From an uncultured Nitrospirales bacterium (GTDB lineage Bacteria > Hydrogenedentota > Hydrogenedentia > Hydrogenedentales > CAILVY01): a DNA stretch of 64,000 nt. Below the pieces are notes generated by a model. The model did no database searches and was not told the origin of the DNA. It worked only from the letters and a program-made list of their open reading frames with translations. The stretch covers positions 143,772 through 207,771 of the forward strand of contig CAYYRW010000006.1 in assembly GCA_964474205.1 (NCBI GenBank), read 5' to 3'. Of this stretch, positions 1-64,000 are shown piece by piece. The position numbers were made by a program, and so were the translations under genes. Numbering within the stretch: position 1 is the first letter of the stretch; every line of letters starts with the position of its first letter.

Positions 1-1342
1 AATCGCGGTTCACATCCAGGCCGAAGCGGGTCTGATAGGCGAGGTCGAGGTTGACGCGTTGTTTGATCAATATGCCCACCCCCATGGTCACGCCAAAGAA
101 GCTATCGGGTTTCCCGGACCCTTTTTGCATGCGGACAGCCTTTTTATTGTTTTTCCCGGTGGCGGGTTCCTGATCATAAAAGAGCCCGCCGCGCACGCTC
201 CAGAGCTGGTCCATGGTTTCCTGCGGTTCTTTCGGCAGAAAGACATATTCGCCGCCGAGCCGTACGGTATACGTGGGCTTGAAATGGGTTCGTTTCCACG
301 GGAGTTCCCTGTTGCTGAAATCCACGAGGGAAAACTTCCGGCCGCGTTCGTCGGTGACGTAAAAACGGTTCCAATCGGTCCGGGTGACGTCCATCGAGAG
401 CATGAACCGGTCATTGAACCGGTAGGCGGTGCCCACGGCGAATGAAGCGGGAAAAGTCACGTGGCGGCGTTCGTGGGCCCGTTTCCGGGCAATTTTCGAA
501 AAACCCGCGTAATCGCTGGAGGGATACATGATTTGATTGGTCACGCTTTTCTTGAAGTAGTTGACGTTTCCTTTGAAGGAGGAATCATAGCGCAGGCCAA
601 TGCTCCATTTGTCGATGGGATTCCATAATGCGCCGAGGGTGACGTTTTCCCCGGAAAAATCCTCGTAGTATTCCTTGGAGCGGGAATAACCATACCCGGC
701 AATGCCGCTGAACATGGAATGGGAACGTTGCTTGGTGGTCTGTTCCCAGCGGTTTTCATTCAGGAAGGTGCTGCGCCAGAGATTCAGCGCCACGCCCACC
801 GAGAGCCGCTGCGTGATCTCGAAGGCGGCGGCGGGTGTGATGGCGCTCAGGCTGCCGCTTTGCCGGAAATCAAAATGTACGCGGTCCGTAAGTTTTTCAT
901 CGAACCGGTGCCAGTTAAAATTCACGGCGCGCGTGAATTCGTATTTTTTCTGGTAGCTCAGCGAGACGCAAACGTTGCGCCCCAACACCAAAAAGGGCAA
1001 CGGATAGGCTGCGCTGAAAAAGTTGATACCCAGGGTGTCGCTGTAATGCCGAGAATCAAATTCACTGTGCCCCTCCGCCTTCAGAATATCCACCACCCCG
1101 CTGTACTCGCCCACCAGCGAAATCTCCGGCTTCTCCAACTGTACCAGCCCCGCCGGATTCCATGACGCGGCCGTCGCATCGTCCGCCACGGCCACAAAGG
1201 CGTCCGCCATGCCCGCCGCGCGCGCACCGGAACCCACGGGCGAAGGGGAAAGCGAAAACTCCGCCTCCTGGCCCGCGGCCCAGGGCGTCATCAGGAGCGT
1301 GAGCAAGGCCCACGCCGCTATGCTCCGGTTATTTGGTGACAA
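1..1342 (-). CDS. FadL/OmpP1/TodX-family outer-membrane channel for hydrophobic compounds (3' end truncated by the window edge)
   Basis: Reverse translation shows a signal peptide (LSPNNRSIAAWALLTLLMTPWAAGQEA), then GARAAGMADAFVAVADDATAASWNPAGL, the classic FadL-family N-terminal motif. Beta-strand-like text such as DKWSIGLRYDSSFKGNVNYF and FFGVTMGVGILIKQRVNLDLAYQTRFGLDVNRD continues to position 1. The start is probably TTG at 1342; the frame opens after an in-frame TAG. It overlaps the stop of the upstream gene by 14 nt. Confidence 0.7.
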   Translation of the reverse strand, partial: MSPNNRSIAAWALLTLLMTPWAAGQEAEFSLSPSPVGSGARAAGMADAFVAVADDATAASWNPAGLVQLEKPEISLVGEYSGVVDILKAEGHSEFDSRHYSDTLGINFFSAAYPLPFLVLGRNVCVSLSYQKKYEFTRAVNFNWHRFDEKLTDRVHFDFRQSGSLSAITPAAAFEITQRLSVGVALNLWRSTFLNENRWEQTTKQRSHSMFSGIAGYGYSRSKEYYEDFSGENVTLGALWNPIDKWSIGLRYDSSFKGNVNYFKKSVTNQIMYPSSDYAGFSKIARKRAHERRHVTFPASFAVGTAYRFNDRFMLSMDVTRTDWNRFYVTDERGRKFSLVDFSNRELPWKRTHFKPTYTVRLGGEYVFLPKEPQETMDQLWSVRGGLFYDQEPATGKNNKKAVRMQKGSGKPDSFFGVTMGVGILIKQRVNLDLAYQTRFGLDVNRD

Positions 1343-3380
1343 CGTACTGCCCCACTTCTATAGGTAGTTCGGCGGGAGGCTGATTTTCCGCCGGTGGCTT
1401 CATTTCGAGCGTGCAAAATTGCGGCCCCACGCCGTTCACCAGCCCCTCACCGATAATGACGGGTTTGTCGCCCAACACAGCGCCGGTGGTTGGGTCTTTT
1501 ACCGCTTCCGTCCGGTACACAAGGCATTTCAGGCTTTCGCGAAGCCCCTGGTTTTCTTTCAAATCACAGGTGACTTCCGGCGCGGCCCATTCCAGCACCT
1601 TGCCGCGCACACGGGGGAATTCTTGCGTCAACCGCACCCCCAGATCCTCGATCAACCGGCCCAGTTCCTTGTACGGTCCCGCCACATCCACACGCGGCGC
1701 GACCCGCACTCCCGTTTCCGTGCTGCTGCCCTCGAGCACGATCTCGATGGAGTCCTGGTCCCTCCGGATGCGCGCGGCCAGCATCACATCGGCGGGCACC
1801 AGCTTGCCCAATTGCAGCTTTCCTTTTTCCGAGGACAGCGCCGAGGAAAGCTCCTGTTCCGCAAGGATGCTTTTGAGCAAATCGCGGTCGACCAAGGTAA
1901 AACGTTTTTGCACCGTGCGAGCACCCGCCAATTCGCTCAAAATATATTCCGTATCCTGCATCGTTCCCGGATTTTTCGTTTCCGTAACATTTCCCAGAAA
2001 CGCCAATGCAAGCTTCCCTTTTGTCATCTCAATTTCCGTCGGGGAACGCAACACGGTTTTGCGCGCCTCGCCCGAGCGGCCGTTGGAATCCGAGGCCGAG
2101 GCCTGTATCGGGTTCTCTCCCTCTTCCAGCCGCACCCGGCGGCTCAGGTGGACATTCGCACGGCCGGGCACAATGGGAATCGCTTCACCGTTCAAACTGA
2201 CCTTATCAACGACGGTGGTGGTGCGCACGTCCATCGCCACGACAATCTCTTCCATGAAATATTGCTGGCCATCCTGGAGATTGTTCAACGCCACCGTGAT
2301 GGCCCCGCTGGAATCCGGCGTCACCCCCAACACCATCGACAGGCCGGATGCGATCATATTGAGCATTCGCGAACCAAAGGGAAACGGGGAAGAAACATTG
2401 CGCTGTGCCGATGCAGGACCTGGAATCTCGCCCCGGGTGATGTTGCCCAATCCGTCTTCACACTCATACATAAGCGGAGTGGTCATTTCCTGCGCTGGGA
2501 TGTCCAGTACAAACGTGGTTACCCCGTTCTCCCGGGTCAAAGCGGCTTCTTTTCCACCCACCCGGAACGCCTTCACACTGGTCCGGTCAACCGCCGCGCC
2601 CCGCAGCACGCCGGGCAAGGTCAACGGCTCATCAAAACTCAACGCGGGGCCTTCCACATCCAGTATCACCGGCACATGGGCCGCAGAAGATTTTCCAAGA
2701 AGGTCCGTGGCGGTGATCTCGATATCATTCTGCCCCGGTTTCAGCGCCACCTGTTGCCGGAACGAAATACTGGGGCCGGAAACTTTAATATCCACCGGTG
2801 CGCCGTTCACGGCAATGCCCGCCACAAAGGTGTCATCCCGGACGGTCCCGGCCACTTCCAGTTCCATGGCCGAAACCGTGTTGGCGGTTTCCTGGATTTC
2901 GATTACCGGCGGCGTGGCATCGGCCCCGCTCTTTTCCAGCAGCCGTTTGCGCGATTCGTTGAGATAATAGGCAGCGCGCGCCGAAAATCGCTGTTTCAAG
3001 CTGAGTTCGAGTTGGGCGGCACCCGCGGAATACTGGTTTTGATGATAGAGCGCGACGCCCAATTCCCGATGCGGGAAATATTCCGGCACGAAATGCAGAC
3101 CATAGGTGCGCGGCCACAGTTGATCCTTGTTCCGGCCTTTGAGCGCGCTTTCCAGATCGCGCTGCGCCTCCGGGTAAAATCCGCCTTCCAGATAGGAACG
3201 TCCGCGTTCATAATAATTCCACCACCGCCCCCGGAAGCGTCCTTCCGTCACGCCATAACGCACCCCGTCCCGCACAAACTTTTTTTCGTCCTGCCGGGAG
3301 AACACGGCGCATCCCGGCACGAAGGTGGTGAGCAGAACCGCCGCAAGACAGCAGAACACGGTATGGCGGTGAAAATTCAT
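1329..3380 (-). CDS. Lipoprotein-like secreted protein with N-terminal TPR-like region, Ig-like middle and C-terminal CsgG/LpoB-like domain
   Basis: 683-aa ORF. The signal peptide has a lipobox-like end (LLTTFVPGC). The C-terminal region reads FLGNVTETKNP...TLVDRDLLKSILAEQELSSALSSEKGKLQLGKLVPADVMLAARIRR, the CsgG/LpoB-type periplasmic module. The ATG overlaps the kinase stop (ATGA at 3377-3380). Confidence 0.75.
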   Translation of the reverse strand: MNFHRHTVFCCLAAVLLTTFVPGCAVFSRQDEKKFVRDGVRYGVTEGRFRGRWWNYYERGRSYLEGGFYPEAQRDLESALKGRNKDQLWPRTYGLHFVPEYFPHRELGVALYHQNQYSAGAAQLELSLKQRFSARAAYYLNESRKRLLEKSGADATPPVIEIQETANTVSAMELEVAGTVRDDTFVAGIAVNGAPVDIKVSGPSISFRQQVALKPGQNDIEITATDLLGKSSAAHVPVILDVEGPALSFDEPLTLPGVLRGAAVDRTSVKAFRVGGKEAALTRENGVTTFVLDIPAQEMTTPLMYECEDGLGNITRGEIPGPASAQRNVSSPFPFGSRMLNMIASGLSMVLGVTPDSSGAITVALNNLQDGQQYFMEEIVVAMDVRTTTVVDKVSLNGEAIPIVPGRANVHLSRRVRLEEGENPIQASASDSNGRSGEARKTVLRSPTEIEMTKGKLALAFLGNVTETKNPGTMQDTEYILSELAGARTVQKRFTLVDRDLLKSILAEQELSSALSSEKGKLQLGKLVPADVMLAARIRRDQDSIEIVLEGSSTETGVRVAPRVDVAGPYKELGRLIEDLGVRLTQEFPRVRGKVLEWAAPEVTCDLKENQGLRESLKCLVYRTEAVKDPTTGAVLGDKPVIIGEGLVNGVGPQFCTLEMKPPAENQPPAELPIEVGQYVVTK

Positions 3381-5830
3381 TGCGATGAACCGTCCTGCGA
3401 TAGCGGTTCCTGCACATACCAGCCGGTATCCGGGGTATTGCCCAGTTTCGCGGCATCAACGCCCGAAAGAATTACTTTCGAGGTGGAGCCGCCTGGCATA
3501 TCCACGGTTGCCAGGGCCTCTTTCATGGGCGGTGCTTCGGGATCGGGCAACACTTCCAGTTTCATTCCGGGAGTGACGCCCTGCTTTGTGCCAATGTTAA
3601 TCTCCGGGCCGTTCGCCCCCTGGTACACACGGCCCCGCACGGGATAGGCCTGTGCGACGGCGCGCCAGATGGCCCTGGCGGCATCGTCCACCACCTGCTG
3701 TGCATTTTCATGCCCGCCCAAATCCAAGGCGGGCACGGCCACCGGCACGGACGTTTCCACATCATCAATCTTAAAGGTGAGTTTCTCCAGGCCATCCACC
3801 TTGGTTATGCGGCACTGGATCACCAGGCGCGCCCCAACGATTTGGCCCAAACGCAACCGGTTGGCGCCTGAACTCAACATGCCGGAAAGCTCTTGCTCGC
3901 CGAGAATCTCATTGATCAATTCACGGTCCACCAGTTTCATGGAGGTTTCCGCGTCCAAGCGTTCGCCCAGCCACTGAGGCAGCAGGTCCAGCAGGCCCGA
4001 TTCCATCGCAAAACGGCTTTGTTTTGCTTCCACGGGCAACACGAAAAAGCTTAGGGCACGGCTGGTCCACGGATCACTTGCATTCTCCGGCGCCGACTGG
4101 CTATCCATCATCTGACGGATATGTTGCACCGATTGCCGCACTTGTTCACGCCGGGAATCATCCAAGCGGCGCGCAAGTTCCGCCGAGTAAGCCTGCGCCA
4201 CGGCGGAACCATCCGGCACCCCGCTGGCCGCAAGCTGCTCGAAGATGGTTTTGGCGTCGCTGAATTTTCCAAGGCGGTAATACGCCTGGCCGAGGGTTTG
4301 CAGTGCCTCGCCATATTGCCATTTGAATTGAAAGGCTTCTTCCTTGAGCCCCTTCAGCAGACTGGCCGTTTGTTCATATTCATTTTTCATGGCGGCGATT
4401 TGGGCGCGCAGTGAATTTAGGTACTGTGAACCGGCATTGCCCATGCCCGAAAGGACGGATTCCGCGGCTACACCGTCCTTTTCAAACGCCACGGCGGCTT
4501 CGCCTTCCGCGCGTAACAGGGGGTCCGCAATGGGCTTCAACACGGCGGCGGCCTCTTCCAGTTTTCCCTCACGCATCAAGGCCATGCCCAAGCCATACGC
4601 CACGGAAGCATCCTTGGGATTCTCCTTAAGCAATTGTTGATATTCACGCTCCGCACACTCGAGATTCTTCTTTTCCAAACAATCCCGTGCCTTCGCCAGG
4701 GCTGCTCCGGAACGTTTTCCGGGTTCCTCGACAATGCTCGCCGCACGAATAACCAACAGGATGGCGGCGGTGATCAGTAACGCGGTCCCCACCAACACCA
4801 GATACCGCCACCGTTTCTTTGCGGGCGGCGCGGGCGGCGCATTGATCGTAATGGGCGGCACCATTCCCTGACGCTCAATCGCCTGCAACGCCAAGCGCAA
4901 CCGGCGCGCAAACTCTCCCATGGTTTGGAACCGGTTTTCAGGTTTGTGGGCAATGGCCTTCTCCACAATATCGAGAAGGCCCTCCGGGAGATCAGGGCGG
5001 CGTTCCCGCAAGGGAACATGGTCACCCACCCGGATTTTCCGCAGGATTTCCCGGACCCCCGGCGCTTCAAAGGGCCGCCGTCCGCAAATCAGTTCATAGA
5101 GCGTTACCCCGAGCGAAAAAATGTCCGAACGCGCATCCAAGGGATCGCCATCGGCCTGTTCGGGAGACATATAGGGCGGAGAACCGCTGATATCGCCTTC
5201 AATGGTGAAATCAGAGCCGGAAGGCAGGCGTGCAAGCCCAAAGTCGGTGATTTTTGCCTTTTTCGTGTTGGGTTCCAACAGGATATTTGCCGGCTTGATG
5301 TCGCGGTGCATGATACCCTGCTGGTGGGCTTCGTACAAGGCTTCCGCGCATTCCGCGGTGATGCGCAAGGCATCCAACAGTGTCAACCCCTCCGGATTTT
5401 CCTCCAGAAGTTGATCCGCGTTGCCCTCGACGTATTCCAGGACGAAATAACACCGGCCTTTATGTTCGCCCCATTGAAAAATGTCCACGATGGAAGGATG
5501 CTTGCTGAGCGCCGCGATGGCTTTCGCTTCGCGCTCGAACATGGCACGGGCCTTCTCGGACATTTCATGGTTCATGAACTTAATGGCCACCTGCCGTTCC
5601 AGGGCTTCATCCCGCGCCTTGTAAACGGTTCCAAAGCCTCCCGCGCCCAGCTTGTGAAGGATGCGATAGTTGCCAATGCATTCGTTCAGCAACGCGTCGG
5701 ATACTTCGCTGATGGAAATGGAAGGCTCCGAGGCGGCCGCGCTCAATCCTTCCGGCGAATCGGAACTTTCCATATGTGAGGTCGGATCATCCGGCCTTTT
5801 CTTTGAAGAATCATTTTCCCTTTGTGACAT
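3377..5830 (-). CDS. Hanks-type Ser/Thr protein kinase: cytoplasmic kinase domain, one TM helix, periplasmic TPR region and C-terminal CsgG/LpoB-like domain
   Basis: Kinase motifs are present: LGAGGFGTVYKA (G-loop), AIK, HRDIKPANILL, DFGLARL, SPEQ. A TM helix (WRYLVLVGTALLITAAILLVI) is followed by TPR-like repeats. The C-terminal segment KLVDRELINEILGEQELSGMLSSGANRLRLGQIVGARLVIQCRI is paralogous to the C-terminus of the downstream gene. Confidence 0.9.
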   Translation of the reverse strand: MSQRENDSSKKRPDDPTSHMESSDSPEGLSAAASEPSISISEVSDALLNECIGNYRILHKLGAGGFGTVYKARDEALERQVAIKFMNHEMSEKARAMFEREAKAIAALSKHPSIVDIFQWGEHKGRCYFVLEYVEGNADQLLEENPEGLTLLDALRITAECAEALYEAHQQGIMHRDIKPANILLEPNTKKAKITDFGLARLPSGSDFTIEGDISGSPPYMSPEQADGDPLDARSDIFSLGVTLYELICGRRPFEAPGVREILRKIRVGDHVPLRERRPDLPEGLLDIVEKAIAHKPENRFQTMGEFARRLRLALQAIERQGMVPPITINAPPAPPAKKRWRYLVLVGTALLITAAILLVIRAASIVEEPGKRSGAALAKARDCLEKKNLECAEREYQQLLKENPKDASVAYGLGMALMREGKLEEAAAVLKPIADPLLRAEGEAAVAFEKDGVAAESVLSGMGNAGSQYLNSLRAQIAAMKNEYEQTASLLKGLKEEAFQFKWQYGEALQTLGQAYYRLGKFSDAKTIFEQLAASGVPDGSAVAQAYSAELARRLDDSRREQVRQSVQHIRQMMDSQSAPENASDPWTSRALSFFVLPVEAKQSRFAMESGLLDLLPQWLGERLDAETSMKLVDRELINEILGEQELSGMLSSGANRLRLGQIVGARLVIQCRITKVDGLEKLTFKIDDVETSVPVAVPALDLGGHENAQQVVDDAARAIWRAVAQAYPVRGRVYQGANGPEINIGTKQGVTPGMKLEVLPDPEAPPMKEALATVDMPGGSTSKVILSGVDAAKLGNTPDTGWYVQEPLSQDGSSQ

Positions 5831-5901
5831 TTACTCGTCTCTCCATAATCGCCACTCACACCACCCCGTATTGCTCCCTGCAAAGACGGTGTGCGTATTA
5901 T

Positions 5902-8900
5902 CTACCGTTTACCCGTATTTTTCCAGCCCAGTAAAATCATTAGACTCAAACAACCGATGAAAAGGTCACCCAGGAGCCGCTGCCAATCCTTCAAGGTGAA
6001 ATCAGTCTCATTGCATTGGCAACTGAAGGGCGGTTGAACTTCACCCTCGGTTTCGCCCTCCAGTGCGCCCTCCTCCGCGCCTTCGATAATGCCTTCGTCA
6101 TCACCTTCCATGATGCCTTCGAGAACATCCCCCTCGGATGAGCCTTCGGTTTGGCCTTCAACGAGCATGCCCTCTTCTTCGCCTTCGCCTTCAGCTTGGC
6201 CTTCAACGAGCATGCCCTCTTCTTCGCCTTCAGATTGGCCTTCAACGAGCATGCCTTCCGCTTCACCTTCGGTTTGGCCTTCAACGAGCATGCCCTCTTC
6301 TTCGCCTTCGCCCTCGGTCACCCCCTCGCCCTCTTCCGCTGAACCTTCGGAGGGCATGCCTTCCACCGAACCACCCGTAACCGTTACGGAGCCGTTGACG
6401 GCCTGTACGGGAATTTGCGTGCCGTTGAGCTCAGGCGCGATCAACTGGAGGGGAGAGGATTTTCCGGCGGCATCGGCGGCGATTTGGAAGTGAAGCACGG
6501 CCAGGGTGCCCGAACCGCTCAGGGCATAGGCGGAAGATGCGGATATCAGCACTTCACCGGCGAAAGTGTTTAGGTTGGGGGCTCCCCACGAGGAGGTGAG
6601 GCTGCCGTTCTCAAAACTCGCATAGGTGAGCACGGTTTCATCAAAGGTAATGTCCAGGAAATACGCGCGCACATCGGTGGCGTCATCGAGTGCCACGGGT
6701 ACCTCGATTTGTGTTCCAGGCTCCCCGGACAGCGCGGGCAGGGTGAGTTGGCGTTCGCCTATATTCAGCGCATTCTTTGCACTACTTTTGCAGTCCGTAT
6801 CCGGGCCGAACTCGTTGCCATCGCAGTCCGCGGGCAATTGCGCCGTAATGCCCACCTTCCATTGGAGGATGTCCGAGCCGTCCAATTCATTCAGGGCGCC
6901 ATCACCGTTCACATCGGCAGCCTCGGGATAGGCCGGCCGGACCACGCCGGGATACGCCGTGAACTCGGTAATGAGACGCACGCGCCACTGGCCAATGGCC
7001 GAGGCATCCAGCGTGCCCACGCGCGCATCGCCGGTCAACTCACCCCAGCGGTAGCTGCCGCCCGAAGAAGGTTCGAGGGCAATGTCGCGTTCCGTGGCGG
7101 CTCCCGCGCTGACCAGCACATATTCGCTGGCGTCCTGATAGCCGTCCTTGGAGGCCATCAGCATGTACGTGCCTTCCGCCACATTTGGCAGGAAGTATTC
7201 GCCTCTCGCGGTGGTACTCATTGAAGTCCCATTCGGGCTAATCGTCACTTCCGCGCCTTCCACCGGCGTACCGGTGGCGAGGTCCTTGATCACGCCGGTA
7301 ATATAGCCGGGGAGGGCGGGATTATGATTGTCCACGATGAAGTGCCGCACCATGGAACCCGTGGGGCTGGCGCCATACACATCCACGGGGATCACACGCC
7401 AATAATAGGTTTGACCGTCTTGCAGGCCGCTCATGGATACCGCCGTTACCGAGATCCCTTCTTTGAACCTTAATCCGGTGCTAAAGGAGTCATCCTCGGC
7501 AATCTCCAGGCGGTAGGTCAACGGATCGCCATCCGGGTCGGTTACGGAAGTCCACGCGAAGAAACTTGTGCTGTACACGCTCATCCCGTCACCGGGATAA
7601 TTCAGCGTGGTGAGGGTGGGCGGACGATTGGTGGCGGATTGCCGGTAGATGGTCGTCATCAGGAAGGAACTGGTTTCCTTGGTAACGCCGTCCTGCACAT
7701 AGTAGAACACATTGTAAGTGCCCGGCGCGTCAAAAGTGGTTCCGAAGGTTTCCCATCGGAAATACCCGGTGTCCAAATTGGAGATGGCGGTCTCATAGTC
7801 GAACGAGGGCAGATCAATGTATTTCTGCGAATCTTCATTCGCCGGGTCCACCGTGGTGGAACCCGCATATTCGGGCGTTTTCACCTCGATCCACGCGGTA
7901 TGGCCCGTCGCCGGGATATCCGTGGCTTTTGCGAACAACTGCCCCACGGGATCCGCCGGACCCAGCATCAGGGTTTGTGTGGAGGTGATCCACCCGACGG
8001 AACCGGTGGCGTTCACGCCATAACCCAGCACCATTTCATGGGCCAGCGAACCATCATTGCCGGAGGCAAACGCCAGGTGTCTCGCTTCGCTTCCTGTGCC
8101 ATCCCCGTTGTCATCCAATAGCGGATGTTGTTTGAACAGGGCGGAAGCTCCATTGCTTTTGGTGGCGGTGTAGGTCAGGGTCTTGTCCGTGGCGCGTTCG
8201 AAGGATTCTTTTAAGGTTTTGCCTTCCCGCGCATTGCGGAAAAATTCGGTGGTGAAGGCTTCGCCGTCCCGCACCAAGCCCAGTTTTTCCAGCACGCCGC
8301 GATGGGACACTTCATTTTTCGAGGTGCTGGTAATCACCACGCGATTCGCCCCAGAGACCGCCTCGACGAAGCTTCCCGAATAACACGAACCCATAACAAG
8401 CGCCACCTTCTGGTTGCGCGACGCCGTGTTCAGGCTGGCTTGCAGGAAGTTCAAATACCCCGCCAATTCCGACGGCGTGATGTACCGGGTCTCATTGTAA
8501 CTGCCGGAATATACATAGAATTTACTCGGGCCGCCATGATCGATCAGCACGATATACAAGGGGGCGGGGGAGGTGTTCATTTGCGTTACGGCCCAATTCT
8601 GTATGGCCCCCGTCACATCCGCCTGGGACGGCGTGCGATCATCCACAAAAATATCCGCCGCCGGTTGCGCCGGGCCTTCGCGGAGGTAGTAAATGTCTTC
8701 GTGGGCAAAACCCCGGTCGCGGAATGCACGATAGACATAATCGCCGGTTTTGCGATGTTCGTCCATTCCTTCGCCGGTGGCGTCCAATTTTCCCACCACA
8801 ACGATGGCGTAGCCGGCCTTGTCTTTGACCGTCAAGCGCACGGATTCGGGCTTGTCGTAACCTTCCGACGTGGTGGCCAGCAGATTTTGACTGCCCTCAA

Positions 8901-11900
8901 ATTCCACCAGGAACTGCCACGTGCCCGGACTGCTAAAAGTGATGCCTGCCGCTGTGAATGCTGAGGCGGGAAACACAACCTTGCCGCCCGCGCCGGTGGT
9001 TCCCGCCACGGGCCCCGCGGAAGAGGCATCGGGTTTCTTCATCCACAAATTCACCGTTTGCCCTGTCACCAAAGTCTGCAATTGTGCAGGAAGCGGCCCG
9101 CTCAATACCGCCTCCGCTTGCAGGTCGGAAAACCCCATCGGGACCGAGGAGGCATTAAGGCTCAGGGTAAGTGTGGGCTGGGCCTTCTTCACGGCAAAGG
9201 GTGCCCAATTGCTTATCGCGTTTTGGTAATACACATCGCCCGGCCAGGACGCCTGAATCAGCCAGGGGGAGCGTCCCTCGGAGGCTTCCGTGGGATAAAA
9301 CAGGCGTGAATATGCGGTTCCGCCGATGGCTACTGCTTCCGGGAAATCGGTGGCATGTACCCCGGAGGGCGAGTTCGTGGTAAAGCTGACAATGGTTCCA
9401 ACGGGGCTTTTTCCCACAATACTGCCCGAAACCGTCAAGGTCTGCCCCAAGGTGATTTCCGAGGCGCTCAGGATACAGGAGATCGAAGAGGGTTCAAGGG
9501 TAATTTCTCCGTCCTGAATAATAGTGCATTCCGGCGAGGTGGCGGGAGTGCCATCATCCGCCCCATCGTTCGGAGTCACTACGCAATACCACAAATCACC
9601 CACGGTAGTGTCGTCCGCGAACACCCGGCTGCGTGTCGTCTGGTTAAACGCGCTGGTGAATGTGCTGTACGACCCGCCCGAAGGCTTGCGCCACCATGCA
9701 AATGCATACGTAACGGGGTCTCCATCCGCATCCTGGCTGGCGGTCTGAATGGAGCATTCCAGGGTGGTGCTGTCATTCAATTGTGCGGGAAATGTGAGTA
9801 CGGGTGCGCCCGGCGGGGTGTTTACAATCGTCACCGAATCCTCGCCCGGATCGGAATAGTCGCCGCCGTAGTATCCTCGCACGATGCAGGTCCAGGTATC
9901 CCCACGGCTCGTTTCAGAGGCATTTAATGTGTCCACAAGACCAGATTGCGGGCCATGTACAATCGGGGTTCCACCATTGCTCCAGGAGAATTCATACTGC
10001 ACGGAATACGGCGCGCTGGGGGTTGTCACTGTACATACAAGATCATCCGAACTTGTCGGAAAATCCGGAGTGATTTCTACCACAGGCGCTGTCATTGGCC
10101 CCGCTTCGGATGAACGGGTAATTCTGAAACCTATGAAGTAACGATGATCGCCAGGTGTTGTGTGGTTTCGAAAAGCGGAACGGCACGAGTCCCAACTACT
10201 AGGCCAACTTCCACCACGCATGGTACGATCTGATCCGAATCCAGGCCCAATGGGATCGATTTGACTGCCTGTTCCATAACTATCATACCAGTCATGACAC
10301 CATTCATTGACGCCTCCACTCATATCGTAACAACCCGCTGGACTGAAACTGTCAACAGTCGTAATACTGCCGTTTGGACTAATATTCACTCCATTAAACC
10401 ACCCCGCCGGGGAAGTATATGGTTCGGATACCATGCCCATGGGATTAACGTGATTTGGATTGGCATCGTAATAGTTACAGCGGGCCTTACCCGTGAGTGT
10501 GTCGCTTTGGAATCCATAAATCCAATGTGTCGATCCCGAGGTATTCCAACCGGCGGCATATTCCCATTCGGCTTCTGTTGGTAATCGATAACCTCCAGAT
10601 GCAACTGAAAGCGCCCATGTGGTTAGGGTGTAGCAAGGGGTTAACCCCTCCATTTCACTCAACCAGTTACAGAAACATACTGCTCCAAACCAAGAAACCC
10701 AGACCACAGGATGATTCACCATCGAGTATCCATCGCGTGTTTTTGGCGCGAATGTGCCATTCACGAATTGTACATCGCTTGTGCTTTCCGACACCGCTGC
10801 AACCAGTTGCAGACTCCCTTCATCGACATATACATCGCCGCTGGTATAGGCCGCGCCCGTTGAATTCTTGAGATACCCCCGCGCATTGGCCCAATTAAGG
10901 ACTGTGGCGAACTGGCCGTTGGTGATCTCGAACTTGCCAATTTTATAGGGACTCAGCGTCACCTCATGACGCGGCAATTCGTCCGCTCCACCATAGGCGC
11001 CATCGTCCCCATCATCCCGCCGGCCCATCGTGAAGGTTCCCCCAGCCACATCCACCATCGGTATGTGAATAGGCGACCGCGCTACGCGGAAACCCGTGTA
11101 ATTATCGCGGTAGTTCTGTGGCAACCCGCCGGGGCGGTAGGCTGTACGGCTATTGCTTTTAGCGTTTCCCCAAGACCCGCCGCGCATTTCCCTTCCTGTA
11201 CCCGAGACCGGCCCTGTGGGGTCCGTCATGGACCCGCCGCTGTAATACGTGTCAAGGTGTTTATCGTGACACCATTCCCACACATTCCCTGACATGTCAT
11301 AACATCCTGCTGGCGAAGGTGAATCCACCGTTGCGATACTTCCATTGGGACTGACATGAACACCATCAAACCAACCAGCGGGGGAGGTGTAGGGGAGTTC
11401 GGTGAGACCAAGAGGATTTACACCCGAAGGACTCCCATCCCCATAACTACAATGGGCTTTGCCTGTTAGGGTATCCGTCATCATCCCGTAGATCCAGTGC
11501 TTACCGGCATCGGAATCCCATGCGGCCGCCCGTTCCCATTCCGCCTCTGTTGGCAACCGGTATCCATCAGGGTAGGGAGTAATGATCTCCCATGTTTTTA
11601 GATCATAACAGGGTGTCAGCCCCTGGGCCTCGCTTAACCAGTTGCAAAACGCCACGGCGCCATGCCAGGTCACCGTAGTGACAGGATGGTGCTCCATGGA
11701 GTAGGTATCGCGGGTTTTCCATCCGAATGCGCCGTTTGTATAGGTGATCGGGCAATAAGCATGAGTTAAAAATAGGATTTGCTGCCGGTCACCTTCATCC
11801 ACATACACATCACCACTGGAATAGTAGCTGCCATCCGAGTTTTTCAAGTACCCGTGCCCTTTGGCCCAGTTCAGCACCGCCGCAAACTGCCCGTTCGTCA

Positions 11901-14295
11901 CTTCAAACTTACCAATGTTATAGGCGCTCAAGGTCACCTCATGCCGTGGCAACTCTGTGGTCTGGCCATAGGTCCCATCATCCCCATCATCCCGCCGCCC
12001 CATCGTGAAGGTGCCGGAGGAGACGGGAACATTAGGCATCAAGTCCAATGTAGTGACGAAAATGTCATAATCTGTACCCGTAATTCCACCAAGGTTTTCA
12101 TTGGCGGAGTAAATCGCAACCCAGTGCCCCCGGGCATCTGAAGCGATGGAAGCGGTACGATACGGTCCCGTTACCGCATCCTGATTGAGAGATTGGGCCA
12201 AGTACCATGTCGTCCCGCCGTCTTCAGAACGCGACCAATGCAGATCGGCATTCTCATGATTCCATACAACGACATAGTTGCCGGCCTCATCATAATCGAT
12301 GGACAAAGGATAATAGTCATCGGTATCTATTGAATCTCTCTGATTAAGCTGTTTAGGAGTACTCCATGTGATCCCATTGTCCAGGGATTGAGCCATAGCC
12401 ACATCAATGTTCGCATTCCAACGTTGGCTACTCGACCATAGGACGAACCAACGGCCATTACCATCGGTCACAATATTTTGCTGGCTGCCAAATCTATCAT
12501 AGGCTATATCCGTTGCGCCATCGGTATTGACATGCCCCGGTGCGGACCACGTTATTCCATTGTCAACTGACCGCGATGACAGGACATCGTAGTCACTTCC
12601 GGCTATTCCCTCTGGACTGTTAGGGGTTGTCCAAACAACAACCCAAGTCCCTTTTCTATCCGTTGTGATACTGGGAGGATCATCCTCCTCGGTATCCGTT
12701 GATGCCCAAGGACAGAGCGCGGCTGGGCTGGACCATGTACTGCCATTGTCATCGGATCGTGAATACGCGATATCCGTATCCGTCCCCCAGCGGCGGCAAT
12801 GAAACACAACAACCCAACGCCCATTGCCATTTGTGGAGATTTGTGCACTTCCATCATACATGCCACCTGTGGTAATCGCTGATTTGGTACTCCATGTCGC
12901 CCCATTGTCAGTCGATCGTGAAAAAATCACGCCATTATTCCCGTCAGGGACTGCTATCCACCCGCTCCAAACAACAATCCATGTTCCTTTTCCATCTGTG
13001 GCAATCTTCGGATCTCTATGATCCCGATAGTCTGTAGGAGTTCCTCCCGCATTGATAAGAACGGGCGTTGACCATGTATTTCCGCCATCGCTCGAACGAG
13101 CCGCTAAAATGTTATGTTGTGTGTAGCCATTACTGTCGTAGAAATCATCAGCACAAGCCCAAACAGCCACCCAGTTGCCGTTGTGGTCGCTTTCAATATC
13201 GACCTCACGGTCCATAATATCTGAAGCGTCCAAAGCCGCGCGCGCATTTAGTGATCTCTGATGCGACCATTCAAGGCTTGACGACGCAAACTCATATGCG
13301 CCCATATCGGGTCCGCCGCCCCACGTGCGGAGCGTGCCTTCGATGTCTGTGAGAGGTGCGCCGGTGGCGGTGCCAGTATCGATACACGGCGACCCGGCGC
13401 ACAAGCGGAGATCTGTCGTGCTCGCAAAACGCGGATTCTCATTTTTGTTGCCCGTGCCGGTGTATCCGCCTTGCACATCGGAGTAGGTGATTGCCGTACT
13501 GCCGCCGGTATCGACGATCTCTGGAGTAAGACTGTTCCAAAGAATACAGTTTGTCGCCGTAGTGTTAGCGGCATTGTGGTTATGTATTGCGCTGCCGTCA
13601 ACGCTACTGTTGCCGTAAAAAGAGCAGTTCATGATTTGAGGCCAGGCGGCAGGCTGATTGTTAAACAACCCGCCGCCTGAATTTGCAGTGTTATTCAGAA
13701 AGACACAGTTCACCAATGCCGGAGAGCAGGCATAGTTATACATGCCACCGCCCACCGCCGCGGCATTACCTTTGAAGCAGCAATTAGTCACGATGCAGGA
13801 GGCAAGATTGTTATATATTCCTCCGCCTCTGTCATTTTCTCCGCCACCGTTCGCGTTCCCGCCGGTGACGGTGAATCCGTCAATACCCGAATCCTCCGCT
13901 CCGAGGACAACGTGGTAGGCGGCGGAACCCGCACGGGCAGTACTGCCGTCGATAATGGTGGTATGGGCACTCAAATCCCGCTCCGAGCGTTGCGTTTCGT
14001 TACCGGCAAATCCGCCATAGAGCGAAACGGTTGATTTAAGTTCAAGTGCGCCGCTCGCATGCGGACGCGTTTCGCTGTAGGTTCCTTCCGCGACCCAGAC
14101 CTCGCCGCCCCCGGCCGCGGAGGCGGCATTGACCGCCGGTTGGATCGTTTTGAAGGCGGTTGCCCACGATGTGCCGTCTTCCGTGCCGGTGTTGTCCTTG
14201 TCCACGTACCAAGTGGCGGCATTGGCATTCACACCGAGAAAAGCCGCCAACAGCAGAATAGCACCCGTGGCTAAATTACGTGCAAGCGTTAACAT
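5902..14295 (-). CDS. Giant secreted mosaic protein with nine modules: beta-helix, BNR propeller, two FGE-sulfatase domains, Ig/FN3, clan-CD peptidase, dockerin, cohesin, acidic repeats and a C-terminal TM anchor
   Basis: The uninterrupted frame runs 5902..14364 (2820 codons). The likely start is ATG at 14295 (MLTLARNLATGAILLLAAFLGVNANA signal peptide, AAGGAT Shine-Dalgarno 7 nt upstream). The six-frame track's 14364 start adds 23 non-signal residues. Modules, in track aa numbering: beta-helix ~50-360 (GGNANGGGENDRGGGIYNN-type turns); BNR/Asp-box propeller ~385-770 (seven SxDxGxTW boxes, e.g. SRSTDNGATWS, SRSDDNGSTWS, SRSVDNGITWS); FGE-sulfatase 1 at 778-1098 and FGE-sulfatase 2 at 1104-1418 (RLPTEAEWE, GNVWEWCHD, RGGSW); clan-CD peptidase ~1850-2080 (LIDHGG...MGSCYSG); carboxypeptidase-regulatory-like domain ~2355-2430; dockerin ~2440-2505 (DVNGDGALNELDGSDILQW); cohesin-like ~2535-2665; acidic EGMLVEGQ repeats 2667-2777; TM anchor LFIGCLSLMILLGWKNTGKR. 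Confidence 0.85.
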   Translation of the reverse strand: MLTLARNLATGAILLLAAFLGVNANAATWYVDKDNTGTEDGTSWATAFKTIQPAVNAASAAGGGEVWVAEGTYSETRPHASGALELKSTVSLYGGFAGNETQRSERDLSAHTTIIDGSTARAGSAAYHVVLGAEDSGIDGFTVTGGNANGGGENDRGGGIYNNLASCIVTNCCFKGNAAAVGGGMYNYACSPALVNCVFLNNTANSGGGLFNNQPAAWPQIMNCSFYGNSSVDGSAIHNHNAANTTATNCILWNSLTPEIVDTGGSTAITYSDVQGGYTGTGNKNENPRFASTTDLRLCAGSPCIDTGTATGAPLTDIEGTLRTWGGGPDMGAYEFASSSLEWSHQRSLNARAALDASDIMDREVDIESDHNGNWVAVWACADDFYDSNGYTQHNILAARSSDGGNTWSTPVLINAGGTPTDYRDHRDPKIATDGKGTWIVVWSGWIAVPDGNNGVIFSRSTDNGATWSTKSAITTGGMYDGSAQISTNGNGRWVVVFHCRRWGTDTDIAYSRSDDNGSTWSSPAALCPWASTDTEEDDPPSITTDRKGTWVVVWTTPNSPEGIAGSDYDVLSSRSVDNGITWSAPGHVNTDGATDIAYDRFGSQQNIVTDGNGRWFVLWSSSQRWNANIDVAMAQSLDNGITWSTPKQLNQRDSIDTDDYYPLSIDYDEAGNYVVVWNHENADLHWSRSEDGGTTWYLAQSLNQDAVTGPYRTASIASDARGHWVAIYSANENLGGITGTDYDIFVTTLDLMPNVPVSSGTFTMGRRDDGDDGTYGQTTELPRHEVTLSAYNIGKFEVTNGQFAAVLNWAKGHGYLKNSDGSYYSSGDVYVDEGDRQQILFLTHAYCPITYTNGAFGWKTRDTYSMEHHPVTTVTWHGAVAFCNWLSEAQGLTPCYDLKTWEIITPYPDGYRLPTEAEWERAAAWDSDAGKHWIYGMMTDTLTGKAHCSYGDGSPSGVNPLGLTELPYTSPAGWFDGVHVSPNGSIATVDSPSPAGCYDMSGNVWEWCHDKHLDTYYSGGSMTDPTGPVSGTGREMRGGSWGNAKSNSRTAYRPGGLPQNYRDNYTGFRVARSPIHIPMVDVAGGTFTMGRRDDGDDGAYGGADELPRHEVTLSPYKIGKFEITNGQFATVLNWANARGYLKNSTGAAYTSGDVYVDEGSLQLVAAVSESTSDVQFVNGTFAPKTRDGYSMVNHPVVWVSWFGAVCFCNWLSEMEGLTPCYTLTTWALSVASGGYRLPTEAEWEYAAGWNTSGSTHWIYGFQSDTLTGKARCNYYDANPNHVNPMGMVSEPYTSPAGWFNGVNISPNGSITTVDSFSPAGCYDMSGGVNEWCHDWYDSYGTGSQIDPIGPGFGSDRTMRGGSWPSSWDSCRSAFRNHTTPGDHRYFIGFRITRSSEAGPMTAPVVEITPDFPTSSDDLVCTVTTPSAPYSVQYEFSWSNGGTPIVHGPQSGLVDTLNASETSRGDTWTCIVRGYYGGDYSDPGEDSVTIVNTPPGAPVLTFPAQLNDSTTLECSIQTASQDADGDPVTYAFAWWRKPSGGSYSTFTSAFNQTTRSRVFADDTTVGDLWYCVVTPNDGADDGTPATSPECTIIQDGEITLEPSSISCILSASEITLGQTLTVSGSIVGKSPVGTIVSFTTNSPSGVHATDFPEAVAIGGTAYSRLFYPTEASEGRSPWLIQASWPGDVYYQNAISNWAPFAVKKAQPTLTLSLNASSVPMGFSDLQAEAVLSGPLPAQLQTLVTGQTVNLWMKKPDASSAGPVAGTTGAGGKVVFPASAFTAAGITFSSPGTWQFLVEFEGSQNLLATTSEGYDKPESVRLTVKDKAGYAIVVVGKLDATGEGMDEHRKTGDYVYRAFRDRGFAHEDIYYLREGPAQPAADIFVDDRTPSQADVTGAIQNWAVTQMNTSPAPLYIVLIDHGGPSKFYVYSGSYNETRYITPSELAGYLNFLQASLNTASRNQKVALVMGSCYSGSFVEAVSGANRVVITSTSKNEVSHRGVLEKLGLVRDGEAFTTEFFRNAREGKTLKESFERATDKTLTYTATKSNGASALFKQHPLLDDNGDGTGSEARHLAFASGNDGSLAHEMVLGYGVNATGSVGWITSTQTLMLGPADPVGQLFAKATDIPATGHTAWIEVKTPEYAGSTTVDPANEDSQKYIDLPSFDYETAISNLDTGYFRWETFGTTFDAPGTYNVFYYVQDGVTKETSSFLMTTIYRQSATNRPPTLTTLNYPGDGMSVYSTSFFAWTSVTDPDGDPLTYRLEIAEDDSFSTGLRFKEGISVTAVSMSGLQDGQTYYWRVIPVDVYGASPTGSMVRHFIVDNHNPALPGYITGVIKDLATGTPVEGAEVTISPNGTSMSTTARGEYFLPNVAEGTYMLMASKDGYQDASEYVLVSAGAATERDIALEPSSGGSYRWGELTGDARVGTLDASAIGQWRVRLITEFTAYPGVVRPAYPEAADVNGDGALNELDGSDILQWKVGITAQLPADCDGNEFGPDTDCKSSAKNALNIGERQLTLPALSGEPGTQIEVPVALDDATDVRAYFLDITFDETVLTYASFENGSLTSSWGAPNLNTFAGEVLISASSAYALSGSGTLAVLHFQIAADAAGKSSPLQLIAPELNGTQIPVQAVNGSVTVTGGSVEGMPSEGSAEEGEGVTEGEGEEEGMLVEGQTEGEAEGMLVEGQSEGEEEGMLVEGQAEGEGEEEGMLVEGQTEGSSEGDVLEGIMEGDDEGIIEGAEEGALEGETEGEVQPPFSCQCNETDFTLKDWQRLLGDLFIGCLSLMILLGWKNTGKR
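6033..6366 (-). repeat. In-frame imperfect tandem DNA repeats (~42-48 nt units) inside the giant CDS, encoding an acidic (E/G-rich) EGMLVEGQxEGExEE tail
   Basis: The unit ggccttcaacgagcatgccctcttcttcgccttc recurs four or more times on the plus strand (6130-6330). Translated on the minus strand it gives GMLVEGQTEGEAEGMLVEGQSEGEEEGMLVEGQAEGEGEEEGMLVEGQTEG. Confidence 0.7.
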
Positions 14296-14356
14296 ACCCT
14301 TATCCTTTAATCGTTGTCGTTGGTTTTGGGCTGCATCCCATAACCAAAGACTACTT

Positions 14357-15346
14357 TTATTCATTGCATACCGTCCTATCGTCTTCCCCCGCCCTCCGAG
14401 CTATGGAGGACAAGTTGCGGGAATGACGGAAATTTCGCAAACTCATGCAAATGAGCAAGACAGCAAGAATGATCCACACGGGCGGTCCCAGCGGCATGGG
14501 ATGTTCCCTGACAATTCGCACCAGCATGGATTCATAGACGACGGGCAACGCGCCGTCATTCAGTTCAGCACTGAAAATTTCGATGTAGGTGGTTTCGTCG
14601 AGAGGCGCGTCCTCGCGCACACGAAATCGCAAATAGATCACGGTGGCCGAGCCGGAAAATGGCTGGGTGCTATATGCGCCGACGGTGATGCGTCCATTGA
14701 TGGCGGCATTGACCGTGGGCGCGCCCCAGCCCGCAGGCAAGGCGCCGGGGGTGGTTCCGAGGAAATCCAGGAGGTTGGGCGCGTAGGAAAGGGAGAACAC
14801 CAATCCGAGCACGCCCCCGGCATCACGTAATTCTATTGGCAGGGTGAATTCATCGCCGGGCAGGAGGTCCAGGGATACCGGCATCCCCAACACCGCAATG
14901 TCCGCCACGGTCACCGTGCCGTTCTGGGCTGTGGCGACGATAGCCCCGTCGTTGAGTTCCACCTTTCGGAAAAATACCGTGGAAACGGCGCCCAACAGTG
15001 CGGTGGATTTTACCCGGAATTGAATCTGTACAAGGCTGCCCGCGCCCGCGATGGGAACGGTACTGTAACTTGCCACGCTGCATCGTCCGGCACTGGAATT
15101 GAGGATCGGGGCGGGCCAACTGGCCGTGAGCAGGCCGTTCTGGGCGTTTATCACCTCAAAATCAGTGGAATACCCCAGTTCAAAGTAATACCCGAGCACC
15201 CCGGATACGGCGGTAACGGTGATGGGCAGGGTAAACGTCTCTCCCGGCGCCGCCACGATGGAATCCGGTACACTCACACTGACGGTTGCTCCGGCCAATG
15301 AAGCAACCACCCACATGCCTAATGCCAACAACCCACTTGCCCGCAC
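14357..15346 (-). CDS. Membrane-anchored protein with two cohesin-like domains (scaffoldin/anchor-like)
   Basis: 329 aa with a signal peptide (MRASGLLALGMWVVASLAGA). Two repeats resemble the cohesin module of the giant protein (VSVPDSIVAAPGETFTLPITVTAVSGVLGYYFELGYS... and MPVSLDLLPGDEFTLPIELRDAGGVLGLVFSLSY...). A C-terminal TM segment (PPVWIILAVLLICMSL) is followed by basic residues. It sits 61 nt upstream of the giant gene. Confidence 0.65.
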   Translation of the reverse strand: MRASGLLALGMWVVASLAGATVSVSVPDSIVAAPGETFTLPITVTAVSGVLGYYFELGYSTDFEVINAQNGLLTASWPAPILNSSAGRCSVASYSTVPIAGAGSLVQIQFRVKSTALLGAVSTVFFRKVELNDGAIVATAQNGTVTVADIAVLGMPVSLDLLPGDEFTLPIELRDAGGVLGLVFSLSYAPNLLDFLGTTPGALPAGWGAPTVNAAINGRITVGAYSTQPFSGSATVIYLRFRVREDAPLDETTYIEIFSAELNDGALPVVYESMLVRIVREHPMPLGPPVWIILAVLLICMSLRNFRHSRNLSSIARRAGEDDRTVCNE

Positions 15347-15717
15347 TACCCAGCCCTTTCATACCCAACTACTGTCTCTACCGTCTGAAGTTCCCTATCT
15401 TTGTCCCGAACGGCAACATACCTGTATTGAGGAAGGATTCTTGCCATTTCTAAGAACCTCCGAAGGCTCCACAACACCTTCCTCACCGGTCAAGACCAAC
15501 TATACACCGAGGGCATGACAAATGCAAATGAACTAGAGGCTGGGGGCTAGAGAGTCGAGGCTAGAGGCCTGAGCGCTGACGGCTGTAGAAAAGACACAAA
15601 TTGCACTGATATGCATGGATTTTCGGAGGCAAACGGAAACACCAAACCACCCGGCGGGCGCGCCGCGCTATCGCATGGGCGAAACTTCCCGCCGGGGCGT
15701 AGGCGTTTATGAAAATA

Positions 15718-15873
15718 TCAGGCCTCTTTATTGGCCTTCGAATTCGCGATGGCAGTCGAAATAGAGGTGATGATGGGCCCGATAGCTTCGAGCAGGGCGG
15801 TAATTATGCTGAGGGTGTCGCCCCCTGTATCAAACCACGATGCGGCCTTTGAGACGGGTTTGATGTGTTTCAT
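15718..15873 (-). CDS. Small (51 aa) amphipathic/hydrophobic peptide, hypothetical
   Basis: MKHIKPVSKAASWFDTGGDTLSIITALLEAIGPIITSISTAIANSKANKEA. A strong Shine-Dalgarno (AAGGAGAACATTCG) lies before the ATG (reverse complement of 15871-15873). It is below the six-frame track's 60-aa cutoff and sits in an otherwise empty 880-bp gap. Confidence 0.4.
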   Translation of the reverse strand: MKHIKPVSKAASWFDTGGDTLSIITALLEAIGPIITSISTAIANSKANKEA

Positions 15874-16054
15874 CGAATGTTCTCCTTGGTTTCCGATGTC
15901 TTCAGGTCGTTATCCATGCCAACCATGTATACCACACCATACCCCACTCGTTACCGTGGAAACAAGTATTTTTCCGCGCCCCACGCCTTCGCGCCCTCAA
16001 TTATCCGCCATTCGAGTATGTCCTGAATGACACGTGCGTTAACAACGAATCCAA

Positions 16055-16210
16055 AACCAAGCGAAAAACCCGGGACTGACGCAAGCGGGACCGCCCCTGT
16101 GCAAAACCTGTATCCGGCAACGTATTTCAAACATGGGCGGGTGAGACGGGGCTGTCCCTGCTTTTTCGCGTACTTCAGTACCACACGCGTATCTACGTGC
16201 CATTCGGGGC
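16055..16210. repeat. Copy A of a ~150-nt intergenic repeated element with long terminal stem (gcgaaaaacccgggac ... gtccctgctttttcgc)
   Basis: About 80% identical to 43352..43500 over roughly 150 nt. The outer arms are inverted repeats with compensatory differences between the two copies. Confidence 0.55.
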
Positions 16211-16229
16211 TGTCCTGGCGTATCGCGTA

Positions 16230-17771
16230 TCAGGACGTGCCGAGCAGTTCCCGTATCACAGGTTCCATGCATTGTTCCGCCACTTGATGCCCAAAGGAGG
16301 TAAGGTGCACGACATCCCAGAAGAGGAAGCCGTCATCCCGGCGTTGATGGAGGCATTCATAGCCGTTGAACAGGGGCACCTTGAGTTCCTGCGCCACCTG
16401 GGTCATGATGGCATAATTGGGCGAGCCGTTGGGCGCGGTCTCGTCGGACAGGGCTTCCAGCACAAAGAGGGTTTTGATGCCCGCTTCCTGATTCAGGGCG
16501 GCGATGCGCCGGAGATTGTCCGCGAAGGTTTCGGGATTTCTGTCGTTGCATCCCAAATTAACCACCACGAGTTCCGGCGCGTAATTTTTCCAGCCCTGTT
16601 CATATCCATACAGCAATTCCGTCGAGGTGGCCCCGGGAATGGCGGCCTTCAGGCATTCAAAATGCTTTCCGCCCGCCGCGGTCTGATTCAACCGGGCTTC
16701 CAGCAGGCTGACGAAGCACTCTTCAGGCTCCTGTGCGCCGCAGCCAAACGTTTGAGACGAGCCGAGAAACAGGATTCTCCGGATACCCTCGGGGTTGCCG
16801 GGGAGATAGGTCTTGCTCAATTCCTGGTTTGTCTGCACCAGCCTTTTTTCCAGGAGGTGTTTCTCTTTTTTCAACAACAGCCCCCGGAGCACCGGATAGC
16901 GGGTGTTGTTGACGTGGGTGATGAAGAAATTCGCGGCAAAAACGCCGGAAATAACACACAGATTCACGGCGATGAGGGAAGACACTACTGCGGACCGATT
17001 TCGATGCCACAGGAACAAGATTCCGAATAGAATCCCTTGGACCAGCAAGGCAAGGAGGGCTGTTTTCACGAAGGAACCTGTGGAAAGGTTGAGATTTCGA
17101 AAGTTTTCCCGGTAATAGCGGCCGGTTTGCTTATCGCGGATCACCACATTGTCAATCCACGCGGTTTGGCTTCCGCCGCGAAATCCTATCCATTGCGAAG
17201 GCTTCAAGGGACAGGAAAAATCGCCGAGGGATGCGCCGTCGAGGGTGACATGGACTCCTTGGGGATTGAAACGCACACAGGCATGATGTTTTACGCCGGA
17301 CGGCACACGCAACGGCTCCGAGGGTTCCTTGGCGAGGAACTTGCCGCCGAGGTCACAAAAGAGAAATGCCCCCGGGCGGCTGGGAGCCGCTGAAAAACGA
17401 ATGCCATGGAAATTGGTATAATCTTTGTTAAAGACAAACACCAGATAGGCCTCTGGCCCAAGGAAAAAATCGAAGGACACCTCCCGCGGCTCAAGCTTGT
17501 TCCGATAGAGCACTTCCTGATACCCATGCCATGCATGGAGATTCAAACGGTTCCCGGCGAGCGCTTGTGTTCCATTAAGATAGGGCATCACGTCCATCAG
17601 TTCAGTGGCGAGTCGCTTTTTCCAGACAATCCAACGGCGGTTGTTCAGCAGGGTATTGTCCTGACAATGCTGGAGGATTTCGATGCCCATCACCGCCACG
17701 AGAAAGGTAAGCATAAAAACGCCCCACCGGAGTCCCGCGGCTCTTGTCGGAAAACGCATCCTGCGGATCAC
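16230..17771 (-). CDS. Membrane-anchored SGNH/GDSL-family hydrolase
   Basis: 513 aa with N-terminal TM segments. The C-terminal domain carries SGNH blocks: ILFLGSSQTFG (block I, GxSxT-type), VVNLGCNDR (block III), DVVHLTSFGHQ (block V, DxxH). Confidence 0.8.
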   Translation of the reverse strand: MIRRMRFPTRAAGLRWGVFMLTFLVAVMGIEILQHCQDNTLLNNRRWIVWKKRLATELMDVMPYLNGTQALAGNRLNLHAWHGYQEVLYRNKLEPREVSFDFFLGPEAYLVFVFNKDYTNFHGIRFSAAPSRPGAFLFCDLGGKFLAKEPSEPLRVPSGVKHHACVRFNPQGVHVTLDGASLGDFSCPLKPSQWIGFRGGSQTAWIDNVVIRDKQTGRYYRENFRNLNLSTGSFVKTALLALLVQGILFGILFLWHRNRSAVVSSLIAVNLCVISGVFAANFFITHVNNTRYPVLRGLLLKKEKHLLEKRLVQTNQELSKTYLPGNPEGIRRILFLGSSQTFGCGAQEPEECFVSLLEARLNQTAAGGKHFECLKAAIPGATSTELLYGYEQGWKNYAPELVVVNLGCNDRNPETFADNLRRIAALNQEAGIKTLFVLEALSDETAPNGSPNYAIMTQVAQELKVPLFNGYECLHQRRDDGFLFWDVVHLTSFGHQVAEQCMEPVIRELLGTS

Positions 17772-17788
17772 GATAAGCCTTTCCGGAC

Positions 17789-20056
17789 TCAGGCGTTGCC
17801 GCGTGTTTTAATGAGATTCAGGGCGCTGCCCGCGCGGTACCACTCGATTTGCGTTTCATTGTAGCTGTGATTCACTGGAAACCGTTCCACGGAACCGTCC
17901 GCATGATGCACTACCAACGTAAGAGGTCTGCCGGGAGTAAAAGTATCCAACCCCGTAATATCCACCACGTCGTCTTCCTGGAGTTTGTCATAATCGGCGG
18001 GATCGGAAAAGGTCAACGCCAGCATGCCCTGTTTTTTAAGGTTGGTTTCGTGAATCCGTGCGAAACTGCGCACCAAAATGGCGCGGACGCCCAGGAAACG
18101 CGGTTCCATGGCGGCATGTTCGCGCGACGAGCCTTCACCGTAGTTTTCATCGCCCACCACAATGGAACCGATGCCGCTGGCTTTATAGGCGCGCTGGACG
18201 GCGGGAACCTCGCCATATTCGCCGGTGAGTTGATTCTTCACCTTGTTGGCTTCGTTATTGAAGGCATTGATGGCGCCGATGAAGCAGTTGTTCGAGATGT
18301 TGTCGAGATGCCCCCGGAAACGCAGCCAAGGGCCCGCCATGGAAATATGGTCCGTGGTGCATTTCCCTTTGGCTTTGAGCAGGAGGCGCAACCCTGTTAA
18401 ATCGCCGCGATTGGGGGTAAACGGGTCCAGTAATTGCAGACGCTGTGAGTCCGGCTTTACCACCACCTGAACGGACGCACTGTCTTTCGCGGGAGCGGCA
18501 TAACCGGGGTTTCCACAGACAAAACCCTGGGAAGGAAGCTCATCGCCCGCTGGCGGATCGAGCCGGACGGCTTTGCCCTCTTCATTCACCAGCGTATCCG
18601 TGAGGGGATTGAAATCGAGCGAACCCGAAAGGGCAAGGGCCGTGACCATTTCAGGCGAGGCGACAAACGCATGCGTCTTGGGATTGCCGTCGTTGCGTTT
18701 GGCAAAATTACGGTTGAACGACGTTACGATGGTGTTGGGTTCGTCATTCGCGCCCGAACGATGCCGCGCCCACTGGCCGATGCAGGGGCCGCAGGCGTTG
18801 GCCAGCACCACGCCGCCCATGGCCTCGAAGTCCTTGAGCAGGCCGTCACGTTCGATAGTCTCGCGCACCTGTTCCGAACCCGGTGTGACGGTGAATTCCG
18901 CCTTGGCCTTGAGGTTTTTCGCGCGGGCCTGCCGCGCAATGGATGCGGCGCGGGCCATGTCTTCATAGGACGAGTTGGTGCACGAGCCGATCAGGCACAC
19001 CTCGATTTTTTTAGGCCAGTTGTTTTTCGCCGCGTCCTCTTTCAGTTGGGAGATGGGCGTGGCGAGGTCGGGCGTGAAGGGACCGTTTAGATGGGGTTCC
19101 AGCGTGGAGAGATCAATTTCGAATACCTGATCGAAGAATTTCTCGGGATGGGTATATACCTCGGGGTCCGGGCGCAAATGTTCCCGGAGGGCCTGGGCGG
19201 CTTCGGCCACTTCTTTTCGTCCCGTAACTTCAAGATACCGCACCATGGAATCATCAAAGGCAAAGATAGAGGTGGTGGCCCCCACTTCCGCGCCCATGTT
19301 ACAGATGGTGCCCTTACCGGTGCAAGAAAGACTGTCCGCGCCCTCGCCGAAATATTCAATGACCGCGCCCGTCCCGCCTTTGACCGTGAGAAGCCCGGCC
19401 ACTTTCAGAATAACGTCTTTGGGGGAGGTCCAGCCGTTCAAGCGGCCTTTCAGGTGAATGCCAATGATTTTGGGGAATTTGAGTTCCCAGGGCATCCCCG
19501 CCATGACATCCACGGCATCCGCGCCGCCCACGCCGATGGCGATCATGCCAAGGCCGCCCGCATTGGGGGTGTGCGAATCGGTGCCGATCATCATGCCGCC
19601 CGGAAACGCATAATTTTCCAATACTACTTGATGAATAATGCCCGCGCCCGGTTTCCAGAAGCCTATCCCGTATTTATTCGAGACCGAAGCAAGGAATTCG
19701 TACACTTCCTGATTGCTGGTCAGTGCAGCCTGCAAATCGGCGGCGGCCCCGGCCTTGGCCTGGATGAGATGATCGCAATGCACCGTCGTGGGGACGGCGG
19801 TGGCGGCCCTGCCCGCCTGCATGAATTGCAACAGCGCCATCTGCGCCGTGGCGTCCTGCATCGCCACGCGGTCCGGCGCGAAATCCACATAATCCCGCCC
19901 CCGTTGGTATACCGGTCCGGCGGCATCCTTCCATACATGGGCATGGAGAATTTTTTCGGTCAAGGTTAACGGGCGGCCCAGCGTTTTTCGCGCGGACTCC
20001 ACGGCGCCCGGAATTTTGGCATAGGTCCGTTGAATCATATCCAAATCGAATATCAT
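17789..20056 (-). CDS. acn: Aconitate hydratase (mitochondrial-type, ~750 aa aconitase)
   Basis: [11 protein letters not shown]..., [16 protein letters not shown] and a CDHLIQA-type motif are present, with full-length aconitase similarity. The start is placed at ATG 20056 (MIFDLDMIQ) because GAGGAG lies 6 nt upstream. The track start at 20092 is less likely. Confidence 0.9.
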
Positions 20057-20338
20057 GAATCTCTCCTCACACGTACCGTGCGTTATGCACATCCTGAATG
20101 TTTACAATACCTAAAAAGCGAAAACATCCGCAAGAGAACGGCCCCGCCAAAGAATTATGGAAAATTCAACGCGAGGGGTATTGGGTGCGCCCATTCTTGC
20201 GGATGTGAATGCGGATGGATTCAGCGAACTGATGGTGCCTGGTTCCGCCGGATTTCTGCATGTTTTTGGAACTTTTCCACAGTAAGTGGTATACTATTCC
20301 TATCGCCGCTCACAGGCAGTACGGAGTTGAGTGTCATC

Positions 20339-21238
20339 ATGGAAGTGCCAAGAACCCCTCTTAAAATCATCGTTCTGGGTCTATGTCTTTTTGCATTGAG
20401 CGCCTGCAATCAAACCCCGCGCATTCTCATCGTGGGGGACAGTTGGGCGTTTCTGATGGGGTATCAGAACTCACTCGGGAAGGCCCTGACGAAGCATGGG
20501 TACGTGCTCTACCGCGACCAATTCACTATGGTGAAGCCCACCGCCTTTCCTGGCACCACCACCGAGGATTTTGTTAAAAACCGCCTGAATCTGATGGAAA
20601 ACACGCTTGCCGCGCTGCGGGAAACGCCCACGCTGGACATCGTGCACCTGAGCTTGGGCGGCAATGATGCTATTAACAAATGGATGCCATGGTTTGGCCT
20701 GCGGCAGGAAGAGGCGTTGTGGGATGAAATCTGTGACAATCTCCGCGTCATTATCGAGCAGATTCTCGCGGTCCGGCCCACTATCCGGGTCGCCGTGTGC
20801 GGGTATGATTACATGGACGCCACCGTACAGGGACGTCCCGCCAACGAGCTGAACCAACTGTGTGTCCGATTCGAAAAACGGGTGTTGGAAATGCTCAGTA
20901 CCATGGACCGGTGTACTTTTATCAACAATTTCGGCCTGATGCAATGCACCTATGGCTATCCCGGACATTTCGACGATATGGGCGAAATATCGGACCAGCC
21001 CTCCATTTATGAACCGGGTGAGTTGCCGTGTCCCGGCAATGCGGACTCGGGTTATGAACCGTTCGCGGGAGGCGATATTGCGTATCCCAGCCCTTCCAGT
21101 TCTCTGGCAACATGGCTGGACACCAACGGCTATATTCACCTGAACGCCGGGGGCTATGATGTGCTGGGCATGCATTGCGTTGATGTGTGCTATGCGGATT
21201 GGCTGGATCATCCTCTTGTGGCGGATGAGTCGCGCTGA
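20339..21238 (+). CDS. Lipoprotein SGNH/GDSL hydrolase
   Basis: The true start is ATG 20339 (MEVPRTPLKIIVLGLCLFALSACNQ: signal peptide plus lipobox LSAC). A GDSL block (ILIVGDSWA) comes immediately after. The track's extension back to 20030 overlaps aconitase and is rejected. A tatact -10-like hexamer lies at ~20291. Confidence 0.75.
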   Translation: MEVPRTPLKIIVLGLCLFALSACNQTPRILIVGDSWAFLMGYQNSLGKALTKHGYVLYRDQFTMVKPTAFPGTTTEDFVKNRLNLMENTLAALRETPTLDIVHLSLGGNDAINKWMPWFGLRQEEALWDEICDNLRVIIEQILAVRPTIRVAVCGYDYMDATVQGRPANELNQLCVRFEKRVLEMLSTMDRCTFINNFGLMQCTYGYPGHFDDMGEISDQPSIYEPGELPCPGNADSGYEPFAGGDIAYPSPSSSLATWLDTNGYIHLNAGGYDVLGMHCVDVCYADWLDHPLVADESR

Positions 21239-21245
21239 GAGACCT

Positions 21246-23456
21246 TCATCCGGCGGAGGCGGCGATAACTTCGGCGGGTTGCGCCGCGCGTTTGGAGATG
21301 CGGCGCAGAAACTGGTGGACGCGTTCAAACACTTCTTCGCGTCCCAGGCCATTGATGATGCCGTGCCGGTTGCGTTCGAGAATGGTGAGTTCTTTGTGGG
21401 CGGACGCGATCTTCTCGAAGATTAATTGTGCGCTGGCCGGATTCACCGTGGGGTCTTTGGAACCTTGAACCACCAACGCGGGGACCCGGACTTCGGGAAG
21501 CCGTTCATCCATGACGTCCATCACGTTGATGAGTTCACTCACTCCGGTGAGCGGATTGCGGATGTAGTTGATGTGCTTGTTTTCCGGGTCGTTTTCCACG
21601 TAGTCCCAGCCTTCGCGGCTGCGCCCGATGCGTTTTAGCAAAGAGTTGAGCGTCACCAGCGTGGGGGCGAGGCGCACGCTGTAATTCTGAAGCTTGAGCG
21701 GCGCGCAAATGGAAAAGACCCCCGAAACATGCCGTCCTTTTTGCGCGGCGGCAACAAGCGCCAGGCATCCGCCGGTCGAGAACCCGCCGATAAAAATGTT
21801 GTCCGTGAGCGTTTTTATTATGGCATACCCGCGGTTCAGCGACTCATACCAGTCTTTCCAGGAGACCTGGGCCAAATCTTCCGGGGAAGTGCCATGGCCG
21901 CGCAACCGCACGGCATACACGGCGAAGCCCTGTTGATAGAGGTATTCGGCCAATGCGCGGACCTCGAGGGGGGCGGCCATGTAGCCATGCGCCAGGACAA
22001 CCCCGGCGCGTATCCGCATGGGCCGCAGCAAGAACGGCCGGCCCACCTCCGGACCTTTGCTCAATTTGGGATCGTAGAATTTCGCGTAGTCTTCCTCAAA
22101 ACACCGGAGGTCTTCTTCAAGGAAGAAATCGCGCACCTGCTTGGCCACGAACAGGTGCGGGGTCCGCGCCACCGTTTTGATCAAATTGTGAAGTTGCGTG
22201 AGCGGTTCTATCTCGTTGGCGATGACGTCCGTCAACTCACGGGCTCGTTTGGTTTGAAAGGACTCGTCGCCGGAACGGGGCCGGGGTATCTTGACATAAT
22301 CCGTTCCATTCCTGCGCAATACGCCCTCCTGGAGACACAAGTTCAGGAAATTATCCAATTTGGGGGCATAATCCTCGTAGACCATTTCCCGGAACGTGTT
22401 CTGCAAGACGGTGTGCGTTCGATATTCGAATTGCTTGAGTTTTCGCGCGCATAAAAAAACCCGGTCCCGGAAGGAGTGTTCCGTGATATTCCGGGCGGGA
22501 TAATGGCGCAACAGGCCGGCAAACAGGTGGTCATAATTCACCGTGGTGTTCTGGTAGATGTCCGTCATGTACCGCAGCATGAGTTTTCGCGCGGCTTCAT
22601 TAAACAGGGACGCGGGGTCCATTTCCAGCGCATGCATGTCATGGAGGCCGCAGGCCATGATCCGGGCGTATTCCGGCGCATTCAAGTACTCAGCCACGTC
22701 TATCGGTTCTCCGCAGACAATATCGATGTCGGTGTCTTCCGAAAGAATGGTCCCTTCAACGGAGAGCTCTTCGAGGGCGCGCTTGCTCAAATCCTGGGCG
22801 AACCGCGTGGCCATGCGCAGGAGAATGTTTTCGTGGGCGCGCATGGGGTAATAGGTAATGTTCACGGGAATAATGACGGTTCGTTTGCCCAGCACTTCTT
22901 CCGCCGCACTCAGGCCAAACATTTCCAGGGCCTGCTGGATACCCTCTTTATCCGGTCGGCCATGGATGCATTGAATTTTATGCCGGTAGAATTCCGTGCG
23001 GAGCGCCAATACGGCCGCGCCTTTGTGCGGGGGGCGCCTTTTCCCATTGTTATACACCTCGAACATCCCCTTGTGATCCAGCACCTTCTTGTCCTTGATC
23101 ATGGCCCCTTCGGGGAAAATAATCCAGGGGTGCAGGCCGCTGAGCAGCGAACGCACAATGATTTTATCGCGGTCGGGGCTCTTCGTGGAGATGGAGCCGG
23201 TGGACTCAAGAAATTTCCCGATGCGTCCGGTAAACAACTCGGCGGCGGCAAGGCTCATGACTTCACGCCCGGTATGCTTATAGATGACGTAGGGCAGCAG
23301 CAGGGTTTCGATGCGGGTGAAATGATTTACGGTGAAAATAACGGCGGTGTTGGTGTCGATAACCGGAACATTATGCACACGTACATCGGCTTTAATAATC
23401 TTCGTGGCGAGATCCATCACCCATTTGGCCAACGATAACGAGGTGGTCGAAGGCAT
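21246..23456 (-). CDS. Bifunctional PlsC-like (lyso)phospholipid acyltransferase / alpha-beta hydrolase (lipase/esterase GXSXG)
   Basis: The N-terminal region has an NHxxxxE-type motif (VNHFTRIE) and an FPEG block, as in 1-acyl-glycerol-3-phosphate acyltransferases. The C-terminal region has a GGFSTGG nucleophile elbow and an alpha/beta-hydrolase pattern. Confidence 0.7.
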   Translation of the reverse strand: MPSTTSLSLAKWVMDLATKIIKADVRVHNVPVIDTNTAVIFTVNHFTRIETLLLPYVIYKHTGREVMSLAAAELFTGRIGKFLESTGSISTKSPDRDKIIVRSLLSGLHPWIIFPEGAMIKDKKVLDHKGMFEVYNNGKRRPPHKGAAVLALRTEFYRHKIQCIHGRPDKEGIQQALEMFGLSAAEEVLGKRTVIIPVNITYYPMRAHENILLRMATRFAQDLSKRALEELSVEGTILSEDTDIDIVCGEPIDVAEYLNAPEYARIMACGLHDMHALEMDPASLFNEAARKLMLRYMTDIYQNTTVNYDHLFAGLLRHYPARNITEHSFRDRVFLCARKLKQFEYRTHTVLQNTFREMVYEDYAPKLDNFLNLCLQEGVLRRNGTDYVKIPRPRSGDESFQTKRARELTDVIANEIEPLTQLHNLIKTVARTPHLFVAKQVRDFFLEEDLRCFEEDYAKFYDPKLSKGPEVGRPFLLRPMRIRAGVVLAHGYMAAPLEVRALAEYLYQQGFAVYAVRLRGHGTSPEDLAQVSWKDWYESLNRGYAIIKTLTDNIFIGGFSTGGCLALVAAAQKGRHVSGVFSICAPLKLQNYSVRLAPTLVTLNSLLKRIGRSREGWDYVENDPENKHINYIRNPLTGVSELINVMDVMDERLPEVRVPALVVQGSKDPTVNPASAQLIFEKIASAHKELTILERNRHGIINGLGREEVFERVHQFLRRISKRAAQPAEVIAASAG

Positions 23457-23483
23457 GACTAACTTCGGGGCCTTTCCATGCGT

Positions 23484-23855
23484 TCATTTCCGGGGACTAT
23501 GGAGTTTATACTCGGTCTTTGCCGTCTTGACCGCATTATACAACACTAGGCGCCGCAGGTGCTCCTCACTCTCGGTATCGATTTTGGTGAACTCGATGGC
23601 CACCCCGTCCTCACAGATGCGGGCCACCAAACCTTCCGTATTTATGCAAAAGACATCGTCGCCCGTTTTAATGGAAAGATGGACGCGCACTTGGTTGCCC
23701 ACCGGCAGGGAACGCCATGTCGAGAACAGCACCCCTTTCATGCTCACGTCTTTGGCGGCCCCTTCCAGTAACACTCCGCTGGGCAAACGGACCTCCATGT
23801 CGGCGGTAACTGGACTTCGTGTGGACTCACGTGCTTCGGTTTTGGTCGTCATAGC
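23484..23855 (-). CDS. PilZ-domain (c-di-GMP binding) protein
   Basis: MTTKTEARESTRSPVTADMEVRLPSGVLLEGAAKDVSMKGVLFST...: small beta-barrel PilZ-like text. The start at 23855 has GGGAGAAG upstream. Confidence 0.55.
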   Translation of the reverse strand, partial: AMTTKTEARESTRSPVTADMEVRLPSGVLLEGAAKDVSMKGVLFSTWRSLPVGNQVRVHLSIKTGDDVFCINTEGLVARICEDGVAIEFTKIDTESEEHLRRLVLYNAVKTAKTEYKLHSPRK

Positions 23856-24057
23856 ATGCTTCTCCCTGCGGGTTGCGCCTTGCCCGTTGACCCGGCACCG
23901 TGCCATTATGTTCCAAAGGCCCGTATGAATAGAATATCATAAATTTCGTCTTTTGACTAGGCCCCAACACGAAATGGCCTGGAGAAGTTGGCGGATACCA
24001 AGAATTGTGCTAGAATGCGCCGTATTCGGAACTCAGGCTGTCGTTAGGAGATACTTA

Positions 24058-24252
24058 ATGCCTACGTATGATTATCACGCTATTCGGGCGGACGCGGACG
24101 CGGAAAAATCCTTCGTGGGTGGTGTGGTGATTGCGCGAGACCGTCATGATGCCAAAGCCAAGCTCAGGGAACACGGCCTAAAAGCCACCATGTTGAAACA
24201 AGCCCATGGGGTAATGGCGGTCATCAAATGGCTGGATGCGGATATCCGCTGA
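24058..24252 (+). CDS. Hypothetical small protein (64 aa)
   Basis: AGGAGA Shine-Dalgarno 7 nt upstream of ATG 24058 (MPTYDYHAIRADADAEKSFVGGVVIARDRHDAKAKLREHGLKATMLKQ...). No recognisable family. Confidence 0.4.
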   Translation: MPTYDYHAIRADADAEKSFVGGVVIARDRHDAKAKLREHGLKATMLKQAHGVMAVIKWLDADIR

Positions 24253-24297
24253 TACCCTTTGGGGACGCAGCAAGGGGGTAAAGTTAAGGAAAAGCCG

Positions 24298-25008
24298 TTA
24301 TAGCTTTGCTTTCAGCAGGATGCACCGCATGCCCTTGAAGGGCGCTCCGCCGTTGTGGAAGGTCATTCCCCCATAGGTGTAATTGCTCATGGGCACATGC
24401 GTGTGGCCGAAATAGACGTGTTTGACGCCGTCGTCATAGCCATGCCCAATATCCTCCAGATAGGCGGATACACGTTTGGCGGTGCGCCGCCGGGGATAGG
24501 CCAGCCGGGATACCGTCACATGCGCGCCCGTTTTCAGGACCGCATCATAAACCCGGTTTCGCAAGGAGCCGCGTTTCTTGTGCCGGAACAGCCTGCGTTC
24601 CCGGTACCGCGCCAATTCCTCCTGGGTCATCTTGCGCATCGCCACATCGCCATGAAGGAAAAGCGTGCTCCCCACCCGCAGGTAGTAGGGGTGCCACGAC
24701 AGATTCGGGGTTTTACGGACCAGTTTTTCCAAGGCATCCACAAACACCTTGGCATGGTCATGATTGCCCAGATTGATATGGAAATGGCATTTGGGACAGC
24801 GTTTGGACAATTCCCGTAAAAACGCAATGGCCCGCTCGACCGTGGTTTCCACGCTGTCGAGCGAGGTCCATTTGAAGTCGAACGTATCGCCGTTGAAGAC
24901 AAACAAATCCGCCGTCTTCGCCACATCATGGATGGTCTCCAGCAACTCGTGCCATTGAGAACGGCGGCAAAACATATGCAGATCGGACACCACGTAGGCC
25001 GATTTCAT
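24298..25008 (-). CDS. Calcineurin-like metallophosphoesterase (LpxH-like)
   Basis: Motifs present: VSDLHM, FNGDTFD, GNHD, GHTH. Confidence 0.8.
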   Translation of the reverse strand: MKSAYVVSDLHMFCRRSQWHELLETIHDVAKTADLFVFNGDTFDFKWTSLDSVETTVERAIAFLRELSKRCPKCHFHINLGNHDHAKVFVDALEKLVRKTPNLSWHPYYLRVGSTLFLHGDVAMRKMTQEELARYRERRLFRHKKRGSLRNRVYDAVLKTGAHVTVSRLAYPRRRTAKRVSAYLEDIGHGYDDGVKHVYFGHTHVPMSNYTYGGMTFHNGGAPFKGMRCILLKAKL

Positions 25009-25366
25009 AGCGGAAAGAACCTTCCTTAAGAAAATAGAGACTTACTCGGATGTATTATAATCATACCACATTTTGAACAGGAAAAGAATCATCTCGTCCT
25101 ATGAGAGCGAAAAATAGCCTTCTTCTCAAACAGGCACCGAACCCCATACTGCAATCTGCCAACTTCCATCATCTCAAAGAAATTCATGCCGCCATCGGTC
25201 TCATTAGTCCCATTCGTCTTTGGGGTGTCTTGCTGAAAGCTGACCGCTGATAGCTGAAAACCCTGATTTCTTTGGTTGCGGCTACGCCGCGCTGGGTCAA
25301 TGGCCGGTATTTCGCCCCGGATATGTTTCGTGCCGCCCGGAGCCGCACTTTTCGCAATTCAAACGC

Positions 25367-25395
25367 TTGACTTAATCAAACATTTGAGTTAAACT
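25367..25395 (+). promoter_or_regulatory. Candidate sigma70-type promoter for the TetR/efflux operon, with near-palindrome TCAAACATTTGA in the spacer
   Basis: TTGACT (25367-25372), a 17-nt spacer, then TAAACT (25390-25395), 24 nt before ATG 25419. The palindrome at 25377-25388 is a possible TetR operator. Confidence 0.3.
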
Positions 25396-25418
25396 ACCGG
25401 AAATGGAAAGGATGAAGC

Positions 25419-26060
25419 ATGGCTTCCGAAAACATGGACACCAAGCAGGCGTTGATTGAGGCGGCGGGGGAGTTATTTGCGGATTATGGGTTTGCCCGGA
25501 CCACGATCCGGGATATCGCGCAGAAAGCCGGGGCGAATATCGCGGCCATTCATTATCATTTTGGCGGCAAAGAGAATTTGTATACGGAGGTATTGCGTCA
25601 TATCCTGTTGCAAAGCGAGGTATGCACCGCCCGTCAGCTTTTGGCGGAGGGAGAATGCTTCAAGACCCCGGAAGGGATGGCGGCGGCGGTCTGCAAGTTG
25701 ATACACGATCATTTCGAGGCCTTTTTCCCCTTGAATGAACCGGAATGGTGGACGCGCTTGGTGATGCGGAGCCTGTTGGAACCCACCCCGCAGTTGGAAG
25801 AGGTGTTACGGCAGGTGTTGTTGCCCGAGCATGCCGCCAAAGTGGAAATACTCCGGCGCTTTAATCCCTCCATGAGCGAAAAAGACGCACAGATGTGGGC
25901 GTTGTCGCTGGACAGCCAGATTGTCATTTATATATTTGCCAAATATCCGATTTTAATGGCGTTGGAAATGGAACAATACAGCCGGGATTTTCTGCTCGAT
26001 GCCGAACAGCAGGCCTGCCGGGTGATGTTGGGGGCTTTGGGGCTGCCCCTGCCGGGCTAA
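25419..26060 (+). CDS. TetR/AcrR-family transcriptional regulator
   Basis: HTH region TIRDIAQKAGANIAAIHYHFGGKENLY. It sits directly upstream of the efflux genes. Confidence 0.9.
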   Translation: MASENMDTKQALIEAAGELFADYGFARTTIRDIAQKAGANIAAIHYHFGGKENLYTEVLRHILLQSEVCTARQLLAEGECFKTPEGMAAAVCKLIHDHFEAFFPLNEPEWWTRLVMRSLLEPTPQLEEVLRQVLLPEHAAKVEILRRFNPSMSEKDAQMWALSLDSQIVIYIFAKYPILMALEMEQYSRDFLLDAEQQACRVMLGALGLPLPG

Positions 26061-26069
26061 GGAGTAGTT

Positions 26070-27473
26070 ATGCGCGCAAACAAGAAATGCATCATGATAT
26101 TGTTGGTGTTGGGGTTGCTGGCGGGGTGCTCGACCGGGAAATGGGAACGCCTGCGCCGGGAACACGCGGAGTCTTTTCAGCGGGATATTGCGGCACTGAC
26201 CGGGAAAGCATTGGCCGGACGTGACACGTTGCATCTTCAAGAGTGCATTGATATCGCGCTGGCCAACAACCTTTCCGTGAAGCAGGCGGAAATCCGGCGG
26301 AAAATGGCCAAGTTGGAACGGCAAGCCGCGTTCGCGAACTTTCTTCCCACGATTCAATTCGATCTCAACTATACCTCCCTGGACCGGGCCCCCAAAAGCG
26401 TGATGTTCGGGTTGTTGGCCGCGCAGGTCCAGGACCGCGAAGTGCTTACCACGGAGTGGAACGCGCAAATGCCGATTTTTATCCCGGCCACGTGGCTCGT
26501 GTATGACATGCGGCGGCGGGGAGTGGAAATCGCGGACCTCGTGCGGGAGTACACCCGCCAGCAGATTGTTTTGCAGATCACGGCGGGCTTTTTCCACTGC
26601 AATGTAATCGAACATTCCCGGGAGGTATTGGAGAGCCAATTGGCCGCCGCAGAGCAATTGTGTGCTGAAACGCGCTCCCTGGCCGGCGAAGGCTTGATCA
26701 TGCCGTGGCAGGCGGAGCAGGCGGAGTTGCTGGCATTGTCCCGGCGCACCTCCCTGAAACAAACGGACCGAGCGCGGGATCAGGCGGTTGCCAATCTGTT
26801 GGTGGCCATGGGGCTTTCACCGTTGGCGGCGATGACGCCTTTCCCGGAAACGCCCCTCGAAGCGCCGGCGGGAACTCCCGAAGAATTGATCGTGCAGGCG
26901 CTGATCAATCATCCGCAGTTGAAAATTTCCGACAGGGTGATTGCCGTTCGCAAAGATCAGGTGTTGATGGCGGTTGCGGAGTTTCTTCCGCGTCTGGCGG
27001 GGTTCGCCGGGCGCAGCCATACCTCGAATAGTTTTATGAAATATCCGGATGTGACCGCATTGGGGCTTGCGGGCATGATGACCATTTTCGACGGGCTTGC
27101 CAATGTGCGTGAATATCAATTGGCCCGTCAGCAACGCAAAGAGGCCTATGTCCAACGGGAAGAAGCCTGTTTTTCCCTCATGTTGTCCGTGTTGCAGGCG
27201 TGGCGCAACCTGGAAGACGCGCGGGCCGCGCTCACCCTGGCCAAAAAGAATCTTGAAGTGGCTTCCGGACGTGTGAAGCAGATTGAGTCGCAATGGCATG
27301 AAGGGCTGGTGCAGGATTCCGCCCGGATGACCCTTGCCGCGGAACGGGACGAAGCGGAGTTCAACGTACTGGCCGCGCAATTCAGCGAACAGGTGCGCAT
27401 TGCGGTGTTGCGCGATCTTATTTCCGCGCCGGGCCTTGTGGAATCAAAACAGCCGGATACCGCCAACCCATAA
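26070..27473 (+). CDS. TolC-like outer-membrane efflux protein (OMF), lipoprotein
   Basis: Lipoprotein signal MRANKKCIMILLVLGLLAGCST, then coiled-coil/beta-barrel repeat text typical of OMF proteins. Confidence 0.85.
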   Translation: MRANKKCIMILLVLGLLAGCSTGKWERLRREHAESFQRDIAALTGKALAGRDTLHLQECIDIALANNLSVKQAEIRRKMAKLERQAAFANFLPTIQFDLNYTSLDRAPKSVMFGLLAAQVQDREVLTTEWNAQMPIFIPATWLVYDMRRRGVEIADLVREYTRQQIVLQITAGFFHCNVIEHSREVLESQLAAAEQLCAETRSLAGEGLIMPWQAEQAELLALSRRTSLKQTDRARDQAVANLLVAMGLSPLAAMTPFPETPLEAPAGTPEELIVQALINHPQLKISDRVIAVRKDQVLMAVAEFLPRLAGFAGRSHTSNSFMKYPDVTALGLAGMMTIFDGLANVREYQLARQQRKEAYVQREEACFSLMLSVLQAWRNLEDARAALTLAKKNLEVASGRVKQIESQWHEGLVQDSARMTLAAERDEAEFNVLAAQFSEQVRIAVLRDLISAPGLVESKQPDTANP

Positions 27474-27541
27474 TTCACACGAACGAGCTTATGCGCCGGA
27501 GGAGCCTGTCGGCCCGGAAGGCGTCAAGGAGGTACGATAGG

Positions 27542-28756
27542 ATGAGCAGACGTCACGGTAGTATCAGCATCGGATACGGGCAATGGTGCATGCAGGTGTT
27601 GCTGCTGGCCCTTCCGTGCCTTGTATTCATGCCTGGCTGCATGAAGGGTGGTGCCGCCACGGGCGAGGGCAAGCAGGCGTTGGCCAAGACCGTGCCGGTC
27701 GTACTGACCCCCGTCCAAAGCCGGACCTTCGAGGATCGGCTGACGGTGCAGGGAAATGTGGAGGCCAAGAACAAGGTGGTCGTTACGCCGCGGATTGGCG
27801 GCCCCATCACCGGGTTCTATGTGGATGAAGGCGATAAGGTGGAGGCGGAAAAGACCAAACTGTTCCAAATAGATTCGCTTCGGGTCGGGAAAGCCCTCGA
27901 GATCAGCAAGCAGGACCTGGCGCTTGCGGAATGCGGCCGCCGTGAAGCCGGCGCCAATCTCGAACGCATGCAGGCGGATTTTGACAAGGCGGAAATTGAC
28001 TATAACCGCTTCAAGCGCCTGCGCGGACAAAACGCGGTCACCCCGGACGCCCTGGAACAGCAGGAATCCCGGTATAAACAAACCGCCGCGGGCCTGAAAT
28101 ATGCCAAGACGATGGAGGACGTGGCCAAGGAGCGCGTCGAGCAGGCGAAGGCCGCGTTGAAAATTGCCGAGCGGAATTTTTCCGATTCTCTGATTTTTGC
28201 TCCGATCAGCGGGGTCATCAGCCACCGCTTCCAGGAACCGGGTGAATCTGTTGACCCCAACAAGCCCATGGTCCGGATTGTGGACCCTTCCCTGCTCGAG
28301 ATTTCCGCGTTCCTGCCGGCCCAGCGGTATGACGCGGTGAAACCGTCTGAAACCCAGGCCCGCATTGTGGTCAACGGGATTGACACGGGCACGCACCCCA
28401 TCGTATACAAAAGCCCCACCATCGAACCCACCCTGCGCACCTTTGAAATCAAATGCGAGATCAACAATCCTCAAGAAGGTGTTGTGCCCGGGGCCATGGC
28501 CGATATCCATGTGTTGCTCGAAACACGTACCGGCCTGGGCGTGCCCACGGCCGCCGTGGTGACCCGCGATAATAAAAAGACTGTGTTCGTGGTGGAGAAC
28601 AACGCCGCGAAAAAAGTGGAGGTGGAGACCGGTCTCGAAACGGAGGGATGGACCGAAATCCGCGCCGGCTTGACGGAAAACACCCCCGTCATCACCATGG
28701 GCCAGCATTTGGTGGATAATGGGACCCCGGTGGTTGAGCAAAAGGAGGGCGCATAA
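27542..28756 (+). CDS. RND efflux periplasmic adaptor (membrane fusion protein, HlyD family)
   Basis: Signal/anchor, then coiled-coil region and FAPISGVISHRF... beta-barrel motif. Start chosen at MSRRHG (27542); the ORF is open from 27491. Confidence 0.85.
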   Translation: MSRRHGSISIGYGQWCMQVLLLALPCLVFMPGCMKGGAATGEGKQALAKTVPVVLTPVQSRTFEDRLTVQGNVEAKNKVVVTPRIGGPITGFYVDEGDKVEAEKTKLFQIDSLRVGKALEISKQDLALAECGRREAGANLERMQADFDKAEIDYNRFKRLRGQNAVTPDALEQQESRYKQTAAGLKYAKTMEDVAKERVEQAKAALKIAERNFSDSLIFAPISGVISHRFQEPGESVDPNKPMVRIVDPSLLEISAFLPAQRYDAVKPSETQARIVVNGIDTGTHPIVYKSPTIEPTLRTFEIKCEINNPQEGVVPGAMADIHVLLETRTGLGVPTAAVVTRDNKKTVFVVENNAAKKVEVETGLETEGWTEIRAGLTENTPVITMGQHLVDNGTPVVEQKEGA

Positions 28757-31700
28757 TGTCTTTGGCCAGTGTATCCGTGCGCCGCCCGGTGGCCATGTGC
28801 TGCCTGATCATCGGGCTCTCCCTTCTGGGCGGCAATGCCTACCGGAAAATGGGGTTGGAAAACTTTCCAAAAATTGACATGCCCTATGTCACCGTTTTAA
28901 CCATTTACCCCGGCGGAAGCCCGCAGGAAATTGAAACGGATATCGCCAAGCGCATCGAAGACGCCGTCTCCACCATTGACGGGCTCAAACATGTCATCTC
29001 CGCGTGCATGGAAAACGCGTGCCAAACCGTCCTCGAATTCCAACTCGACGTGGACGTGGACGTGGCCGCCAACGACGTGCGCGAGAAAATTGATCTCATT
29101 CTCAATGATTTTCCGGAAGGCACGGAAAAGCCCAAGATTCTGAAATTCAACATCAACAGCATTCCCATCGCCAACCTGGCCCTTACCGGCGATGTTCCCC
29201 TGGATGAACTCTATGATTATGCCGATCAGAAGCTTCGGGACCGGTTGACGGTGTTGAAGGGCGTGGCGGACGTCAAGTTGATTGGCGGCGCCAAACGCGA
29301 GGTGCACGTCACGCTTGACCGGCAAAAACTCGCCGCGCGCGGGTTGTCAAGCATGGACGTGGTGCAGACCCTCCAGCGCGAGGTTAAAACCATTCCCTCC
29401 GGACGGGTTCGCGAAGACGCCACGGAATACTCCGTCAAATTTGACGCGGAATACAAAACCATCCCGGAAATCGGAAATCTTGAACTCAAAGGGAAGGACG
29501 GTTCGCGCTGTTACATCCGCGATGTCGGGCGTGTCGGGATGAACACGGAAGAACTCCGTCAGATGTCCTATATTGACGGCAAGCCCGCCGTGGCCATCCA
29601 GGTGGTGAAACGGGCCGAAGCCAACGCCGTGAAAGTGGTGGACAGCATCAAGAGCGCCCTGGACAAGCTTCAGGCCAGCCTGCCCGGCGGGATGCGCCTG
29701 GTCTGGATATCGGACGACGCCATGTTTATCCGTGCGTCCGTGGACAGCACCATCAGCGACATCTGGCAGGGCATCTTGCTTACCGCCCTGATCCTCTTTC
29801 TCTTTTTGTATAACGTGCGCTCCACCCTCATCGTCGCCGTGACCATGCCCGTCACCATTCTTATCGGGCTTTTCTTCATTGGCGCCATGGGCTATACCCT
29901 GAACATATCCACCCTCATGGCCACCGGCCTGTCCGTCGGCATCCTGGTCACCAACGCCATCGTCGTGCTCGAAAACATCATCAAGCGCTTCGAGGAAAGC
30001 GGCGATGCCAAAGCGGCCGCCAATATCGGCGCTTCCGAGGTCTTCGTTGCCGTGGCCGCCAACGCCATGACCAATCTCGTTGTCTTGTTCCCTGTCGCTT
30101 TCATGGGCACTCAGGTCGGCCTCTTTTTTGCCCCTTTTGCCTGGACCATGATCATCATGACCACCGTCTCCCTCTTCATTTCCTTCACCCTGACCCCCAT
30201 CATGGCTTCGGTCATGCTCAAACCCCGCAAGCCAAGTTCACGATCCCCGCTGGTGCTGGCCGAACGCGCCTTCAATTGGTTCTTTGACAAAGTCTCCGCC
30301 GGCTTTGCGCGAAGCCTCCTTTTCTTCGAGCGTCATAAAACCGCCGCCATCCTTATGTTGATCCTCGCGTGTGCCCTGTTCTGGCAATCGCTGACTATCT
30401 CGAAAAAAGTCGGTTTTGACTTTTTCCCCGAAGCGGATCAGTCGCTGATTTTCGTTAAACTCGAATTCCCCACCCGCTACAACCTCAATCAAACCATCGG
30501 GCGGGTCCATGAAGCCGAAGACAAACTGAAAACCCTCCCGGCCATCGAGCATTTCCTGACCACCGTGGGACGCGTTGACGGGCAGATCGGGCGCGTTTCC
30601 GAAGGCGTGTACCTATCGCAAATCCTCATTAAATTCAAGGACAAAACCGAGCGCCCCGAAACGATGAAAGAGTTGTTGGCCGCGGCGCGCGGACGCATGC
30701 ACGGGTTCCCCGATTGCACCGTGTCCGTCAGCCAGCCGTCCGCCGTCGGCGGGCAAAACATCCCCATCGAACTCGAAATCGCCGGGGAAGACCTGAGCAC
30801 CCTCGACCGCCTCGCGCTGCGCGTGCGCGATCTCGCTTTGCAGGTGCCCGGCGTGATGGACCCCGACTCCACAGTGCGCTTGGGCAAGCCCGAATTGCGC
30901 GTGCTGCCCAACCGCGCCATCCTGGCCGACATGGATGTCCCCGCCCTCGGGGTGGGTCTGGCGCTGCGCGCCAACCTCGAAGGCATCGAAGCCGGCATCT
31001 ACAAGGAACAAGGCCGCAATTACGACATTGTCGTCAAACTGGACGAGGAAGAGGGCAAGGCCCAGGTGGAACAATTCCTCCTGCCCGCGGCCCCCGGCCA
31101 CCCCATCACCCTGTCCACCGTCGGCAACGTGGAGGAACATCTGGCGCCGGTTCAAATCCTCCGCAAAGACAAACAGCGCATTTCCAAACTCTATGCGGGA
31201 TTGGAAATTGGAACCCCCATGGGAAAAGCCGTGGATGGAATCAATGCGTCCATACGAAACAATTGCCCCATGCCGCCGGGGTATTCCTACACCTACTATG
31301 GCCAGTATGAACTCATGCAGGAGGCCAACGCCGCCTTCCTGGAAGCCATTGTCGTCGCCATCATCCTCGTCTACCTCGTGCTGGCCGCCATGCTCGAATC
31401 TTTCAAGCAGCCGTTTATCATCCTGGTGACCCTGCCCCTCGGATTGATTGGCATATTGTGGGCGCTGGTGATCACCGGCGAATCCATCTCCATGTTCGTC
31501 ATGCTCGGCATGATCATGCTCATCGGCATCGTCGTGAACAATGCCATCCTCATCATGGACCAGCTCAACCAATACGTCGCCCAGGGCGTGCCCCGCCATC
31601 AGGCCATGGTGCGCGCCGCCTCCGAAAAATTCCGCGCCATCGTCATGATCACCCTTGCCGCCATCCTCGGCATGTGGCCCCTGGCCTCGGCCTCCGGCAT

Positions 31701-31827
31701 TGGCAGCGAAATGCGCACCAGCCTCGGTGCCGCCTCCATCGGCGGCATCGGCATCTCCGCCCTCCTCACCCTCGTCATCATCCCCATCCTCTACGACCTC
31801 TTCACCCGCCGCCAGAAAAAAGGATGA
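28756..31827 (+). CDS. RND-family efflux transporter permease (AcrB/HAE1-like)
   Basis: 1023 aa with 12-TM architecture and two large periplasmic loops. The ATG overlaps the adaptor stop (TAATG). Confidence 0.95.
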   Translation: MSLASVSVRRPVAMCCLIIGLSLLGGNAYRKMGLENFPKIDMPYVTVLTIYPGGSPQEIETDIAKRIEDAVSTIDGLKHVISACMENACQTVLEFQLDVDVDVAANDVREKIDLILNDFPEGTEKPKILKFNINSIPIANLALTGDVPLDELYDYADQKLRDRLTVLKGVADVKLIGGAKREVHVTLDRQKLAARGLSSMDVVQTLQREVKTIPSGRVREDATEYSVKFDAEYKTIPEIGNLELKGKDGSRCYIRDVGRVGMNTEELRQMSYIDGKPAVAIQVVKRAEANAVKVVDSIKSALDKLQASLPGGMRLVWISDDAMFIRASVDSTISDIWQGILLTALILFLFLYNVRSTLIVAVTMPVTILIGLFFIGAMGYTLNISTLMATGLSVGILVTNAIVVLENIIKRFEESGDAKAAANIGASEVFVAVAANAMTNLVVLFPVAFMGTQVGLFFAPFAWTMIIMTTVSLFISFTLTPIMASVMLKPRKPSSRSPLVLAERAFNWFFDKVSAGFARSLLFFERHKTAAILMLILACALFWQSLTISKKVGFDFFPEADQSLIFVKLEFPTRYNLNQTIGRVHEAEDKLKTLPAIEHFLTTVGRVDGQIGRVSEGVYLSQILIKFKDKTERPETMKELLAAARGRMHGFPDCTVSVSQPSAVGGQNIPIELEIAGEDLSTLDRLALRVRDLALQVPGVMDPDSTVRLGKPELRVLPNRAILADMDVPALGVGLALRANLEGIEAGIYKEQGRNYDIVVKLDEEEGKAQVEQFLLPAAPGHPITLSTVGNVEEHLAPVQILRKDKQRISKLYAGLEIGTPMGKAVDGINASIRNNCPMPPGYSYTYYGQYELMQEANAAFLEAIVVAIILVYLVLAAMLESFKQPFIILVTLPLGLIGILWALVITGESISMFVMLGMIMLIGIVVNNAILIMDQLNQYVAQGVPRHQAMVRAASEKFRAIVMITLAAILGMWPLASASGIGSEMRTSLGAASIGGIGISALLTLVIIPILYDLFTRRQKKG

Positions 31828-31974
31828 GGGGGAACAACAGGGGCCGGAGGCTGGAGGGAAGACCGGGTTCCGGGGGCCGGGGGCCGGGAAAGAAACGCGG
31901 AACGCGAAGACGAGACCACGAAATACACGAAAGAAACGAAAGGAAGAGTAAGGTCCGTATTGACCGCGCCACGC

Positions 31975-32140
31975 ATGGATTCCATACGTGTTGGGTGGAT
32001 TACCGGGGAAACCCGTTTGATGTACAGTGGACCCCGAAGAGTCTAATTTGAATAACCATAGGTGGAACCTATGTTCGGTGTCTGTTGAATTACATGGGAA
32101 ACCCATGCGGTGTGCGGTGGACTCCGTAGGGGTCGAATAA
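31975..32140. repeat. Two tandem ~80-nt units in the convergent intergenic region, each with a conserved GAAA-loop hairpin (cgggGAAAcccg / catggGAAAcccatg)
   Basis: The core tacc-ggggaaaccc-gtttgatgtacagtggaccccgaagagtc...aataac is followed by taca-tgggaaaccc-atgcggtgtgcggtggactccgtaggggtc...aataac. Stem changes between the two copies are compensatory. Confidence 0.45.
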
Positions 32141-32182
32141 CGCTGAGATAGGCAACCTGGCGCATCGGGTCGTTCCCCACCG

Positions 32183-33424
32183 TCAATTCTTGGGGCCATT
32201 CGTGGCAAACTTCAGTATTCGCGCGGCATTTCCTGAACTCTTTGGATTCTTTTCTTCCGCCATGCGCAGGGTCAGCACGTGTTTTCCCGGCGGCAGGTCC
32301 TCGGCAAGGATGCGGCACACCGGGCGATGGAACATTTCGCAATAGTGATCGAACAAATCCACCATGGTTGGCTCTTTACCGTCCACGGAACACTCCAGGA
32401 TACCGGCATCCATGCCCGCAATGGCGGAAATGCCGATAATCGTTCCCTCAAAGGGCAGTTCAAGCGCGGCCCCGGTTTTTTCCGCCGCCAAGACATCCAC
32501 CGCCCCGCCATAATTGCACTTTTTTTCAGTCTCCCATCGCGGGACCCGGCTCCAATCCTTGAACACCTTGGCTTGGTCAAGCTCGATAAATCGTCCGTAC
32601 TCATAATTCATGCGGTCCAGCGGTTCGGGCAGGGCATAGGCGTTTGGCGCGGCGTTTGGCGCAACATCTTTGGCCCACGCCGCATCCAGGAACATTCCGA
32701 TGCACTCGGCATAACGCTCGTGTCCGAAGTTGGAAGGGTGGCACGTGTCATGGGAAAATTGTTGCCAGGTGAATTCCCCCGCATCCATCCGGCGCGTCAT
32801 TTCCGTGGCCATGTTGATAATGGGGAGGGCATAGTGCTCCGCCACCTTGTCATGGCGCACAATAATGTCCGGCATGTTCCCTTTTCGTATCTCCTCCACC
32901 TTGTCCGTGTCGGCAAAATACTGCATGAGGATATCAATGGAGGGATTCAACCGCCGGGCATGCCGGATAATGCCCTCGATGGCGCGCGCGCTCCGGTTGT
33001 CCGGGGTTTCCGCGCCGGAATCATTCACCGCAAATTCAAGGAACAGCAAATCCACCCGGCCTTTGCTGAACACGTCCTGCTCCAGCCGCAGCGCGCCCAA
33101 GGTGGAATTGGTCCCGCCTATCCCGGCATTTATGAAATCAAACTGCGTATCGGGAAATCGTTTCTTAAGCATTTCACAGGTCAGATCACGCCAGCCGGGC
33201 TGGGTGGTAATCGAGCCGCCCAGAAACGCCACCCGGCCCGTTTTCTCGCTCACAAAACGCATGCGGCAGTTTTCAAGCCCGCCCCGCAGCATGAAAAAGC
33301 CCTTCGATCGGGATACACCACCCGGTTCGTTCTGTGCGAAGGAGGGCTGTCCGGCGACAAGGCACCCCCATAGCAGGAGTACGGCCAATAACGCATTTTT
33401 CAAAAATACTCGCGCTTTGATCAT
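32183..33424 (-). CDS. Secreted SGNH/GDSL-family hydrolase
   Basis: The true start is ATG 33424 (MIKARVFLKNALLAVLLLWGCLVAGQPSFA signal peptide). The track start at 33793 has no signal. SGNH blocks: AFLGGSITTQPGW, FAVNDSG, DTCHPSNFGHERYA. Confidence 0.8.
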   Translation of the reverse strand: MIKARVFLKNALLAVLLLWGCLVAGQPSFAQNEPGGVSRSKGFFMLRGGLENCRMRFVSEKTGRVAFLGGSITTQPGWRDLTCEMLKKRFPDTQFDFINAGIGGTNSTLGALRLEQDVFSKGRVDLLFLEFAVNDSGAETPDNRSARAIEGIIRHARRLNPSIDILMQYFADTDKVEEIRKGNMPDIIVRHDKVAEHYALPIINMATEMTRRMDAGEFTWQQFSHDTCHPSNFGHERYAECIGMFLDAAWAKDVAPNAAPNAYALPEPLDRMNYEYGRFIELDQAKVFKDWSRVPRWETEKKCNYGGAVDVLAAEKTGAALELPFEGTIIGISAIAGMDAGILECSVDGKEPTMVDLFDHYCEMFHRPVCRILAEDLPPGKHVLTLRMAEEKNPKSSGNAARILKFATNGPKN

Positions 33425-33550
33425 GGTTGTCCTTTCTCTTGACTGGGATAGTGTAAGAACTGCATGGCACATAAAGCAATGCCCGGTGTGAAACATCCCC
33501 ATTTTTGGATATGTTATACTTCGTTTGTTCCGGGAGGAGAACAGACAGTC

Positions 33551-35008
33551 ATGATGGATTGGTTGAAGCGCGGCGATAATGCTCGAACCGGGTGGGCCTT
33601 TCCCGTTATCCTTTTTCTTGTCCTGTTGTATGCCTTCGGCGCGGCCCACTGGCTGGCCGTGTGCGCCAATGAATCCTTTACCGGCCTCGCGCATTTTGAC
33701 ACCGGCGACTGGCGGCTCGCCATGCGGTATCAGGACATTATCCGCGAAGCACTGACTGACCTGAAAATGCCGTACTTCATGAGCCTCCCGCACTACACGG
33801 ACCGCTTTTTCGGCCTGCCGGAAACGCCCCTAATGCCGCAGATGCTTCTCGTGCCCTGGCTGAGCGATCCGGTTTTCAACACGTTTCAACTCCTGTTGCT
33901 GTACTCGTGTTGCTTTGCGGGGTTGCTGGTAATTCGGCGGCAGTATCAACTCGGGTATCTCGCGTTCACTTTTCTCTTCTTGCTCTTCAATTTCAACGGA
34001 TACCTCGTGTCACGCGTGGCCGCAGGACATTTCATGTGGTACGGCTACTTTTTCCTGCCGTGGTTTCTGCTCTTTGTCCTGCGGCTGGCCGAGTGCGAGA
34101 ACAAGATACTCCCGGTGCTGCTGTCCGCGTTGGTTTTGTTTGTTATCCTGCTTCAGGGCTCCTTCCACCTGTATGTCTGGTGCATCATGTTCCTAATACT
34201 TCTGGCTATCATCCAGGTGCGTCTCATCCCGCCGATTATCGCCGTGATTGTGCTGAGCGCTTTCCTGGGCGCATTCCGTCTTCTGCCCGCCGCGGTTTCC
34301 CTGGACCCCGCCGCGCTCGAATTCAAATCCGGATACAACTCCCTCTCCTGTTTTTTAGATGCCTTGACCCGCGCGCAACCCATGAAATGGAAAGACGAAT
34401 TGGGATTTTACGGCGGATTGTACTGGTGGGAGATTGATATTTTTGTTGGGATAAGCGGTGTGGCGCTGCTGGGTTACTTCGGCATTGTCCGAGGGTTTCT
34501 TTCCCGAAAAGAACCTGGATATCCCTCCGGATTTACCGCCATGGGCTTGGCCGGCCTCGTGATGGCCATATTCTCCTTCGGCAACATCACCCGCTTGTTC
34601 ATTTTCCTCCATGTTCCGATGCTGGCGTCCCAGCGGGTGGCCACGCGGTACATGGTGATTCCGTTAACGGTGCTCATAGTGTTGTCGGCCTTGCACATGG
34701 AATCGTTCCTCCGATCCCGAAAATCATTTTCCGCCGCCGCTATGGCGATTGGCCTCCTGCTCTTTACCCTGGCATGGCAATTGGTGGATCATTCCCACCT
34801 CTGGCGCGTCACCATTGCGGATGAACTCTTCAAGCCCTGGAACTGGTACCCGGAAAGCGTCACGATTATTCCTCCGGACTATACCCAGCCCGGTGCGGGC
34901 ATCTATGTGGCCATGGTGTGGCTGGGAATACTCATCTCATTCATCAGCCTGTGCTTGGTGTGTGGAGGCGCATTGCGCTGCGCAAAAAAAACCGGCGGAG
35001 TCTTGTGA
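33551..35008 (+). CDS. Polytopic integral membrane protein (≥10 TM; possibly GT-C-like glycosyl/mannosyltransferase fold), hypothetical
   Basis: Start MMDWLKRGDN with GGAGGAG upstream. Hydrophobic helices run throughout. No diagnostic motif recognised. Confidence 0.6.
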   Translation: MMDWLKRGDNARTGWAFPVILFLVLLYAFGAAHWLAVCANESFTGLAHFDTGDWRLAMRYQDIIREALTDLKMPYFMSLPHYTDRFFGLPETPLMPQMLLVPWLSDPVFNTFQLLLLYSCCFAGLLVIRRQYQLGYLAFTFLFLLFNFNGYLVSRVAAGHFMWYGYFFLPWFLLFVLRLAECENKILPVLLSALVLFVILLQGSFHLYVWCIMFLILLAIIQVRLIPPIIAVIVLSAFLGAFRLLPAAVSLDPAALEFKSGYNSLSCFLDALTRAQPMKWKDELGFYGGLYWWEIDIFVGISGVALLGYFGIVRGFLSRKEPGYPSGFTAMGLAGLVMAIFSFGNITRLFIFLHVPMLASQRVATRYMVIPLTVLIVLSALHMESFLRSRKSFSAAAMAIGLLLFTLAWQLVDHSHLWRVTIADELFKPWNWYPESVTIIPPDYTQPGAGIYVAMVWLGILISFISLCLVCGGALRCAKKTGGVL

Positions 35009-35181
35009 TGGGACCATTTCGTAAAAAATTCCTCGCCGATTCCCCGTAGAACCATGTTGGCCGCCAGTTTGGCGGTGGTAACAAATCTACCCCGACAGGA
35101 TTGAACAATACATATTCAACACAATTCCATCCTTCCCAATCCACCAAGCCCTTCAGGGTAGGCATTCATTCTGACAACGCT

Positions 35182-35529
35182 TCAAACAGCACAATTTGAT
35201 GGATAATCTGCGACACTGACCCGTGCCTGTTTCCGGGATTTCGGCTTGGGCCGGATAACAATTTCAACATCGCGCCCTAGTGCGTTTAGAAAACGCAAAA
35301 GACGATCCGTGGAAAAACCAGAAAGACGCCCGCAAACAAGCGCTGAAACTTTCGCCTGATCAACTCCGAGCAACTTTGCTGCCTGGATTTGGGTAAGACG
35401 CTGTTGTTCAATCGTCTGTTTTATGCGGATGGCAAGATTCGCTTTGGCTAAGGCGACTTCAGGGTCGGGCAACCCAAGGTCGGCATACACATTACCACTC
35501 CCCTCAGTGATGATCATTTGTTTCTTCAT
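35182..35529 (-). CDS. higA: HigA-like XRE-family HTH antitoxin
   Basis: GSGNVYADLGLPDPEVALAKANLAIRIKQTIEQQRLTQIQAAKLLGVDQAKVSALVCGRLSGFSTDRLLRFLNALGRDVEIVIRPK: the canonical addiction-module antidote family. It lies 5 nt downstream of the toxin gene. Confidence 0.85.
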   Translation of the reverse strand: MKKQMIITEGSGNVYADLGLPDPEVALAKANLAIRIKQTIEQQRLTQIQAAKLLGVDQAKVSALVCGRLSGFSTDRLLRFLNALGRDVEIVIRPKPKSRKQARVSVADYPSNCAV

Positions 35530-35534
35530 AGGGT

Positions 35535-35915
35535 TTATTTTCCTTCGCGCCGCTGCCGGGCAGCATAGTCTTCGGTGGCATACTTGAGCCTCGTTTTAAT
35601 GAGGTCCAGGTCGTGTTTGGCAGTCGCAATGCCATGTTTTGATTTTTTCTGAAACGCGTGGAGGACGTACACCGCACCCGAAAACCGAACCGTGTACACT
35701 GCACGGTAAGTTTCGCCATGGTAATCTTCGACCTTTTCAAGGATACCTGCACTCCTGAAACCTTTAAGCGGCTTCGCATGGTCGTGTTTTTGGCCGGAGC
35801 ATGCCAGATATAATGCAAAGGCCACTGTTTCACGGACAGTCTCCGGGAAACGATGTATATCCTTCTCTACACTTCCCACATATCGGATCGGTCTGATTCC
35901 TGATGGATTATGCAT
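35535..35915 (-). CDS. higB: HigB/RelE-like toxin (phage Gp49-like addiction-module killer)
   Basis: IRPIRYVGSVEKDIHRFPETVRETVAFALYLACSGQKHDHAKPLKGFRSAGILE...YRAVYTVRFSGAVYVLHAFQKKS: the Gp49/HigB signature. Confidence 0.8.
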   Translation of the reverse strand: MHNPSGIRPIRYVGSVEKDIHRFPETVRETVAFALYLACSGQKHDHAKPLKGFRSAGILEKVEDYHGETYRAVYTVRFSGAVYVLHAFQKKSKHGIATAKHDLDLIKTRLKYATEDYAARQRREGK

Positions 35916-36116
35916 AGGTCATTATGCCACATTTGGCATAAAGAAGCAACAAGATTCTCCCTGAAACATGAGTGCGATTGTATCCTGAAAGGGTTCCATA
36001 GAGTGTCTCTATAAAAAACCAGCCATTTTTGAAACCTCTCCCACCTCCCACGCTGGTCTAACGCATGACTGGTTCTGGTATAGTATGGGCCAACCCCTGG
36101 AAAGGATTCTAAAACA

Positions 36117-37394
36117 ATGAAACACCTGTTGAAATTCGTCAAACGCGCCCTCTGGGTACTGTTTTTCCTCGTGGTGGCGCTGGTGGCCTTTGGATATTGG
36201 TTTTCCCATCCTGGACGCGGCCCCAAACAATCCGTGAACCCCCAGGAAAAAGGCTATCTTGAACTCGTCGCGGGAACCTGGGTCCTGCACCTGAAAGGTT
36301 CCCCCTACGAGATGGGCTTTCAGCACGGAGCCCTCGCGCGCGATCAGGTGCGCCGCGCCATGGCACGTGTGGACAAACTCCTCCAGGAAGCCCAAGATGA
36401 AGTCGGCCTGCCCCGTTTTTTCTCGGAATTCCTGCTTGGAAGCGAATACCGCCTGTGCCTTCCCTACATCCCCGAACGGTATCAGCGGGAAATGGAAGGA
36501 CTGGCGGACGGCGCGGGCGTGGACCTCAATAAACTTCGCTGGATGCTCGTGGTGTCGGAGTTAACCGAACGCTATTGCAGCGCCTTCGCGGTATTCGGCA
36601 AGGCCACCGGCAATGGGAAACTCTATCACGGACGCAATTTTGATTGGATGATGGAAGCCGGACTGCAAGAAGACGCGGGACTGATCCTCTACGAACCGGA
36701 CGGCCATATCCCCTTCGCCTCCGCCGGATATTTCGGCACGGTCGGCGTCTTGTCCGGCATGAACATGGAAGGCATTTCCATCAGCCAAATCGGCGCGATC
36801 AATACGGATGGTTCCTTCCGGGGCGTGCCGCTGATGGTGATGCTCCGCCGCATTCTGGAAGAGGCCAAGGACCTCGACAAAGCCACGGATATCATCGCAA
36901 ATTCCAAGCGCACCGTCGGCTACAACTACGTCGTGGCGGACGGAAAGGCGATGGCGGCCCGCGCCTATGAAACCTGTGCGCATCATTGCGCCATCTTCAC
37001 CGATAACGACCCGAAGGAAACCGTTGAATACGCCCTCCCCATCGAAAACGCCGTCTTCCGCGCCGACGAAGCCATGGACCCAACCGTCCGCAGCACCCAG
37101 ACCTGTTCCAAAGGATATCCGAACATGCCCTACGGCTCGGAATCCTACGATCACCGCTACAAAGGCATCGCCACCGATATCAAAGCCAATTTCGGCAAGA
37201 TCGATGAAAAAGTGGCGCTGGAAATCCTTAAAAATGCCGCCATGCGCAACACCAACCTGCACAGCGTGCTCTGCAACTCCACTGACCGCGAAATGTGGGT
37301 GGCCCATGCCAAAGGTCAAGAAGACGCTTATAAACAGCCCTACATCCACTACGACCTTAAAAAACTATTCTTGCGTCCGGAGCAACGGAACTGA
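36117..37394 (+). CDS. Peptidase C45-family Ntn-hydrolase (acyl-CoA:6-APA acyltransferase-like), N-terminally membrane anchored
   Basis: TM anchor MKHLLKFVKRALWVLFFLVVALVAFGYWF. A CSAFAV nucleophile Cys motif (RYCSAFAVFG) is present with the C45 fold pattern. Confidence 0.75.
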   Translation: MKHLLKFVKRALWVLFFLVVALVAFGYWFSHPGRGPKQSVNPQEKGYLELVAGTWVLHLKGSPYEMGFQHGALARDQVRRAMARVDKLLQEAQDEVGLPRFFSEFLLGSEYRLCLPYIPERYQREMEGLADGAGVDLNKLRWMLVVSELTERYCSAFAVFGKATGNGKLYHGRNFDWMMEAGLQEDAGLILYEPDGHIPFASAGYFGTVGVLSGMNMEGISISQIGAINTDGSFRGVPLMVMLRRILEEAKDLDKATDIIANSKRTVGYNYVVADGKAMAARAYETCAHHCAIFTDNDPKETVEYALPIENAVFRADEAMDPTVRSTQTCSKGYPNMPYGSESYDHRYKGIATDIKANFGKIDEKVALEILKNAAMRNTNLHSVLCNSTDREMWVAHAKGQEDAYKQPYIHYDLKKLFLRPEQRN

Positions 37395-37652
37395 GACAGC
37401 CTCCCATTCCTTCACAGGCGAACATGTTCCAGGCGGAAGTGCCGCCGAGTGCGCCCTGTTTTGCCTGCCCCGGAATCTCCTCGGTTCCCGGCGCATTCGA
37501 TCACTGCAATTTTCATATTTTGCGCAGTATCGGCGCAAGAACCGAAAACCACTGAAATATATTGCATTCCCGGAAAACTTATGGAAAAATACGGTTGAAC
37601 CGTGTAAAGAGCAAAAAATTGGCAGAAATATCAAACCTTGGGAGTGGTTGCC

Positions 37653-40600
37653 ATGACAATCCAGAAGCAGGTGTTCATTATATTTTTTGCGGTTTCATTG
37701 ATGGCAGGCGGGTTGTCCTGGTCCGCCCCAGTGACCTTTAATGATCCTGCGCTGCTCGCGGCGGTTAAAACGCAATGGGAATCGGCGACGGGAGGGACGC
37801 TCAGCACCCCGCCCCAAGATACCGAACTGGCCAATCCCTTGTTCACCACGTTGACCGCCAATGGGCTGGGGATCACGGACCTGACCGGGTTACAAGCCTG
37901 TACCAGCTTGACGGAACTCAATCTGGGCTGGAACCAGATTACCAGCCTCGCTCCTATCAGTGGGCTCACAAGCCTGCTCCATCTGGACGTGGGGATGGGG
38001 GTCGATCTGATGGACAATGATATCGACCCCATGCAAACCGGCACCAATCTGATCACGGACCTATCGCCCTTGGCCGGACTGGTTAATCTGGAATACTTGA
38101 GCATAATAGGAAACACGGGGATCACGAGCATCGCCGCCATCAGCACCCTGGACAGCCTGTTCTCGCTCTGGCTGGGCTCCAATCCCATCACCAGCTTTAC
38201 CCCCCTGTCAGACGTGGCGGACACGCTGGCGCTGCTGGTGTTTATTGACAATGGCGTGAAGAATTCGGATATCCCCATCATTAACGGCTTGGTCAACCTG
38301 CAAGGACTTGGTCTTCTTGCGGAAGAAAACCTTACGGACATCAGCGGCTTAACCGGAATCAGCCCCAGTTTCATATTCGCCGTGCTAATGGCCCCCATCA
38401 CGGATATCAGCGTTGTTTCCAACTACACCAATCTGCAAATGCTGGAAGCGTCGCAGTGTCAATTAACCGTCCTTCCCGACCTGTCCGGGTTAACCGGTTT
38501 GCGGGAAGCCGGTTTTTTTGAAAATCAGATTACGGATATTTCCGGGTTGACGGGAAATACGAGTATTGAAGAATTGGACCTGGCGAAGAACCAAATTACG
38601 AGTATCAGTGCGCTGCAATCGTGCACAGGCCTGACCCAGATCAGATTGGACGGCAATCAGCTTACGGACATTCAGCCGTTGCTTGATAATGCGAATGCGG
38701 CCAATTTTGAATGGATTAGTTTGAAGGATAATCCGTTTGCAGAAGGGACGCCCTTTTGTGATGAAAACCAACTCGACCAGTTGAAAGCCCTGGCGCCTTA
38801 TGCGGGAATTGAATCCAATGCCGTTTGCGGACCCGCCTTCAATCTCACCCTATCTATAAACGGTACAGGCGAAACGTCTCCGGGACCCGGCGTAACCGCA
38901 GTCGCCCAAAATACCTGGACCTATGTGAATGCCTATCCCATTTCCGGCAGCGGCCAGGCCTTTAGCAGTTGGACCGGCGACCTCACAAGCACGCAAATGT
39001 ACACCCAGTTGTTCATGGACAGCGATAAATCCGTCACGGCAAACTTTGTGCCGGGGAATTGGACACTGACTATTAACGTAACGGGCGGGGGAGACAGCAA
39101 TACGTGGCCCAATGCGGGAACCTACTCCTACTTGAATGGGCAAACCGCCAATATAAGTTCCAACAATAACTCGTCCTCCTATTTTAACGGATGGTCTGGG
39201 GACGCCACCGGGTTTTTGCTCAGCACATCCGTCCTCATGGATGGCAACAAGACGGTGACTGCGGCCTTCGCCAGTTCGGGATATCAATTGACCCTTCATA
39301 CCCAAGGTAATGGAAATATCATGGGATTCTGGGGGAGCGGACCATTTAACTATGCGGCCGGCGCCAGTTTCGATTTACAGGCCATGGCGTACGATTCCAT
39401 ATATCGTTTTGACCACTGGACCGGGAATCTGCCCGCCGGCGCGGACCCCAATACCCCGGTGCTGCCCATCGTGATGGACCAGAACCGGGACATCACCGCC
39501 GTCTTTGTCCAGGATGCAAAAACACTCACGCTTATCATCGAAGGCGGCGGCGTCACTATCCCATCCGGTAGCGCCGCCCCCGGAACACAATATATGTATT
39601 CCACGGGACAAACCGCCTGCCTCAATGCCATGTCCTCCGCAGGCGTGGCCTTTGATCACTGGGAAGGGGATATAGGCAGTGCCAGCCCGAATAACCAAAA
39701 CATTTGTGTAACCATGGACCAGGACCGCACGCTCACCGCTGTTTTTGTGACCGCGAATTGGAATCTTACCCTTCAGGCAAACGGCAACGGCACAACCAAT
39801 CCCGTTCCCGGCGTGTATGGATATGTGAACGGAGCCTATGCGAATTTCAATTATCAACTTCTCTCCGGCGGCGGGGCCTTTTCAGGTTGGACGGGCGATA
39901 TTGATTCGGGACAGGCCCAAAATAACTGGGTCAATGTAATCATGGACCGCAACCGGACCGTCACGGCGAATTTTATCCCGGGAGACTGGTTCTTGACGCT
40001 CAATACCAGCGGTTCGTTCGGGGGCGGGACGAATCCCAACCCGGGAACGTATGCCTATTTGGACGGGCAAACCGCCACTATCAGCGCATGGTCCAATACG
40101 TCCACATATTTTAGTGGATGGACGGGCAGTATCACCGATGACACCCCGAATATCAGCGTTGTCATGGACGGCAATAAAACCGTCACCGCCAATTATGTCA
40201 GCAGCGGATATGCCTTGAACGTGAACACACAGGGTCAGGGCAACATCAATCTGAACGGATGGTATTACCTGGCCAGCGGAACACAGCCGGTGTTGAAAGC
40301 CAATGTGTGGGGCGGATGGGTGTTCAGCGAATGGACGGGAGACCTGCCCGTGGGCGCCGATGCCCACAACCCGGAATTGCCGGTCTTGATGGACCAGGAC
40401 CGCTCGATCATCGGCGTGTTCATTCAAGACTCCAAAACCTTGACCGTCATCATTGACGGTCCGGGAAGCACGAGTCCGGCGGGCAGCGCGGCCCCAGGTA
40501 CTTCCTATGAGTACAATTCCGGTCAAAACGTATGTGTTCAAGCCTTGGGAGTGGCTGAAGGCGCGTTTGAATATTGGTCCGGGGACATTGGCGGTTCCAA

Positions 40601-43256
40601 TCCCACCGGAAATACAGTCTGTGTCAACATGGATCAGGACCGCACCATCACCGCGCATTATACGGCGGCGAACTGGAGCCTGACGCTGGTGGCCTCGGGC
40701 AATGGCAGCACCAATCCAGCCCCAGGCACCTATGGCTATCTGAACGGGACTTGGGCATACTTCAGCGTGAATCTTCTTTCCGGCGGTGACGCCTTTTCTC
40801 ATTGGTCGGGAGACATAGGCGGCACTACTCCCGAGAGTTTCTGGGGTTCAATCACCATGGACCAGAACCGCACCATCACCGCCAACTTCACAGCCGGGGA
40901 GTATACCCTCACGCTCGACAAAACAGGGCCGTCCTCGGGCGGCGTATCGCCTCTCCCCGGAACCTATGCCTATCTCAATGGGCAAACCGCTCATTTGGGC
41001 GCCTCATCGAATTCCTCCGCGTATTTCGCCGGATGGTCGGGCGATGTAGACAGTGACACCCCCAGTCTCGATGTGGTTATGGAGAGCAACAAGGCCGTCA
41101 CCGCCAATTTCGCCGATTCCGGCTACCTGCTTAATGTGGGCACGGACGGCCAGGGGTGGGTCAGCCTTCCAAACACTTCGTATTTTGCCGTGGGCACGGA
41201 GCCGGTGATAAACGCCCATACTCAAAACGGCTGGGAATTCGACCATTGGTCGGGCGATTTGCCCAATGGCGCGGACCCGAATAACGCGGACCTCCCGGTG
41301 CTCATGGACCAAAACCGTACGATTACCGCCCACTTTATTCAAAACCAGCGGACCTTGACCATTATCGTTGTGGGCCAGGGCGCAACCTCTCCCGAAGGCG
41401 GGCCGGAACCGGGGATTCAACATGACTATGCGGAGGGTTCCCAAGCCTGGGTGAGCGCCGAAATGGGCGCGGCCGGCTGGGCGTTCAGCGGCTGGTCGGG
41501 CGATATCGGTTCCGCCAACCCCTCCAACCGGCATCTCTCCTTGATTATGGATCAGGACCGCACCATCATCGCCACGTATCAAGCCGCGGATTGGACGCTC
41601 ACCCTGGACTATACCGGCAATGGAAACACCTATCCCGCCCCAGGCAGCTATGGCTTTATGGATGGCGCGGAAGCCGAGGCGGTGGCCAATATTTACAATG
41701 GCGGTGATGCCTTCAACCACTGGGAAGGATTGCCTGAAGACATGGATTCCGACGAACCCGGCCATCACTTTGCCATCCACGATAATATGACCCTGACCGC
41801 GGTATTCACCCCCGGCGATTACACCCTCACCACTACCGTCGCGGGCGGTGGAACGGCTGAATATCTGTCCCATCCCGCAGGCAGCTACCAATATATGGCG
41901 GGACGGGATGCCCGTCTTGAAGTCCGTCCAGGATCCACGGTCTATTGGGGCGGGTATTCCGGCGATGTGAATACCTATGACTTCGCCTGCGCGCTGCCAA
42001 TGAACGCCAATAAAAACGTTACCATCAACCTGGGAACCTCCGGCTATGAACTGGTGGTGAATCAAATTGGCGGCGGCCTTACGAATCCCTCCGGTACATC
42101 GCGATTTGTGGCGGGCGCCACACCCGCCATTCACGCCATAGACCAGGGTTCAAGCCTCTTTGATCATTGGTCGGGTAACCTGCCGGCGGGAGTAAATCCC
42201 AATGACCGGGATGCGGTGATCCTCATGGACCAAAACCGGACGATCATCGCGAATTTCCTGGAAGCCGATTGGTATCTCTACCTCCAAGTCCAGGGCAATG
42301 GAACCATCGCCCCGGCCCCGGGGTTGTATTGGTATCTGCAGGGCAGCGCCTTTGAAGTGACCGCCACGCCCGGAGCGGACACCATGTTCCTGCGTTGGAC
42401 CGGTAATATCCCGGAGGGACAAGACCCCGCGTCGCTCACGATTTCCGGAACCATGACCCAAAACCGGGAAATCATCGCCGTGTTTGTGCCGCAAACGGTG
42501 GCCGTGCCGGATTTGTCCGGCATGAACCAGGAACAAGCCGAAGCGGTCTTGATGAGTGCGGGTTTGGTGTTGGGCATGGCGACCCAGAACTACAGTTCCA
42601 CCGTGCCCGCCGGCCAGATCATCAGTCAAAATCCCGCAGCGGGAATCTCGGTGGCGTACGGCAGTGCGGTGTCCGTCATAATCTCCCTGGGTTCGTGCTA
42701 CACGTCTATTCCGAATGTGGAGGGGCTTACCCAGGCCGCCGCACTAACCGCCCTCGCCGCCGCCAATCTTTCCGCCGGCGCGATCACCTTTGAAGTGAGT
42801 GAAACGGTTCCGGAAGGCCAGGTGATCAGCCAGAACCCCGTGTCGGGCCTGGTGGTCGAGTGCGGCACCGCGGTGGCGCTGGTGATTTCCGGCGCGGGAC
42901 CGGAGGGCGGCGAAGAAGGCGAGGAGGGCGAAGGCGGAACAGAAGGCGGAACAGAAGGCGAAACCGGCTGCCACACCGCGGACCAGGACTGCAACAATCT
43001 GGTGAACCTGTCGGAACTGCTGCGCGTGATCCAATTCTTCAATTCTGGCGGATATCACTGCGAAGCCGGCACCGAAGACGGCTATGCACCAGGCCCCGGC
43101 GGCCACAACTGTACACCGCATGCCAGCGATTACAATACCCAGGATTGGCTGATCAACCTTTCCGAACTGCTGCGCATCATCCAGTTCTTCAACTCCGGCG
43201 GATATCACTACTGCCCGGGCGAAAACACGGAGGACGGATTCTGCCCCGGTTTGTAA
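37653..43256 (+). CDS. 1,868-aa cell-surface protein: signal peptide, internalin-like LRR, ~13 InlB-B-repeat-type domains, 2 PASTA domains, acidic linker and twin dockerin-like C-terminal motifs
   Basis: ATG 37653 (MTIQKQVFIIFFAVSLMAGGLSWSAP); the track's TTG at 37638 is less likely. LRRs occupy ~37820-38780 (LTELNLGWNQITSLAPISGLTSL). Repeats of ~110-120 aa have the W(S/T)GD...NPxxVxMDQ(D/N)RT(I/V)TA(N/H)F signature from ~38830 to 42480. Two PASTA domains run ~42500-42890 (VPDLSGMNQEQAEAVLMSAGL..., IPNVEGLTQAAALTALAAANL...). A GPEGGEEGEEGEGGTEGGTEGE linker follows, then DCNNLVNLSELLRVIQFFNSGGYHC and WLINLSELLRIIQFFNSGGYHYC. Confidence 0.85.
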   Translation: MTIQKQVFIIFFAVSLMAGGLSWSAPVTFNDPALLAAVKTQWESATGGTLSTPPQDTELANPLFTTLTANGLGITDLTGLQACTSLTELNLGWNQITSLAPISGLTSLLHLDVGMGVDLMDNDIDPMQTGTNLITDLSPLAGLVNLEYLSIIGNTGITSIAAISTLDSLFSLWLGSNPITSFTPLSDVADTLALLVFIDNGVKNSDIPIINGLVNLQGLGLLAEENLTDISGLTGISPSFIFAVLMAPITDISVVSNYTNLQMLEASQCQLTVLPDLSGLTGLREAGFFENQITDISGLTGNTSIEELDLAKNQITSISALQSCTGLTQIRLDGNQLTDIQPLLDNANAANFEWISLKDNPFAEGTPFCDENQLDQLKALAPYAGIESNAVCGPAFNLTLSINGTGETSPGPGVTAVAQNTWTYVNAYPISGSGQAFSSWTGDLTSTQMYTQLFMDSDKSVTANFVPGNWTLTINVTGGGDSNTWPNAGTYSYLNGQTANISSNNNSSSYFNGWSGDATGFLLSTSVLMDGNKTVTAAFASSGYQLTLHTQGNGNIMGFWGSGPFNYAAGASFDLQAMAYDSIYRFDHWTGNLPAGADPNTPVLPIVMDQNRDITAVFVQDAKTLTLIIEGGGVTIPSGSAAPGTQYMYSTGQTACLNAMSSAGVAFDHWEGDIGSASPNNQNICVTMDQDRTLTAVFVTANWNLTLQANGNGTTNPVPGVYGYVNGAYANFNYQLLSGGGAFSGWTGDIDSGQAQNNWVNVIMDRNRTVTANFIPGDWFLTLNTSGSFGGGTNPNPGTYAYLDGQTATISAWSNTSTYFSGWTGSITDDTPNISVVMDGNKTVTANYVSSGYALNVNTQGQGNINLNGWYYLASGTQPVLKANVWGGWVFSEWTGDLPVGADAHNPELPVLMDQDRSIIGVFIQDSKTLTVIIDGPGSTSPAGSAAPGTSYEYNSGQNVCVQALGVAEGAFEYWSGDIGGSNPTGNTVCVNMDQDRTITAHYTAANWSLTLVASGNGSTNPAPGTYGYLNGTWAYFSVNLLSGGDAFSHWSGDIGGTTPESFWGSITMDQNRTITANFTAGEYTLTLDKTGPSSGGVSPLPGTYAYLNGQTAHLGASSNSSAYFAGWSGDVDSDTPSLDVVMESNKAVTANFADSGYLLNVGTDGQGWVSLPNTSYFAVGTEPVINAHTQNGWEFDHWSGDLPNGADPNNADLPVLMDQNRTITAHFIQNQRTLTIIVVGQGATSPEGGPEPGIQHDYAEGSQAWVSAEMGAAGWAFSGWSGDIGSANPSNRHLSLIMDQDRTIIATYQAADWTLTLDYTGNGNTYPAPGSYGFMDGAEAEAVANIYNGGDAFNHWEGLPEDMDSDEPGHHFAIHDNMTLTAVFTPGDYTLTTTVAGGGTAEYLSHPAGSYQYMAGRDARLEVRPGSTVYWGGYSGDVNTYDFACALPMNANKNVTINLGTSGYELVVNQIGGGLTNPSGTSRFVAGATPAIHAIDQGSSLFDHWSGNLPAGVNPNDRDAVILMDQNRTIIANFLEADWYLYLQVQGNGTIAPAPGLYWYLQGSAFEVTATPGADTMFLRWTGNIPEGQDPASLTISGTMTQNREIIAVFVPQTVAVPDLSGMNQEQAEAVLMSAGLVLGMATQNYSSTVPAGQIISQNPAAGISVAYGSAVSVIISLGSCYTSIPNVEGLTQAAALTALAAANLSAGAITFEVSETVPEGQVISQNPVSGLVVECGTAVALVISGAGPEGGEEGEEGEGGTEGGTEGETGCHTADQDCNNLVNLSELLRVIQFFNSGGYHCEAGTEDGYAPGPGGHNCTPHASDYNTQDWLINLSELLRIIQFFNSGGYHYCPGENTEDGFCPGL

Positions 43257-43351
43257 TTAGATGGGGCGGACGGTTATTTTTTATGGCGTCACGTAGAGAC
43301 ATCGGTTCTTAAAAAACGATCCTAATGGCGCCTACGTAACAATGAATATAA

Positions 43352-43500
43352 GACGAAGCGAAAAATGGGGACTGACGCAAGCGAGGCCGCCCAAGGGCCA
43401 ACCCCATGTCCTGCAACGAATCTCAAGGATGGGCGGGCGAGACGTGTCTGTCCCTGTTTTTTCGCGTACCTCAGTGCCGCGCGCTTATCTAAGTGCCATT
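43352..43500. repeat. Copy B of the ~150-nt hairpin-flanked intergenic repeat (see 16055..16210)
   Basis: gcgaaaaatggggactgacgcaagcgaggccgccc...gggcgggcgagacgtgtctgtccctgttttttcgcgtacctcagtgccgcgcgcttatctaagtgccatt aligns base-for-base with copy A. Confidence 0.55.
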
Positions 43501-43526
43501 TACGGCGCCCAGTAATGGAGCGTTGA

Positions 43527-44981
43527 ATGCTGTTTAATTCACTTCATTTCGCCGTCTTCTTCCCGGTGGTGGCGGCCGTTTATTTCGCCTTGCCCTGGCG
43601 CTGGCGGTGGGCGGGGCTGCTGGCCGCCAGCTATTACTTTTACATGGTGTGGGAGCCGGGGTACGTGCTGCTGCTCCTATGCTCCACGCTGACCGTGTAT
43701 GGCACGGCGCTCCTCATGGCGAACACGCCCGGCCAACAAGCCCGCCGGCGCTATTTGCTGCTGAGCCTGGTCATTAACCTTGGTCTGTTGTTTGTCTTCA
43801 AGTATTTCAATTTCTTCACGGACACGATGCGCCCCCTTCTGGCCCTGCTCGGGCTTCCGGAACTACTCCCGCACAGCCGCCTGCTGCTTCCCGTCGGGAT
43901 ATCGTTTTATACCTTTCAAGCCCTGGCCTACAGCATCGAGGTGTACCGGGGCCAGCATCCGCCGGAACGGCATCTGGGCCGTTTCGCGCTGTATGTGGCC
44001 TTCTTCCCCACCGTGCTTTCGGGCCCCATCGAGCGGCCGCAACGATTACTCCCGCAACTGACGGAACATTCTGCGTTCGACTATGTCCGGGTGACGGACG
44101 GCCTGAAACTCATGGTATGGGGCCTGTTTCAAAAGGTGGTGGTGGCGGACCATCTGGCCTCGTTGGTGGATACCGTGTATTCTGACCCCGCGCGCTTTAC
44201 CGGCCCCATGGTGCTGCTGGCCTCCATCCTGTTCGCCTTCCAGCTCTATTGCGATTTCGCGGGCTACAGCGATATCGCCATAGGCGCGGCCCAGGTGTTG
44301 GGAATCCGGGTGATGGACAATTTCCGGCGTCCGTATTTCGCGGCCTCCGTGGCCGAATTCTGGCGGCGCTGGCACATCTCGCTGTCCACATGGTTTCGCG
44401 ATTACCTCTACATTCCGCTGGGCGGGAACCGTGTGCCGCTGCCGCGCTGGAGCCTGAACATCCTGGCGGTGTTCTTGCTGTGCGGCCTTTGGCACGGCGC
44501 GAACTGGACCTTTGTTGTGTGGGGGGGGCTGCATGGAATGTATATCGTTCTTGGGCGGTGGACCGCACCGGGACGCGAACGCCTCACCCGCCATATTCCC
44601 GCATTTCTCCACCAAGGGCTGCGCATCGCCGGCACCTTCACCCTGGTCTGGTTCGCGTGGGTTTTTTTTCGCGCGGAGACCTTGGGCAAGGCATTCACCC
44701 TCTTTGAATGCATGGGCAGGGGCTGGGGCGGCGCACTGTCCGCGCTGGCGGCGGGCAATCCCGGCGGCGCACTGGATTTATGGGGCTGGGAATTGTTTTT
44801 ATCCATGGCGTTGATTGGATTGGTCCTGGCCATCCAAATGGTCCAGGCGCGCATCCCTATCCGTCAACGGCTGCACCTGGCGCCATGGTGGCTCCGTTGG
44901 AGCTTGTATAGCGCCGTGCTTTGGATGATTTTTCTGCTCGGGGCCCTGCGGCAAACCGAGTTTTACTACTTTCAATTCTAG
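43527..44981 (+). CDS. MBOAT-family membrane-bound O-acyltransferase (AlgI/DltB-like)
   Basis: Multi-TM protein with a conserved His block WRRWHISLSTWFRDYLYIPLGGNR. Confidence 0.9.
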   Translation: MLFNSLHFAVFFPVVAAVYFALPWRWRWAGLLAASYYFYMVWEPGYVLLLLCSTLTVYGTALLMANTPGQQARRRYLLLSLVINLGLLFVFKYFNFFTDTMRPLLALLGLPELLPHSRLLLPVGISFYTFQALAYSIEVYRGQHPPERHLGRFALYVAFFPTVLSGPIERPQRLLPQLTEHSAFDYVRVTDGLKLMVWGLFQKVVVADHLASLVDTVYSDPARFTGPMVLLASILFAFQLYCDFAGYSDIAIGAAQVLGIRVMDNFRRPYFAASVAEFWRRWHISLSTWFRDYLYIPLGGNRVPLPRWSLNILAVFLLCGLWHGANWTFVVWGGLHGMYIVLGRWTAPGRERLTRHIPAFLHQGLRIAGTFTLVWFAWVFFRAETLGKAFTLFECMGRGWGGALSALAAGNPGGALDLWGWELFLSMALIGLVLAIQMVQARIPIRQRLHLAPWWLRWSLYSAVLWMIFLLGALRQTEFYYFQF

Positions 44982-45002
44982 ACCAAGGAGAACGATCGCA
45001 TC

Positions 45003-45923
45003 ATGATGCGGCTGGCATGGAAAGCGGCCCTGCTCCTCGCCCTCAACGCGGGAATCGGGCTGGCCGTAGTGGCGATTCATGACGCGCGCCTCCACTACAC
45101 GCGCTGGGAAACGGATTCGCTGTTGCTGACCATGCCGGACCATGCCGCTTTTGACGCGGTATTCCTGGGCAGTTCGCACACGTATCTGTTTTCCCGGTTG
45201 AAACAGCATCATGAGATTACCGAACGGGAATTGGGGATGCACGTTTGGAATCTGGCCTTGCCCTCGGGCGGCGGACTCCGTCCGGCGCGTTTCTTCCTGG
45301 ACTATTTCTGGGAACAAGGCAATACGGCGAAACAGGTGGTGTATTTCCTGGAACCGTTTGTATTTTTCTCCTCCGGAGCGAATGACGCCCATAAATTCAT
45401 TTACACCGAACCCTTGCGGGCGTCTTTTCTCAAAAAACTCGTCCTGGAACGCTACCCCCTCAGAAGCATCTTGACCTATATCCGCTCGAAATTCACCCGG
45501 GCCTGGTTTTTCCAGGCGGCCGAGCCGATGGACGCCCAAACGTATACCTTCAGCCCGGATACCATCACCCCGGAACGGATTGCCTTCCGCATCCAAACGC
45601 TGTATGGCGACGGCCTGCGCAATGACTACTTCCACCGCTATGCCCGCGAATTTGTCCGGATTGCGGAACAGTGCCGCCAGCGGAACGTGCCGCTGACCGT
45701 GATATTCCCTCCGACCTTGCTCGGGCCGGAACCCGGCGCGCCCCGTCTGATGCCATGGCTGAACCAGCAACAGCGCGAATTCGGCTTTGCCGTTCATGAC
45801 TTCACCACGGCCATGCCCGATTACCGGTATTACTACAACCTGGACCATCTCAACACGGACGGCGTGACGGAATTCATGCGCCGTTTTGTCAGACCGGCCC
45901 TGTCGCCGAAAACCGGTCCATGA
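45003..45923 (+). CDS. AlgJ/DltD-like periplasmic partner of the MBOAT acyltransferase (SGNH-like fold)
   Basis: Signal anchor MMRLAWKAALLLALNAGIGLAVVA, then DAVFLGSSHTY (GxSxT-like). It lies 21 nt after the MBOAT gene. Confidence 0.55.
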   Translation: MMRLAWKAALLLALNAGIGLAVVAIHDARLHYTRWETDSLLLTMPDHAAFDAVFLGSSHTYLFSRLKQHHEITERELGMHVWNLALPSGGGLRPARFFLDYFWEQGNTAKQVVYFLEPFVFFSSGANDAHKFIYTEPLRASFLKKLVLERYPLRSILTYIRSKFTRAWFFQAAEPMDAQTYTFSPDTITPERIAFRIQTLYGDGLRNDYFHRYAREFVRIAEQCRQRNVPLTVIFPPTLLGPEPGAPRLMPWLNQQQREFGFAVHDFTTAMPDYRYYYNLDHLNTDGVTEFMRRFVRPALSPKTGP

Positions 45924-45998
45924 CCGGTGCCGGGGACGGGCTAAAGTGGTATCGGGGCGGGTGAATTCTCTATACTTGCCTTTCCATGCGGATGTAAG

Positions 45999-47123
45999 GT
46001 GAATTCATTGAGTCTTGTAACACGCTATATCATGAAGCAGATTTGGGTGCCGGCGCTGATTGCGCTGGTGGTGATCAGCTTTGTTTTGGTGGCGGGCGCC
46101 ATTCAGAATGAGGTGAAAGCCCTGCTGAAAGACGTGCCCATCGCCCAGATTACCATGATCGACATTTCGTGGATTTCGTTTTATTCCCTGCCCACCCTGG
46201 CCGGGTTCCTTTTCCCGGTGACCTTTCTGATGGCCATTATGCTGACCTTCAGCCGGATGGCCCAAAATAACGAAATTACCGCCCTGAAGTCCGCCGGCAT
46301 CCCCCTCAAACGCCTCATTCTGCCGGTGGTCGTGATGGGCATCGTCCTGAGCGGAGTGTGCTTTCTGGCGCTGGACTACGGGAAACCCTGGGCCTATAAA
46401 CAACTCAACAAGCTCGTGCGCAGCGATCTCCCGCTCCGCGTCACCATCGATATGCTCCCAACCGGCATCATGCATGAATATGGGGATTGGCGGATTTATG
46501 TCGGCAAGAAAGAACGGGATGGCACCCTGAAAAACATCGTGGTGCTTCAGCCCTTGCCCGACGGACGCGCCAACGCCTTCTACGCGGAATCCGCACGGCT
46601 CGTCAAGAAAGACGGCGTCTCCTCCCTGGAAATGGAACACGGCCATTATATCCAGGCGAAGAAGAAAGACCTGGTGCCGCGCACCACCTTCGAGTTGGGC
46701 AAGCGCACCGTGCCCCCCCTGAAGCCCCGGGAACTGCAGGGGGAACGCAAGGGCATGAGCATGGAGGAATTGTTCTCGGAGGAACGCGAAACGGAACAAA
46801 AATACCTTGAAACAAAAGCCATCCCCGTCGAACGCGATCTGCGCGCCTTGCGCGTGGAACTCGCCCGCCGTTTCGGATTCCCCTTGATGTGCCTCGCCGT
46901 CTGCATCGTGGGGGCCCCCATCGGAGCGCGTTCTCCCAAGACCGGCCGCTCCTTTAACTTCGCCATTGGGCTGGCCATTCTCACCGTGTATTTTGTGCTC
47001 ACCAAGGCCACCGAGCCGCGCGGGCTCCTGCCCTTCTGGCAGGTGATCCTGATCACCCAGGCCCCCAATCTGCTCCTGGGCGGATTGGGCACCTATCTCA
47101 TCTGGCGGGTGGACCGCGTATGA
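45999..47123 (+). CDS. lptF: LPS export ABC permease LptF/LptG family (YjgP/YjgQ)
   Basis: GTG start. VTRYIMKQIW... is typical of LptF/G N-termini. Six TM segments plus a periplasmic beta-jellyroll region. Confidence 0.8.
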   Translation: MNSLSLVTRYIMKQIWVPALIALVVISFVLVAGAIQNEVKALLKDVPIAQITMIDISWISFYSLPTLAGFLFPVTFLMAIMLTFSRMAQNNEITALKSAGIPLKRLILPVVVMGIVLSGVCFLALDYGKPWAYKQLNKLVRSDLPLRVTIDMLPTGIMHEYGDWRIYVGKKERDGTLKNIVVLQPLPDGRANAFYAESARLVKKDGVSSLEMEHGHYIQAKKKDLVPRTTFELGKRTVPPLKPRELQGERKGMSMEELFSEERETEQKYLETKAIPVERDLRALRVELARRFGFPLMCLAVCIVGAPIGARSPKTGRSFNFAIGLAILTVYFVLTKATEPRGLLPFWQVILITQAPNLLLGGLGTYLIWRVDRV

Positions 47124-48208
47124 CTCTGCTCGACCGATATCTTACCCGCCGCGTCCTGCTCAATCTCCTGCAATTGATGACCGCCATGATCTTCATTTAT
47201 GTGGCCATCGACTTTTTAACGGCCCGGCAGACGAACATTTCAAAATACGACATCCCCTTCTTGATGGTCCTCAAGTTCTATTGTGCACAAATACCCATGG
47301 TCCTCTTCCAATACCAGACGGCGGCCCTGGCGGTCCTGGTGGCCGGGTTGATGGTGCTCGGAAAAGCCGCGCAAGACCAGGAAATCACCGCCGCCCTCGC
47401 CGGCGGGATCAGCCTGCGCCGCATTGTGCGCGCCCCCGTGGCCGCCGCCCTGCTCGTGGCCGTGGCGGCCTTCTTTATCGAGGACACGCTGGGCGTACGC
47501 GCGGCACAGTGGCTGGCGCGCATGGACCGGGAGTATTTTTCCCAGTTTCATAAACCGGACAACCCGGGCATCAGTTGGACCAATCTGGGCGGCGAATGGA
47601 CCTGCCACATTCTCAAATTCAATCATGACGCCCTGACGGGACAGGACGTGTACATCCATTCCATCGCGCGCGATGTGGTGAAGGAGATTCGCGCAAAACG
47701 CATTTATTGGGATGAAACCAAGAGCCAGTGGATGCTCGAAGACGGGCGCTGGTTCACCTTCAACCCCAATCAGGAATGGGAACAGAAAGTGGACCGCATC
47801 ACCCAAATCCCCGCCCCCTTTTCAGAGAGCCCCGCCGAACTGTTCGCCCTCGAAAAACCCCCCACCCAAAAATCCCTGGCCGCCCTCCGGCGCGATTTGC
47901 GCCATGCCGGCGCCATGGGCATGCCCGTAAATGCGCACTGGGTCGATTTCCACGCCAAACTCGCACGGCCCGCTCTGTGCTTCGTCATGATCTGGCTCGC
48001 CATTCCATTCGCCATCCGGCTCCGCCGCGGCGGCATAATGATGGGATTCGGACTCAGCATCGGCATCGGCCTCGCCTACCTCATGCTCTTCTACATCACC
48101 ATGGGCCTCGGCCACCTTGACAAACTCACCCCCGTCATCGCCGCATGGTTCGCCAACGCCGTATTCCTCATCACAGGGCTCATCCTCTTCCGGAAAACAC
48201 CCACCTGA
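47120..48208 (+). CDS. lptG: LPS export ABC permease LptG/LptF family (second paralogue)
   Basis: MTLLDRYLTRRVLLNLLQLMTAMIFIYVAIDFL. It overlaps the previous gene by 4 nt. Confidence 0.8.
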   Translation: MTLLDRYLTRRVLLNLLQLMTAMIFIYVAIDFLTARQTNISKYDIPFLMVLKFYCAQIPMVLFQYQTAALAVLVAGLMVLGKAAQDQEITAALAGGISLRRIVRAPVAAALLVAVAAFFIEDTLGVRAAQWLARMDREYFSQFHKPDNPGISWTNLGGEWTCHILKFNHDALTGQDVYIHSIARDVVKEIRAKRIYWDETKSQWMLEDGRWFTFNPNQEWEQKVDRITQIPAPFSESPAELFALEKPPTQKSLAALRRDLRHAGAMGMPVNAHWVDFHAKLARPALCFVMIWLAIPFAIRLRRGGIMMGFGLSIGIGLAYLMLFYITMGLGHLDKLTPVIAAWFANAVFLITGLILFRKTPT

Positions 48209-48338
48209 GCCATCGCCCGCCCCCATCACACAAACCAACCGCCCTCAGCGGTTCTGCCCCCCTTTCATTTCAATCCACGCGGCCCGGAAAACATATTTTT
48301 CGCATATATTTGCCTGCTTTGTGGCAGATAATAACAAG

Positions 48339-48367
48339 TTGACTCATACGCCGGAAAGTAGTACATT
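48339..48367 (+). promoter_or_regulatory. Candidate promoter of the cas operon
   Basis: TTGACT (48339-48344), 17 nt, TACATT (48362-48367), ~90 nt before cas3. Confidence 0.3.
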
Positions 48368-48454
48368 ACCGTTACCGGATGGGATTATCCACTCTATACT
48401 GATGGTTGTGTTGGTTGTTCGTAAAAATTGTATTTAGGCAAGAAAGGGGACTGA

Positions 48455-51145
48455 ATGGATTTGTGTAGGCCGGATACCAAACGATGGATTCCGGAGCTAT
48501 GGGCCAAGACCGATTGTTCAGGTGATACGTTTTCTTACCATCCCTTATTGTTTCACATGCTTGACGTTGCGGCGGTAGCTGGCTTTGTTTGGGATTATCA
48601 TCTGAATTCCAGATTTCGCAATAGAATAGAGCATATACTTCAAGTTACGGAACCTCGCACGTTTATCATGTTTATTGCGGGTGCTCATGATATAGGCAAG
48701 GCAAACCCAAGTTTTCAAAAACGAATTATTAAAATCGCAGAAGGATCAGGACTTCCGTTCTCCAAAAATGATCAAGAGCGACCTCACGGATTCATCAGTG
48801 CCCATGTTTTGGGTGAGTTTCTTGGCGCGGGCTCGGTTTCAGCCCTATTGGGACAGATTGCAGGCGGGCACCATGGTGTCTTTCCACAGTCAATGTATCT
48901 TCAAATGGGAAGAGACTCGATGGGGAATAACGAATGGAAAAATGCTCGGCAAAATCTATTGAGGGAACTTGCCAAAATAGTAGGTTTTGATCATAATAAG
49001 ATAGCCCAATCCCAAAAAGAAATATCGGACCCGATAGTCATTCCGATGCTTGCTGGATTAATTTCGGTCGTGGATTGGATTGGGTCGAATCAAGAGTTTT
49101 TCCCGTGCGCAGCAAAGCGGGGAGAATCCTATTCACTTTGTGCGGAGGAATACTGGGAGAAAGCGAAAAAACAGGCAAAAGAGGCTCTTGAAACACTTGG
49201 CTGGCTACCCAGCGTCACTTATGCACAAGAGGTCGCATTCAAAGATGTCTTTCATGAGTTTGTGCCAAATGCTTTACAGCATACGGTAATCAAACTTATA
49301 TCAAAACGAGATTCGCCCTATTGCATTATTATAGAAGCTCCCATGGGCCATGGAAAAACAGAAGCGGCGCTTTTCGCGGCGGATCTTGCCCTGTGCCGGG
49401 GATTTGCTCGGGGTATGTATGTTGCCATGCCGACTCAAGCCACAGGTAATGCAATGTTCAAGCGGGTATTGGACGATTACCTAAAACATCGTGGGCATCA
49501 GGGCAAGCTGAATCTACAACTCATTCATGGCGACGCATTACTTGCTCAAATAGCAGAAGTCAAAGAGGGTGAAATTCCAAAGTTCACGCCTAACGATATC
49601 GGCGAGGAAGAAGGCGATGTGGAAGCGCAGGCTTGGTTTACTGCGAAGAAGCGGCCATTGTTAGCGCCATTTGGTGTTGGTACTATCGACCAAAGTCTTC
49701 TGAGTGTTCTTCAGACCAAACACTGGTTCGTGCGACTGTTCGGTTTATCAGGAAAAGTTATCATTTTCGACGAGGTCCATGCCTACGATGCCTACATGAG
49801 CACAATTATTGAGCGCCTCCTACACTGGCTCGCCGAACTGGACTGTACAGTCATTCTTCTGTCGGCAACACTTCCAGAAGCCAAGCGCAAGTCACTCGCA
49901 AAGGCCTATTCTGGCCGCGAGGATGTAGAATACAAACCTTATCCGCGTATTACACTGGCTCACCCACGACATTACCCCGTTGAACAAACGGATGAAAAGA
50001 CAGTCTGCGCGGAAGTTCCGATAAACGATACGCGTCAGGTTAACCTGCTATTCGGAAAAACCGACCTGGAATCCCTGAAAGGAACTCTGGCTGAGAGACT
50101 AGAGTATGGCGGGTGCGCCGCCGTGATCTGCAACACGGTCAGCCGGTCCATAGAGGTCTATAAACACTTACGGGATAATCTACAGAATACGGAGTGTTCG
50201 CTTTTCCATGCCCGCACGCTTCAGATGTGGCGGCGTGAGCGCGAAGAGGAAGTTTTGCTTAAATTTGGCAAGCGAAGTCCAAAGGACAGACCTCAGCGTG
50301 CCGTACTTGTCGCTACGCAGGTGATTGAGCAGAGCCTTGATCTGGATTTTGACTTCATGGTCTCGGAGATCGCCCCCGTAGACTTGTTGCTCCAACGTTC
50401 GGGAAGACTTCACCGCCATAATCGTCAGCGTCCGCTGAAGCTGGAAAAACCACAGTTCCTTGTGCTCTGTGACGCCGAAAAGGCTGGACCTCCGCCCGAG
50501 TCTTTCGGCACAAGTATAGAGTTTGTTTACGACCGCTATATTCTTCTCCGCACTTGGTTGACACTGCGAGAGCGGGACAAAATTGAAGTTCCAACTGAAA
50601 TCGAGGCGTTCGTAGAAGCGGTGTATGGGTTTGAAGTTACCCCCAACAATGGTGATTGGCTTGTGGCTCTGTCTGATTCAAAACACAATATGGAATTCGA
50701 ACGCGCTGAATCTGAAAATTCAGCATTACGATTACTGGTCTCAAAACCCAAAGTTCCATCCGATCTCATCGATCAATTTAATGAGCAGTTGGTAGATGAT
50801 GATGACCCTGAAATCCATAAGACCGTTAGGGCGGCTACACGGGAAGGCGACCCCTCGATCACAGTCGTGATGCTGCCAGCGAACACAGCACTCTTAAGCG
50901 AGCCCAACATTCCCGAAATCAGAAGAATGCTCGACCAATCGGCTAAGATCAGCCATCGTGGCGTATTTCATGGAATATGTACGAAAGGGGTAACACCCAG
51001 GGAATGGGCAAAAAATGCCCATCTGCGTCATGCCCGCCTCTTGCGGCTAGATGAGAAAAATTATGGCCGAGTGGAAAATTACACATTGCTGGCAGATGAG
51101 AAGGTGGGCATAGTGATACTTAAGGAGGGTGAAAATTATGGCTGA
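48455..51145 (+). CDS. cas3: CRISPR-associated helicase/nuclease Cas3 (HD + SF2 helicase), type I-E
   Basis: The HD domain has LLFHMLDVAAV and HDIGKANPSFQ. Helicase motifs: EAPMGHGKTEAAL (Walker A), IFDEVHAYD (DExH), SATLP. Confidence 0.95.
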   Translation: MDLCRPDTKRWIPELWAKTDCSGDTFSYHPLLFHMLDVAAVAGFVWDYHLNSRFRNRIEHILQVTEPRTFIMFIAGAHDIGKANPSFQKRIIKIAEGSGLPFSKNDQERPHGFISAHVLGEFLGAGSVSALLGQIAGGHHGVFPQSMYLQMGRDSMGNNEWKNARQNLLRELAKIVGFDHNKIAQSQKEISDPIVIPMLAGLISVVDWIGSNQEFFPCAAKRGESYSLCAEEYWEKAKKQAKEALETLGWLPSVTYAQEVAFKDVFHEFVPNALQHTVIKLISKRDSPYCIIIEAPMGHGKTEAALFAADLALCRGFARGMYVAMPTQATGNAMFKRVLDDYLKHRGHQGKLNLQLIHGDALLAQIAEVKEGEIPKFTPNDIGEEEGDVEAQAWFTAKKRPLLAPFGVGTIDQSLLSVLQTKHWFVRLFGLSGKVIIFDEVHAYDAYMSTIIERLLHWLAELDCTVILLSATLPEAKRKSLAKAYSGREDVEYKPYPRITLAHPRHYPVEQTDEKTVCAEVPINDTRQVNLLFGKTDLESLKGTLAERLEYGGCAAVICNTVSRSIEVYKHLRDNLQNTECSLFHARTLQMWRREREEEVLLKFGKRSPKDRPQRAVLVATQVIEQSLDLDFDFMVSEIAPVDLLLQRSGRLHRHNRQRPLKLEKPQFLVLCDAEKAGPPPESFGTSIEFVYDRYILLRTWLTLRERDKIEVPTEIEAFVEAVYGFEVTPNNGDWLVALSDSKHNMEFERAESENSALRLLVSKPKVPSDLIDQFNEQLVDDDDPEIHKTVRAATREGDPSITVVMLPANTALLSEPNIPEIRRMLDQSAKISHRGVFHGICTKGVTPREWAKNAHLRHARLLRLDEKNYGRVENYTLLADEKVGIVILKEGENYG

Positions 51146-52772
51146 GTATAATTTGATTGAAGAACCTTGGATTCCGTGCATCGACCTTGAGAATAACCGG
51201 CTCGAATACGGCATACGTGACACACTACTGAAAGCTCATGAGTTGCGTGAGATTTGCGACGATTCGCCGTTGGTCACGGTGGCTATACATAGACTGCTTT
51301 TAGCAGTGCTCTATCGGGGGTTAAATGGGCCCAAAGAATTTTCATCATGGAAGAAACTATACGCAAAAGGCTCATTTATCGAACATACGATTCAAGAGTA
51401 TTTTGATAAGTGGAAGCAACGTTTTGATATCCTGGCGGAAAACCATCCATTTTTCCAGATGGGACAATTTGAGACAAAGAAAGCAACCTCTGTTAATCGT
51501 CTTGCAACGGAATGTGCAAGCGGCAACAACGCGACCCTTTTTGACCATAGTAGTGACGAAGAAGAAGTTTTCTGGCTGCCTGCCAGAACTGCGAAATACT
51601 TGGTTGCCTGTCAGTCATTTGCTCTAGGTTTTGGAAAGAGCGGAAATGCAACGATAAATGGAAAAGACGAGACATTGCCCTATTCTTCTGATGCGATAGC
51701 GTTGCGCGGTATAAATATTTGGCTTCAGGGTTCAAATCTTTTCGAAACCCTGATGGTCAATCTGGTTCCCACCGAAGACGACTCATTGCCACCCTGGGAA
51801 CTGGAAAATTCTAACACGCACCGTGACAGACTTCAGGGTAAGAATAAGAAAGCGGTCACCTCCCTGGGCGTTGTAGATCGTTTAACCTGGCAAAGTCGGC
51901 TCATACGACTTATTCCTACTAATTCGACAATTTCAAAGATGTATTTCACACAGGGTCGTTCTGCGGATAAATCCACAGGAGATCCCATGAAAGTCTATCG
52001 TACATCGAGGGTGGAAGGGGTTTCAGCCTTACCGCTCAATAGCGGTAAGGCAGCATGGCGGGATGCTCATTCAATCCTCACAATTCCAAAAGCAGGCAGC
52101 AATGAGCGAAGGCCTGAATGCTTCAATCTTATAGATCGTGCTCGTTCCGCAGCCGTTATCGGTATTTCAAAGCCATTTATGGCTCAGATCGTTGGTTTAG
52201 CATCAGCACCCGGAAAGTCCGGAAAGTTTCTTCTTTGGCGGCACGAACGGATGCCTGTATCTGCCGCCTTATTAGCCGATGTTGACCTGATCGAACGGCT
52301 CGGAGGTTTGCTCCAGATAGCAGAATACGCTGCGTTTGAACTCAACAGCAGAACGAGGCGGATCGCTACACTCTACCTATCACCCAATAGCGACTCTCAA
52401 GGCGGCCACCATCCCGAAAAAGATAAAAGTGCAAAACTTGTTGAGTCAATCGATCCCTCGCCCGCCTACTGGGCTCGGTTGGAGAAACACTTTTTTAGTC
52501 TATTAGAAAATCTCCCCAACGATTGGGATGAGACCAATGGAGACTGGAGACCGGATAATCAGCAAGAAGCTACCCGAATGTGGCGTATCCATGTGAAGGA
52601 AGAAGCCCAACGAGCACTAGAAGAAAGCATTCGGACGCTTGGCACGACCGCGCGGGCGATTCAGGCCATCGCACGCGTTCGTACCGATTTCAACGATGAT
52701 GACCTCAAGCCCCCCCCGCAGAAAGCGGGCATGGCGAAAGGAAAAGAGAAAGGAGGAAAGAAGAAAAGATGA
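51138..52772 (+). CDS. cse1: Cse1/CasA (Cas8e) Cascade large subunit
   Basis: MAEYNLIEEPWIPCIDLENNR... is the typical Cse1 N-terminus. The start ATG 51138 has TAAGGAGG 9 nt upstream. It sits between cas3 and cse2. Confidence 0.85.
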   Translation: MAEYNLIEEPWIPCIDLENNRLEYGIRDTLLKAHELREICDDSPLVTVAIHRLLLAVLYRGLNGPKEFSSWKKLYAKGSFIEHTIQEYFDKWKQRFDILAENHPFFQMGQFETKKATSVNRLATECASGNNATLFDHSSDEEEVFWLPARTAKYLVACQSFALGFGKSGNATINGKDETLPYSSDAIALRGINIWLQGSNLFETLMVNLVPTEDDSLPPWELENSNTHRDRLQGKNKKAVTSLGVVDRLTWQSRLIRLIPTNSTISKMYFTQGRSADKSTGDPMKVYRTSRVEGVSALPLNSGKAAWRDAHSILTIPKAGSNERRPECFNLIDRARSAAVIGISKPFMAQIVGLASAPGKSGKFLLWRHERMPVSAALLADVDLIERLGGLLQIAEYAAFELNSRTRRIATLYLSPNSDSQGGHHPEKDKSAKLVESIDPSPAYWARLEKHFFSLLENLPNDWDETNGDWRPDNQQEATRMWRIHVKEEAQRALEESIRTLGTTARAIQAIARVRTDFNDDDLKPPPQKAGMAKGKEKGGKKKR

Positions 52773-53314
52773 GCCTCGATGCGAGACAAAAAAACTTCAT
52801 AGGCTACCTGCTGAATCTTGCAAAAGAAGGGCAGGAAGACCGGGGTGCGCTCGCTGACCTGCGGAGCGGCCTGGGAAAGAAACCTGGCGAGATGTCCCAC
52901 GTTCACAAGTATGTTGTGCCCTATTTGCCAGAGGACAAATACAAAGATCGTTGGTATTACCTAATTGCGACACTTTTTGGGCTATACCCAAAGCGTCGCA
53001 AGGGGTATAGCCTGGGAGCGGCATTTTGCCCGCTAAAACAAAACAGTGACAGCATGGAGGCACGTTTTGTTGCCTTGCTTAACGCACACCCAGATGATCT
53101 TGGTGATCATTTACGGCATGTAATTAGTCTTCTTAAAGCAAAGGGGCAACCATTGGATTGGTTCCTGTTGTTTAGTGATTTGCTTCACTGGGACCACCAG
53201 GATGGATATGTCCAATTGGGTTGGGCACGGGATTTTTATAAAGGTTTCGAAAAACCAAGTGAAAACAAAAACAACATAAATGACGAAGACTTACAAAAAC
53301 AGGAGAAGGAATAA
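52769..53314 (+). CDS. cse2: Cse2/CasB (Cas11e) Cascade small subunit
   Basis: 181 aa, basic and alpha-helical. Assigned by position between cse1 and cas7e, with 4-nt overlap. Confidence 0.8.
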   Translation: MSLDARQKNFIGYLLNLAKEGQEDRGALADLRSGLGKKPGEMSHVHKYVVPYLPEDKYKDRWYYLIATLFGLYPKRRKGYSLGAAFCPLKQNSDSMEARFVALLNAHPDDLGDHLRHVISLLKAKGQPLDWFLLFSDLLHWDHQDGYVQLGWARDFYKGFEKPSENKNNINDEDLQKQEKE

Positions 53315-53318
53315 AGCC

Positions 53319-54728
53319 ATGAGTGATTCCGGCATCAAGATTGAAGTACACCTGATTCAGAATTTTGCCCCATCGAATCTTAACCGCGACGATACCGGCC
53401 AACCCAAAAGCGCTACCTTCGGCTACTGTCGGCGGGCGCGTATATCCAGTCAGAGCGGCAAACGTGCAGTACGCATGTGGTGGAAGGAACGGGGAACGAT
53501 CTCCGTTGGAAACCGGACGAAACGGCTTCAAGAGAAACTATTTTTGGAGTTGGGTAGGGATAAGAGCTTCCTTGACAATGATCAAAATGACGAATTTCTA
53601 AAGGAAGGTATTCGGGTGTTTACCGACACCTATTATGCTGCATCTGACAAAAAGGAAGCTGAGCAAACTACTGTACTAATCTTTATTGGCCCTGACGAGA
53701 TCGCGGAATGCGCAAAGGTGATAAAGGAACTGTGGAAAAACCCGCAATCTGGAACGAAGACGGAGGACACGAATTCGGAAAATAATAAAGGAAAAAAGAA
53801 AAGTGCCCCCAAAAAAACAGAACAGGCTGGAATTGCAGCTATTGTCTTGAAACGCCGCGAGCATGATGAAAAGATTGGAAAAACCTCAGAGACGGGCGAA
53901 AATGGAGATATCTCCGAAAAGGACAATGAGGAAGACGAGGCTGAAGGAAGTGCGAGCAAAAAGAAAGATGACAAGGAGATCAAGCTTAAGGCCACGGACG
54001 AGGTAACAAACCGAATCAAGAACGCTCAAATCTCCGCGGACATCGCTCTCTTTGGACGCATGCTTGCCGAGCAGCCGGGCCGCAACACGGATGGTTCTTG
54101 CCAAGTCGCCCACCCCATATCCACTCACAAAGTAGACATGGAGATGGATTTTTTCACTGCTGTAGATGATCTGAATCCAAAGGAGGAAACCGGATCTGCG
54201 ATGATGGGTGTAGTCGGCTTTAACAGCGCTTGCTATTACCGCTACGCGCTCGTCGACCGAGATCAACTGGCCCGTAATATCGCTCGCAAAACGAATCGCA
54301 AGAACGGTTCTTGGGAACAGGACCTTGACGCAAACGATTACGAAGAAGCTGACAAAGTCGCCAAGGCCTTTCTTGAAGCAATGGTTTACGCCATTCCGAC
54401 CGGCAAACAGAACTCCTTTGCCGCGCAAAACCTCCCATCCTTCGGCTTGTTTGTGAGGCGACAAGGAGGAGTTCCCATCTCGCTTGCCAACGCATTCAGC
54501 AAACCCGTACGCCCCACAAAAGACGATGACGATCTTATCGGCCTTTCAATAGCCGCGCTGACACGTCATTGGGATGAACTGAAGAAAGCCTATGGCGACC
54601 AAGGTATAGTAAGCACCTCATGCTTTCATATTGGGCAAAAAGACCGCCTCAATAGCCTCGCCTCTTCCGATGAGGGAAGCGTTGATAATGCAATCAAAAT
54701 GGCCTTGGAGGTCAATAAAAAACCATGA
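53319..54728 (+). CDS. cas7e: Cas7e/CasC Cascade backbone subunit carrying an unusual ~100-aa charged low-complexity insertion
   Basis: IEVHLIQNFAPSNLNRDDTGQPKSATFGYCRRARISSQSGKRAVR is the Cas7e N-terminal signature. The start at 53319 has AGGAGAAGGA upstream. The insertion NSENNKGKKKSAPKK...EKDNEEDEAEGSASKKKDDKEIKLK spans 53760-53990. Confidence 0.9.
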   Translation: MSDSGIKIEVHLIQNFAPSNLNRDDTGQPKSATFGYCRRARISSQSGKRAVRMWWKERGTISVGNRTKRLQEKLFLELGRDKSFLDNDQNDEFLKEGIRVFTDTYYAASDKKEAEQTTVLIFIGPDEIAECAKVIKELWKNPQSGTKTEDTNSENNKGKKKSAPKKTEQAGIAAIVLKRREHDEKIGKTSETGENGDISEKDNEEDEAEGSASKKKDDKEIKLKATDEVTNRIKNAQISADIALFGRMLAEQPGRNTDGSCQVAHPISTHKVDMEMDFFTAVDDLNPKEETGSAMMGVVGFNSACYYRYALVDRDQLARNIARKTNRKNGSWEQDLDANDYEEADKVAKAFLEAMVYAIPTGKQNSFAAQNLPSFGLFVRRQGGVPISLANAFSKPVRPTKDDDDLIGLSIAALTRHWDELKKAYGDQGIVSTSCFHIGQKDRLNSLASSDEGSVDNAIKMALEVNKKP

Positions 54729-55351
54729 GTGAAATCCATACCCTTCTTATACGGCTTGAAGGGCCTATGCAATCATGGGGCTATCGCAGCCGTTTTGACT
54801 GCCGCGACACCGCACTTGAGCCGACCCGTAGCGGAATGATCGGCTTGATCTGTGCCGCCATGGGGATTGCCCGAGGTGAGGATATTTCTCGATTCGATGC
54901 GATTCGCATGGGTGTCCGCGTAGACCAACAAGGTAGGCCCGAATGCGACTACCAAACTGCACTTGACGTAATTAAGGCAGATGGAAAAGGAAAAGACACC
55001 GTCCAGTCTTGGCGTGATTACCTTGCCGACGCTTCATTCACAGTTGGTTTGGAGTCGAGGGATCTTAACCTGTTGTGCGAAATAGCAGGGGCTCTACAGT
55101 CGCCCATTTGGCCGTTATTTCTGGGACGAAAAGCATTCCCGCTTTCGGTTCCTCCTATCTGTGAAAAGGACCCTATCAAGCCCGGCGTTTTAGAGGACCA
55201 TCTTTTGAGCGGAACAACAAATGATCGTGTTGTTTTAGAAGCAAGTGATGGTGAAAGAAGTCAAAATGACTGGCCTTTGTGTTTTGGTGAGCGTCACTTT
55301 AAGCCACGCGCTCTTCACACGGCGTTTGACAAGAAAGGAGACCATGAATGA
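54725..55351 (+). CDS. cas5e: Cas5e/CasD
   Basis: MSEIHTLLIRLEGPMQSWGYRSRFDCRDTALEPTRSGMIGLICAAMG is the Cas5e N-terminal signature (LRLxGPMQSWG). Confidence 0.9.
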   Translation: MSEIHTLLIRLEGPMQSWGYRSRFDCRDTALEPTRSGMIGLICAAMGIARGEDISRFDAIRMGVRVDQQGRPECDYQTALDVIKADGKGKDTVQSWRDYLADASFTVGLESRDLNLLCEIAGALQSPIWPLFLGRKAFPLSVPPICEKDPIKPGVLEDHLLSGTTNDRVVLEASDGERSQNDWPLCFGERHFKPRALHTAFDKKGDHE

Positions 55352-56136
55352 CAGCGTGCAACGATGCCCCGCTTTATCTTTCAAGGCTTTTTTTAAATCC
55401 CGGTTCTCGTCAAATTTGGAAAGAGTTGGCGGAACCTTACGAGATGCACAGGACTTTGATGCATGCTTTTGAACAGCACCCTATTATGAAAGGACAAAAT
55501 GCACGGGAGCTTTTTAACGTTCTTTTTCGGGCTGATACAGAAGAACGCCGAGACTGGGTATCCGTATATGTTCAATCCACAGTGGAACCAGACTGGAGTT
55601 TTCTACATAAACACAGGGACTATCTCGCGTCTGACGCCCCAAGACCAAACCCGGCTTTAAAGAATGTAACAGAGTCCTACAAGATGCTTAAGTGTGGGCA
55701 GCTATTAACCTTTCGATTGCGCGCCAATCCAACCAAACGCATATCAAAGCCAATCAATGGCAACGAGGCATTGAAGGGAAAGCGTGTTGGTTTGTTGCGG
55801 GAAGAAGAACAAATCGCGTGGCTTATCAGAAAAGGGCATGAACGAGAAAAGGGCATTTCCGGCGGTTTTGAAATCCTGGAGAGAAAAGTAAAGGATGATA
55901 ATGGCAACGTCCGGTTAGTTCCCTGTGTTACCGTGAGTCAAGAAGGCAAGCAAGATGGGCGAAAACGCGAAGAGGGCCAACCGCATAAAACAACACATCT
56001 GGCAGTTATTTTTGATGGGATATTGCGTATCACGGATGCTGATGCCTTCCGCAACACTCTTATCTCGGGTATTGGTTCGGGGAAGGCGTTTGGATTTGGG
56101 TTGTTGAGTGTGGCGAGGTGCCGGGGGCAGGGATAA
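55348..56136 (+). CDS. cas6e: Cas6e/CasE pre-crRNA endoribonuclease
   Basis: PLYLSRLFLNPGSRQIWKELAEPYEMHRTLMHAF and a C-terminal G-rich loop GIGSGKAFGFGLL. It is about 60 aa longer than E. coli CasE. Confidence 0.85.
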   Translation: MTACNDAPLYLSRLFLNPGSRQIWKELAEPYEMHRTLMHAFEQHPIMKGQNARELFNVLFRADTEERRDWVSVYVQSTVEPDWSFLHKHRDYLASDAPRPNPALKNVTESYKMLKCGQLLTFRLRANPTKRISKPINGNEALKGKRVGLLREEEQIAWLIRKGHEREKGISGGFEILERKVKDDNGNVRLVPCVTVSQEGKQDGRKREEGQPHKTTHLAVIFDGILRITDADAFRNTLISGIGSGKAFGFGLLSVARCRGQG

Positions 56137-56137
56137 T

Positions 56138-57118
56138 ATGCGCACGCAGGATTTTCATGAGTTGGCGAAGGTAAGCGACCGGTTGACGTATTTGTATGTG
56201 GAACATGCGAAGATCGAGCAGGAAGCGAAGGCGATTGCGGTGCATGACGCGGCGGGGATGACGCCGGTGCCGTGCGCGACATTGGCATTGTTGATGTTGG
56301 GGCCGGGAACCTCGATTACGCACGCGGCGGTGTTGGCGCTGGCGGACAACGGGTGTCTTGTGGTGTGGTGCGGGGAACAGGGGGTTCGATTCTATGCTTC
56401 GGGTCAGGGCATTACGCGGAATGCGCGAAATTTGATGCGTCAGGCGGCATTGAGTTCTCGCAAGAGCACGCGGCTGCAGGTGGTGCGCCGATTGTATGAA
56501 ATGCGGTTTGAGGAAGAACTCGACCCGGAATTGACCTTGGAACAGATTCGCGGGATGGAGGGTGTGCGGGTTCGGGATACCTATGCACGGTTGAGCCGGG
56601 AAACGCAGGTACCTTGGTCGGGGCGAAGTTATAAGCGGGATGATTGGAAGCACGCGGACCCGATTAACCGGGCGCTTTCGACGGCCAACGCATGTTTGTA
56701 CGGGGTGTGTCACGCCGCGATTGTGGCGGCGGGGTATTCGCCGGGGCTGGGTTTCGTTCATATCGGAAAGCAGCTTTCGTTCGTGTATGACGTGGCGGAT
56801 TTATACAAAGTGGAGACCACGGTGCCCGCGGCATTTCACGCGGTGGGGGAGGGGGTGGGCTATCTTGAAACGAACGTGCGCAAACGCTGCCGGGATATGT
56901 TTGCGAATGAACATCTGCTATCGCGGATTGTGGAGGATATCGGGTATGCGTTGAACGTTCCGGAAGCGGTGGACGATGCCGCCGAGGTGGATTTCGACGC
57001 GGATGCGGCGCATCCCGGGGCATTGTGGGACCCCGAACGGGGTGAAACCGCCGGGGGCGTGAGTTACGGGTCAGAGGCTTCAACCGGGGAGATTTCCAAT
57101 GACGGTGATGATTCTTGA
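56138..57118 (+). CDS. cas1: Cas1e integrase with acidic C-terminal tail
   Basis: It is collinear with E. coli YgbT: ...GPGTSITHAAVLALADNGCLVVWCGEQGVRFYASG...VHIGKQLSFVYDVADLYK... A ~45-aa D/E-rich tail is present. The track start at 56108 is less likely than 56138. Confidence 0.95.
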   Translation: MRTQDFHELAKVSDRLTYLYVEHAKIEQEAKAIAVHDAAGMTPVPCATLALLMLGPGTSITHAAVLALADNGCLVVWCGEQGVRFYASGQGITRNARNLMRQAALSSRKSTRLQVVRRLYEMRFEEELDPELTLEQIRGMEGVRVRDTYARLSRETQVPWSGRSYKRDDWKHADPINRALSTANACLYGVCHAAIVAAGYSPGLGFVHIGKQLSFVYDVADLYKVETTVPAAFHAVGEGVGYLETNVRKRCRDMFANEHLLSRIVEDIGYALNVPEAVDDAAEVDFDADAAHPGALWDPERGETAGGVSYGSEASTGEISNDGDDS

Positions 57119-57371
57119 ACGGGTTTCGCCTTCACTGCGGGGGGAACTCACCCGCTGGATGCTGGAACCGAAAGCAGGGGTGTTTGTGGGAACGATTTCC
57201 GCGTTGGTGCGGGAAAAACTGTGGCTTAAAGTATGTAGCAGCGTAGGCGATGGCGCCTGCATGATCCTGTGGCGGACCAATACGGAACAAGGCTTCAAAA
57301 TTGACTTCTGGGGCAATACCTCCCGGCATGTGCATGACTGGGAGGGACTTCAACTCATTACTCGTGTATAA
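57099..57371 (+). CDS. cas2: Cas2e
   Basis: MTVMILERVSPSLRGELTRWMLEPKAGVFVGTISALVREKLW...WRTNTEQGFKIDFWGNT is collinear with E. coli YgbF. It overlaps the cas1 3' end. Confidence 0.9.
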   Translation: MTVMILERVSPSLRGELTRWMLEPKAGVFVGTISALVREKLWLKVCSSVGDGACMILWRTNTEQGFKIDFWGNTSRHVHDWEGLQLITRV

Positions 57372-57390
57372 TTACCAATGAAATCAATGT

Positions 57391-59919
57391 GTTTTCCCCA
57401 CGCGTGTGGGGATGAACCGGTGAAACAGAGGGTTCTGGTGGTGGTGGAATAGTTTTCCCCACGCGTGTGGGGATGAACCGAGAGACAAACGCATACGCCG
57501 CCGCCAGCGGGAGTTTTCCCCACGCGTGTGGGGATGAACCGACGCCACCGCAATTCACAAAAAAAGTCTCCCTGTTTTCCCCACGCGTGTGGGGATGAAC
57601 CGCCGATGAAGAGAACACGGATTGCATAGATTACGTTTTCCCCACGCGTGTGGGGATGAACCGTAATAATCCTCACCCAGGCTGTTTTGTTTCACGTTTT
57701 CCCCACGCGTGTGGGGATGAACCGGCACGGCCACGGCGGGGGACGACGGCACGGCCGTTTTCCCCACGCGTGTGGGGATGAACCGACACCGAAGAACCTC
57801 CCTTCGAGCCTGAGCCAGTTTTCCCCACGCGTGTGGGGATGAACCGAAATACGGAAAGGAAGACACTCGCGGCTATGGGTTTTCCCCACGCGTGTGGGGA
57901 TGAACCGACCGTGATTCCGCGAAAGAGTGGATCATAAACGTTTTCCCCACGCGTGTGGGGATGAACCGCAAACCGCTTTCCGATGCCGTGAACAAGTTCC
58001 GTTTTCCCCACGCGTGTGGGGATGAACCGAAAAAAACCCTTACATTATATATAATTGTGCAGTTTTCCCCACGCGTGTGGGGATGAACCGATGCTGGCGA
58101 TTGAGGCTACCCGGAAGCTGGTGTTTTCCCCACGCGTGTGGGGATGAACCGAACTTCTTTCCCCACAAATGAACCCCGAAACCGTTTTCCCCACGCGTGT
58201 GGGGATGAACCGCATTTTGCGAAAAAACTACAGGAGAGCTAACCGTTTTCCCCACGCGTGTGGGGATGAACCGTAGTACCACGCGCAATATCAAGGGATA
58301 AAGCGTTTTCCCCACGCGTGTGGGGATGAACCGACGTTGATATTTCCGCCGCCTACTATGCCGCCGTTTTCCCCACGCGTGTGGGGATGAACCGACGGCC
58401 CACCGCTGGAATATGTACTCCAGGTAGTTTTCCCCACGCGTGTGGGGATGAACCGACATGTTTACGGCTGCACATCATATACCGCAAGTTTTCCCCACGC
58501 GTGTGGGGATGAACCGGCAATGTGGCATACGGCGCAGGCGATACTTGAGTTTTCCCCACGCGTGTGGGGATGAACCGAAATGGATGGCGGCGCCGGGGCG
58601 GTATCGGGGGTTTTCCCCACGCGTGTGGGGATGAACCGCAACAAGTGCAGTGCAATCATCGCCGCGTTCGGTTTTCCCCACGCGTGTGGGGATGAACCGA
58701 CTACCCCTGTACGGTATACCTCACTCATCACGTTTTCCCCACGCGTGTGGGGATGAACCGGCTAATCCCCGAACTGCTCCGTGAGTGGTGGCGTTTTCCC
58801 CACGCGTGTGGGGATGAACCGACGGCGCGATCTGGAACTGAGTCAGCCGAAGAGTTTTCCCCACGCGTGTGGGGATGAACCGTAAAAATTACCACAGCAT
58901 GCACAATTATATATGTTTTCCCCACGCGTGTGGGGATGAACCGACGCTTACCTGAAAAATGTGCACACATGGGCGGTTTTCCCCACGCGTGTGGGGATGA
59001 ACCGGAACTACATAAGGTTTTAATACCACCACTCCAGTTTTCCCCACGCGTGTGGGGATGAACCGTGTCTTGCGTTTACGCGCGGCGTATTTGTCCAGTT
59101 TTCCCCACGCGTGTGGGGATGAACCGTCCAGCAATGCCGTTGCCCTTGGCGGTGCCGGGTTTTCCCCACGCGTGTGGGGATGAACCGCGCGGCTGTAGCG
59201 GATGCGGAACAAGCCAGTTGTTTTCCCCACGCGTGTGGGGATGAACCGAATCAGTACTGGAACGGTCACTTGCTATGGAGGTTTTCCCCACGCGTGTGGG
59301 GATGAACCGATAAATCCTGTTTATGAGGTAGATACTCCGGAGTTTTCCCCACGCGTGTGGGGATGAACCGTGATGGTTGTGAATGGCGGCGGTGTTCTAT
59401 CCGTTTTCCCCACGCGTGTGGGGATGAACCGGCACCGCAACGGCGGGGAACAGAGGCACCGCAGTTTTCCCCACGCGTGTGGGGATGAACCGTCTACCTG
59501 AAAAGCATAGGGGCCACAACATGAGTTTTCCCCACGCGTGTGGGGATGAACCGGAGCGAGACAATGAGAACGAAATACCAGATGAGTTTTCCCCACGCGT
59601 GTGGGGATGAACCGACTGATTACAGCATATACACAAAAACGACAATGTTTTCCCCACGCGTGTGGGGATGAACCGTGAATAAAATCTCTCATGTCTCACC
59701 TATCGTAGTTTTCCCCACGCGTGTGGGGATGAACCGAAACCGTGCCCGTGGAGCCTTGGGGGATTGTGGTTTTCCCCACGCGTGTGGGGATGAACCGTTG
59801 AGTGATTATTATACTATAATAAGAAGAACGTTTTCCCCACGCGTGTGGGGATGAACCGGAGGACCTTGAGCAGGATGCTCAAGCCACGATGTTTTTCCCG
59901 TACGCGGCAGGGGGAAAGG
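57391..59919 (+). CRISPR. Type I-E CRISPR array: 41 canonical 29-nt repeats GTTTTCCCCACGCGTGTGGGGATGAACCG, 32-nt spacers (one 31-nt), plus one degenerate terminal repeat
   Basis: Repeat starts fall at 57391+61k (k=0..14), then 58305+61k (k=0..25); the last canonical repeat is 59830-59858. The repeat is collinear with the E. coli I-E repeat (GxGTTCCCCGCGCCAGCGGGGATAAACCG) and has the same palindromic core. All spacers are unique. A degenerate repeat lies at 59891-59919 (gtttttcccgtacgcggcagggggaaagg). Confidence 0.97.
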
Positions 59920-60175
59920 ACGGAATTTGCCACAAGAGAGCCCAAAGAGCACAGAGTGTTTACCGTGCCTGGGGGGGGAGAACGGAATTTACCACAAGAG
60001 AGCCCAAAGAGCACAGAGTGTTTGCCGTGCTGGGGAGGAAAGAACGGAGCTTGCCACAAGAGAGCACAAAACGCGCAGAGTGTTTCCCGTGCTGGGGGGG
60101 AAGAACGGAGCTTGCCACAAGAGAGCACAAAGCGCACAGAGTGTTTGCCGTGCCGGGGGAGGGAGGGGGCAGTCC
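59891..60175 (+). repeat. Decayed CRISPR trailer: five ~61-nt units of degenerate repeat plus near-identical pseudo-spacers
   Basis: Units start at 59891, 59958, 60020, 60082 and 60143. The repeat part (gtttgccgtgctgggggggaagaacgg) is a mutated form of the canonical repeat. The spacer parts are pairwise near-identical (aatttgccacaagagagcccaaagagcacagagt x2, agcttgccacaagagagcacaaa(a/g)cgc(g/a)cagagt x2). Confidence 0.7.
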
Positions 60176-60377
60176 ATAATGTAATGTAGGGATTAAGCAG
60201 TGGTACTTGAAAAAGCGGCTGCAAGCGGGCGCAGTCCAAAGTATATGGAGAAGGTGGCTTCTAGGGGCTGCATTTATTACAATGCACAGATTCTTTGACT
60301 TTGTCTTTAATATCAATTATATATAGAATTTATTGAAATTATGCGTGTATGGGTTGGGAATTCCTGGAATAAATTTC

Positions 60378-60426
60378 TTGACTTCTTGTTGTGCGGGTGC
60401 TATTCTTTTTGTGAAATCCTTAACAG
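60378..60426 (+). promoter_or_regulatory. Candidate sigma70 promoter with overlapping Rex operator upstream of rex
   Basis: TTGACT (60378-60383), 17 nt, TATTCT (60401-60406), then TTGTGAAATCCTTAACAG (60409-60426). The Rex box consensus is TTGTGAAnnnnTTCACAA; the left half matches 7/7, the right 5/7. Confidence 0.45.
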
Positions 60427-60448
60427 CGTTAAAAAAGTATCAGTTATT

Positions 60449-61126
60449 ATGCCGGATAAAGTGACACAAAGCCCATCGGAAAAAACCGTAGAACGGTTGA
60501 GTTTGTATCGCTACCTACTGTACGGTATACTGGCGGAAGGTGAGAGAAATGTGTTTTCTCATGCGCTGGCGGGGATGGCGGCGGTGAGCAGTGCTCAAGT
60601 GCGTCAGGACTTGATGGTGCTTGGGTACAGTGGCAGTCCGAATCAGGGTTATGAAGTGGGTAAGTTGATCGCGAGCATTACGGAGTTTTTGGATGATGCG
60701 CATGGGCGCAACATTGCGCTGGTGGGCATTGGTAACTTGGGGCGGGCGATCTTGTCGAATTTTTCGGGCCATCATTCGCGGCTGCAGATCGTGGCGGCGT
60801 TCGATATCAATTGGCAGGTGGTGAACCGGCTGGTGCATGGATGCTGGTGTTATCCGATGGAGAAGCTGGGTTCGGTGATCCGGGAGCAGGACATTTCGCT
60901 GGGGATTGTCACGGTGCCTCCTTCGGCGGCGCAGGTGGTGGCGGATCAGTTGTGCGAACATGGCGTGCGGGGCCTGTTGAATTTCGCCCCGGTGCGCTTG
61001 CGGGTTTCGGAAGATGTGTATGTGAGCAATCTCAACATAACGGTTGCTTTGGAAAAGGTGGCTTATTTTGCCCATCACGCCCCGGTGAGGGTGGAGACGC
61101 CGTCAAGAGAGGAAGCAAAGGTATGA
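60449..61126 (+). CDS. rex: Redox-sensing transcriptional repressor Rex
   Basis: ERLSLYRYLLYGILAEGERNVFSHALAGMAAVSSAQVRQDLMVLGYSGSPNQGYEVGKLI is a winged-helix N-terminus. IALVGIGNLGRAIL is the Rossmann NADH site. The start at 60449 is used; the track's 60341 start contains the promoter/operator. Confidence 0.85.
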   Translation: MPDKVTQSPSEKTVERLSLYRYLLYGILAEGERNVFSHALAGMAAVSSAQVRQDLMVLGYSGSPNQGYEVGKLIASITEFLDDAHGRNIALVGIGNLGRAILSNFSGHHSRLQIVAAFDINWQVVNRLVHGCWCYPMEKLGSVIREQDISLGIVTVPPSAAQVVADQLCEHGVRGLLNFAPVRLRVSEDVYVSNLNITVALEKVAYFAHHAPVRVETPSREEAKV

Positions 61127-61611
61127 CAACGGAAACGATGGTGGAATCGGACATTAACGCAATTCTGGAGAATTATCCGGACGCGAAGCGGGACGCGCTG
61201 ATCCCCCTGCTCCAGGAGGTGCAGGAGAAGGTTGGCTATCTGTCGCGCGAGGCGGTGGTCAAGATCGGGGAACACCTGAACTTGCCCGCCAGCAAGATTT
61301 ACGGGGTGGCGACCTTCTACAACCAGTTCCGGTTTAAGCCCCTGGGCAAGTATCACGTGCAGGTGTGCCGCGGGACCGCGTGCCACGTGAAGGGCTCGAT
61401 TGACGTGCTGTCGGCGGTGAAGCAGGCGCTGAATGTGGAGCCAGGCGACACGACGCGGGACGGCATCTTCAGCCTGGAAGTGGTGGCGTGCCTGGGCGCG
61501 TGCGGTCTGGCGCCGGTGATTACGGTGAATGGCGAATTCTTTGCGGGGATGAGCCCCTCCAAAGTGGAAAAGATTATCCGGGACATCCGAAAAGAGGCAG
61601 GTGTAAAATGA
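61123..61611 (+). CDS. NuoE-like thioredoxin-fold [2Fe-2S] subunit (HndA/HydC-type diaphorase small subunit)
   Basis: Four Cys are arranged as in NuoE/HoxE: CRGTACHVKG...CLGACGLAP. It overlaps the rex stop by 4 nt. Confidence 0.85.
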   Translation: MTTETMVESDINAILENYPDAKRDALIPLLQEVQEKVGYLSREAVVKIGEHLNLPASKIYGVATFYNQFRFKPLGKYHVQVCRGTACHVKGSIDVLSAVKQALNVEPGDTTRDGIFSLEVVACLGACGLAPVITVNGEFFAGMSPSKVEKIIRDIRKEAGVK

Positions 61612-63623
61612 GTACTACAAAAACGACGGCAGGATGTGCATGTGGATGCGGCGCGAACGACGTGTGCGGTGAATTTGTCGCCGCGCTGACCGGGGCCGCG
61701 GCTCCGTCTTTGACGGAAAAACAGGCGGTGTTGCGGCGCGAGGACGTGGCAAAACCCGTCATCTTCATCGGCGCGGGCACCTGCGGCCTGGGCGCGGGCG
61801 CGAAGAAAACCATCGCGGCCATCAAGAAATACCTGGACGAAAAATCGTTCGATGCGGACGTGGTGGAAGTGGGCTGCATCGGCATGTGTTCCGCGGAACC
61901 GCTGATGGACGTGCAGTTGCCGGGCAAGGCCCGCATTTCGTTCCAGCATGTCAGCGGGGACAAAGTGGCGAAGGTGCTGGACGGCGTGCTGGCGGGAAAC
62001 CTGCCGAAGGACATGGTCCTGGGGCAGTTCCGCTCGGCGAAATTACAGATGTGGCCGGACGTGCCGTGCATGGATGAGCATCCCTTCTTTGCGAAGCAGA
62101 CCCGCTGGGTGCTGGCGCAGTGCGGCATCACGGATCCGCTGAGCCTGGCGGAATACCTGGCCTTTGACGGCTACAAGGCCATGGCGAACGTGCTTAAAAT
62201 GAATCCGGACGGGGTCTGCGATGAAATGGAGAAAAGCGGTCTCCGGGGCCGTGGGGGCGGCGGGTTCCCGACCGGCAAGAAGTGGAAATTCGCCCGCGCC
62301 CAGCAGAATGAGCAGAAATACCTGATCTGCAACGCGGACGAAGGCGATCCCGGCGCGTTCATGGACCGGGCGGTCATCGAGAGCGTGCCCTACCGCCTGC
62401 TCGAAGGCATGGTCATCGCGGCATACGCCATTGGCGCATCGAAAGCCTATGTGTACATCCGCGCGGAATACCCGCTGGCGATTGAACGGCTCAAAGTGGC
62501 CATCGCCGAAGCCACCCAATACGGCCTGCTGGGCGACAATATCCTGGGCTCCGGTTTCAGCCTCAAGATCATCATCAAGATGGGCGCCGGCGCGTTTGTG
62601 TGCGGCGAAGAAACGGCCCTCATCCATAGCATCGAAGGCCGGCGCGGAATGCCCCGGCCCCGTCCGCCGTTCCCCGCCGTCAAGGGCCTGTTCGGCAAGC
62701 CCACTATCATTAACAACGTGGAAACACTGGCGAATGTGCCGCCCATCATGCTGGCGGGCGCGGACAAATACGCGGCCCTCGGCACCAAGGGCAGCAAGGG
62801 CACCAAGGTGTTCGCGCTCTCCGGGAAAGTGAACCGCACGGGCCTGGTCGAAGTGGCCATGGGCATGCCCATCAGCACCATCATCTACGACATCGGCGGC
62901 GGCATCCCGAACGGCAAGGAATTCAAGGCCGTTCAGATGGGCGGGCCGTCCGGCGGCTGCATCCCCTTGCAGCATGTCGATATCGAAGTGGATTATGAAT
63001 CGCTGAAGACGGTCGGCGCGATCATGGGCTCCGGCGGCATGGTGGTCATGGACGAAGACAACTGCATGGTGGACGTGGCCAAGTTCTTCATGGACTTCAT
63101 CCAGCGGGAAAGCTGCGGAAAATGCATCCCCTGCCGGGAAGGCACGCGCCGCATGCTGGAAATCTTGCAGCGCGCCACCCGCGGCCGCCGCAATGAGAGC
63201 GGCAACGATGCCCTCGAACGCTTCCGCGGCATGGTGTATCTCGAACGCCTGGCCACGGTCATCAAAGACACCAGCCTGTGCGGTCTGGGCCAGACCGCGC
63301 CCAATCCGGTGCTCAGCACCCTGCGCTGGTTCCGGGATGAATACGAAGCGCACATCTATGAACGGCGCTGCCCGGCGGGCGTGTGCCAGGAGTTGCGCAC
63401 CTTCGAGATTAACCAGGAATTCTGCAAGGGCTGCGGCCTGTGCCTGAAACGGTGCCCGGCCGGCGCCATCGTGGGCGAACTCAAGAAGGCCCACTATATC
63501 ATCGCGGACAAGTGCATTGGCTGCGGCTCGTGCGTGGATGTATGCAAATCCGGCGCGGTCCAGCTCGTGGAAATGGCAGAAGAAATGAACACGGCGGATG
63601 CCGCCGCACAACCCGTGTCCTAA
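61608..63623 (+). CDS. NuoF-like NAD(P)H-binding FMN/[4Fe-4S] flavoprotein subunit with N-terminal 2Fe-2S and C-terminal 2x[4Fe-4S] ferredoxin domains (HndC/HydB-type)
   Basis: GRGGGGFPTGKKW (FMN/NADH site), ESCGKCIPCREG (N3 cluster) and C-terminal CKGCGLCLKRCP...CIGCGSCVDVC are present. The start at 61608 overlaps the NuoE-like stop. Confidence 0.9.
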   Translation: MSTTKTTAGCACGCGANDVCGEFVAALTGAAAPSLTEKQAVLRREDVAKPVIFIGAGTCGLGAGAKKTIAAIKKYLDEKSFDADVVEVGCIGMCSAEPLMDVQLPGKARISFQHVSGDKVAKVLDGVLAGNLPKDMVLGQFRSAKLQMWPDVPCMDEHPFFAKQTRWVLAQCGITDPLSLAEYLAFDGYKAMANVLKMNPDGVCDEMEKSGLRGRGGGGFPTGKKWKFARAQQNEQKYLICNADEGDPGAFMDRAVIESVPYRLLEGMVIAAYAIGASKAYVYIRAEYPLAIERLKVAIAEATQYGLLGDNILGSGFSLKIIIKMGAGAFVCGEETALIHSIEGRRGMPRPRPPFPAVKGLFGKPTIINNVETLANVPPIMLAGADKYAALGTKGSKGTKVFALSGKVNRTGLVEVAMGMPISTIIYDIGGGIPNGKEFKAVQMGGPSGGCIPLQHVDIEVDYESLKTVGAIMGSGGMVVMDEDNCMVDVAKFFMDFIQRESCGKCIPCREGTRRMLEILQRATRGRRNESGNDALERFRGMVYLERLATVIKDTSLCGLGQTAPNPVLSTLRWFRDEYEAHIYERRCPAGVCQELRTFEINQEFCKGCGLCLKRCPAGAIVGELKKAHYIIADKCIGCGSCVDVCKSGAVQLVEMAEEMNTADAAAQPVS

Positions 63624-63642
63624 GGTTGAGGAGAACATCGTC

Positions 63643-64000
63643 ATGCTGAACATTGAAATTAACGGAAAACCCTTCGAAGCGAAAGAGGGCGAGACGATTC
63701 TCGAAGCCGTGCGCCGCGCGGGAGTGGAAGTGCCGACACTGTGCTATCTCGAAGGTCTCGCACCCACCGGCGCCTGCCGCATCTGCGTCGTCGAGGTCGA
63801 GGGCATGCCCAGCCTCGTCCCGAGCTGCTCGTATCCGGTGGGCAACAACATGAAAATCCACACCCATTCCCCGCGCGCCATCCGCGCCCGGAAAACCATT
63901 GTGGAATTGCTGCTCGCGGACCATCCCGATGACTGCCTGTACTGCGTGCGCAACGGCCAATGCGACCTCCAGTCGCTCGCGGCCAATCTCGGCATCCGCG
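63643..64000 (+). CDS. N-terminus of hydrogenase/NuoG-like catalytic or Fe-S subunit (2Fe-2S ferredoxin domain; HydA/HndD-type), truncated by the window edge
   Basis: MLNIEINGKPFEAKEGETILEAVRRAGVEVPTLCYLEGLAPTGACRICVVEVEG...HPDDCLYCVRNGQCDLQ. GAGGAG lies 8 nt upstream. Confidence 0.75.
   Translation, partial: MLNIEINGKPFEAKEGETILEAVRRAGVEVPTLCYLEGLAPTGACRICVVEVEGMPSLVPSCSYPVGNNMKIHTHSPRAIRARKTIVELLLADHPDDCLYCVRNGQCDLQSLAANLGIR

Follow-up and report, generated by a model that had tools for sequence, protein, structure and literature searches.

A conserved two-repeat, cysteine-containing module at the C-termini of bacterial surface proteins, a possible dockerin-like docking handle

The carrier protein and the architecture of the module

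A large surface protein encoded in the window (the entire 64-kb stretch of DNA analysed here) ends in two similar copies of a motif, which raises the question of whether this pair is an accident of one gene or a functional module and, if the latter, what the module binds. The original prediction described a recently duplicated, Cys-bracketed pair reminiscent of a dockerin repeat and took it for either a dockerin variant specific to the lineage or a new C-terminal signal for sorting or anchoring. The pair itself is real: DQDCNNLVNLSELLRVIQFFNSGGYHC is encoded at 42981-43061 and SDYNTQDWLINLSELLRIIQFFNSGGYHYC at 43125-43214, both at the end of the ORF. The features of this gene are as follows.

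37638/37653..43256, + strand: ORF of the 1,867-residue surface protein, with the module at its C-terminal tail
37653..37730, + strand: Sec-type signal peptide MTIQKQVFIIFFAVSLMAGGLSWSAP, predicted from the sequence
37734..38759, + strand: internalin-like leucine-rich-repeat region (LRR_4, E = 8.6e-25, 7 stretches; LRR_8, E = 8e-10)
38835..42497, + strand: ~14 divergent InlB B-repeat (Flg_new_2) domains (PF18998, E = 9.7e-83, 14 stretches)
42498..42899, + strand: two PASTA domains (PF03793, E = 4.3e-27, 2 stretches)
42900..42968, + strand: acidic Glu/Gly-rich linker PEGGEEGEEGEGGTEGGTEGETG, just upstream of the module
42966-43253, + strand: whole module, ~95-96 aa, with two calcium-type loops and two repeats
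42969..42992, + strand: extra cysteine pair C2/C9 (GCHTADQDC) that flanks the repeat-1 loop, found in a small sub-lineage
42972..43094, + strand: module repeat 1, consisting of a loop, helix 15-26 and the beta-hairpin GGYHC32...TEDGYAPG
43095..43115, + strand: inter-repeat loop with C49 (codon 43110), invariant in the 82-member alignment
43116..43253, + strand: module repeat 2, consisting of a loop, helix 65-76 and the hairpin GGYHYC83...TEDGFC93PG

The ATG at 37653 is likely to be the true start, although the mechanical ORF begins at the TTG at 37638, and the Kyte-Doolittle 12-residue maximum within the first 45 aa is 2.86. Internalin models match the leucine-rich-repeat region only partially and under the cut-off, the Flg_new_2 array is predicted to form a long stalk, and the linker contains a 12-bp tandem repeat at 42930-42964. 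Repeat 2 is followed by a single further residue and the stop codon (43254-43256), and no hydrophobic stretch is found at this C-terminus, where the last residues are TEDGFCPGL; an anchor of the TM-helix-plus-basic-tail kind (PEP-CTERM, LPXTG and similar) was rejected because there is no hydrophobic helix. The gene is adjoined by an MBOAT/DUF1574 polysaccharide-acylation-like pair.

The AF2 model of the module (pLDDT 96.7, pTM 0.86), which is reproduced with a pLDDT of 95-98 inside the model of the carrier P0263, consists in each repeat of a loop, a helix and a beta-hairpin, with no entering helix; the loops span residues 1-14 and 43-64, and the helices residues 15-26 and 65-76. The repeat-1 loop of the window copy comprises 12 residues (D6 Q D8 C N10 N L V13 N14 L S E17), with D6, D8, N10, N14 and E17 at the EF-hand ligand positions 1, 3, 5, 9 and 12 and V13 at position 8, and is thus, by its sequence, a canonical EF-hand/F-hand loop (D-x-D-x-N-x-x-V-N-x-x-E). 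The family consensus of this loop is D-x-[ND]-x-[DN]-G-x-I-x-x-x-E: among 82 aligned members, D6 and E17 are each present in 82, N/D8 in 71 and D/N10 in 79, and I/V13 is conserved. The repeat-2 loop of the window copy (P-H-x-S-D55-Y-N-T-Q-D60-W61-x-I-N-L-S-E67) has 13 residues, one more than the 12-residue EF-hand loop, and is non-canonical; in the homologues, it typically reads S-D-Y-N-P-Q-D-W, and D55 (82/82), D60 (76/82), W61 (80/82) and E67 (81/82) are all strongly conserved. The sequence T-E-D-G-[YF] is near-invariant in both hairpins (E37, D38 and G39, 81/82 each; E89, 81/82; D90, 82/82; G91, 74/82).

The description of the motif as Cys-bracketed needs correcting with regard to the bracketing, but the cysteines are indeed conserved across the family, where they are placed after each helix: C32 (codon 43059) and C49 occur in 82 of the 82 members, C83 in 79 and C93 in 78. 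In a broader set of 254 module instances, C32 and C49 are both present in 251; C83 and C93 are both present in 218, both absent from 34 and discordant in two (Fisher p = 6e-40), and this joint presence or absence points to disulfide pairing. Disulfides C32-C49 and C83-C93 are, judging by these patterns, probably formed and are candidate staples of the fold. The extra pair C2/C9, common to the window copy and P0001, is complete in seven of the 254 instances, represented by one cysteine only in three and absent from 244 (Fisher p = 1e-11), so that the window copy might contain a third disulfide, C2-C9.

Age, spread and position of the module

At the DNA level, the similarity of the two repeats had been put at ~85%, and this estimate stands: the strings quoted then, from 43011 and 43161, agree at 42 of 48 positions (87.5%), and the 19-codon core is identical at 48 of 57 (84%), with five synonymous and two non-synonymous codon differences. 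Cores that are 84-88% identical in DNA, along with the absence of a further motif copy from all six frames of the 64-kb window, are compatible with a neutral recent duplication in one gene, or with a chance or low-complexity repeat without function. This reading is refuted, and its probability is close to nil, given the results of the homologue search, the profile search, the conservation columns and the comparison of repeat identities.

Homologues of the 96-aa tail are found with E-values as low as 2e-48, far beyond chance. The word-sharing homologues number 183, all with E <= 0.01, and the best 120 of these 183 (E <= 2.6e-28) are all at most 167 aa long, many being named 'partial'. The profile search yields 3,010 cluster representatives at E <= 1e-3, including 1,410 at E <= 1e-30, and at least 511 module loci are confirmed in species-representative genomes. 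The best 80 of these loci (of at least 511) come from only six MAGs, with 39, 19, 14, 4, 2 and 2 loci each, and one Hydrogenedentota MAG carries at least 39 module genes. Checked proteome-wide, as had been proposed, the motif marks a large and strongly conserved protein set, not one poorly conserved protein. It is not lineage-specific, contrary to the initial description, given that the module is also found in Kiritimatiellia and in one CPR bacterium, Ca. Buchananbacteria.

Nor is the duplication recent, as had been claimed. No homologue lacks either repeat or its specific loop type, and both repeats are kept throughout the 3,010 representatives from several phyla. In the 82 members, the mean core identity between repeats 1 and 2 of the same protein is 0.69, compared with 0.67 (repeat 1 against repeat 1) and 0.71 (repeat 2 against repeat 2) between proteins. 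Because the within-protein identity is about the same as the between-protein identity and both loops are kept everywhere, the duplication is old, with the likeness of the repeats reflecting constraint. The alignment of these 82 paralogues and orthologues, the N-terminal parts of which are unrelated, includes 10 invariant and 26 nearly invariant columns, and together with the compact predicted fold, this conservation speaks against a neutral origin. Overall, the module is old, widespread and extracytoplasmic.

In 244 of 267 proteins, the module lies within five residues of the C-terminus; in the other 23 carriers, the last module is farther from the end. Some copies directly follow the signal peptide (P0185, P0026, P0030, P0098), and others are internal or form tandem arrays of two to four; some of these arrays belong to proteins with a C-terminal TM anchor (P0130, P0132). 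Of 131 carriers, 88 have a hydrophobic N-terminus. Across the family, the median E+G content is 40% in the 40 residues that precede the module, compared with 19% overall. The cargo is highly diverse, with 55 different Pfam families across 55 sampled carriers, among them LRR, Flg_new_2, PASTA, Ig-like, beta-helix, S8 and M14 peptidases and GH25.

A near-strictly terminal domain on dozens of unrelated Sec-exported cargos per genome could be a C-terminal export or sorting domain rather than a binding handle, read and possibly removed by an outer-membrane translocon or a sortase-like enzyme. The T9SS C-terminal domain, a beta-sandwich that serves as a cleaved outer-membrane export signal (PMC4804311, PMC8545088), is the obvious model: in Bacteroidota, each genome encodes dozens of otherwise unrelated Sec-exported surface proteins that likewise share a terminal domain of ~80-100 aa. 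As the host is a diderm and has LPS export genes (LptF/LptG), its large surface proteins require a way across the outer membrane, and periplasmic folding with disulfide formation would parallel the T9SS domains, which are folded before translocation. Such a role nevertheless appears improbable: the copies adjacent to the signal peptide, internal or in tandem, some on TM-anchored proteins, disfavour a pure sorting signal and to that extent weaken the sorting-or-anchoring alternative of the original prediction. The presence of the module in Ca. Buchananbacteria is another objection, CPR bacteria being thought to lack an outer membrane. Moreover, an alpha/beta fold with Ca-type loops is predicted, in contrast to the T9SS beta-sandwich (PMC4804311), and Por_Secre_tail-type and other sorting models in Pfam and NCBIfam yield no match. 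Identity with the T9SS domain was accordingly rejected on fold, profile match and exclusive C-terminal position (23 exceptions among 267).

Relation to dockerins and EF-hands

The analogy with the dockerin F-hand holds up, in that the repeat-1 loop is canonical and, in the sequence and the AF2 model alike, is followed by an exiting helix and not preceded by an entering one. On the predicted structure and the sequence pattern, the module seems to be built from two F-hands in tandem, in each of which a Ca-type loop leads into an exiting helix, as in the type I dockerins (PF00404) of cellulosomal and non-cellulosomal cohesin-dockerin systems. Dockerins attach proteins to bacterial scaffolds. In both cases, the domain is usually C-terminal, behind a flexible linker, and is found on many unrelated secreted proteins per genome. 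The helices of the two module repeats are nearly identical in sequence, a property that underlies the dual binding mode in dockerins (PMC12484212).

There are also clear differences. The module is longer (~96 aa compared with ~60-70 aa), its repeats are spaced 50 residues apart, the repeat-2 loop has an extra residue, and each helix is followed by a hairpin with T-E-D-G-[YF] and by cysteines, features that none of the matched solved dockerins shows. At position 12 of the loop, the module has Glu like the EF-hands, whereas dockerins usually have Asp.

The window copy matches no Pfam or NCBIfam model at all (none for PF00404 at E <= 1), and neither collection contains a curated model of the module. 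The family consensus scores 11.6 bits against PF00404, below the 22.9-bit gathering score; at E < 0.1, Dockerin_1 touches 14 and EF-hand_6 touches 59 of the 82 members. These EF-hand and Dockerin_1 matches are mostly below the curated cut-offs and confined to repeat 1; among five members examined individually, P0060 alone passes, with 27.2 bits against Dockerin_1 (cut-off 22.9) and both repeats aligned. Using hhalign, repeat 1 aligns in register with the classical dockerin F-hands of related clusters (P = 4e-4). In the Foldseek comparison with the PDB, dockerin entries are top-ranked and account for 14 of the 25 matches listed, with a target-normalised TM of at most 0.54, and no individual match is significant (best E = 0.75, query-normalised TM 0.35-0.43, rmsd 4-5.5 Å). 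With no Pfam match and no significant fold match, the window copy falls short of formal membership in the dockerin family.

The EF-hands proper (Pfam EF-hand_1/5/6/7 and calmodulin-like pairs) share the repeat-1 ligands at positions 1, 3, 5, 9 and 12 (D, D/N, D/N, S/N/D, E), a hydrophobic position 8 and often a Gly at position 6. Unlike the helix-loop-helix of the EF-hand models (PF00036/PF13405/PF13499), the module has no helix before either loop, and it is extracytoplasmic, cysteine-rich and below the Pfam cut-offs (20-23 bits for the family consensus compared with cut-offs of 25-26; no match for the window copy). Calmodulin is matched weakly by profile (E = 0.0025), and a calmodulin chain, 9o48_E, is the only EF-hand protein among the 25 Foldseek matches listed (query-normalised TM 0.23).

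Cohesins and the candidate ligands of the module

Cohesin genes occur in the same genomes and neighbourhood as the module. The window encodes two such proteins.

14357..15346, - strand: 329-aa cohesin protein with a signal peptide and two cohesin domains (PF00963, E = 1.1e-21, 2 stretches)
5902..14364, - strand: 2,820-aa surface protein with a cohesin domain at residues 2538-2661 (Cohesin, E = 1.2e-11)

Together, they contain three PF00963 domains and, as originally noted for the other large surface protein and its anchor, both terminate with a TM helix and basic residues. Near its C-terminus, the 2,820-aa protein combines the cohesin domain with a near-threshold classical dockerin stretch (Dockerin_1, 21.5 bits; cut-off 22.9), an E/G linker and the TM helix. 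The 329-aa protein is a candidate receptor of the module.

Four carriers (P0188, P0263, P0189 and the L064 ORF) are fusions of a cohesin with the module and resemble adaptors. Two of these, P0188 and P0263, sit in cohesin/dockerin gene clusters (L083-L086), on two unrelated contigs (L083-L085; L086), in each of which four paralogous cohesin genes form a series with the cohesin+module gene at its end. Its three paralogues encode proteins with a C-terminal TM anchor, and small genes for classical dockerins lie alongside. Since the fusion gene closes a series of TM-anchored paralogues, the module fills the membrane-anchor slot in these cohesin-dockerin clusters. In the AF2 model of P0263 (pTM 0.42), no docking of the module on its own cohesin is seen, a result of little weight given that the cohesin part is poorly modelled.

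The best explanation of these observations, with a probability of about one half, is that the module is a dockerin-like docking handle, probably Ca2+-dependent and disulfide-stapled, that tethers its cargo to a shared envelope receptor. The cargo would be exported via Sec, with the module attached C-terminally through a flexible, acidic Glu/Gly linker; after export, we infer, the module folds with Ca2+, forms its disulfides and acts as a common handle, functionally akin to a dockerin, through which each cargo is held by the same cell-envelope receptor. The near-identical helices of the two repeats would provide a quasi-symmetric binding face, the cargo in the window would be the adhesin-like LRR/B-repeat/PASTA stalk, and the best candidate receptors would be the membrane-anchored cohesin proteins of the same genomes. 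Three observations count against cohesin as the partner. Classical dockerins, which coexist with the module in the same clusters and in the 2,820-aa window protein, are more obvious ligands for those cohesins, and for the two-cohesin anchor of the window, only 12 homologues were detected, in a search that reaches only relatives sharing exact 5-residue words, compared with thousands of module carriers. A cohesin is found at only one of 80 module loci (L064), where it is fused to the module itself.

The same scarcity of detectable cohesin anchors is accommodated if the module binds, in a Ca2+-dependent manner, a non-protein component of the envelope or matrix (candidates being LPS or capsule sugars, EPS and peptidoglycan) or self-associates, as an anchor of the SLH or cell-wall-binding kind that involves no cohesin. 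The evidence for a common handle is shared by this explanation and the docking one; the near-invariant acidic T-E-D-G-[YF] of the hairpins could provide a further site for a cation or a sugar, TM-anchored proteins with tandem arrays of the module occur in other phyla in which no cohesin was seen, and the neighbouring acylation-like pair is a weak hint in the same direction. Such an anchor is nonetheless less likely, considering that the nearest relatives by both fold and sequence are the protein-binding dockerins, that fusions of the module with cohesin recur and the module is found inside cohesin-dockerin gene clusters, and that neither the window copy nor the family members match a carbohydrate-binding family in Pfam.

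If docking on anchored cohesins is the correct reading, the module could be a previously unrecognised class of dockerins that, jointly with these cohesins, forms a general, non-cellulolytic surface display system in Hydrogenedentota, an uncultured phylum of diderms, with relatives in Kiritimatiellia and CPR; this generalization is tentative and, for now, doubtful. In each cell, dozens of adhesins, proteases and glycosidases would be organised in this way, with a cellulosome-like hierarchy arising from the cohesin+module adaptors. More radically, the module could conceivably define a new C-terminal-domain-dependent pathway of export and attachment. In the one homologous locus examined, the 329-aa anchor is again paired with a neighbouring giant gene.

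The C-terminal module and its cargo

The 1,867-amino acid surface protein encoded in the window ends in a 96-residue tail (hereafter, the module) that has no match in Pfam or NCBIfam at E <= 1. The protein likely starts with the ATG at 37653 and is organized as follows.

Features of the module-bearing protein
37638-43256, + strand: mechanical ORF with the module at its 3' end
Start of the 1,867-aa protein, + strand: hydrophobic, signal-peptide-like N-terminus, recognized from the sequence
After this N-terminus, + strand: internalin-like LRR region (LRR_4, E = 8.6e-25)
C-terminal to the LRR region, + strand: about 14 divergent InlB B-repeats (Flg_new_2, E = 9.7e-83)
C-terminal to the B-repeats, + strand: two PASTA domains (E = 4.3e-27)
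42900-42968, + strand: Glu/Gly-rich linker preceding the module
42966-43253, + strand: module, 96 residues, the C-terminal end of the protein

In a word-indexed protein collection, the module has 183 homologues, with E-values down to 2e-48; among the named matches listed, nearly all belong to MAGs of Candidatus Hydrogenedentes/Hydrogenedentota, with one MAG often contributing several, and two to Kiritimatiellia. Both repeats of the module are covered in most of the listed matches, and essentially the whole module in 81 of the 120 listed. An alignment of 82 sequences contains 10 invariant and 26 nearly invariant columns, with the consensus H-[ST]-A-D-Q-N-G-D-x-x-I-S-L-S-E-L-L-R-V-I-Q-F-F-N-S-G-G-Y-H-C-...-G-T-E-D-G-Y-A-P-G for the repeat-1 half and C-x-P-H-x-S-D-Y-N-P-Q-D-W-x-I-S-L-S-E-L-L-R-L-I-Q-F-F-N-S-G-G-Y-H-x-C-P-...-T-E-D-G-F-C-P-G for the repeat-2 half. 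The profile of this alignment retrieved 3,010 of 1.84 billion cluster representatives at E <= 1e-3, 2,522 at <= 1e-10 and 1,410 at <= 1e-30, and, with one genome scanned per species, the pattern matched more than 526 times, 511 of these matches being confirmed. The best 80 of the 511 confirmed loci lie in six MAGs only (39, 19, 14, 4, 2 and 2 loci), and at least 39 secreted proteins of one genome share the module. MAGs under the title 'uncultured Nitrospirales bacterium' are also rich in the module (CAYXPO01, with L001, L003, L005 and further loci; CAZLII01; CAYMLC01). One of them holds 19 of the best 80 loci, and copies are up to 92% identical to that in the window; because the module is otherwise typical of Hydrogenedentota, these MAG titles may be mislabelled.

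The proteins that carry the module are otherwise unrelated: 55 sampled carriers have 55 different Pfam families upstream, including LRR, Flg_new_2, PASTA, Ig-like, beta-helix, subtilase, M14 carboxypeptidase, GH25, cadherin and Calx-beta. The motif, for which the original prediction had proposed a proteome-wide search, thus marks a protein family. The N-terminus is hydrophobic in 88 of the 131 complete carriers, and the 40 residues preceding the module have a median Glu+Gly content of 40%, compared with 19% overall. In 244 of the 267 carriers compared, the last module lies within five residues of the C-terminus. Additionally, the module is found right behind the signal peptide (P0185, P0026, P0030, P0098), internally, and in tandem arrays of two to four copies, some of them on proteins with a TM anchor at the C-terminus (P0130, P0132) and one in a protein of Ca. 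Buchananbacteria, a CPR bacterium (P0196). These N-terminal, internal and tandem copies, together with the CPR carriers, make it improbable that the module is purely an export or sorting signal. A 2,552-aa Ca. Hydrogenedentota LRR protein (P0121/P0279) has four modules (927-1023, 2038-2130, 2338-2431, 2457-2552), where the cysteine pair C83/C93 (residues numbered within the module) is missing in the two internal copies and kept in the two terminal ones.

The module and its E/G linkers often lie at contig ends or are split from the passenger gene (e.g. L020, L022, L028, L032, L046; L082 6938-10414), and many of the database relatives are named 'hypothetical protein, partial'. Apparently, the repeated tag breaks metagenome assemblies and gene calls, so that many entries are short 'partial hypothetical proteins'. 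Current annotation misses the module because no Pfam or NCBIfam model covers it; a module profile would provide better annotation and, since many copies lie at contig ends, would account for assembly breaks.

Predicted fold, repeats and known families

The AlphaFold2 model of the module, built with the 82-sequence alignment, which is deep and of little diversity (Neff 2.5), has a mean pLDDT of 96.7 (at least 90 at 94 of the 96 residues) and a pTM of 0.86; when modelled again by AlphaFold2 inside the cohesin-bearing protein P0263, the same module has a pLDDT of 95-98. The predicted secondary structure consists of a loop (1-14), a helix (15-26) and a hairpin (30-32/40-42), followed by a second loop (43-64), helix (65-76) and hairpin (80-82/92-94). 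Neither loop is preceded by a helix, so each unit is predicted to be a dockerin-like F-hand rather than a helix-loop-helix EF-hand. The repeat-1 loop of the window copy (D6-Q-D8-C-N10-N-L-V13-N14-L-S-E17) presents oxygen ligands at EF-hand positions 1, 3, 5, 9 and 12, and its position 8 is hydrophobic, a pattern from which we infer Ca2+ binding. D6 and E17 are invariant in the 82-member alignment, and in repeat 2, with its loop of 13 residues, D55, D60, W61 and E67 are invariant or nearly so. Both hairpins contain a T-E-D-G-[YF] motif (module positions 37-39 and 89-91, at 43074-43082 and 43230-43238 of the window) that is conserved as strongly as the loops (E37, D38 and G39, 81/82 each; E89, 81/82; D90, 82/82; G91, 74/82). 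Conservation extends to His3/His52 and His31/His81, and a second cation or ligand site may be present.

The co-occurrence of cysteines among 254 module instances points to disulfides. C32 and C49 occur together in 251. C83 and C93 occur together in 218, are jointly missing in 34 and disagree in two (Fisher p = 6e-40), and C2 and C9, found in the window copy, are both present in seven, single in three and absent in 244 (p = 1e-11). The putative bridges are C32-C49 and C83-C93, and C2-C9 in the sub-lineage of the window copy.

The original prediction had described a recently duplicated motif pair. The pair is real, with the peptides at 42981-43061 and 43125-43214, and so is its likeness in DNA: the strings that had been compared, starting at 43011 and 43161, are identical at 42 of 48 positions, and the 19-codon core at 48 of 57. 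There is no further copy of the motif in any frame of the 64-kb window. The duplication is not recent, however. Mean core identity between repeats 1 and 2 of the same protein (0.69) is about the same as that between proteins (0.67 for repeat 1, 0.71 for repeat 2), so the duplication predates the family, and every member shows the same difference between the two loops: 12 residues in repeat 1 and, with S-D-Y-N-P-Q-D-W, one more in repeat 2. The true repeat unit is about 45 residues long and comprises loop, helix and hairpin. Judging from these comparisons, the high similarity of the repeats is due to constraint, and neutral duplication is excluded.

Among known families, dockerins are the closest, at the margin of detection. 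At E < 0.1, EF-hand_6 matches 59 of the 82 members, EF-hand_1 43 and Dockerin_1 14, at the repeat-1 loop and the exiting helix and mostly below gathering scores; P0060 exceeds the Dockerin_1 cut-off (27.2 vs 22.9 bits), in an alignment that includes both repeats. None of these models matches the window copy because of the extra cysteine in its loop. Run against PDB sequences, the alignment profile gives no more than marginal matches of calmodulin type, which fall on repeat 1 (best E = 0.0025), and hhalign against four classical dockerins (the Dockerin_1 type, PF00404) from related gene clusters aligns repeat 1 only, in register (P = 4e-4, probability 35%). Foldseek detects no significant match in PDB (best E = 0.75); cohesin-dockerin entries account for 14 of the 25 listed chains (5m2s_B, 4dh2_D, 4fl4, 5g5d_B, 2vn5_B, 4uyp_B, 2ccl_B, 5nrm_B, 8x39 and 4uyq_B among them), with TM scores of 0.35-0.43 normalized by query and at most 0.54 by target, which makes the dockerin the nearest known fold without establishing family membership. 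Type I dockerins contain two EF-hand-like Ca2+ motifs with symmetric helices and a dual binding mode (PMC12484212). Like them, the module has a duplicated F-hand design and two helices that are almost identical, but it differs in the two added hairpins, the predicted disulfides and the spacing of the repeats, which are 50 residues apart. It also differs from the C-terminal domain of the T9SS, which is a beta-sandwich export signal (PMC4804311). NCBIfam models did not match the consensus or divergent members, and a literature search with the motif strings, or for Hydrogenedentes/Hydrogenedentota with dockerin or cohesin, returned no description in the library it covered. The names 'YbcJ/S4-like' given to some members by JGI were rejected as sub-threshold noise, as were sub-threshold matches to S4_2, GTP-cyclohydrolase and FliH, which fall on the acidic linker or the ELLR helix. 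An anchor of the TM or sortase type was rejected as well, since the protein ends in TEDGFCPGL and lacks a hydrophobic stretch there.

Cohesins and a possible docking role

Two proteins encoded elsewhere in the window contain cohesins (PF00963).

Cohesin proteins of the window
14357-15346, - strand: anchor, 329 aa, with a signal peptide, two cohesins (E = 1.1e-21; residues about 21-150 and 151-283), a TM helix and a basic tail
5902-14364, - strand: giant, 2,820 aa, with a near-threshold classical dockerin, a cohesin (E = 1.2e-11; residues 2538-2661), an E/G linker and a TM helix near the end

The anchor's cohesins may serve the giant's own dockerin, a stretch that scores 21.5 bits against a cut-off of 22.9. 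Twelve homologues of the anchor were detected, and at the one homologous locus examined (L081 6404-16694, a metagenome contig) a 3,071-aa giant gene directly follows the anchor gene, just as the giant follows the anchor in the window. The giant further contains BNR, two FGE-sulfatase, peptidase C13 and CarboxypepD_reg domains.

Cohesin and module are joined in four carriers (P0188, P0263, P0189 and an ORF of L064). P0188 and P0263 are built from a signal peptide and a cohesin that scores above the Pfam cut-off, with an E/G linker leading to the module. In two unrelated contigs of uncultured bacteria (L083 5802-10885, also L084 and L085, GC 60%; L086 1141-6670, GC 63%), four paralogous cohesin genes lie in a scaffoldin-like cluster (at 7514-10885 in L083), and the cohesin-module gene comes last among them. 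Each of the other three single-cohesin paralogues has a terminal TM helix with a basic tail, so in the fourth the module stands where the others have their membrane anchor. Alongside are one or two small genes for a signal peptide with a classical dockerin and a larger dockerin-bearing protein (in L083, 535 aa with TSP3-like repeats). The position of the module in the anchor slot is consistent with a role in anchoring or docking and with an adaptor-type hierarchy, and does not indicate the binding partner. Physical linkage to cohesins is the exception: within 3 kb of 80 module loci, a narrow cohesin HMM found no cohesin, and a broader one found a single cohesin, fused to the module in L064. 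There is no cohesin in the neighbourhood of P0018, and the P0263 cohesin had no homologue in a search with the limited reach of exact words. The AlphaFold2 model of P0263, a natural cohesin-module protein, has a pTM of 0.42, with the cohesin poorly modelled (pLDDT 55-74), and speaks neither for docking nor against it.

The view of the module as a dockerin variant is strengthened by this genomic context and is the best available, although formal membership in the family fails on profile score and fold significance. From sequences and models, the module is best read as an uncatalogued, putatively disulfide-stapled, two-F-hand docking module that would tag a large surface proteome; we assign a probability of about 0.5 to its being a common docking or anchoring handle. 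Under such a scheme, the cargo would be exported by Sec, the module would fold with Ca2+ and be stapled by two disulfides (three in the window copy), and the flexible acidic linker and the module would tether the cargo to a shared envelope receptor. A cognate membrane-anchored cohesin is the leading, if tentative, candidate for this receptor; next, and somewhat more doubtful, come a non-protein envelope ligand or self-association of the module.

Hydrogenedentota and other features of the window

Hydrogenedentota are a globally distributed phylum described as 'poorly understood' in a catalogue of 179 genomes where the words cohesin, dockerin, surface and secretion are absent (PMC11406978). Its surface proteome is defined by a tag of about 96 residues, found in 3,010 protein clusters and carried, in one genome, by at least 39 secreted proteins. 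If the tag is a dockerin-type handle, the reach of cohesin-dockerin assembly would widen to include a new class of module and diderms that are not cellulolytic, surface-displayed proteins could be predicted by a simple rule, and protein engineering would have a docking pair that is compact, disulfide-stapled and probably switched by Ca2+.

Downstream of the module gene (43527-48208) are genes for an MBOAT O-acyltransferase and a protein with a weak DUF1574 match (an alginate-acetylation-like pair), and LptF/LptG, which indicate a diderm with LPS and possibly an acylated exopolysaccharide. These are followed by a type I-E-like CRISPR-Cas locus (48455-57118 and 58062-58823) that encodes Cas3 (HD and helicase), Cse1, Cas7-like CT1975, Cas5, Cas6e-like CRISPR_assoc and Cas1. 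The CRISPR array after the Cas genes has a 29-nt repeat, GTTTTCCCCACGCGTGTGGGGATGAACCG, with a 61-bp periodicity. Between the array and a Rex-like gene (CoA_binding and Put_DNA-bind_N), an intergenic 62-bp unit is repeated about four times at 59910-60159, with 87% matches.

Follow-up and report, generated by a model that had tools for sequence, protein, structure and literature searches.

[quoted passage not shown] The operon has the order cas3-cse1-cse2-cas7-cas5-cas6e-cas1-cas2, in which all eight genes show the expected Pfam matches, and the CRISPR array adjacent to it fits the 29-nt repeats and 32-nt spacers of type I-E (Table 1). The system is complete and, apart from the insertion in Cas7e, ordinary. 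A search of the published literature for a description of this insertion found none.

Table 1. Features of the type I-E locus and of its Cas7e (positions in the window).
Feature	Position	Strand	Basis
cas3	48455..51145	+	Pfam Cas3_HD + Cas3-like_C_2
cas8e (cse1)	51129..52772	+	Pfam CRISPR_Cse1, 289 bits
cas11 (cse2)	52769..53314	+	Pfam CRISPR_Cse2
cas7e (cse4/casC), 469 aa	53319..54728	+	Pfam PF09344, PDB chains, Foldseek
Helix A of fingers domain, aa 125-139, DEIAECAKVIKELW, left border of insertion	53691..53735	+	AF2, conservation
Insertion proper, aa 140-213, 74 aa	53736..53957	+	Missing from short-form relatives and E. coli CasC
Module 1, basic/polar patch, aa 140-168, ...NKGKKKSAPKK...	53736..53822	+	KKGK conservation, AF2
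Module 2, amphipathic helix B, aa 169-189, QAGIAAIVLKRREHDEKIGKT; consensus ETVEGIASIVKKVRDFDAK	53823..53885	+	Conservation, AF2
Module 3, acidic disordered block, aa 190-213, SETGENGDISEKDNEEDEAEGSAS	53886..53957	+	AF2, charge, length
K-rich helix, aa 214-238, KKKDDKEIKLKATDEVTNRIKNAQI, not inserted	53958..54032	+	Profile alignment, charge, AF2
cas5e	54725..55351	+	Pfam Cas_Cas5d
cas6e	55348..56136	+	Pfam CRISPR_assoc
cas1 and cas2	56108..57371	+	Pfam Cas_Cas1 + Cas_Cas2CT1978
CRISPR array, 41 copies of 29-nt repeat GTTTTCCCCACGCGTGTGGGGATGAACCG, period 61 nt	57391..59858	+	

The identification of the protein as Cas7e, made in an earlier note on this DNA, is confirmed by the type I-E operon around the gene and by a match to PF09344 (Cas_CT1975) of 344.1 bits against a cutoff of 26 (E 1.7e-102). 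This match covers aa 8-440, which map to just 337 profile positions. Sequence searches retrieved PDB Cas7e chains with E values of 2.5e-40 to 5e-33, and Foldseek placed the predicted model on the Cas7e of 5u07, 8yb6 and 4qyz with a probability of 1.0, recovering the RRM palm, helical fingers and thumb hairpin of the Cas7e fold. The top matches in the PDB were all Cas7e chains; their TM scores, normalised to the target, were low (0.39-0.46), owing to disorder of both thumb and insertion in the model of the monomer. We took the ATG at 53319 as the start codon; an upstream ATG at 53280 would give 482 aa, but all homologues start at MSDSG or MNDSG. With a stoichiometry like that of E. coli Cascade, each complex would hold six copies of the insertion.

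The limits of the insertion follow from several alignments. Solved Cas7e chains (314-378 aa) align to the query as two blocks that skip its middle, and the spacing between W139 and S239 is 99 aa in the query versus 14-25 aa in close relatives of the same clade. W139 is nearly invariant among homologues and stands at the end of helix A, which AF2 predicts at aa 125-140 (pLDDT 85-92) and which aligns to T. fusca Cse4 up to about residue 130. On the other side, a profile alignment pairs aa 214-238 with the K-rich helix of E. coli CasC (residues 128-168, including K137/K138/K141/K144), and the true insertion is therefore restricted to aa 140-213, its end abutting exactly the start of the alignment to the E. 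coli helix. A MAFFT pairing of E. coli helix A with helix B of the insertion was overruled by the profile and phmmer alignments. The earlier note had described a low-complexity insertion of ~100 aa. The peptide it quoted is indeed encoded in frame at 53760-53990 (aa 148-224 of Cas7e), and the PF09344 match, the PDB chains and the relatives all speak for a real insertion, but one of 74 aa; the K-rich KKKDDKEIKLKATDE at the C-terminal end of the quoted peptide belongs to the conserved lysine helix and is not inserted. The remaining excess of ~30 aa over E. coli is located elsewhere, for example in a ~20-aa segment at aa 322-345.

Charged residues make up a fraction of 0.42 of the insertion versus 0.28 of the remainder of Cas7e, hydrophobic residues 0.16 versus 0.40, and purines 70% of the coding strand versus a comparison value of 53%. 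Among the 74-aa windows of long ORFs in the 64-kb stretch, only 0.24% are as highly charged. AF2 models of the query and of the homologue P0014 predict a disordered polyampholyte (pLDDT 26-45 over aa 141-171 and 190-226) with one ordered exception, helix B at aa 172-189. In the first module, the KKGK motif is 75-84% conserved among the 92 homologues that carry the long form; this module is predicted to be disordered in the query (pLDDT 33-45) and to form a beta-hairpin of moderate confidence in P0014 (pLDDT 67-72). Helix B reaches a pLDDT of about 89, then 67, in the query and about 85 in P0014; in the long forms its G is conserved to 95%, its I to 97%, its A to 86% and its hydrophobic positions to 99-100%. 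The acidic block is predicted to be disordered in both models (pLDDT 26-36) and has a median length of 32 aa and a median net charge of -8 in the 92 homologues, being net negative in 97% of them, while its sequence identity is merely 26% versus 71-80% for the core. It is tethered directly before the basic K-helix, which is net positive in 99% of the long forms (median +4) and whose ordered part is predicted at aa 227-236 (pLDDT 86). The alternation of basic and acidic blocks first read from the sequence is real and falls in the fingers domain; the term low complexity fits the charged and largely disordered parts but not the well-conserved amphipathic helix.

Whether related genomes share the insertion and whether it is under purifying selection had been raised in the earlier note; the first can be answered in the affirmative, and for the second a dN/dS below 1 is a sign of constraint. 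Of the best 120 homologues, 92 carry a counterpart; these come from several phyla and share the order of KKGK patch, amphipathic helix, acidic block and basic K-helix. The W139-S239 length has a sharp mode: 47 of the 92 long forms fall at 90-93 aa. The long form is scattered through the clade tree, with about 7 lineages among the 120 sequences having short forms, and intermediate forms without single modules also exist. Several lineages appear to have lost the insertion, and since short and intermediate forms exist, the arm is dispensable. In two pairs of relatives with unsaturated synonymous sites, dN/dS was about 0.36-0.42 for the insertion versus 0.08-0.19 for the core, a nonsynonymous evolution 2-4x the core rate; comparisons with the query itself were unusable for this purpose because of saturation at synonymous sites (pS 0.76-0.82 in the core).

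Length variation at this position is a feature of the whole family: a proxy for the length of the fingers ranges over 139-214 residues (5th-95th percentile), with E. coli (141) at the 7th and the query (220) at the 96th percentile. Other Cas7e lineages have charged insertions of their own at this position, which is a general hot spot for them. Outgroup Cas7e of 45-50% identity have a similar pattern of helix, basic, acidic and K-helix segments there, and in many of the other long Cas7e the insertion is mixed, K/E/A-rich and coiled-coil-like, with no separate acidic block. A profile of the query's insertion matched solely same-clade fragments among 149 diverse Cas7e representatives; homology to the charged insertions of other long lineages was not detectable, the outgroup P0129 being marginal (E 0.02). 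A single shared mechanism for all long Cas7e insertions is doubtful.

Taken together, the segment is very probably a lineage-specific accessory arm of 74 aa in a surface loop of the Cas7e fingers (the 'pinky'), between helix A and the lysine-rich helix. The function of the latter has been studied in E. coli: on Cas7.5 and Cas7.6 it forms a vise that grips the PAM-proximal dsDNA, and mutation of the four lysines to alanine raises the KD for dsDNA from 1.14 nM to >1000 nM and abolishes immunity (PMC4787809). Our tentative preference is that the flexible arm acts as an electrostatic tuner of DNA binding by this helix. The KKGK patch and the short amphipathic helix would lead into an acidic tether of ~25-30 aa and from there into an extra-basic K-helix; helix B would probably be docked on the fingers domain or a neighbouring subunit. 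The acidic block would compete intramolecularly for the basic K-helix and KKGK patches as a weak built-in DNA mimic, and this competition would make free Cas7, and likewise the six copies in the backbone, less prone to non-specific binding of DNA and RNA. Real dsDNA would push the acidic block off the vise, and the extra lysines might then add affinity or reach. The short-form relatives' Cascade is evidently functional without the arm, which would therefore be an accessory and non-essential part.

We count in favour of such a tuner that the insertion adjoins, by alignment, the helix required for dsDNA binding in E. coli, and that the charge architecture is kept in the 92 homologues despite the low identity of the acidic block. 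The net charge of the K-helix is +4.3 where the acidic block is present versus +1.4 where it is not, and long and short forms alike come out close to neutral over W139-S239 as a whole (-0.8 and +0.6, respectively). The conservation of helix B, the narrow length mode and a dN/dS below 1 are further signs of constraint, and the similar segment pattern of outgroup Cas7e also speaks for a tuner. The short and intermediate forms, the faster nonsynonymous evolution and the differently built insertions of many other long Cas7e count against it, and the charge balance could merely reflect selection for solubility. In a stronger version, which we regard as unlikely, the Cas7e of this clade would carry a tethered DNA mimic, with six acidic arms masking the lysine-rich helices until dsDNA displaces them. 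If this were true, non-specific DNA and RNA binding would be gated and, as a side effect, the arms would compete for the lysine vise with anti-CRISPRs that mimic DNA or bind Cas7. The type I target search would then have a regulatory layer that is absent from the minimal models based on E. coli and T. fusca, and other Cas7e lineages may have versions of this device in their own variable charged insertions.

Almost as likely as the electrostatic tuner is a near-neutral, tolerated expansion of a surface loop, either harmless or a solubility-aiding 'entropic bristle', without a specific role in DNA recognition. The length variability of the site across the family would be expected for such a loop, as would the failure of the query's profile to find the insertions of other lineages, the repeated occurrence of short forms and of intermediates lacking single modules, and the low identity and raised dN/dS; isolated Cas7e is also poorly soluble (PMC12740422). 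Against this reading stand the conservation of helix B, almost at the level of core positions, the persistence of the KKGK motif, the narrow length mode, charge blocks that keep their sign in 97-99% of the sequences and a dN/dS clearly below 1.

Docking of a partner such as Cas3, Cas1-Cas2, Cas11, the thumb of a neighbouring Cas7 or a host factor, with helix B as the binding element and the charged segments as linkers, is quite unlikely in our view. A conserved and confidently predicted amphipathic helix amid disorder is typical of short binding elements, but nothing points to a partner. The operon content is equal in long-form and short-form loci, and a comparison of four loci showed a Lys-rich C-tail on Cas8e and an acidic C-tail on Cse2 beside long and short Cas7e alike, with no co-variation with the arm.

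We rate as very unlikely a role against anti-CRISPRs, in which six charged arms would shield the backbone and the lysine vise from Cas7-binding or DNA-mimic proteins or serve as decoys for them, the latter an idea of the earlier note. AcrIE9 and AcrIE10 target Cas7e, and several type I-F Acrs contact several Cas7 subunits simultaneously (PMC12740422); an arms race would also be in keeping with the rapid evolution of the arm and the scattered occurrence of long and short forms. On the other hand, none of the observations points specifically to a decoy, the dN/dS of the two pairs gives no indication of positive selection, architecture and length are conserved rather than diversifying, and an Acr for this clade is not known.

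An artefact of sequencing, assembly or annotation (a chimera, a frameshifted read-through or a gene on the opposite strand at 53633-54019) has a vanishingly small probability: the purine-rich stretch does leave a stop-free antisense ORF of 128 aa, but this ORF lacks a Pfam match and is an expected by-product of GAA/AAG/GAG-rich coding sequence, 92 homologues carry the insertion in frame, and tandem repeats and Rfam matches are missing. The identical Cas7e is also encoded on a contig from a separate JGI metagenome assembly (L002), which matches the query DNA at 99.96% identity over 4.8 kb with a sole gap of 2 bases within cse1; this disposes of the assembly chimera considered earlier. As to the origin of the segment, Tandem Repeats Finder reported nothing in 53300-54750 that would point to replication slippage, and an Rfam search of 48000-61000 gave no match to a structured RNA. 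A captured domain is not indicated, since the insert had no Pfam match at E up to 1, and helix B is not a recognisable duplicate of helix A (hhalign probability 0.7%).

The interest of the arm lies in a sizeable environmental clade in which a conserved helix and a charge-patterned disordered arm adjoin the dsDNA-gripping helix. If the arm modulates DNA binding, it would offer a natural means of adjusting how specifically Cascade-based tools bind and how they search, and would account for some of the unexplored variation in Cas7e length; if it is neutral, the site would be a safe place for engineering tags or fusions, six per Cascade. To our knowledge, the mechanism of type I-E Cascade has been worked out entirely on short members of the Cas7e family, those of E. 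coli, T. fusca and a few others (314-378 aa).

The closest comparison for the query is E. coli K-12 CasC (363 aa; PDB 4QYZ, 4TVX, 5H9F), which belongs to the same PF09344 family, occupies the same operon position and, by sequence and fold search, has the same layout of palm, fingers and thumb at an overall identity of about 33%. Its K-rich helix with K137/K138/K141/K144 is retained in the query, where the clade has an additional KKKxKR cluster, and the distance from helix A to this helix is about 5 residues in E. coli versus 74 in the query. The best PDB matches in sequence and structure, T. fusca Cse4 (373 aa, 5U07/5U0A) and the CasC of HNH Cascade (378 aa, 8YB6), lack an insertion at this site, as do the other solved Cas7e, and none of the PDB chains matched is a long form. 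Short-form members of the clade (for example P0067 with 382 aa, P0108 with 386 aa and P0060 with 394 aa) are 69-73% identical to the query overall and have an identical operon architecture; they have 14-25 aa between W139 and SADIALFGRM, and in those with 14 aa the K-helix is without its lysine cluster as well. Outside of CRISPR systems, acidic autoinhibitory tails beside basic DNA-binding surfaces are known, for example in HMGB1. The arm may resemble this tail in that a disordered, D/E-rich tract is tethered beside a basic DNA-binding element and that conservation lies in its composition, not in its sequence. It differs in that there is no homology and in that the tract of the query is an internal loop, which would occur six times in a multisubunit RNA-guided complex.

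The type I-E cas operon of the window is complete and is followed by its CRISPR array, and the locus is an ordinary type I-E system (see table). Its Cas7e begins with the MSDSG start common to all homologues, shows every defining feature that could be tested and is a bona fide member of the family. GC content steps sharply from mostly 0.43-0.55 between cas3 and cas6e (48455-56100) to 0.55-0.625, with strong positive GC skew, over cas1 and most of cas2 (56100-57300), and the adaptation and interference modules may have different origins. Only 19 nt separate the cas2 stop codon from the first CRISPR repeat (57371-57391). The orientation of the repeat (…GGGGATGAACCG) nevertheless implies that the array is transcribed starting on the cas2 side. 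A leader, if there is one, would need to overlap cas2 at its 3′ end. About 50 nt past the last repeat lie tandem copies of a unit whose period is almost that of the CRISPR unit; they show no similarity to the CRISPR repeat and have no Rfam match.

Features of the type I-E locus and of its Cas7e, with positions on the window
Feature	Position (nt)	Cas7e residues	Strand	Description
cas operon	48455-57371		+	cas3, cas8e/cse1, cas11/cse2, cas7e, cas5e, cas6e, cas1, cas2; expected Pfam match for each
Cas8e C-terminus	52707-52769			Lys-rich tail KPPPQKAGMAKGKEKGGKKKR
Cse2 C-terminus	53246-53311			polar, acidic tail FEKPSENKNNINDEDLQKQEKE
cas7e	53319-54728		+	469 aa
Antisense ORF	53633-54019		-	128 aa, stop-free, rich in S, F and L
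Insertion proper	53736-53957	140-213		charged arm
Basic/polar stretch		140-168		KKGK motif, 75-84% conserved
Amphipathic helix B		169-189		consensus ETVEGIASIVKKVRDFDAK; G 95%, I 97%, A 86%; hydrophobic positions 99-100% conserved
Acidic block		190-213		rich in D, E, S, A, G; median 32 aa; net charge -8; net negative in 97%; K/R nearly absent
Basic K-helix		214-238		not inserted; net +4; net positive in 99%
Second, smaller clade-specific insertion	54282-54353	322-345		RKTNRKNGSWEQDLDANDYEEADK
CRISPR array	57391-59858			41 x 29-nt repeat, 61-nt period; downstream of cas operon
Tandem unit	59910-60165			~62 nt, four copies, 79-87% identical

An earlier note described a highly charged insertion of about 100 aa in this Cas7e at 53760-53990; these nucleotides are in frame and encode residues 148-224, exactly the peptide it reported. 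The presence of an insertion is borne out by three comparisons. The 337 positions of the Pfam profile PF09344 are stretched over residues 8-440. In a phmmer search of all PDB chains, the solved Cas7e chains (type I-E HNH Cascade, 8YB6; 9UER; T. fusca, 5U07; E. coli, 4QYZ; 8JI9) align as two blocks, with the middle of the protein left out between them. Finally, the segment between W139, a nearly invariant residue, and S239 of the SADIALFGRM motif, 99 aa in our protein, spans 70-114 aa in 92 of the 120 best database matches (58-68% overall identity), 35-69 aa in 6 and 14-34 aa in 22. The size had been overestimated: in the clade profile, "KKKxKRPKLKxxKEIxDRIK" (residues 214-238) aligns to residues 128-168 of E. 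coli CasC, its lysine-rich helix K137/K138/K141/K144, so that this K-helix is a counterpart and the insertion is limited to 74 aa. What remains of the 106 aa by which this Cas7e exceeds E. coli CasC lies elsewhere, such as the ~20 aa inserted after the thumb region, where W332 is nearly invariant.

A metagenome contig assembled independently at JGI (L002, sample 3300022666) is 99.96% identical to the window over 4.8 kb and encodes the same Cas7e, which rules out an assembly chimera or other artefact. The sole gap between the two is a GG in cse1 (51953-51954) that is absent at L002:125 and would frameshift cse1 in the JGI assembly; the difference reflects either an error of assembly or natural variation. 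No tandem repeats were found around the insertion, Rfam gave no match in the region, and the insertion has no homologue among the Pfam families. Nor is it an internal duplication. The antisense ORF, without a Pfam match, is what a coding strand so rich in purines would be expected to leave on the other side.

Charged residues make up 42% of the insertion and hydrophobic ones 16%, versus 28% and 40% in the remaining Cas7e, and purines 70% versus 53% of the coding strand; among comparable windows from the long ORFs of the stretch, just 0.24% are as highly charged. Alignment of the 92 long forms defined four conserved modules, including the K-helix. AlphaFold2, given the 120-sequence alignment, predicts disorder at residues 141-171 (pLDDT 33-45) and 190-226 (26-36), a confident helix at 172-189 (about 89, then 67) and a helix at 227-236 (86). 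A model of a typical member, P0014, agrees (helix B about 85, acidic block about 28-31) and folds the basic patch into a beta-hairpin with moderate confidence; the best fold-search matches were all Cas7e chains. The W139-S239 segment stays near neutral in long (-0.8) and short (+0.6) forms, and the K-helix carries +4.3 with the acidic block versus +1.4 without it.

The arm directly adjoins the counterpart of the E. coli lysine-rich helix in the profile alignment. In E. coli, mutation of the four lysines raises the dsDNA KD from 1.14 nM to >1000 nM and abolishes immunity, and PAM-proximal dsDNA is held in a vise formed by these helices of Cas7.5 and Cas7.6 (PMC4787809). Because the charge blocks are conserved and separate, we tentatively read the arm as a device for electrostatic tuning. 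Its acidic block, tethered beside an extra-basic K-helix and kept in composition but not in sequence, would transiently mask basic surfaces, so that free Cas7 and the six backbone copies bind less nucleic acid non-specifically. At the vise the tether would be displaced by duplex DNA, with helix B anchoring the arm.

Almost as likely is a near-neutral expansion, a tolerated or solubility-enhancing loop, which the rapid evolution and repeated loss of the arm both favour. Mean pairwise identity among long forms falls from 0.71-0.80 in the core to 0.51 in the K-helix, 0.46 in helix B, 0.44 in the basic patch and 0.26 in the acidic block. Purifying selection, a point raised together with sharing by relatives in the earlier note, is detectable but relaxed: in the two usable pairs, most others being saturated at synonymous sites, dN/dS was 0.36 in the insertion versus 0.08 in the core (L006-L007) and 0.42 versus 0.19 (L005-L008), estimates that are rough because they rest on 74 codons. 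The length mode is sharp, 47 of the 92 long forms having 90-93 aa. In a neighbour-joining tree of the Cas7e core, built without bootstrap, long forms occur all over the clade and short forms at about seven separate positions, and intermediate forms miss single modules. The simplest reading is an ancestral arm deleted repeatedly, and hence dispensable. Long forms occur in Syntrophobacteraceae, Smithella, other Deltaproteobacteria, Thermoanaerobaculia, Eubacteriales, Nitrospirae and Dehalococcoidia, and short forms in Planctomycetaceae, among others; this host range indicates horizontal spread.

The shortest forms (P0067, at L003:6001-7149, P0085, P0088 and P0113) have just 14 aa between W139 and SADIALFGRM, e.g. 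DGDTTKVRIKGAQV. They have also lost the lysine cluster of the K-helix, whose equivalents in E. coli are essential for dsDNA binding, and their operons are seemingly intact. In an uncultured Bacteroidetes MAG (508 kb contig, L014:2501-3656), the Cas7e homologue, translated from its start, hits a stop codon after 91 aa and may be frameshifted or pseudogenised.

Docking of a partner protein is an unlikely and unsupported role, as operon content does not co-vary with the arm and neither do the tails of Cas8e and Cse2, which in the four loci compared are of like kind whether Cas7e is long or short. A shield against anti-CRISPR proteins, some of which do bind Cas7e (PMC12740422), is about as improbable and draws no specific support from these results.

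Clustering at 50% identity reduces the whole clade to essentially one of 885 Cas7e representatives (E up to 1e-30). The median length of diverse Cas7e representatives is 393 aa (5th-95th percentile 349-455). With the distance from the NRD to the DIALxGR motif as a proxy for fingers length, the median is 162, E. coli has 141 (7th percentile) and our protein 220 (96th percentile). Charged insertions at the site of the arm are also present in long representatives, where they follow immediately on the "...W[DE]" that closes helix A. Many are K/E/A-rich and coiled-coil-like in appearance; a profile of our clade's insertion did not detect the insertions of these representatives. The nearest outgroups (P0129, P0134 and P0141; 45-50% identity) share a similar helix/basic/acidic/K-helix order. 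A literature search found no description of the arm. The arm is common throughout an environmental clade and keeps its architecture there, yet it is dispensable; its function is plausibly DNA-related. It distinguishes these proteins from the solved Cas7e structures, all of which are short forms and none of which carries it.
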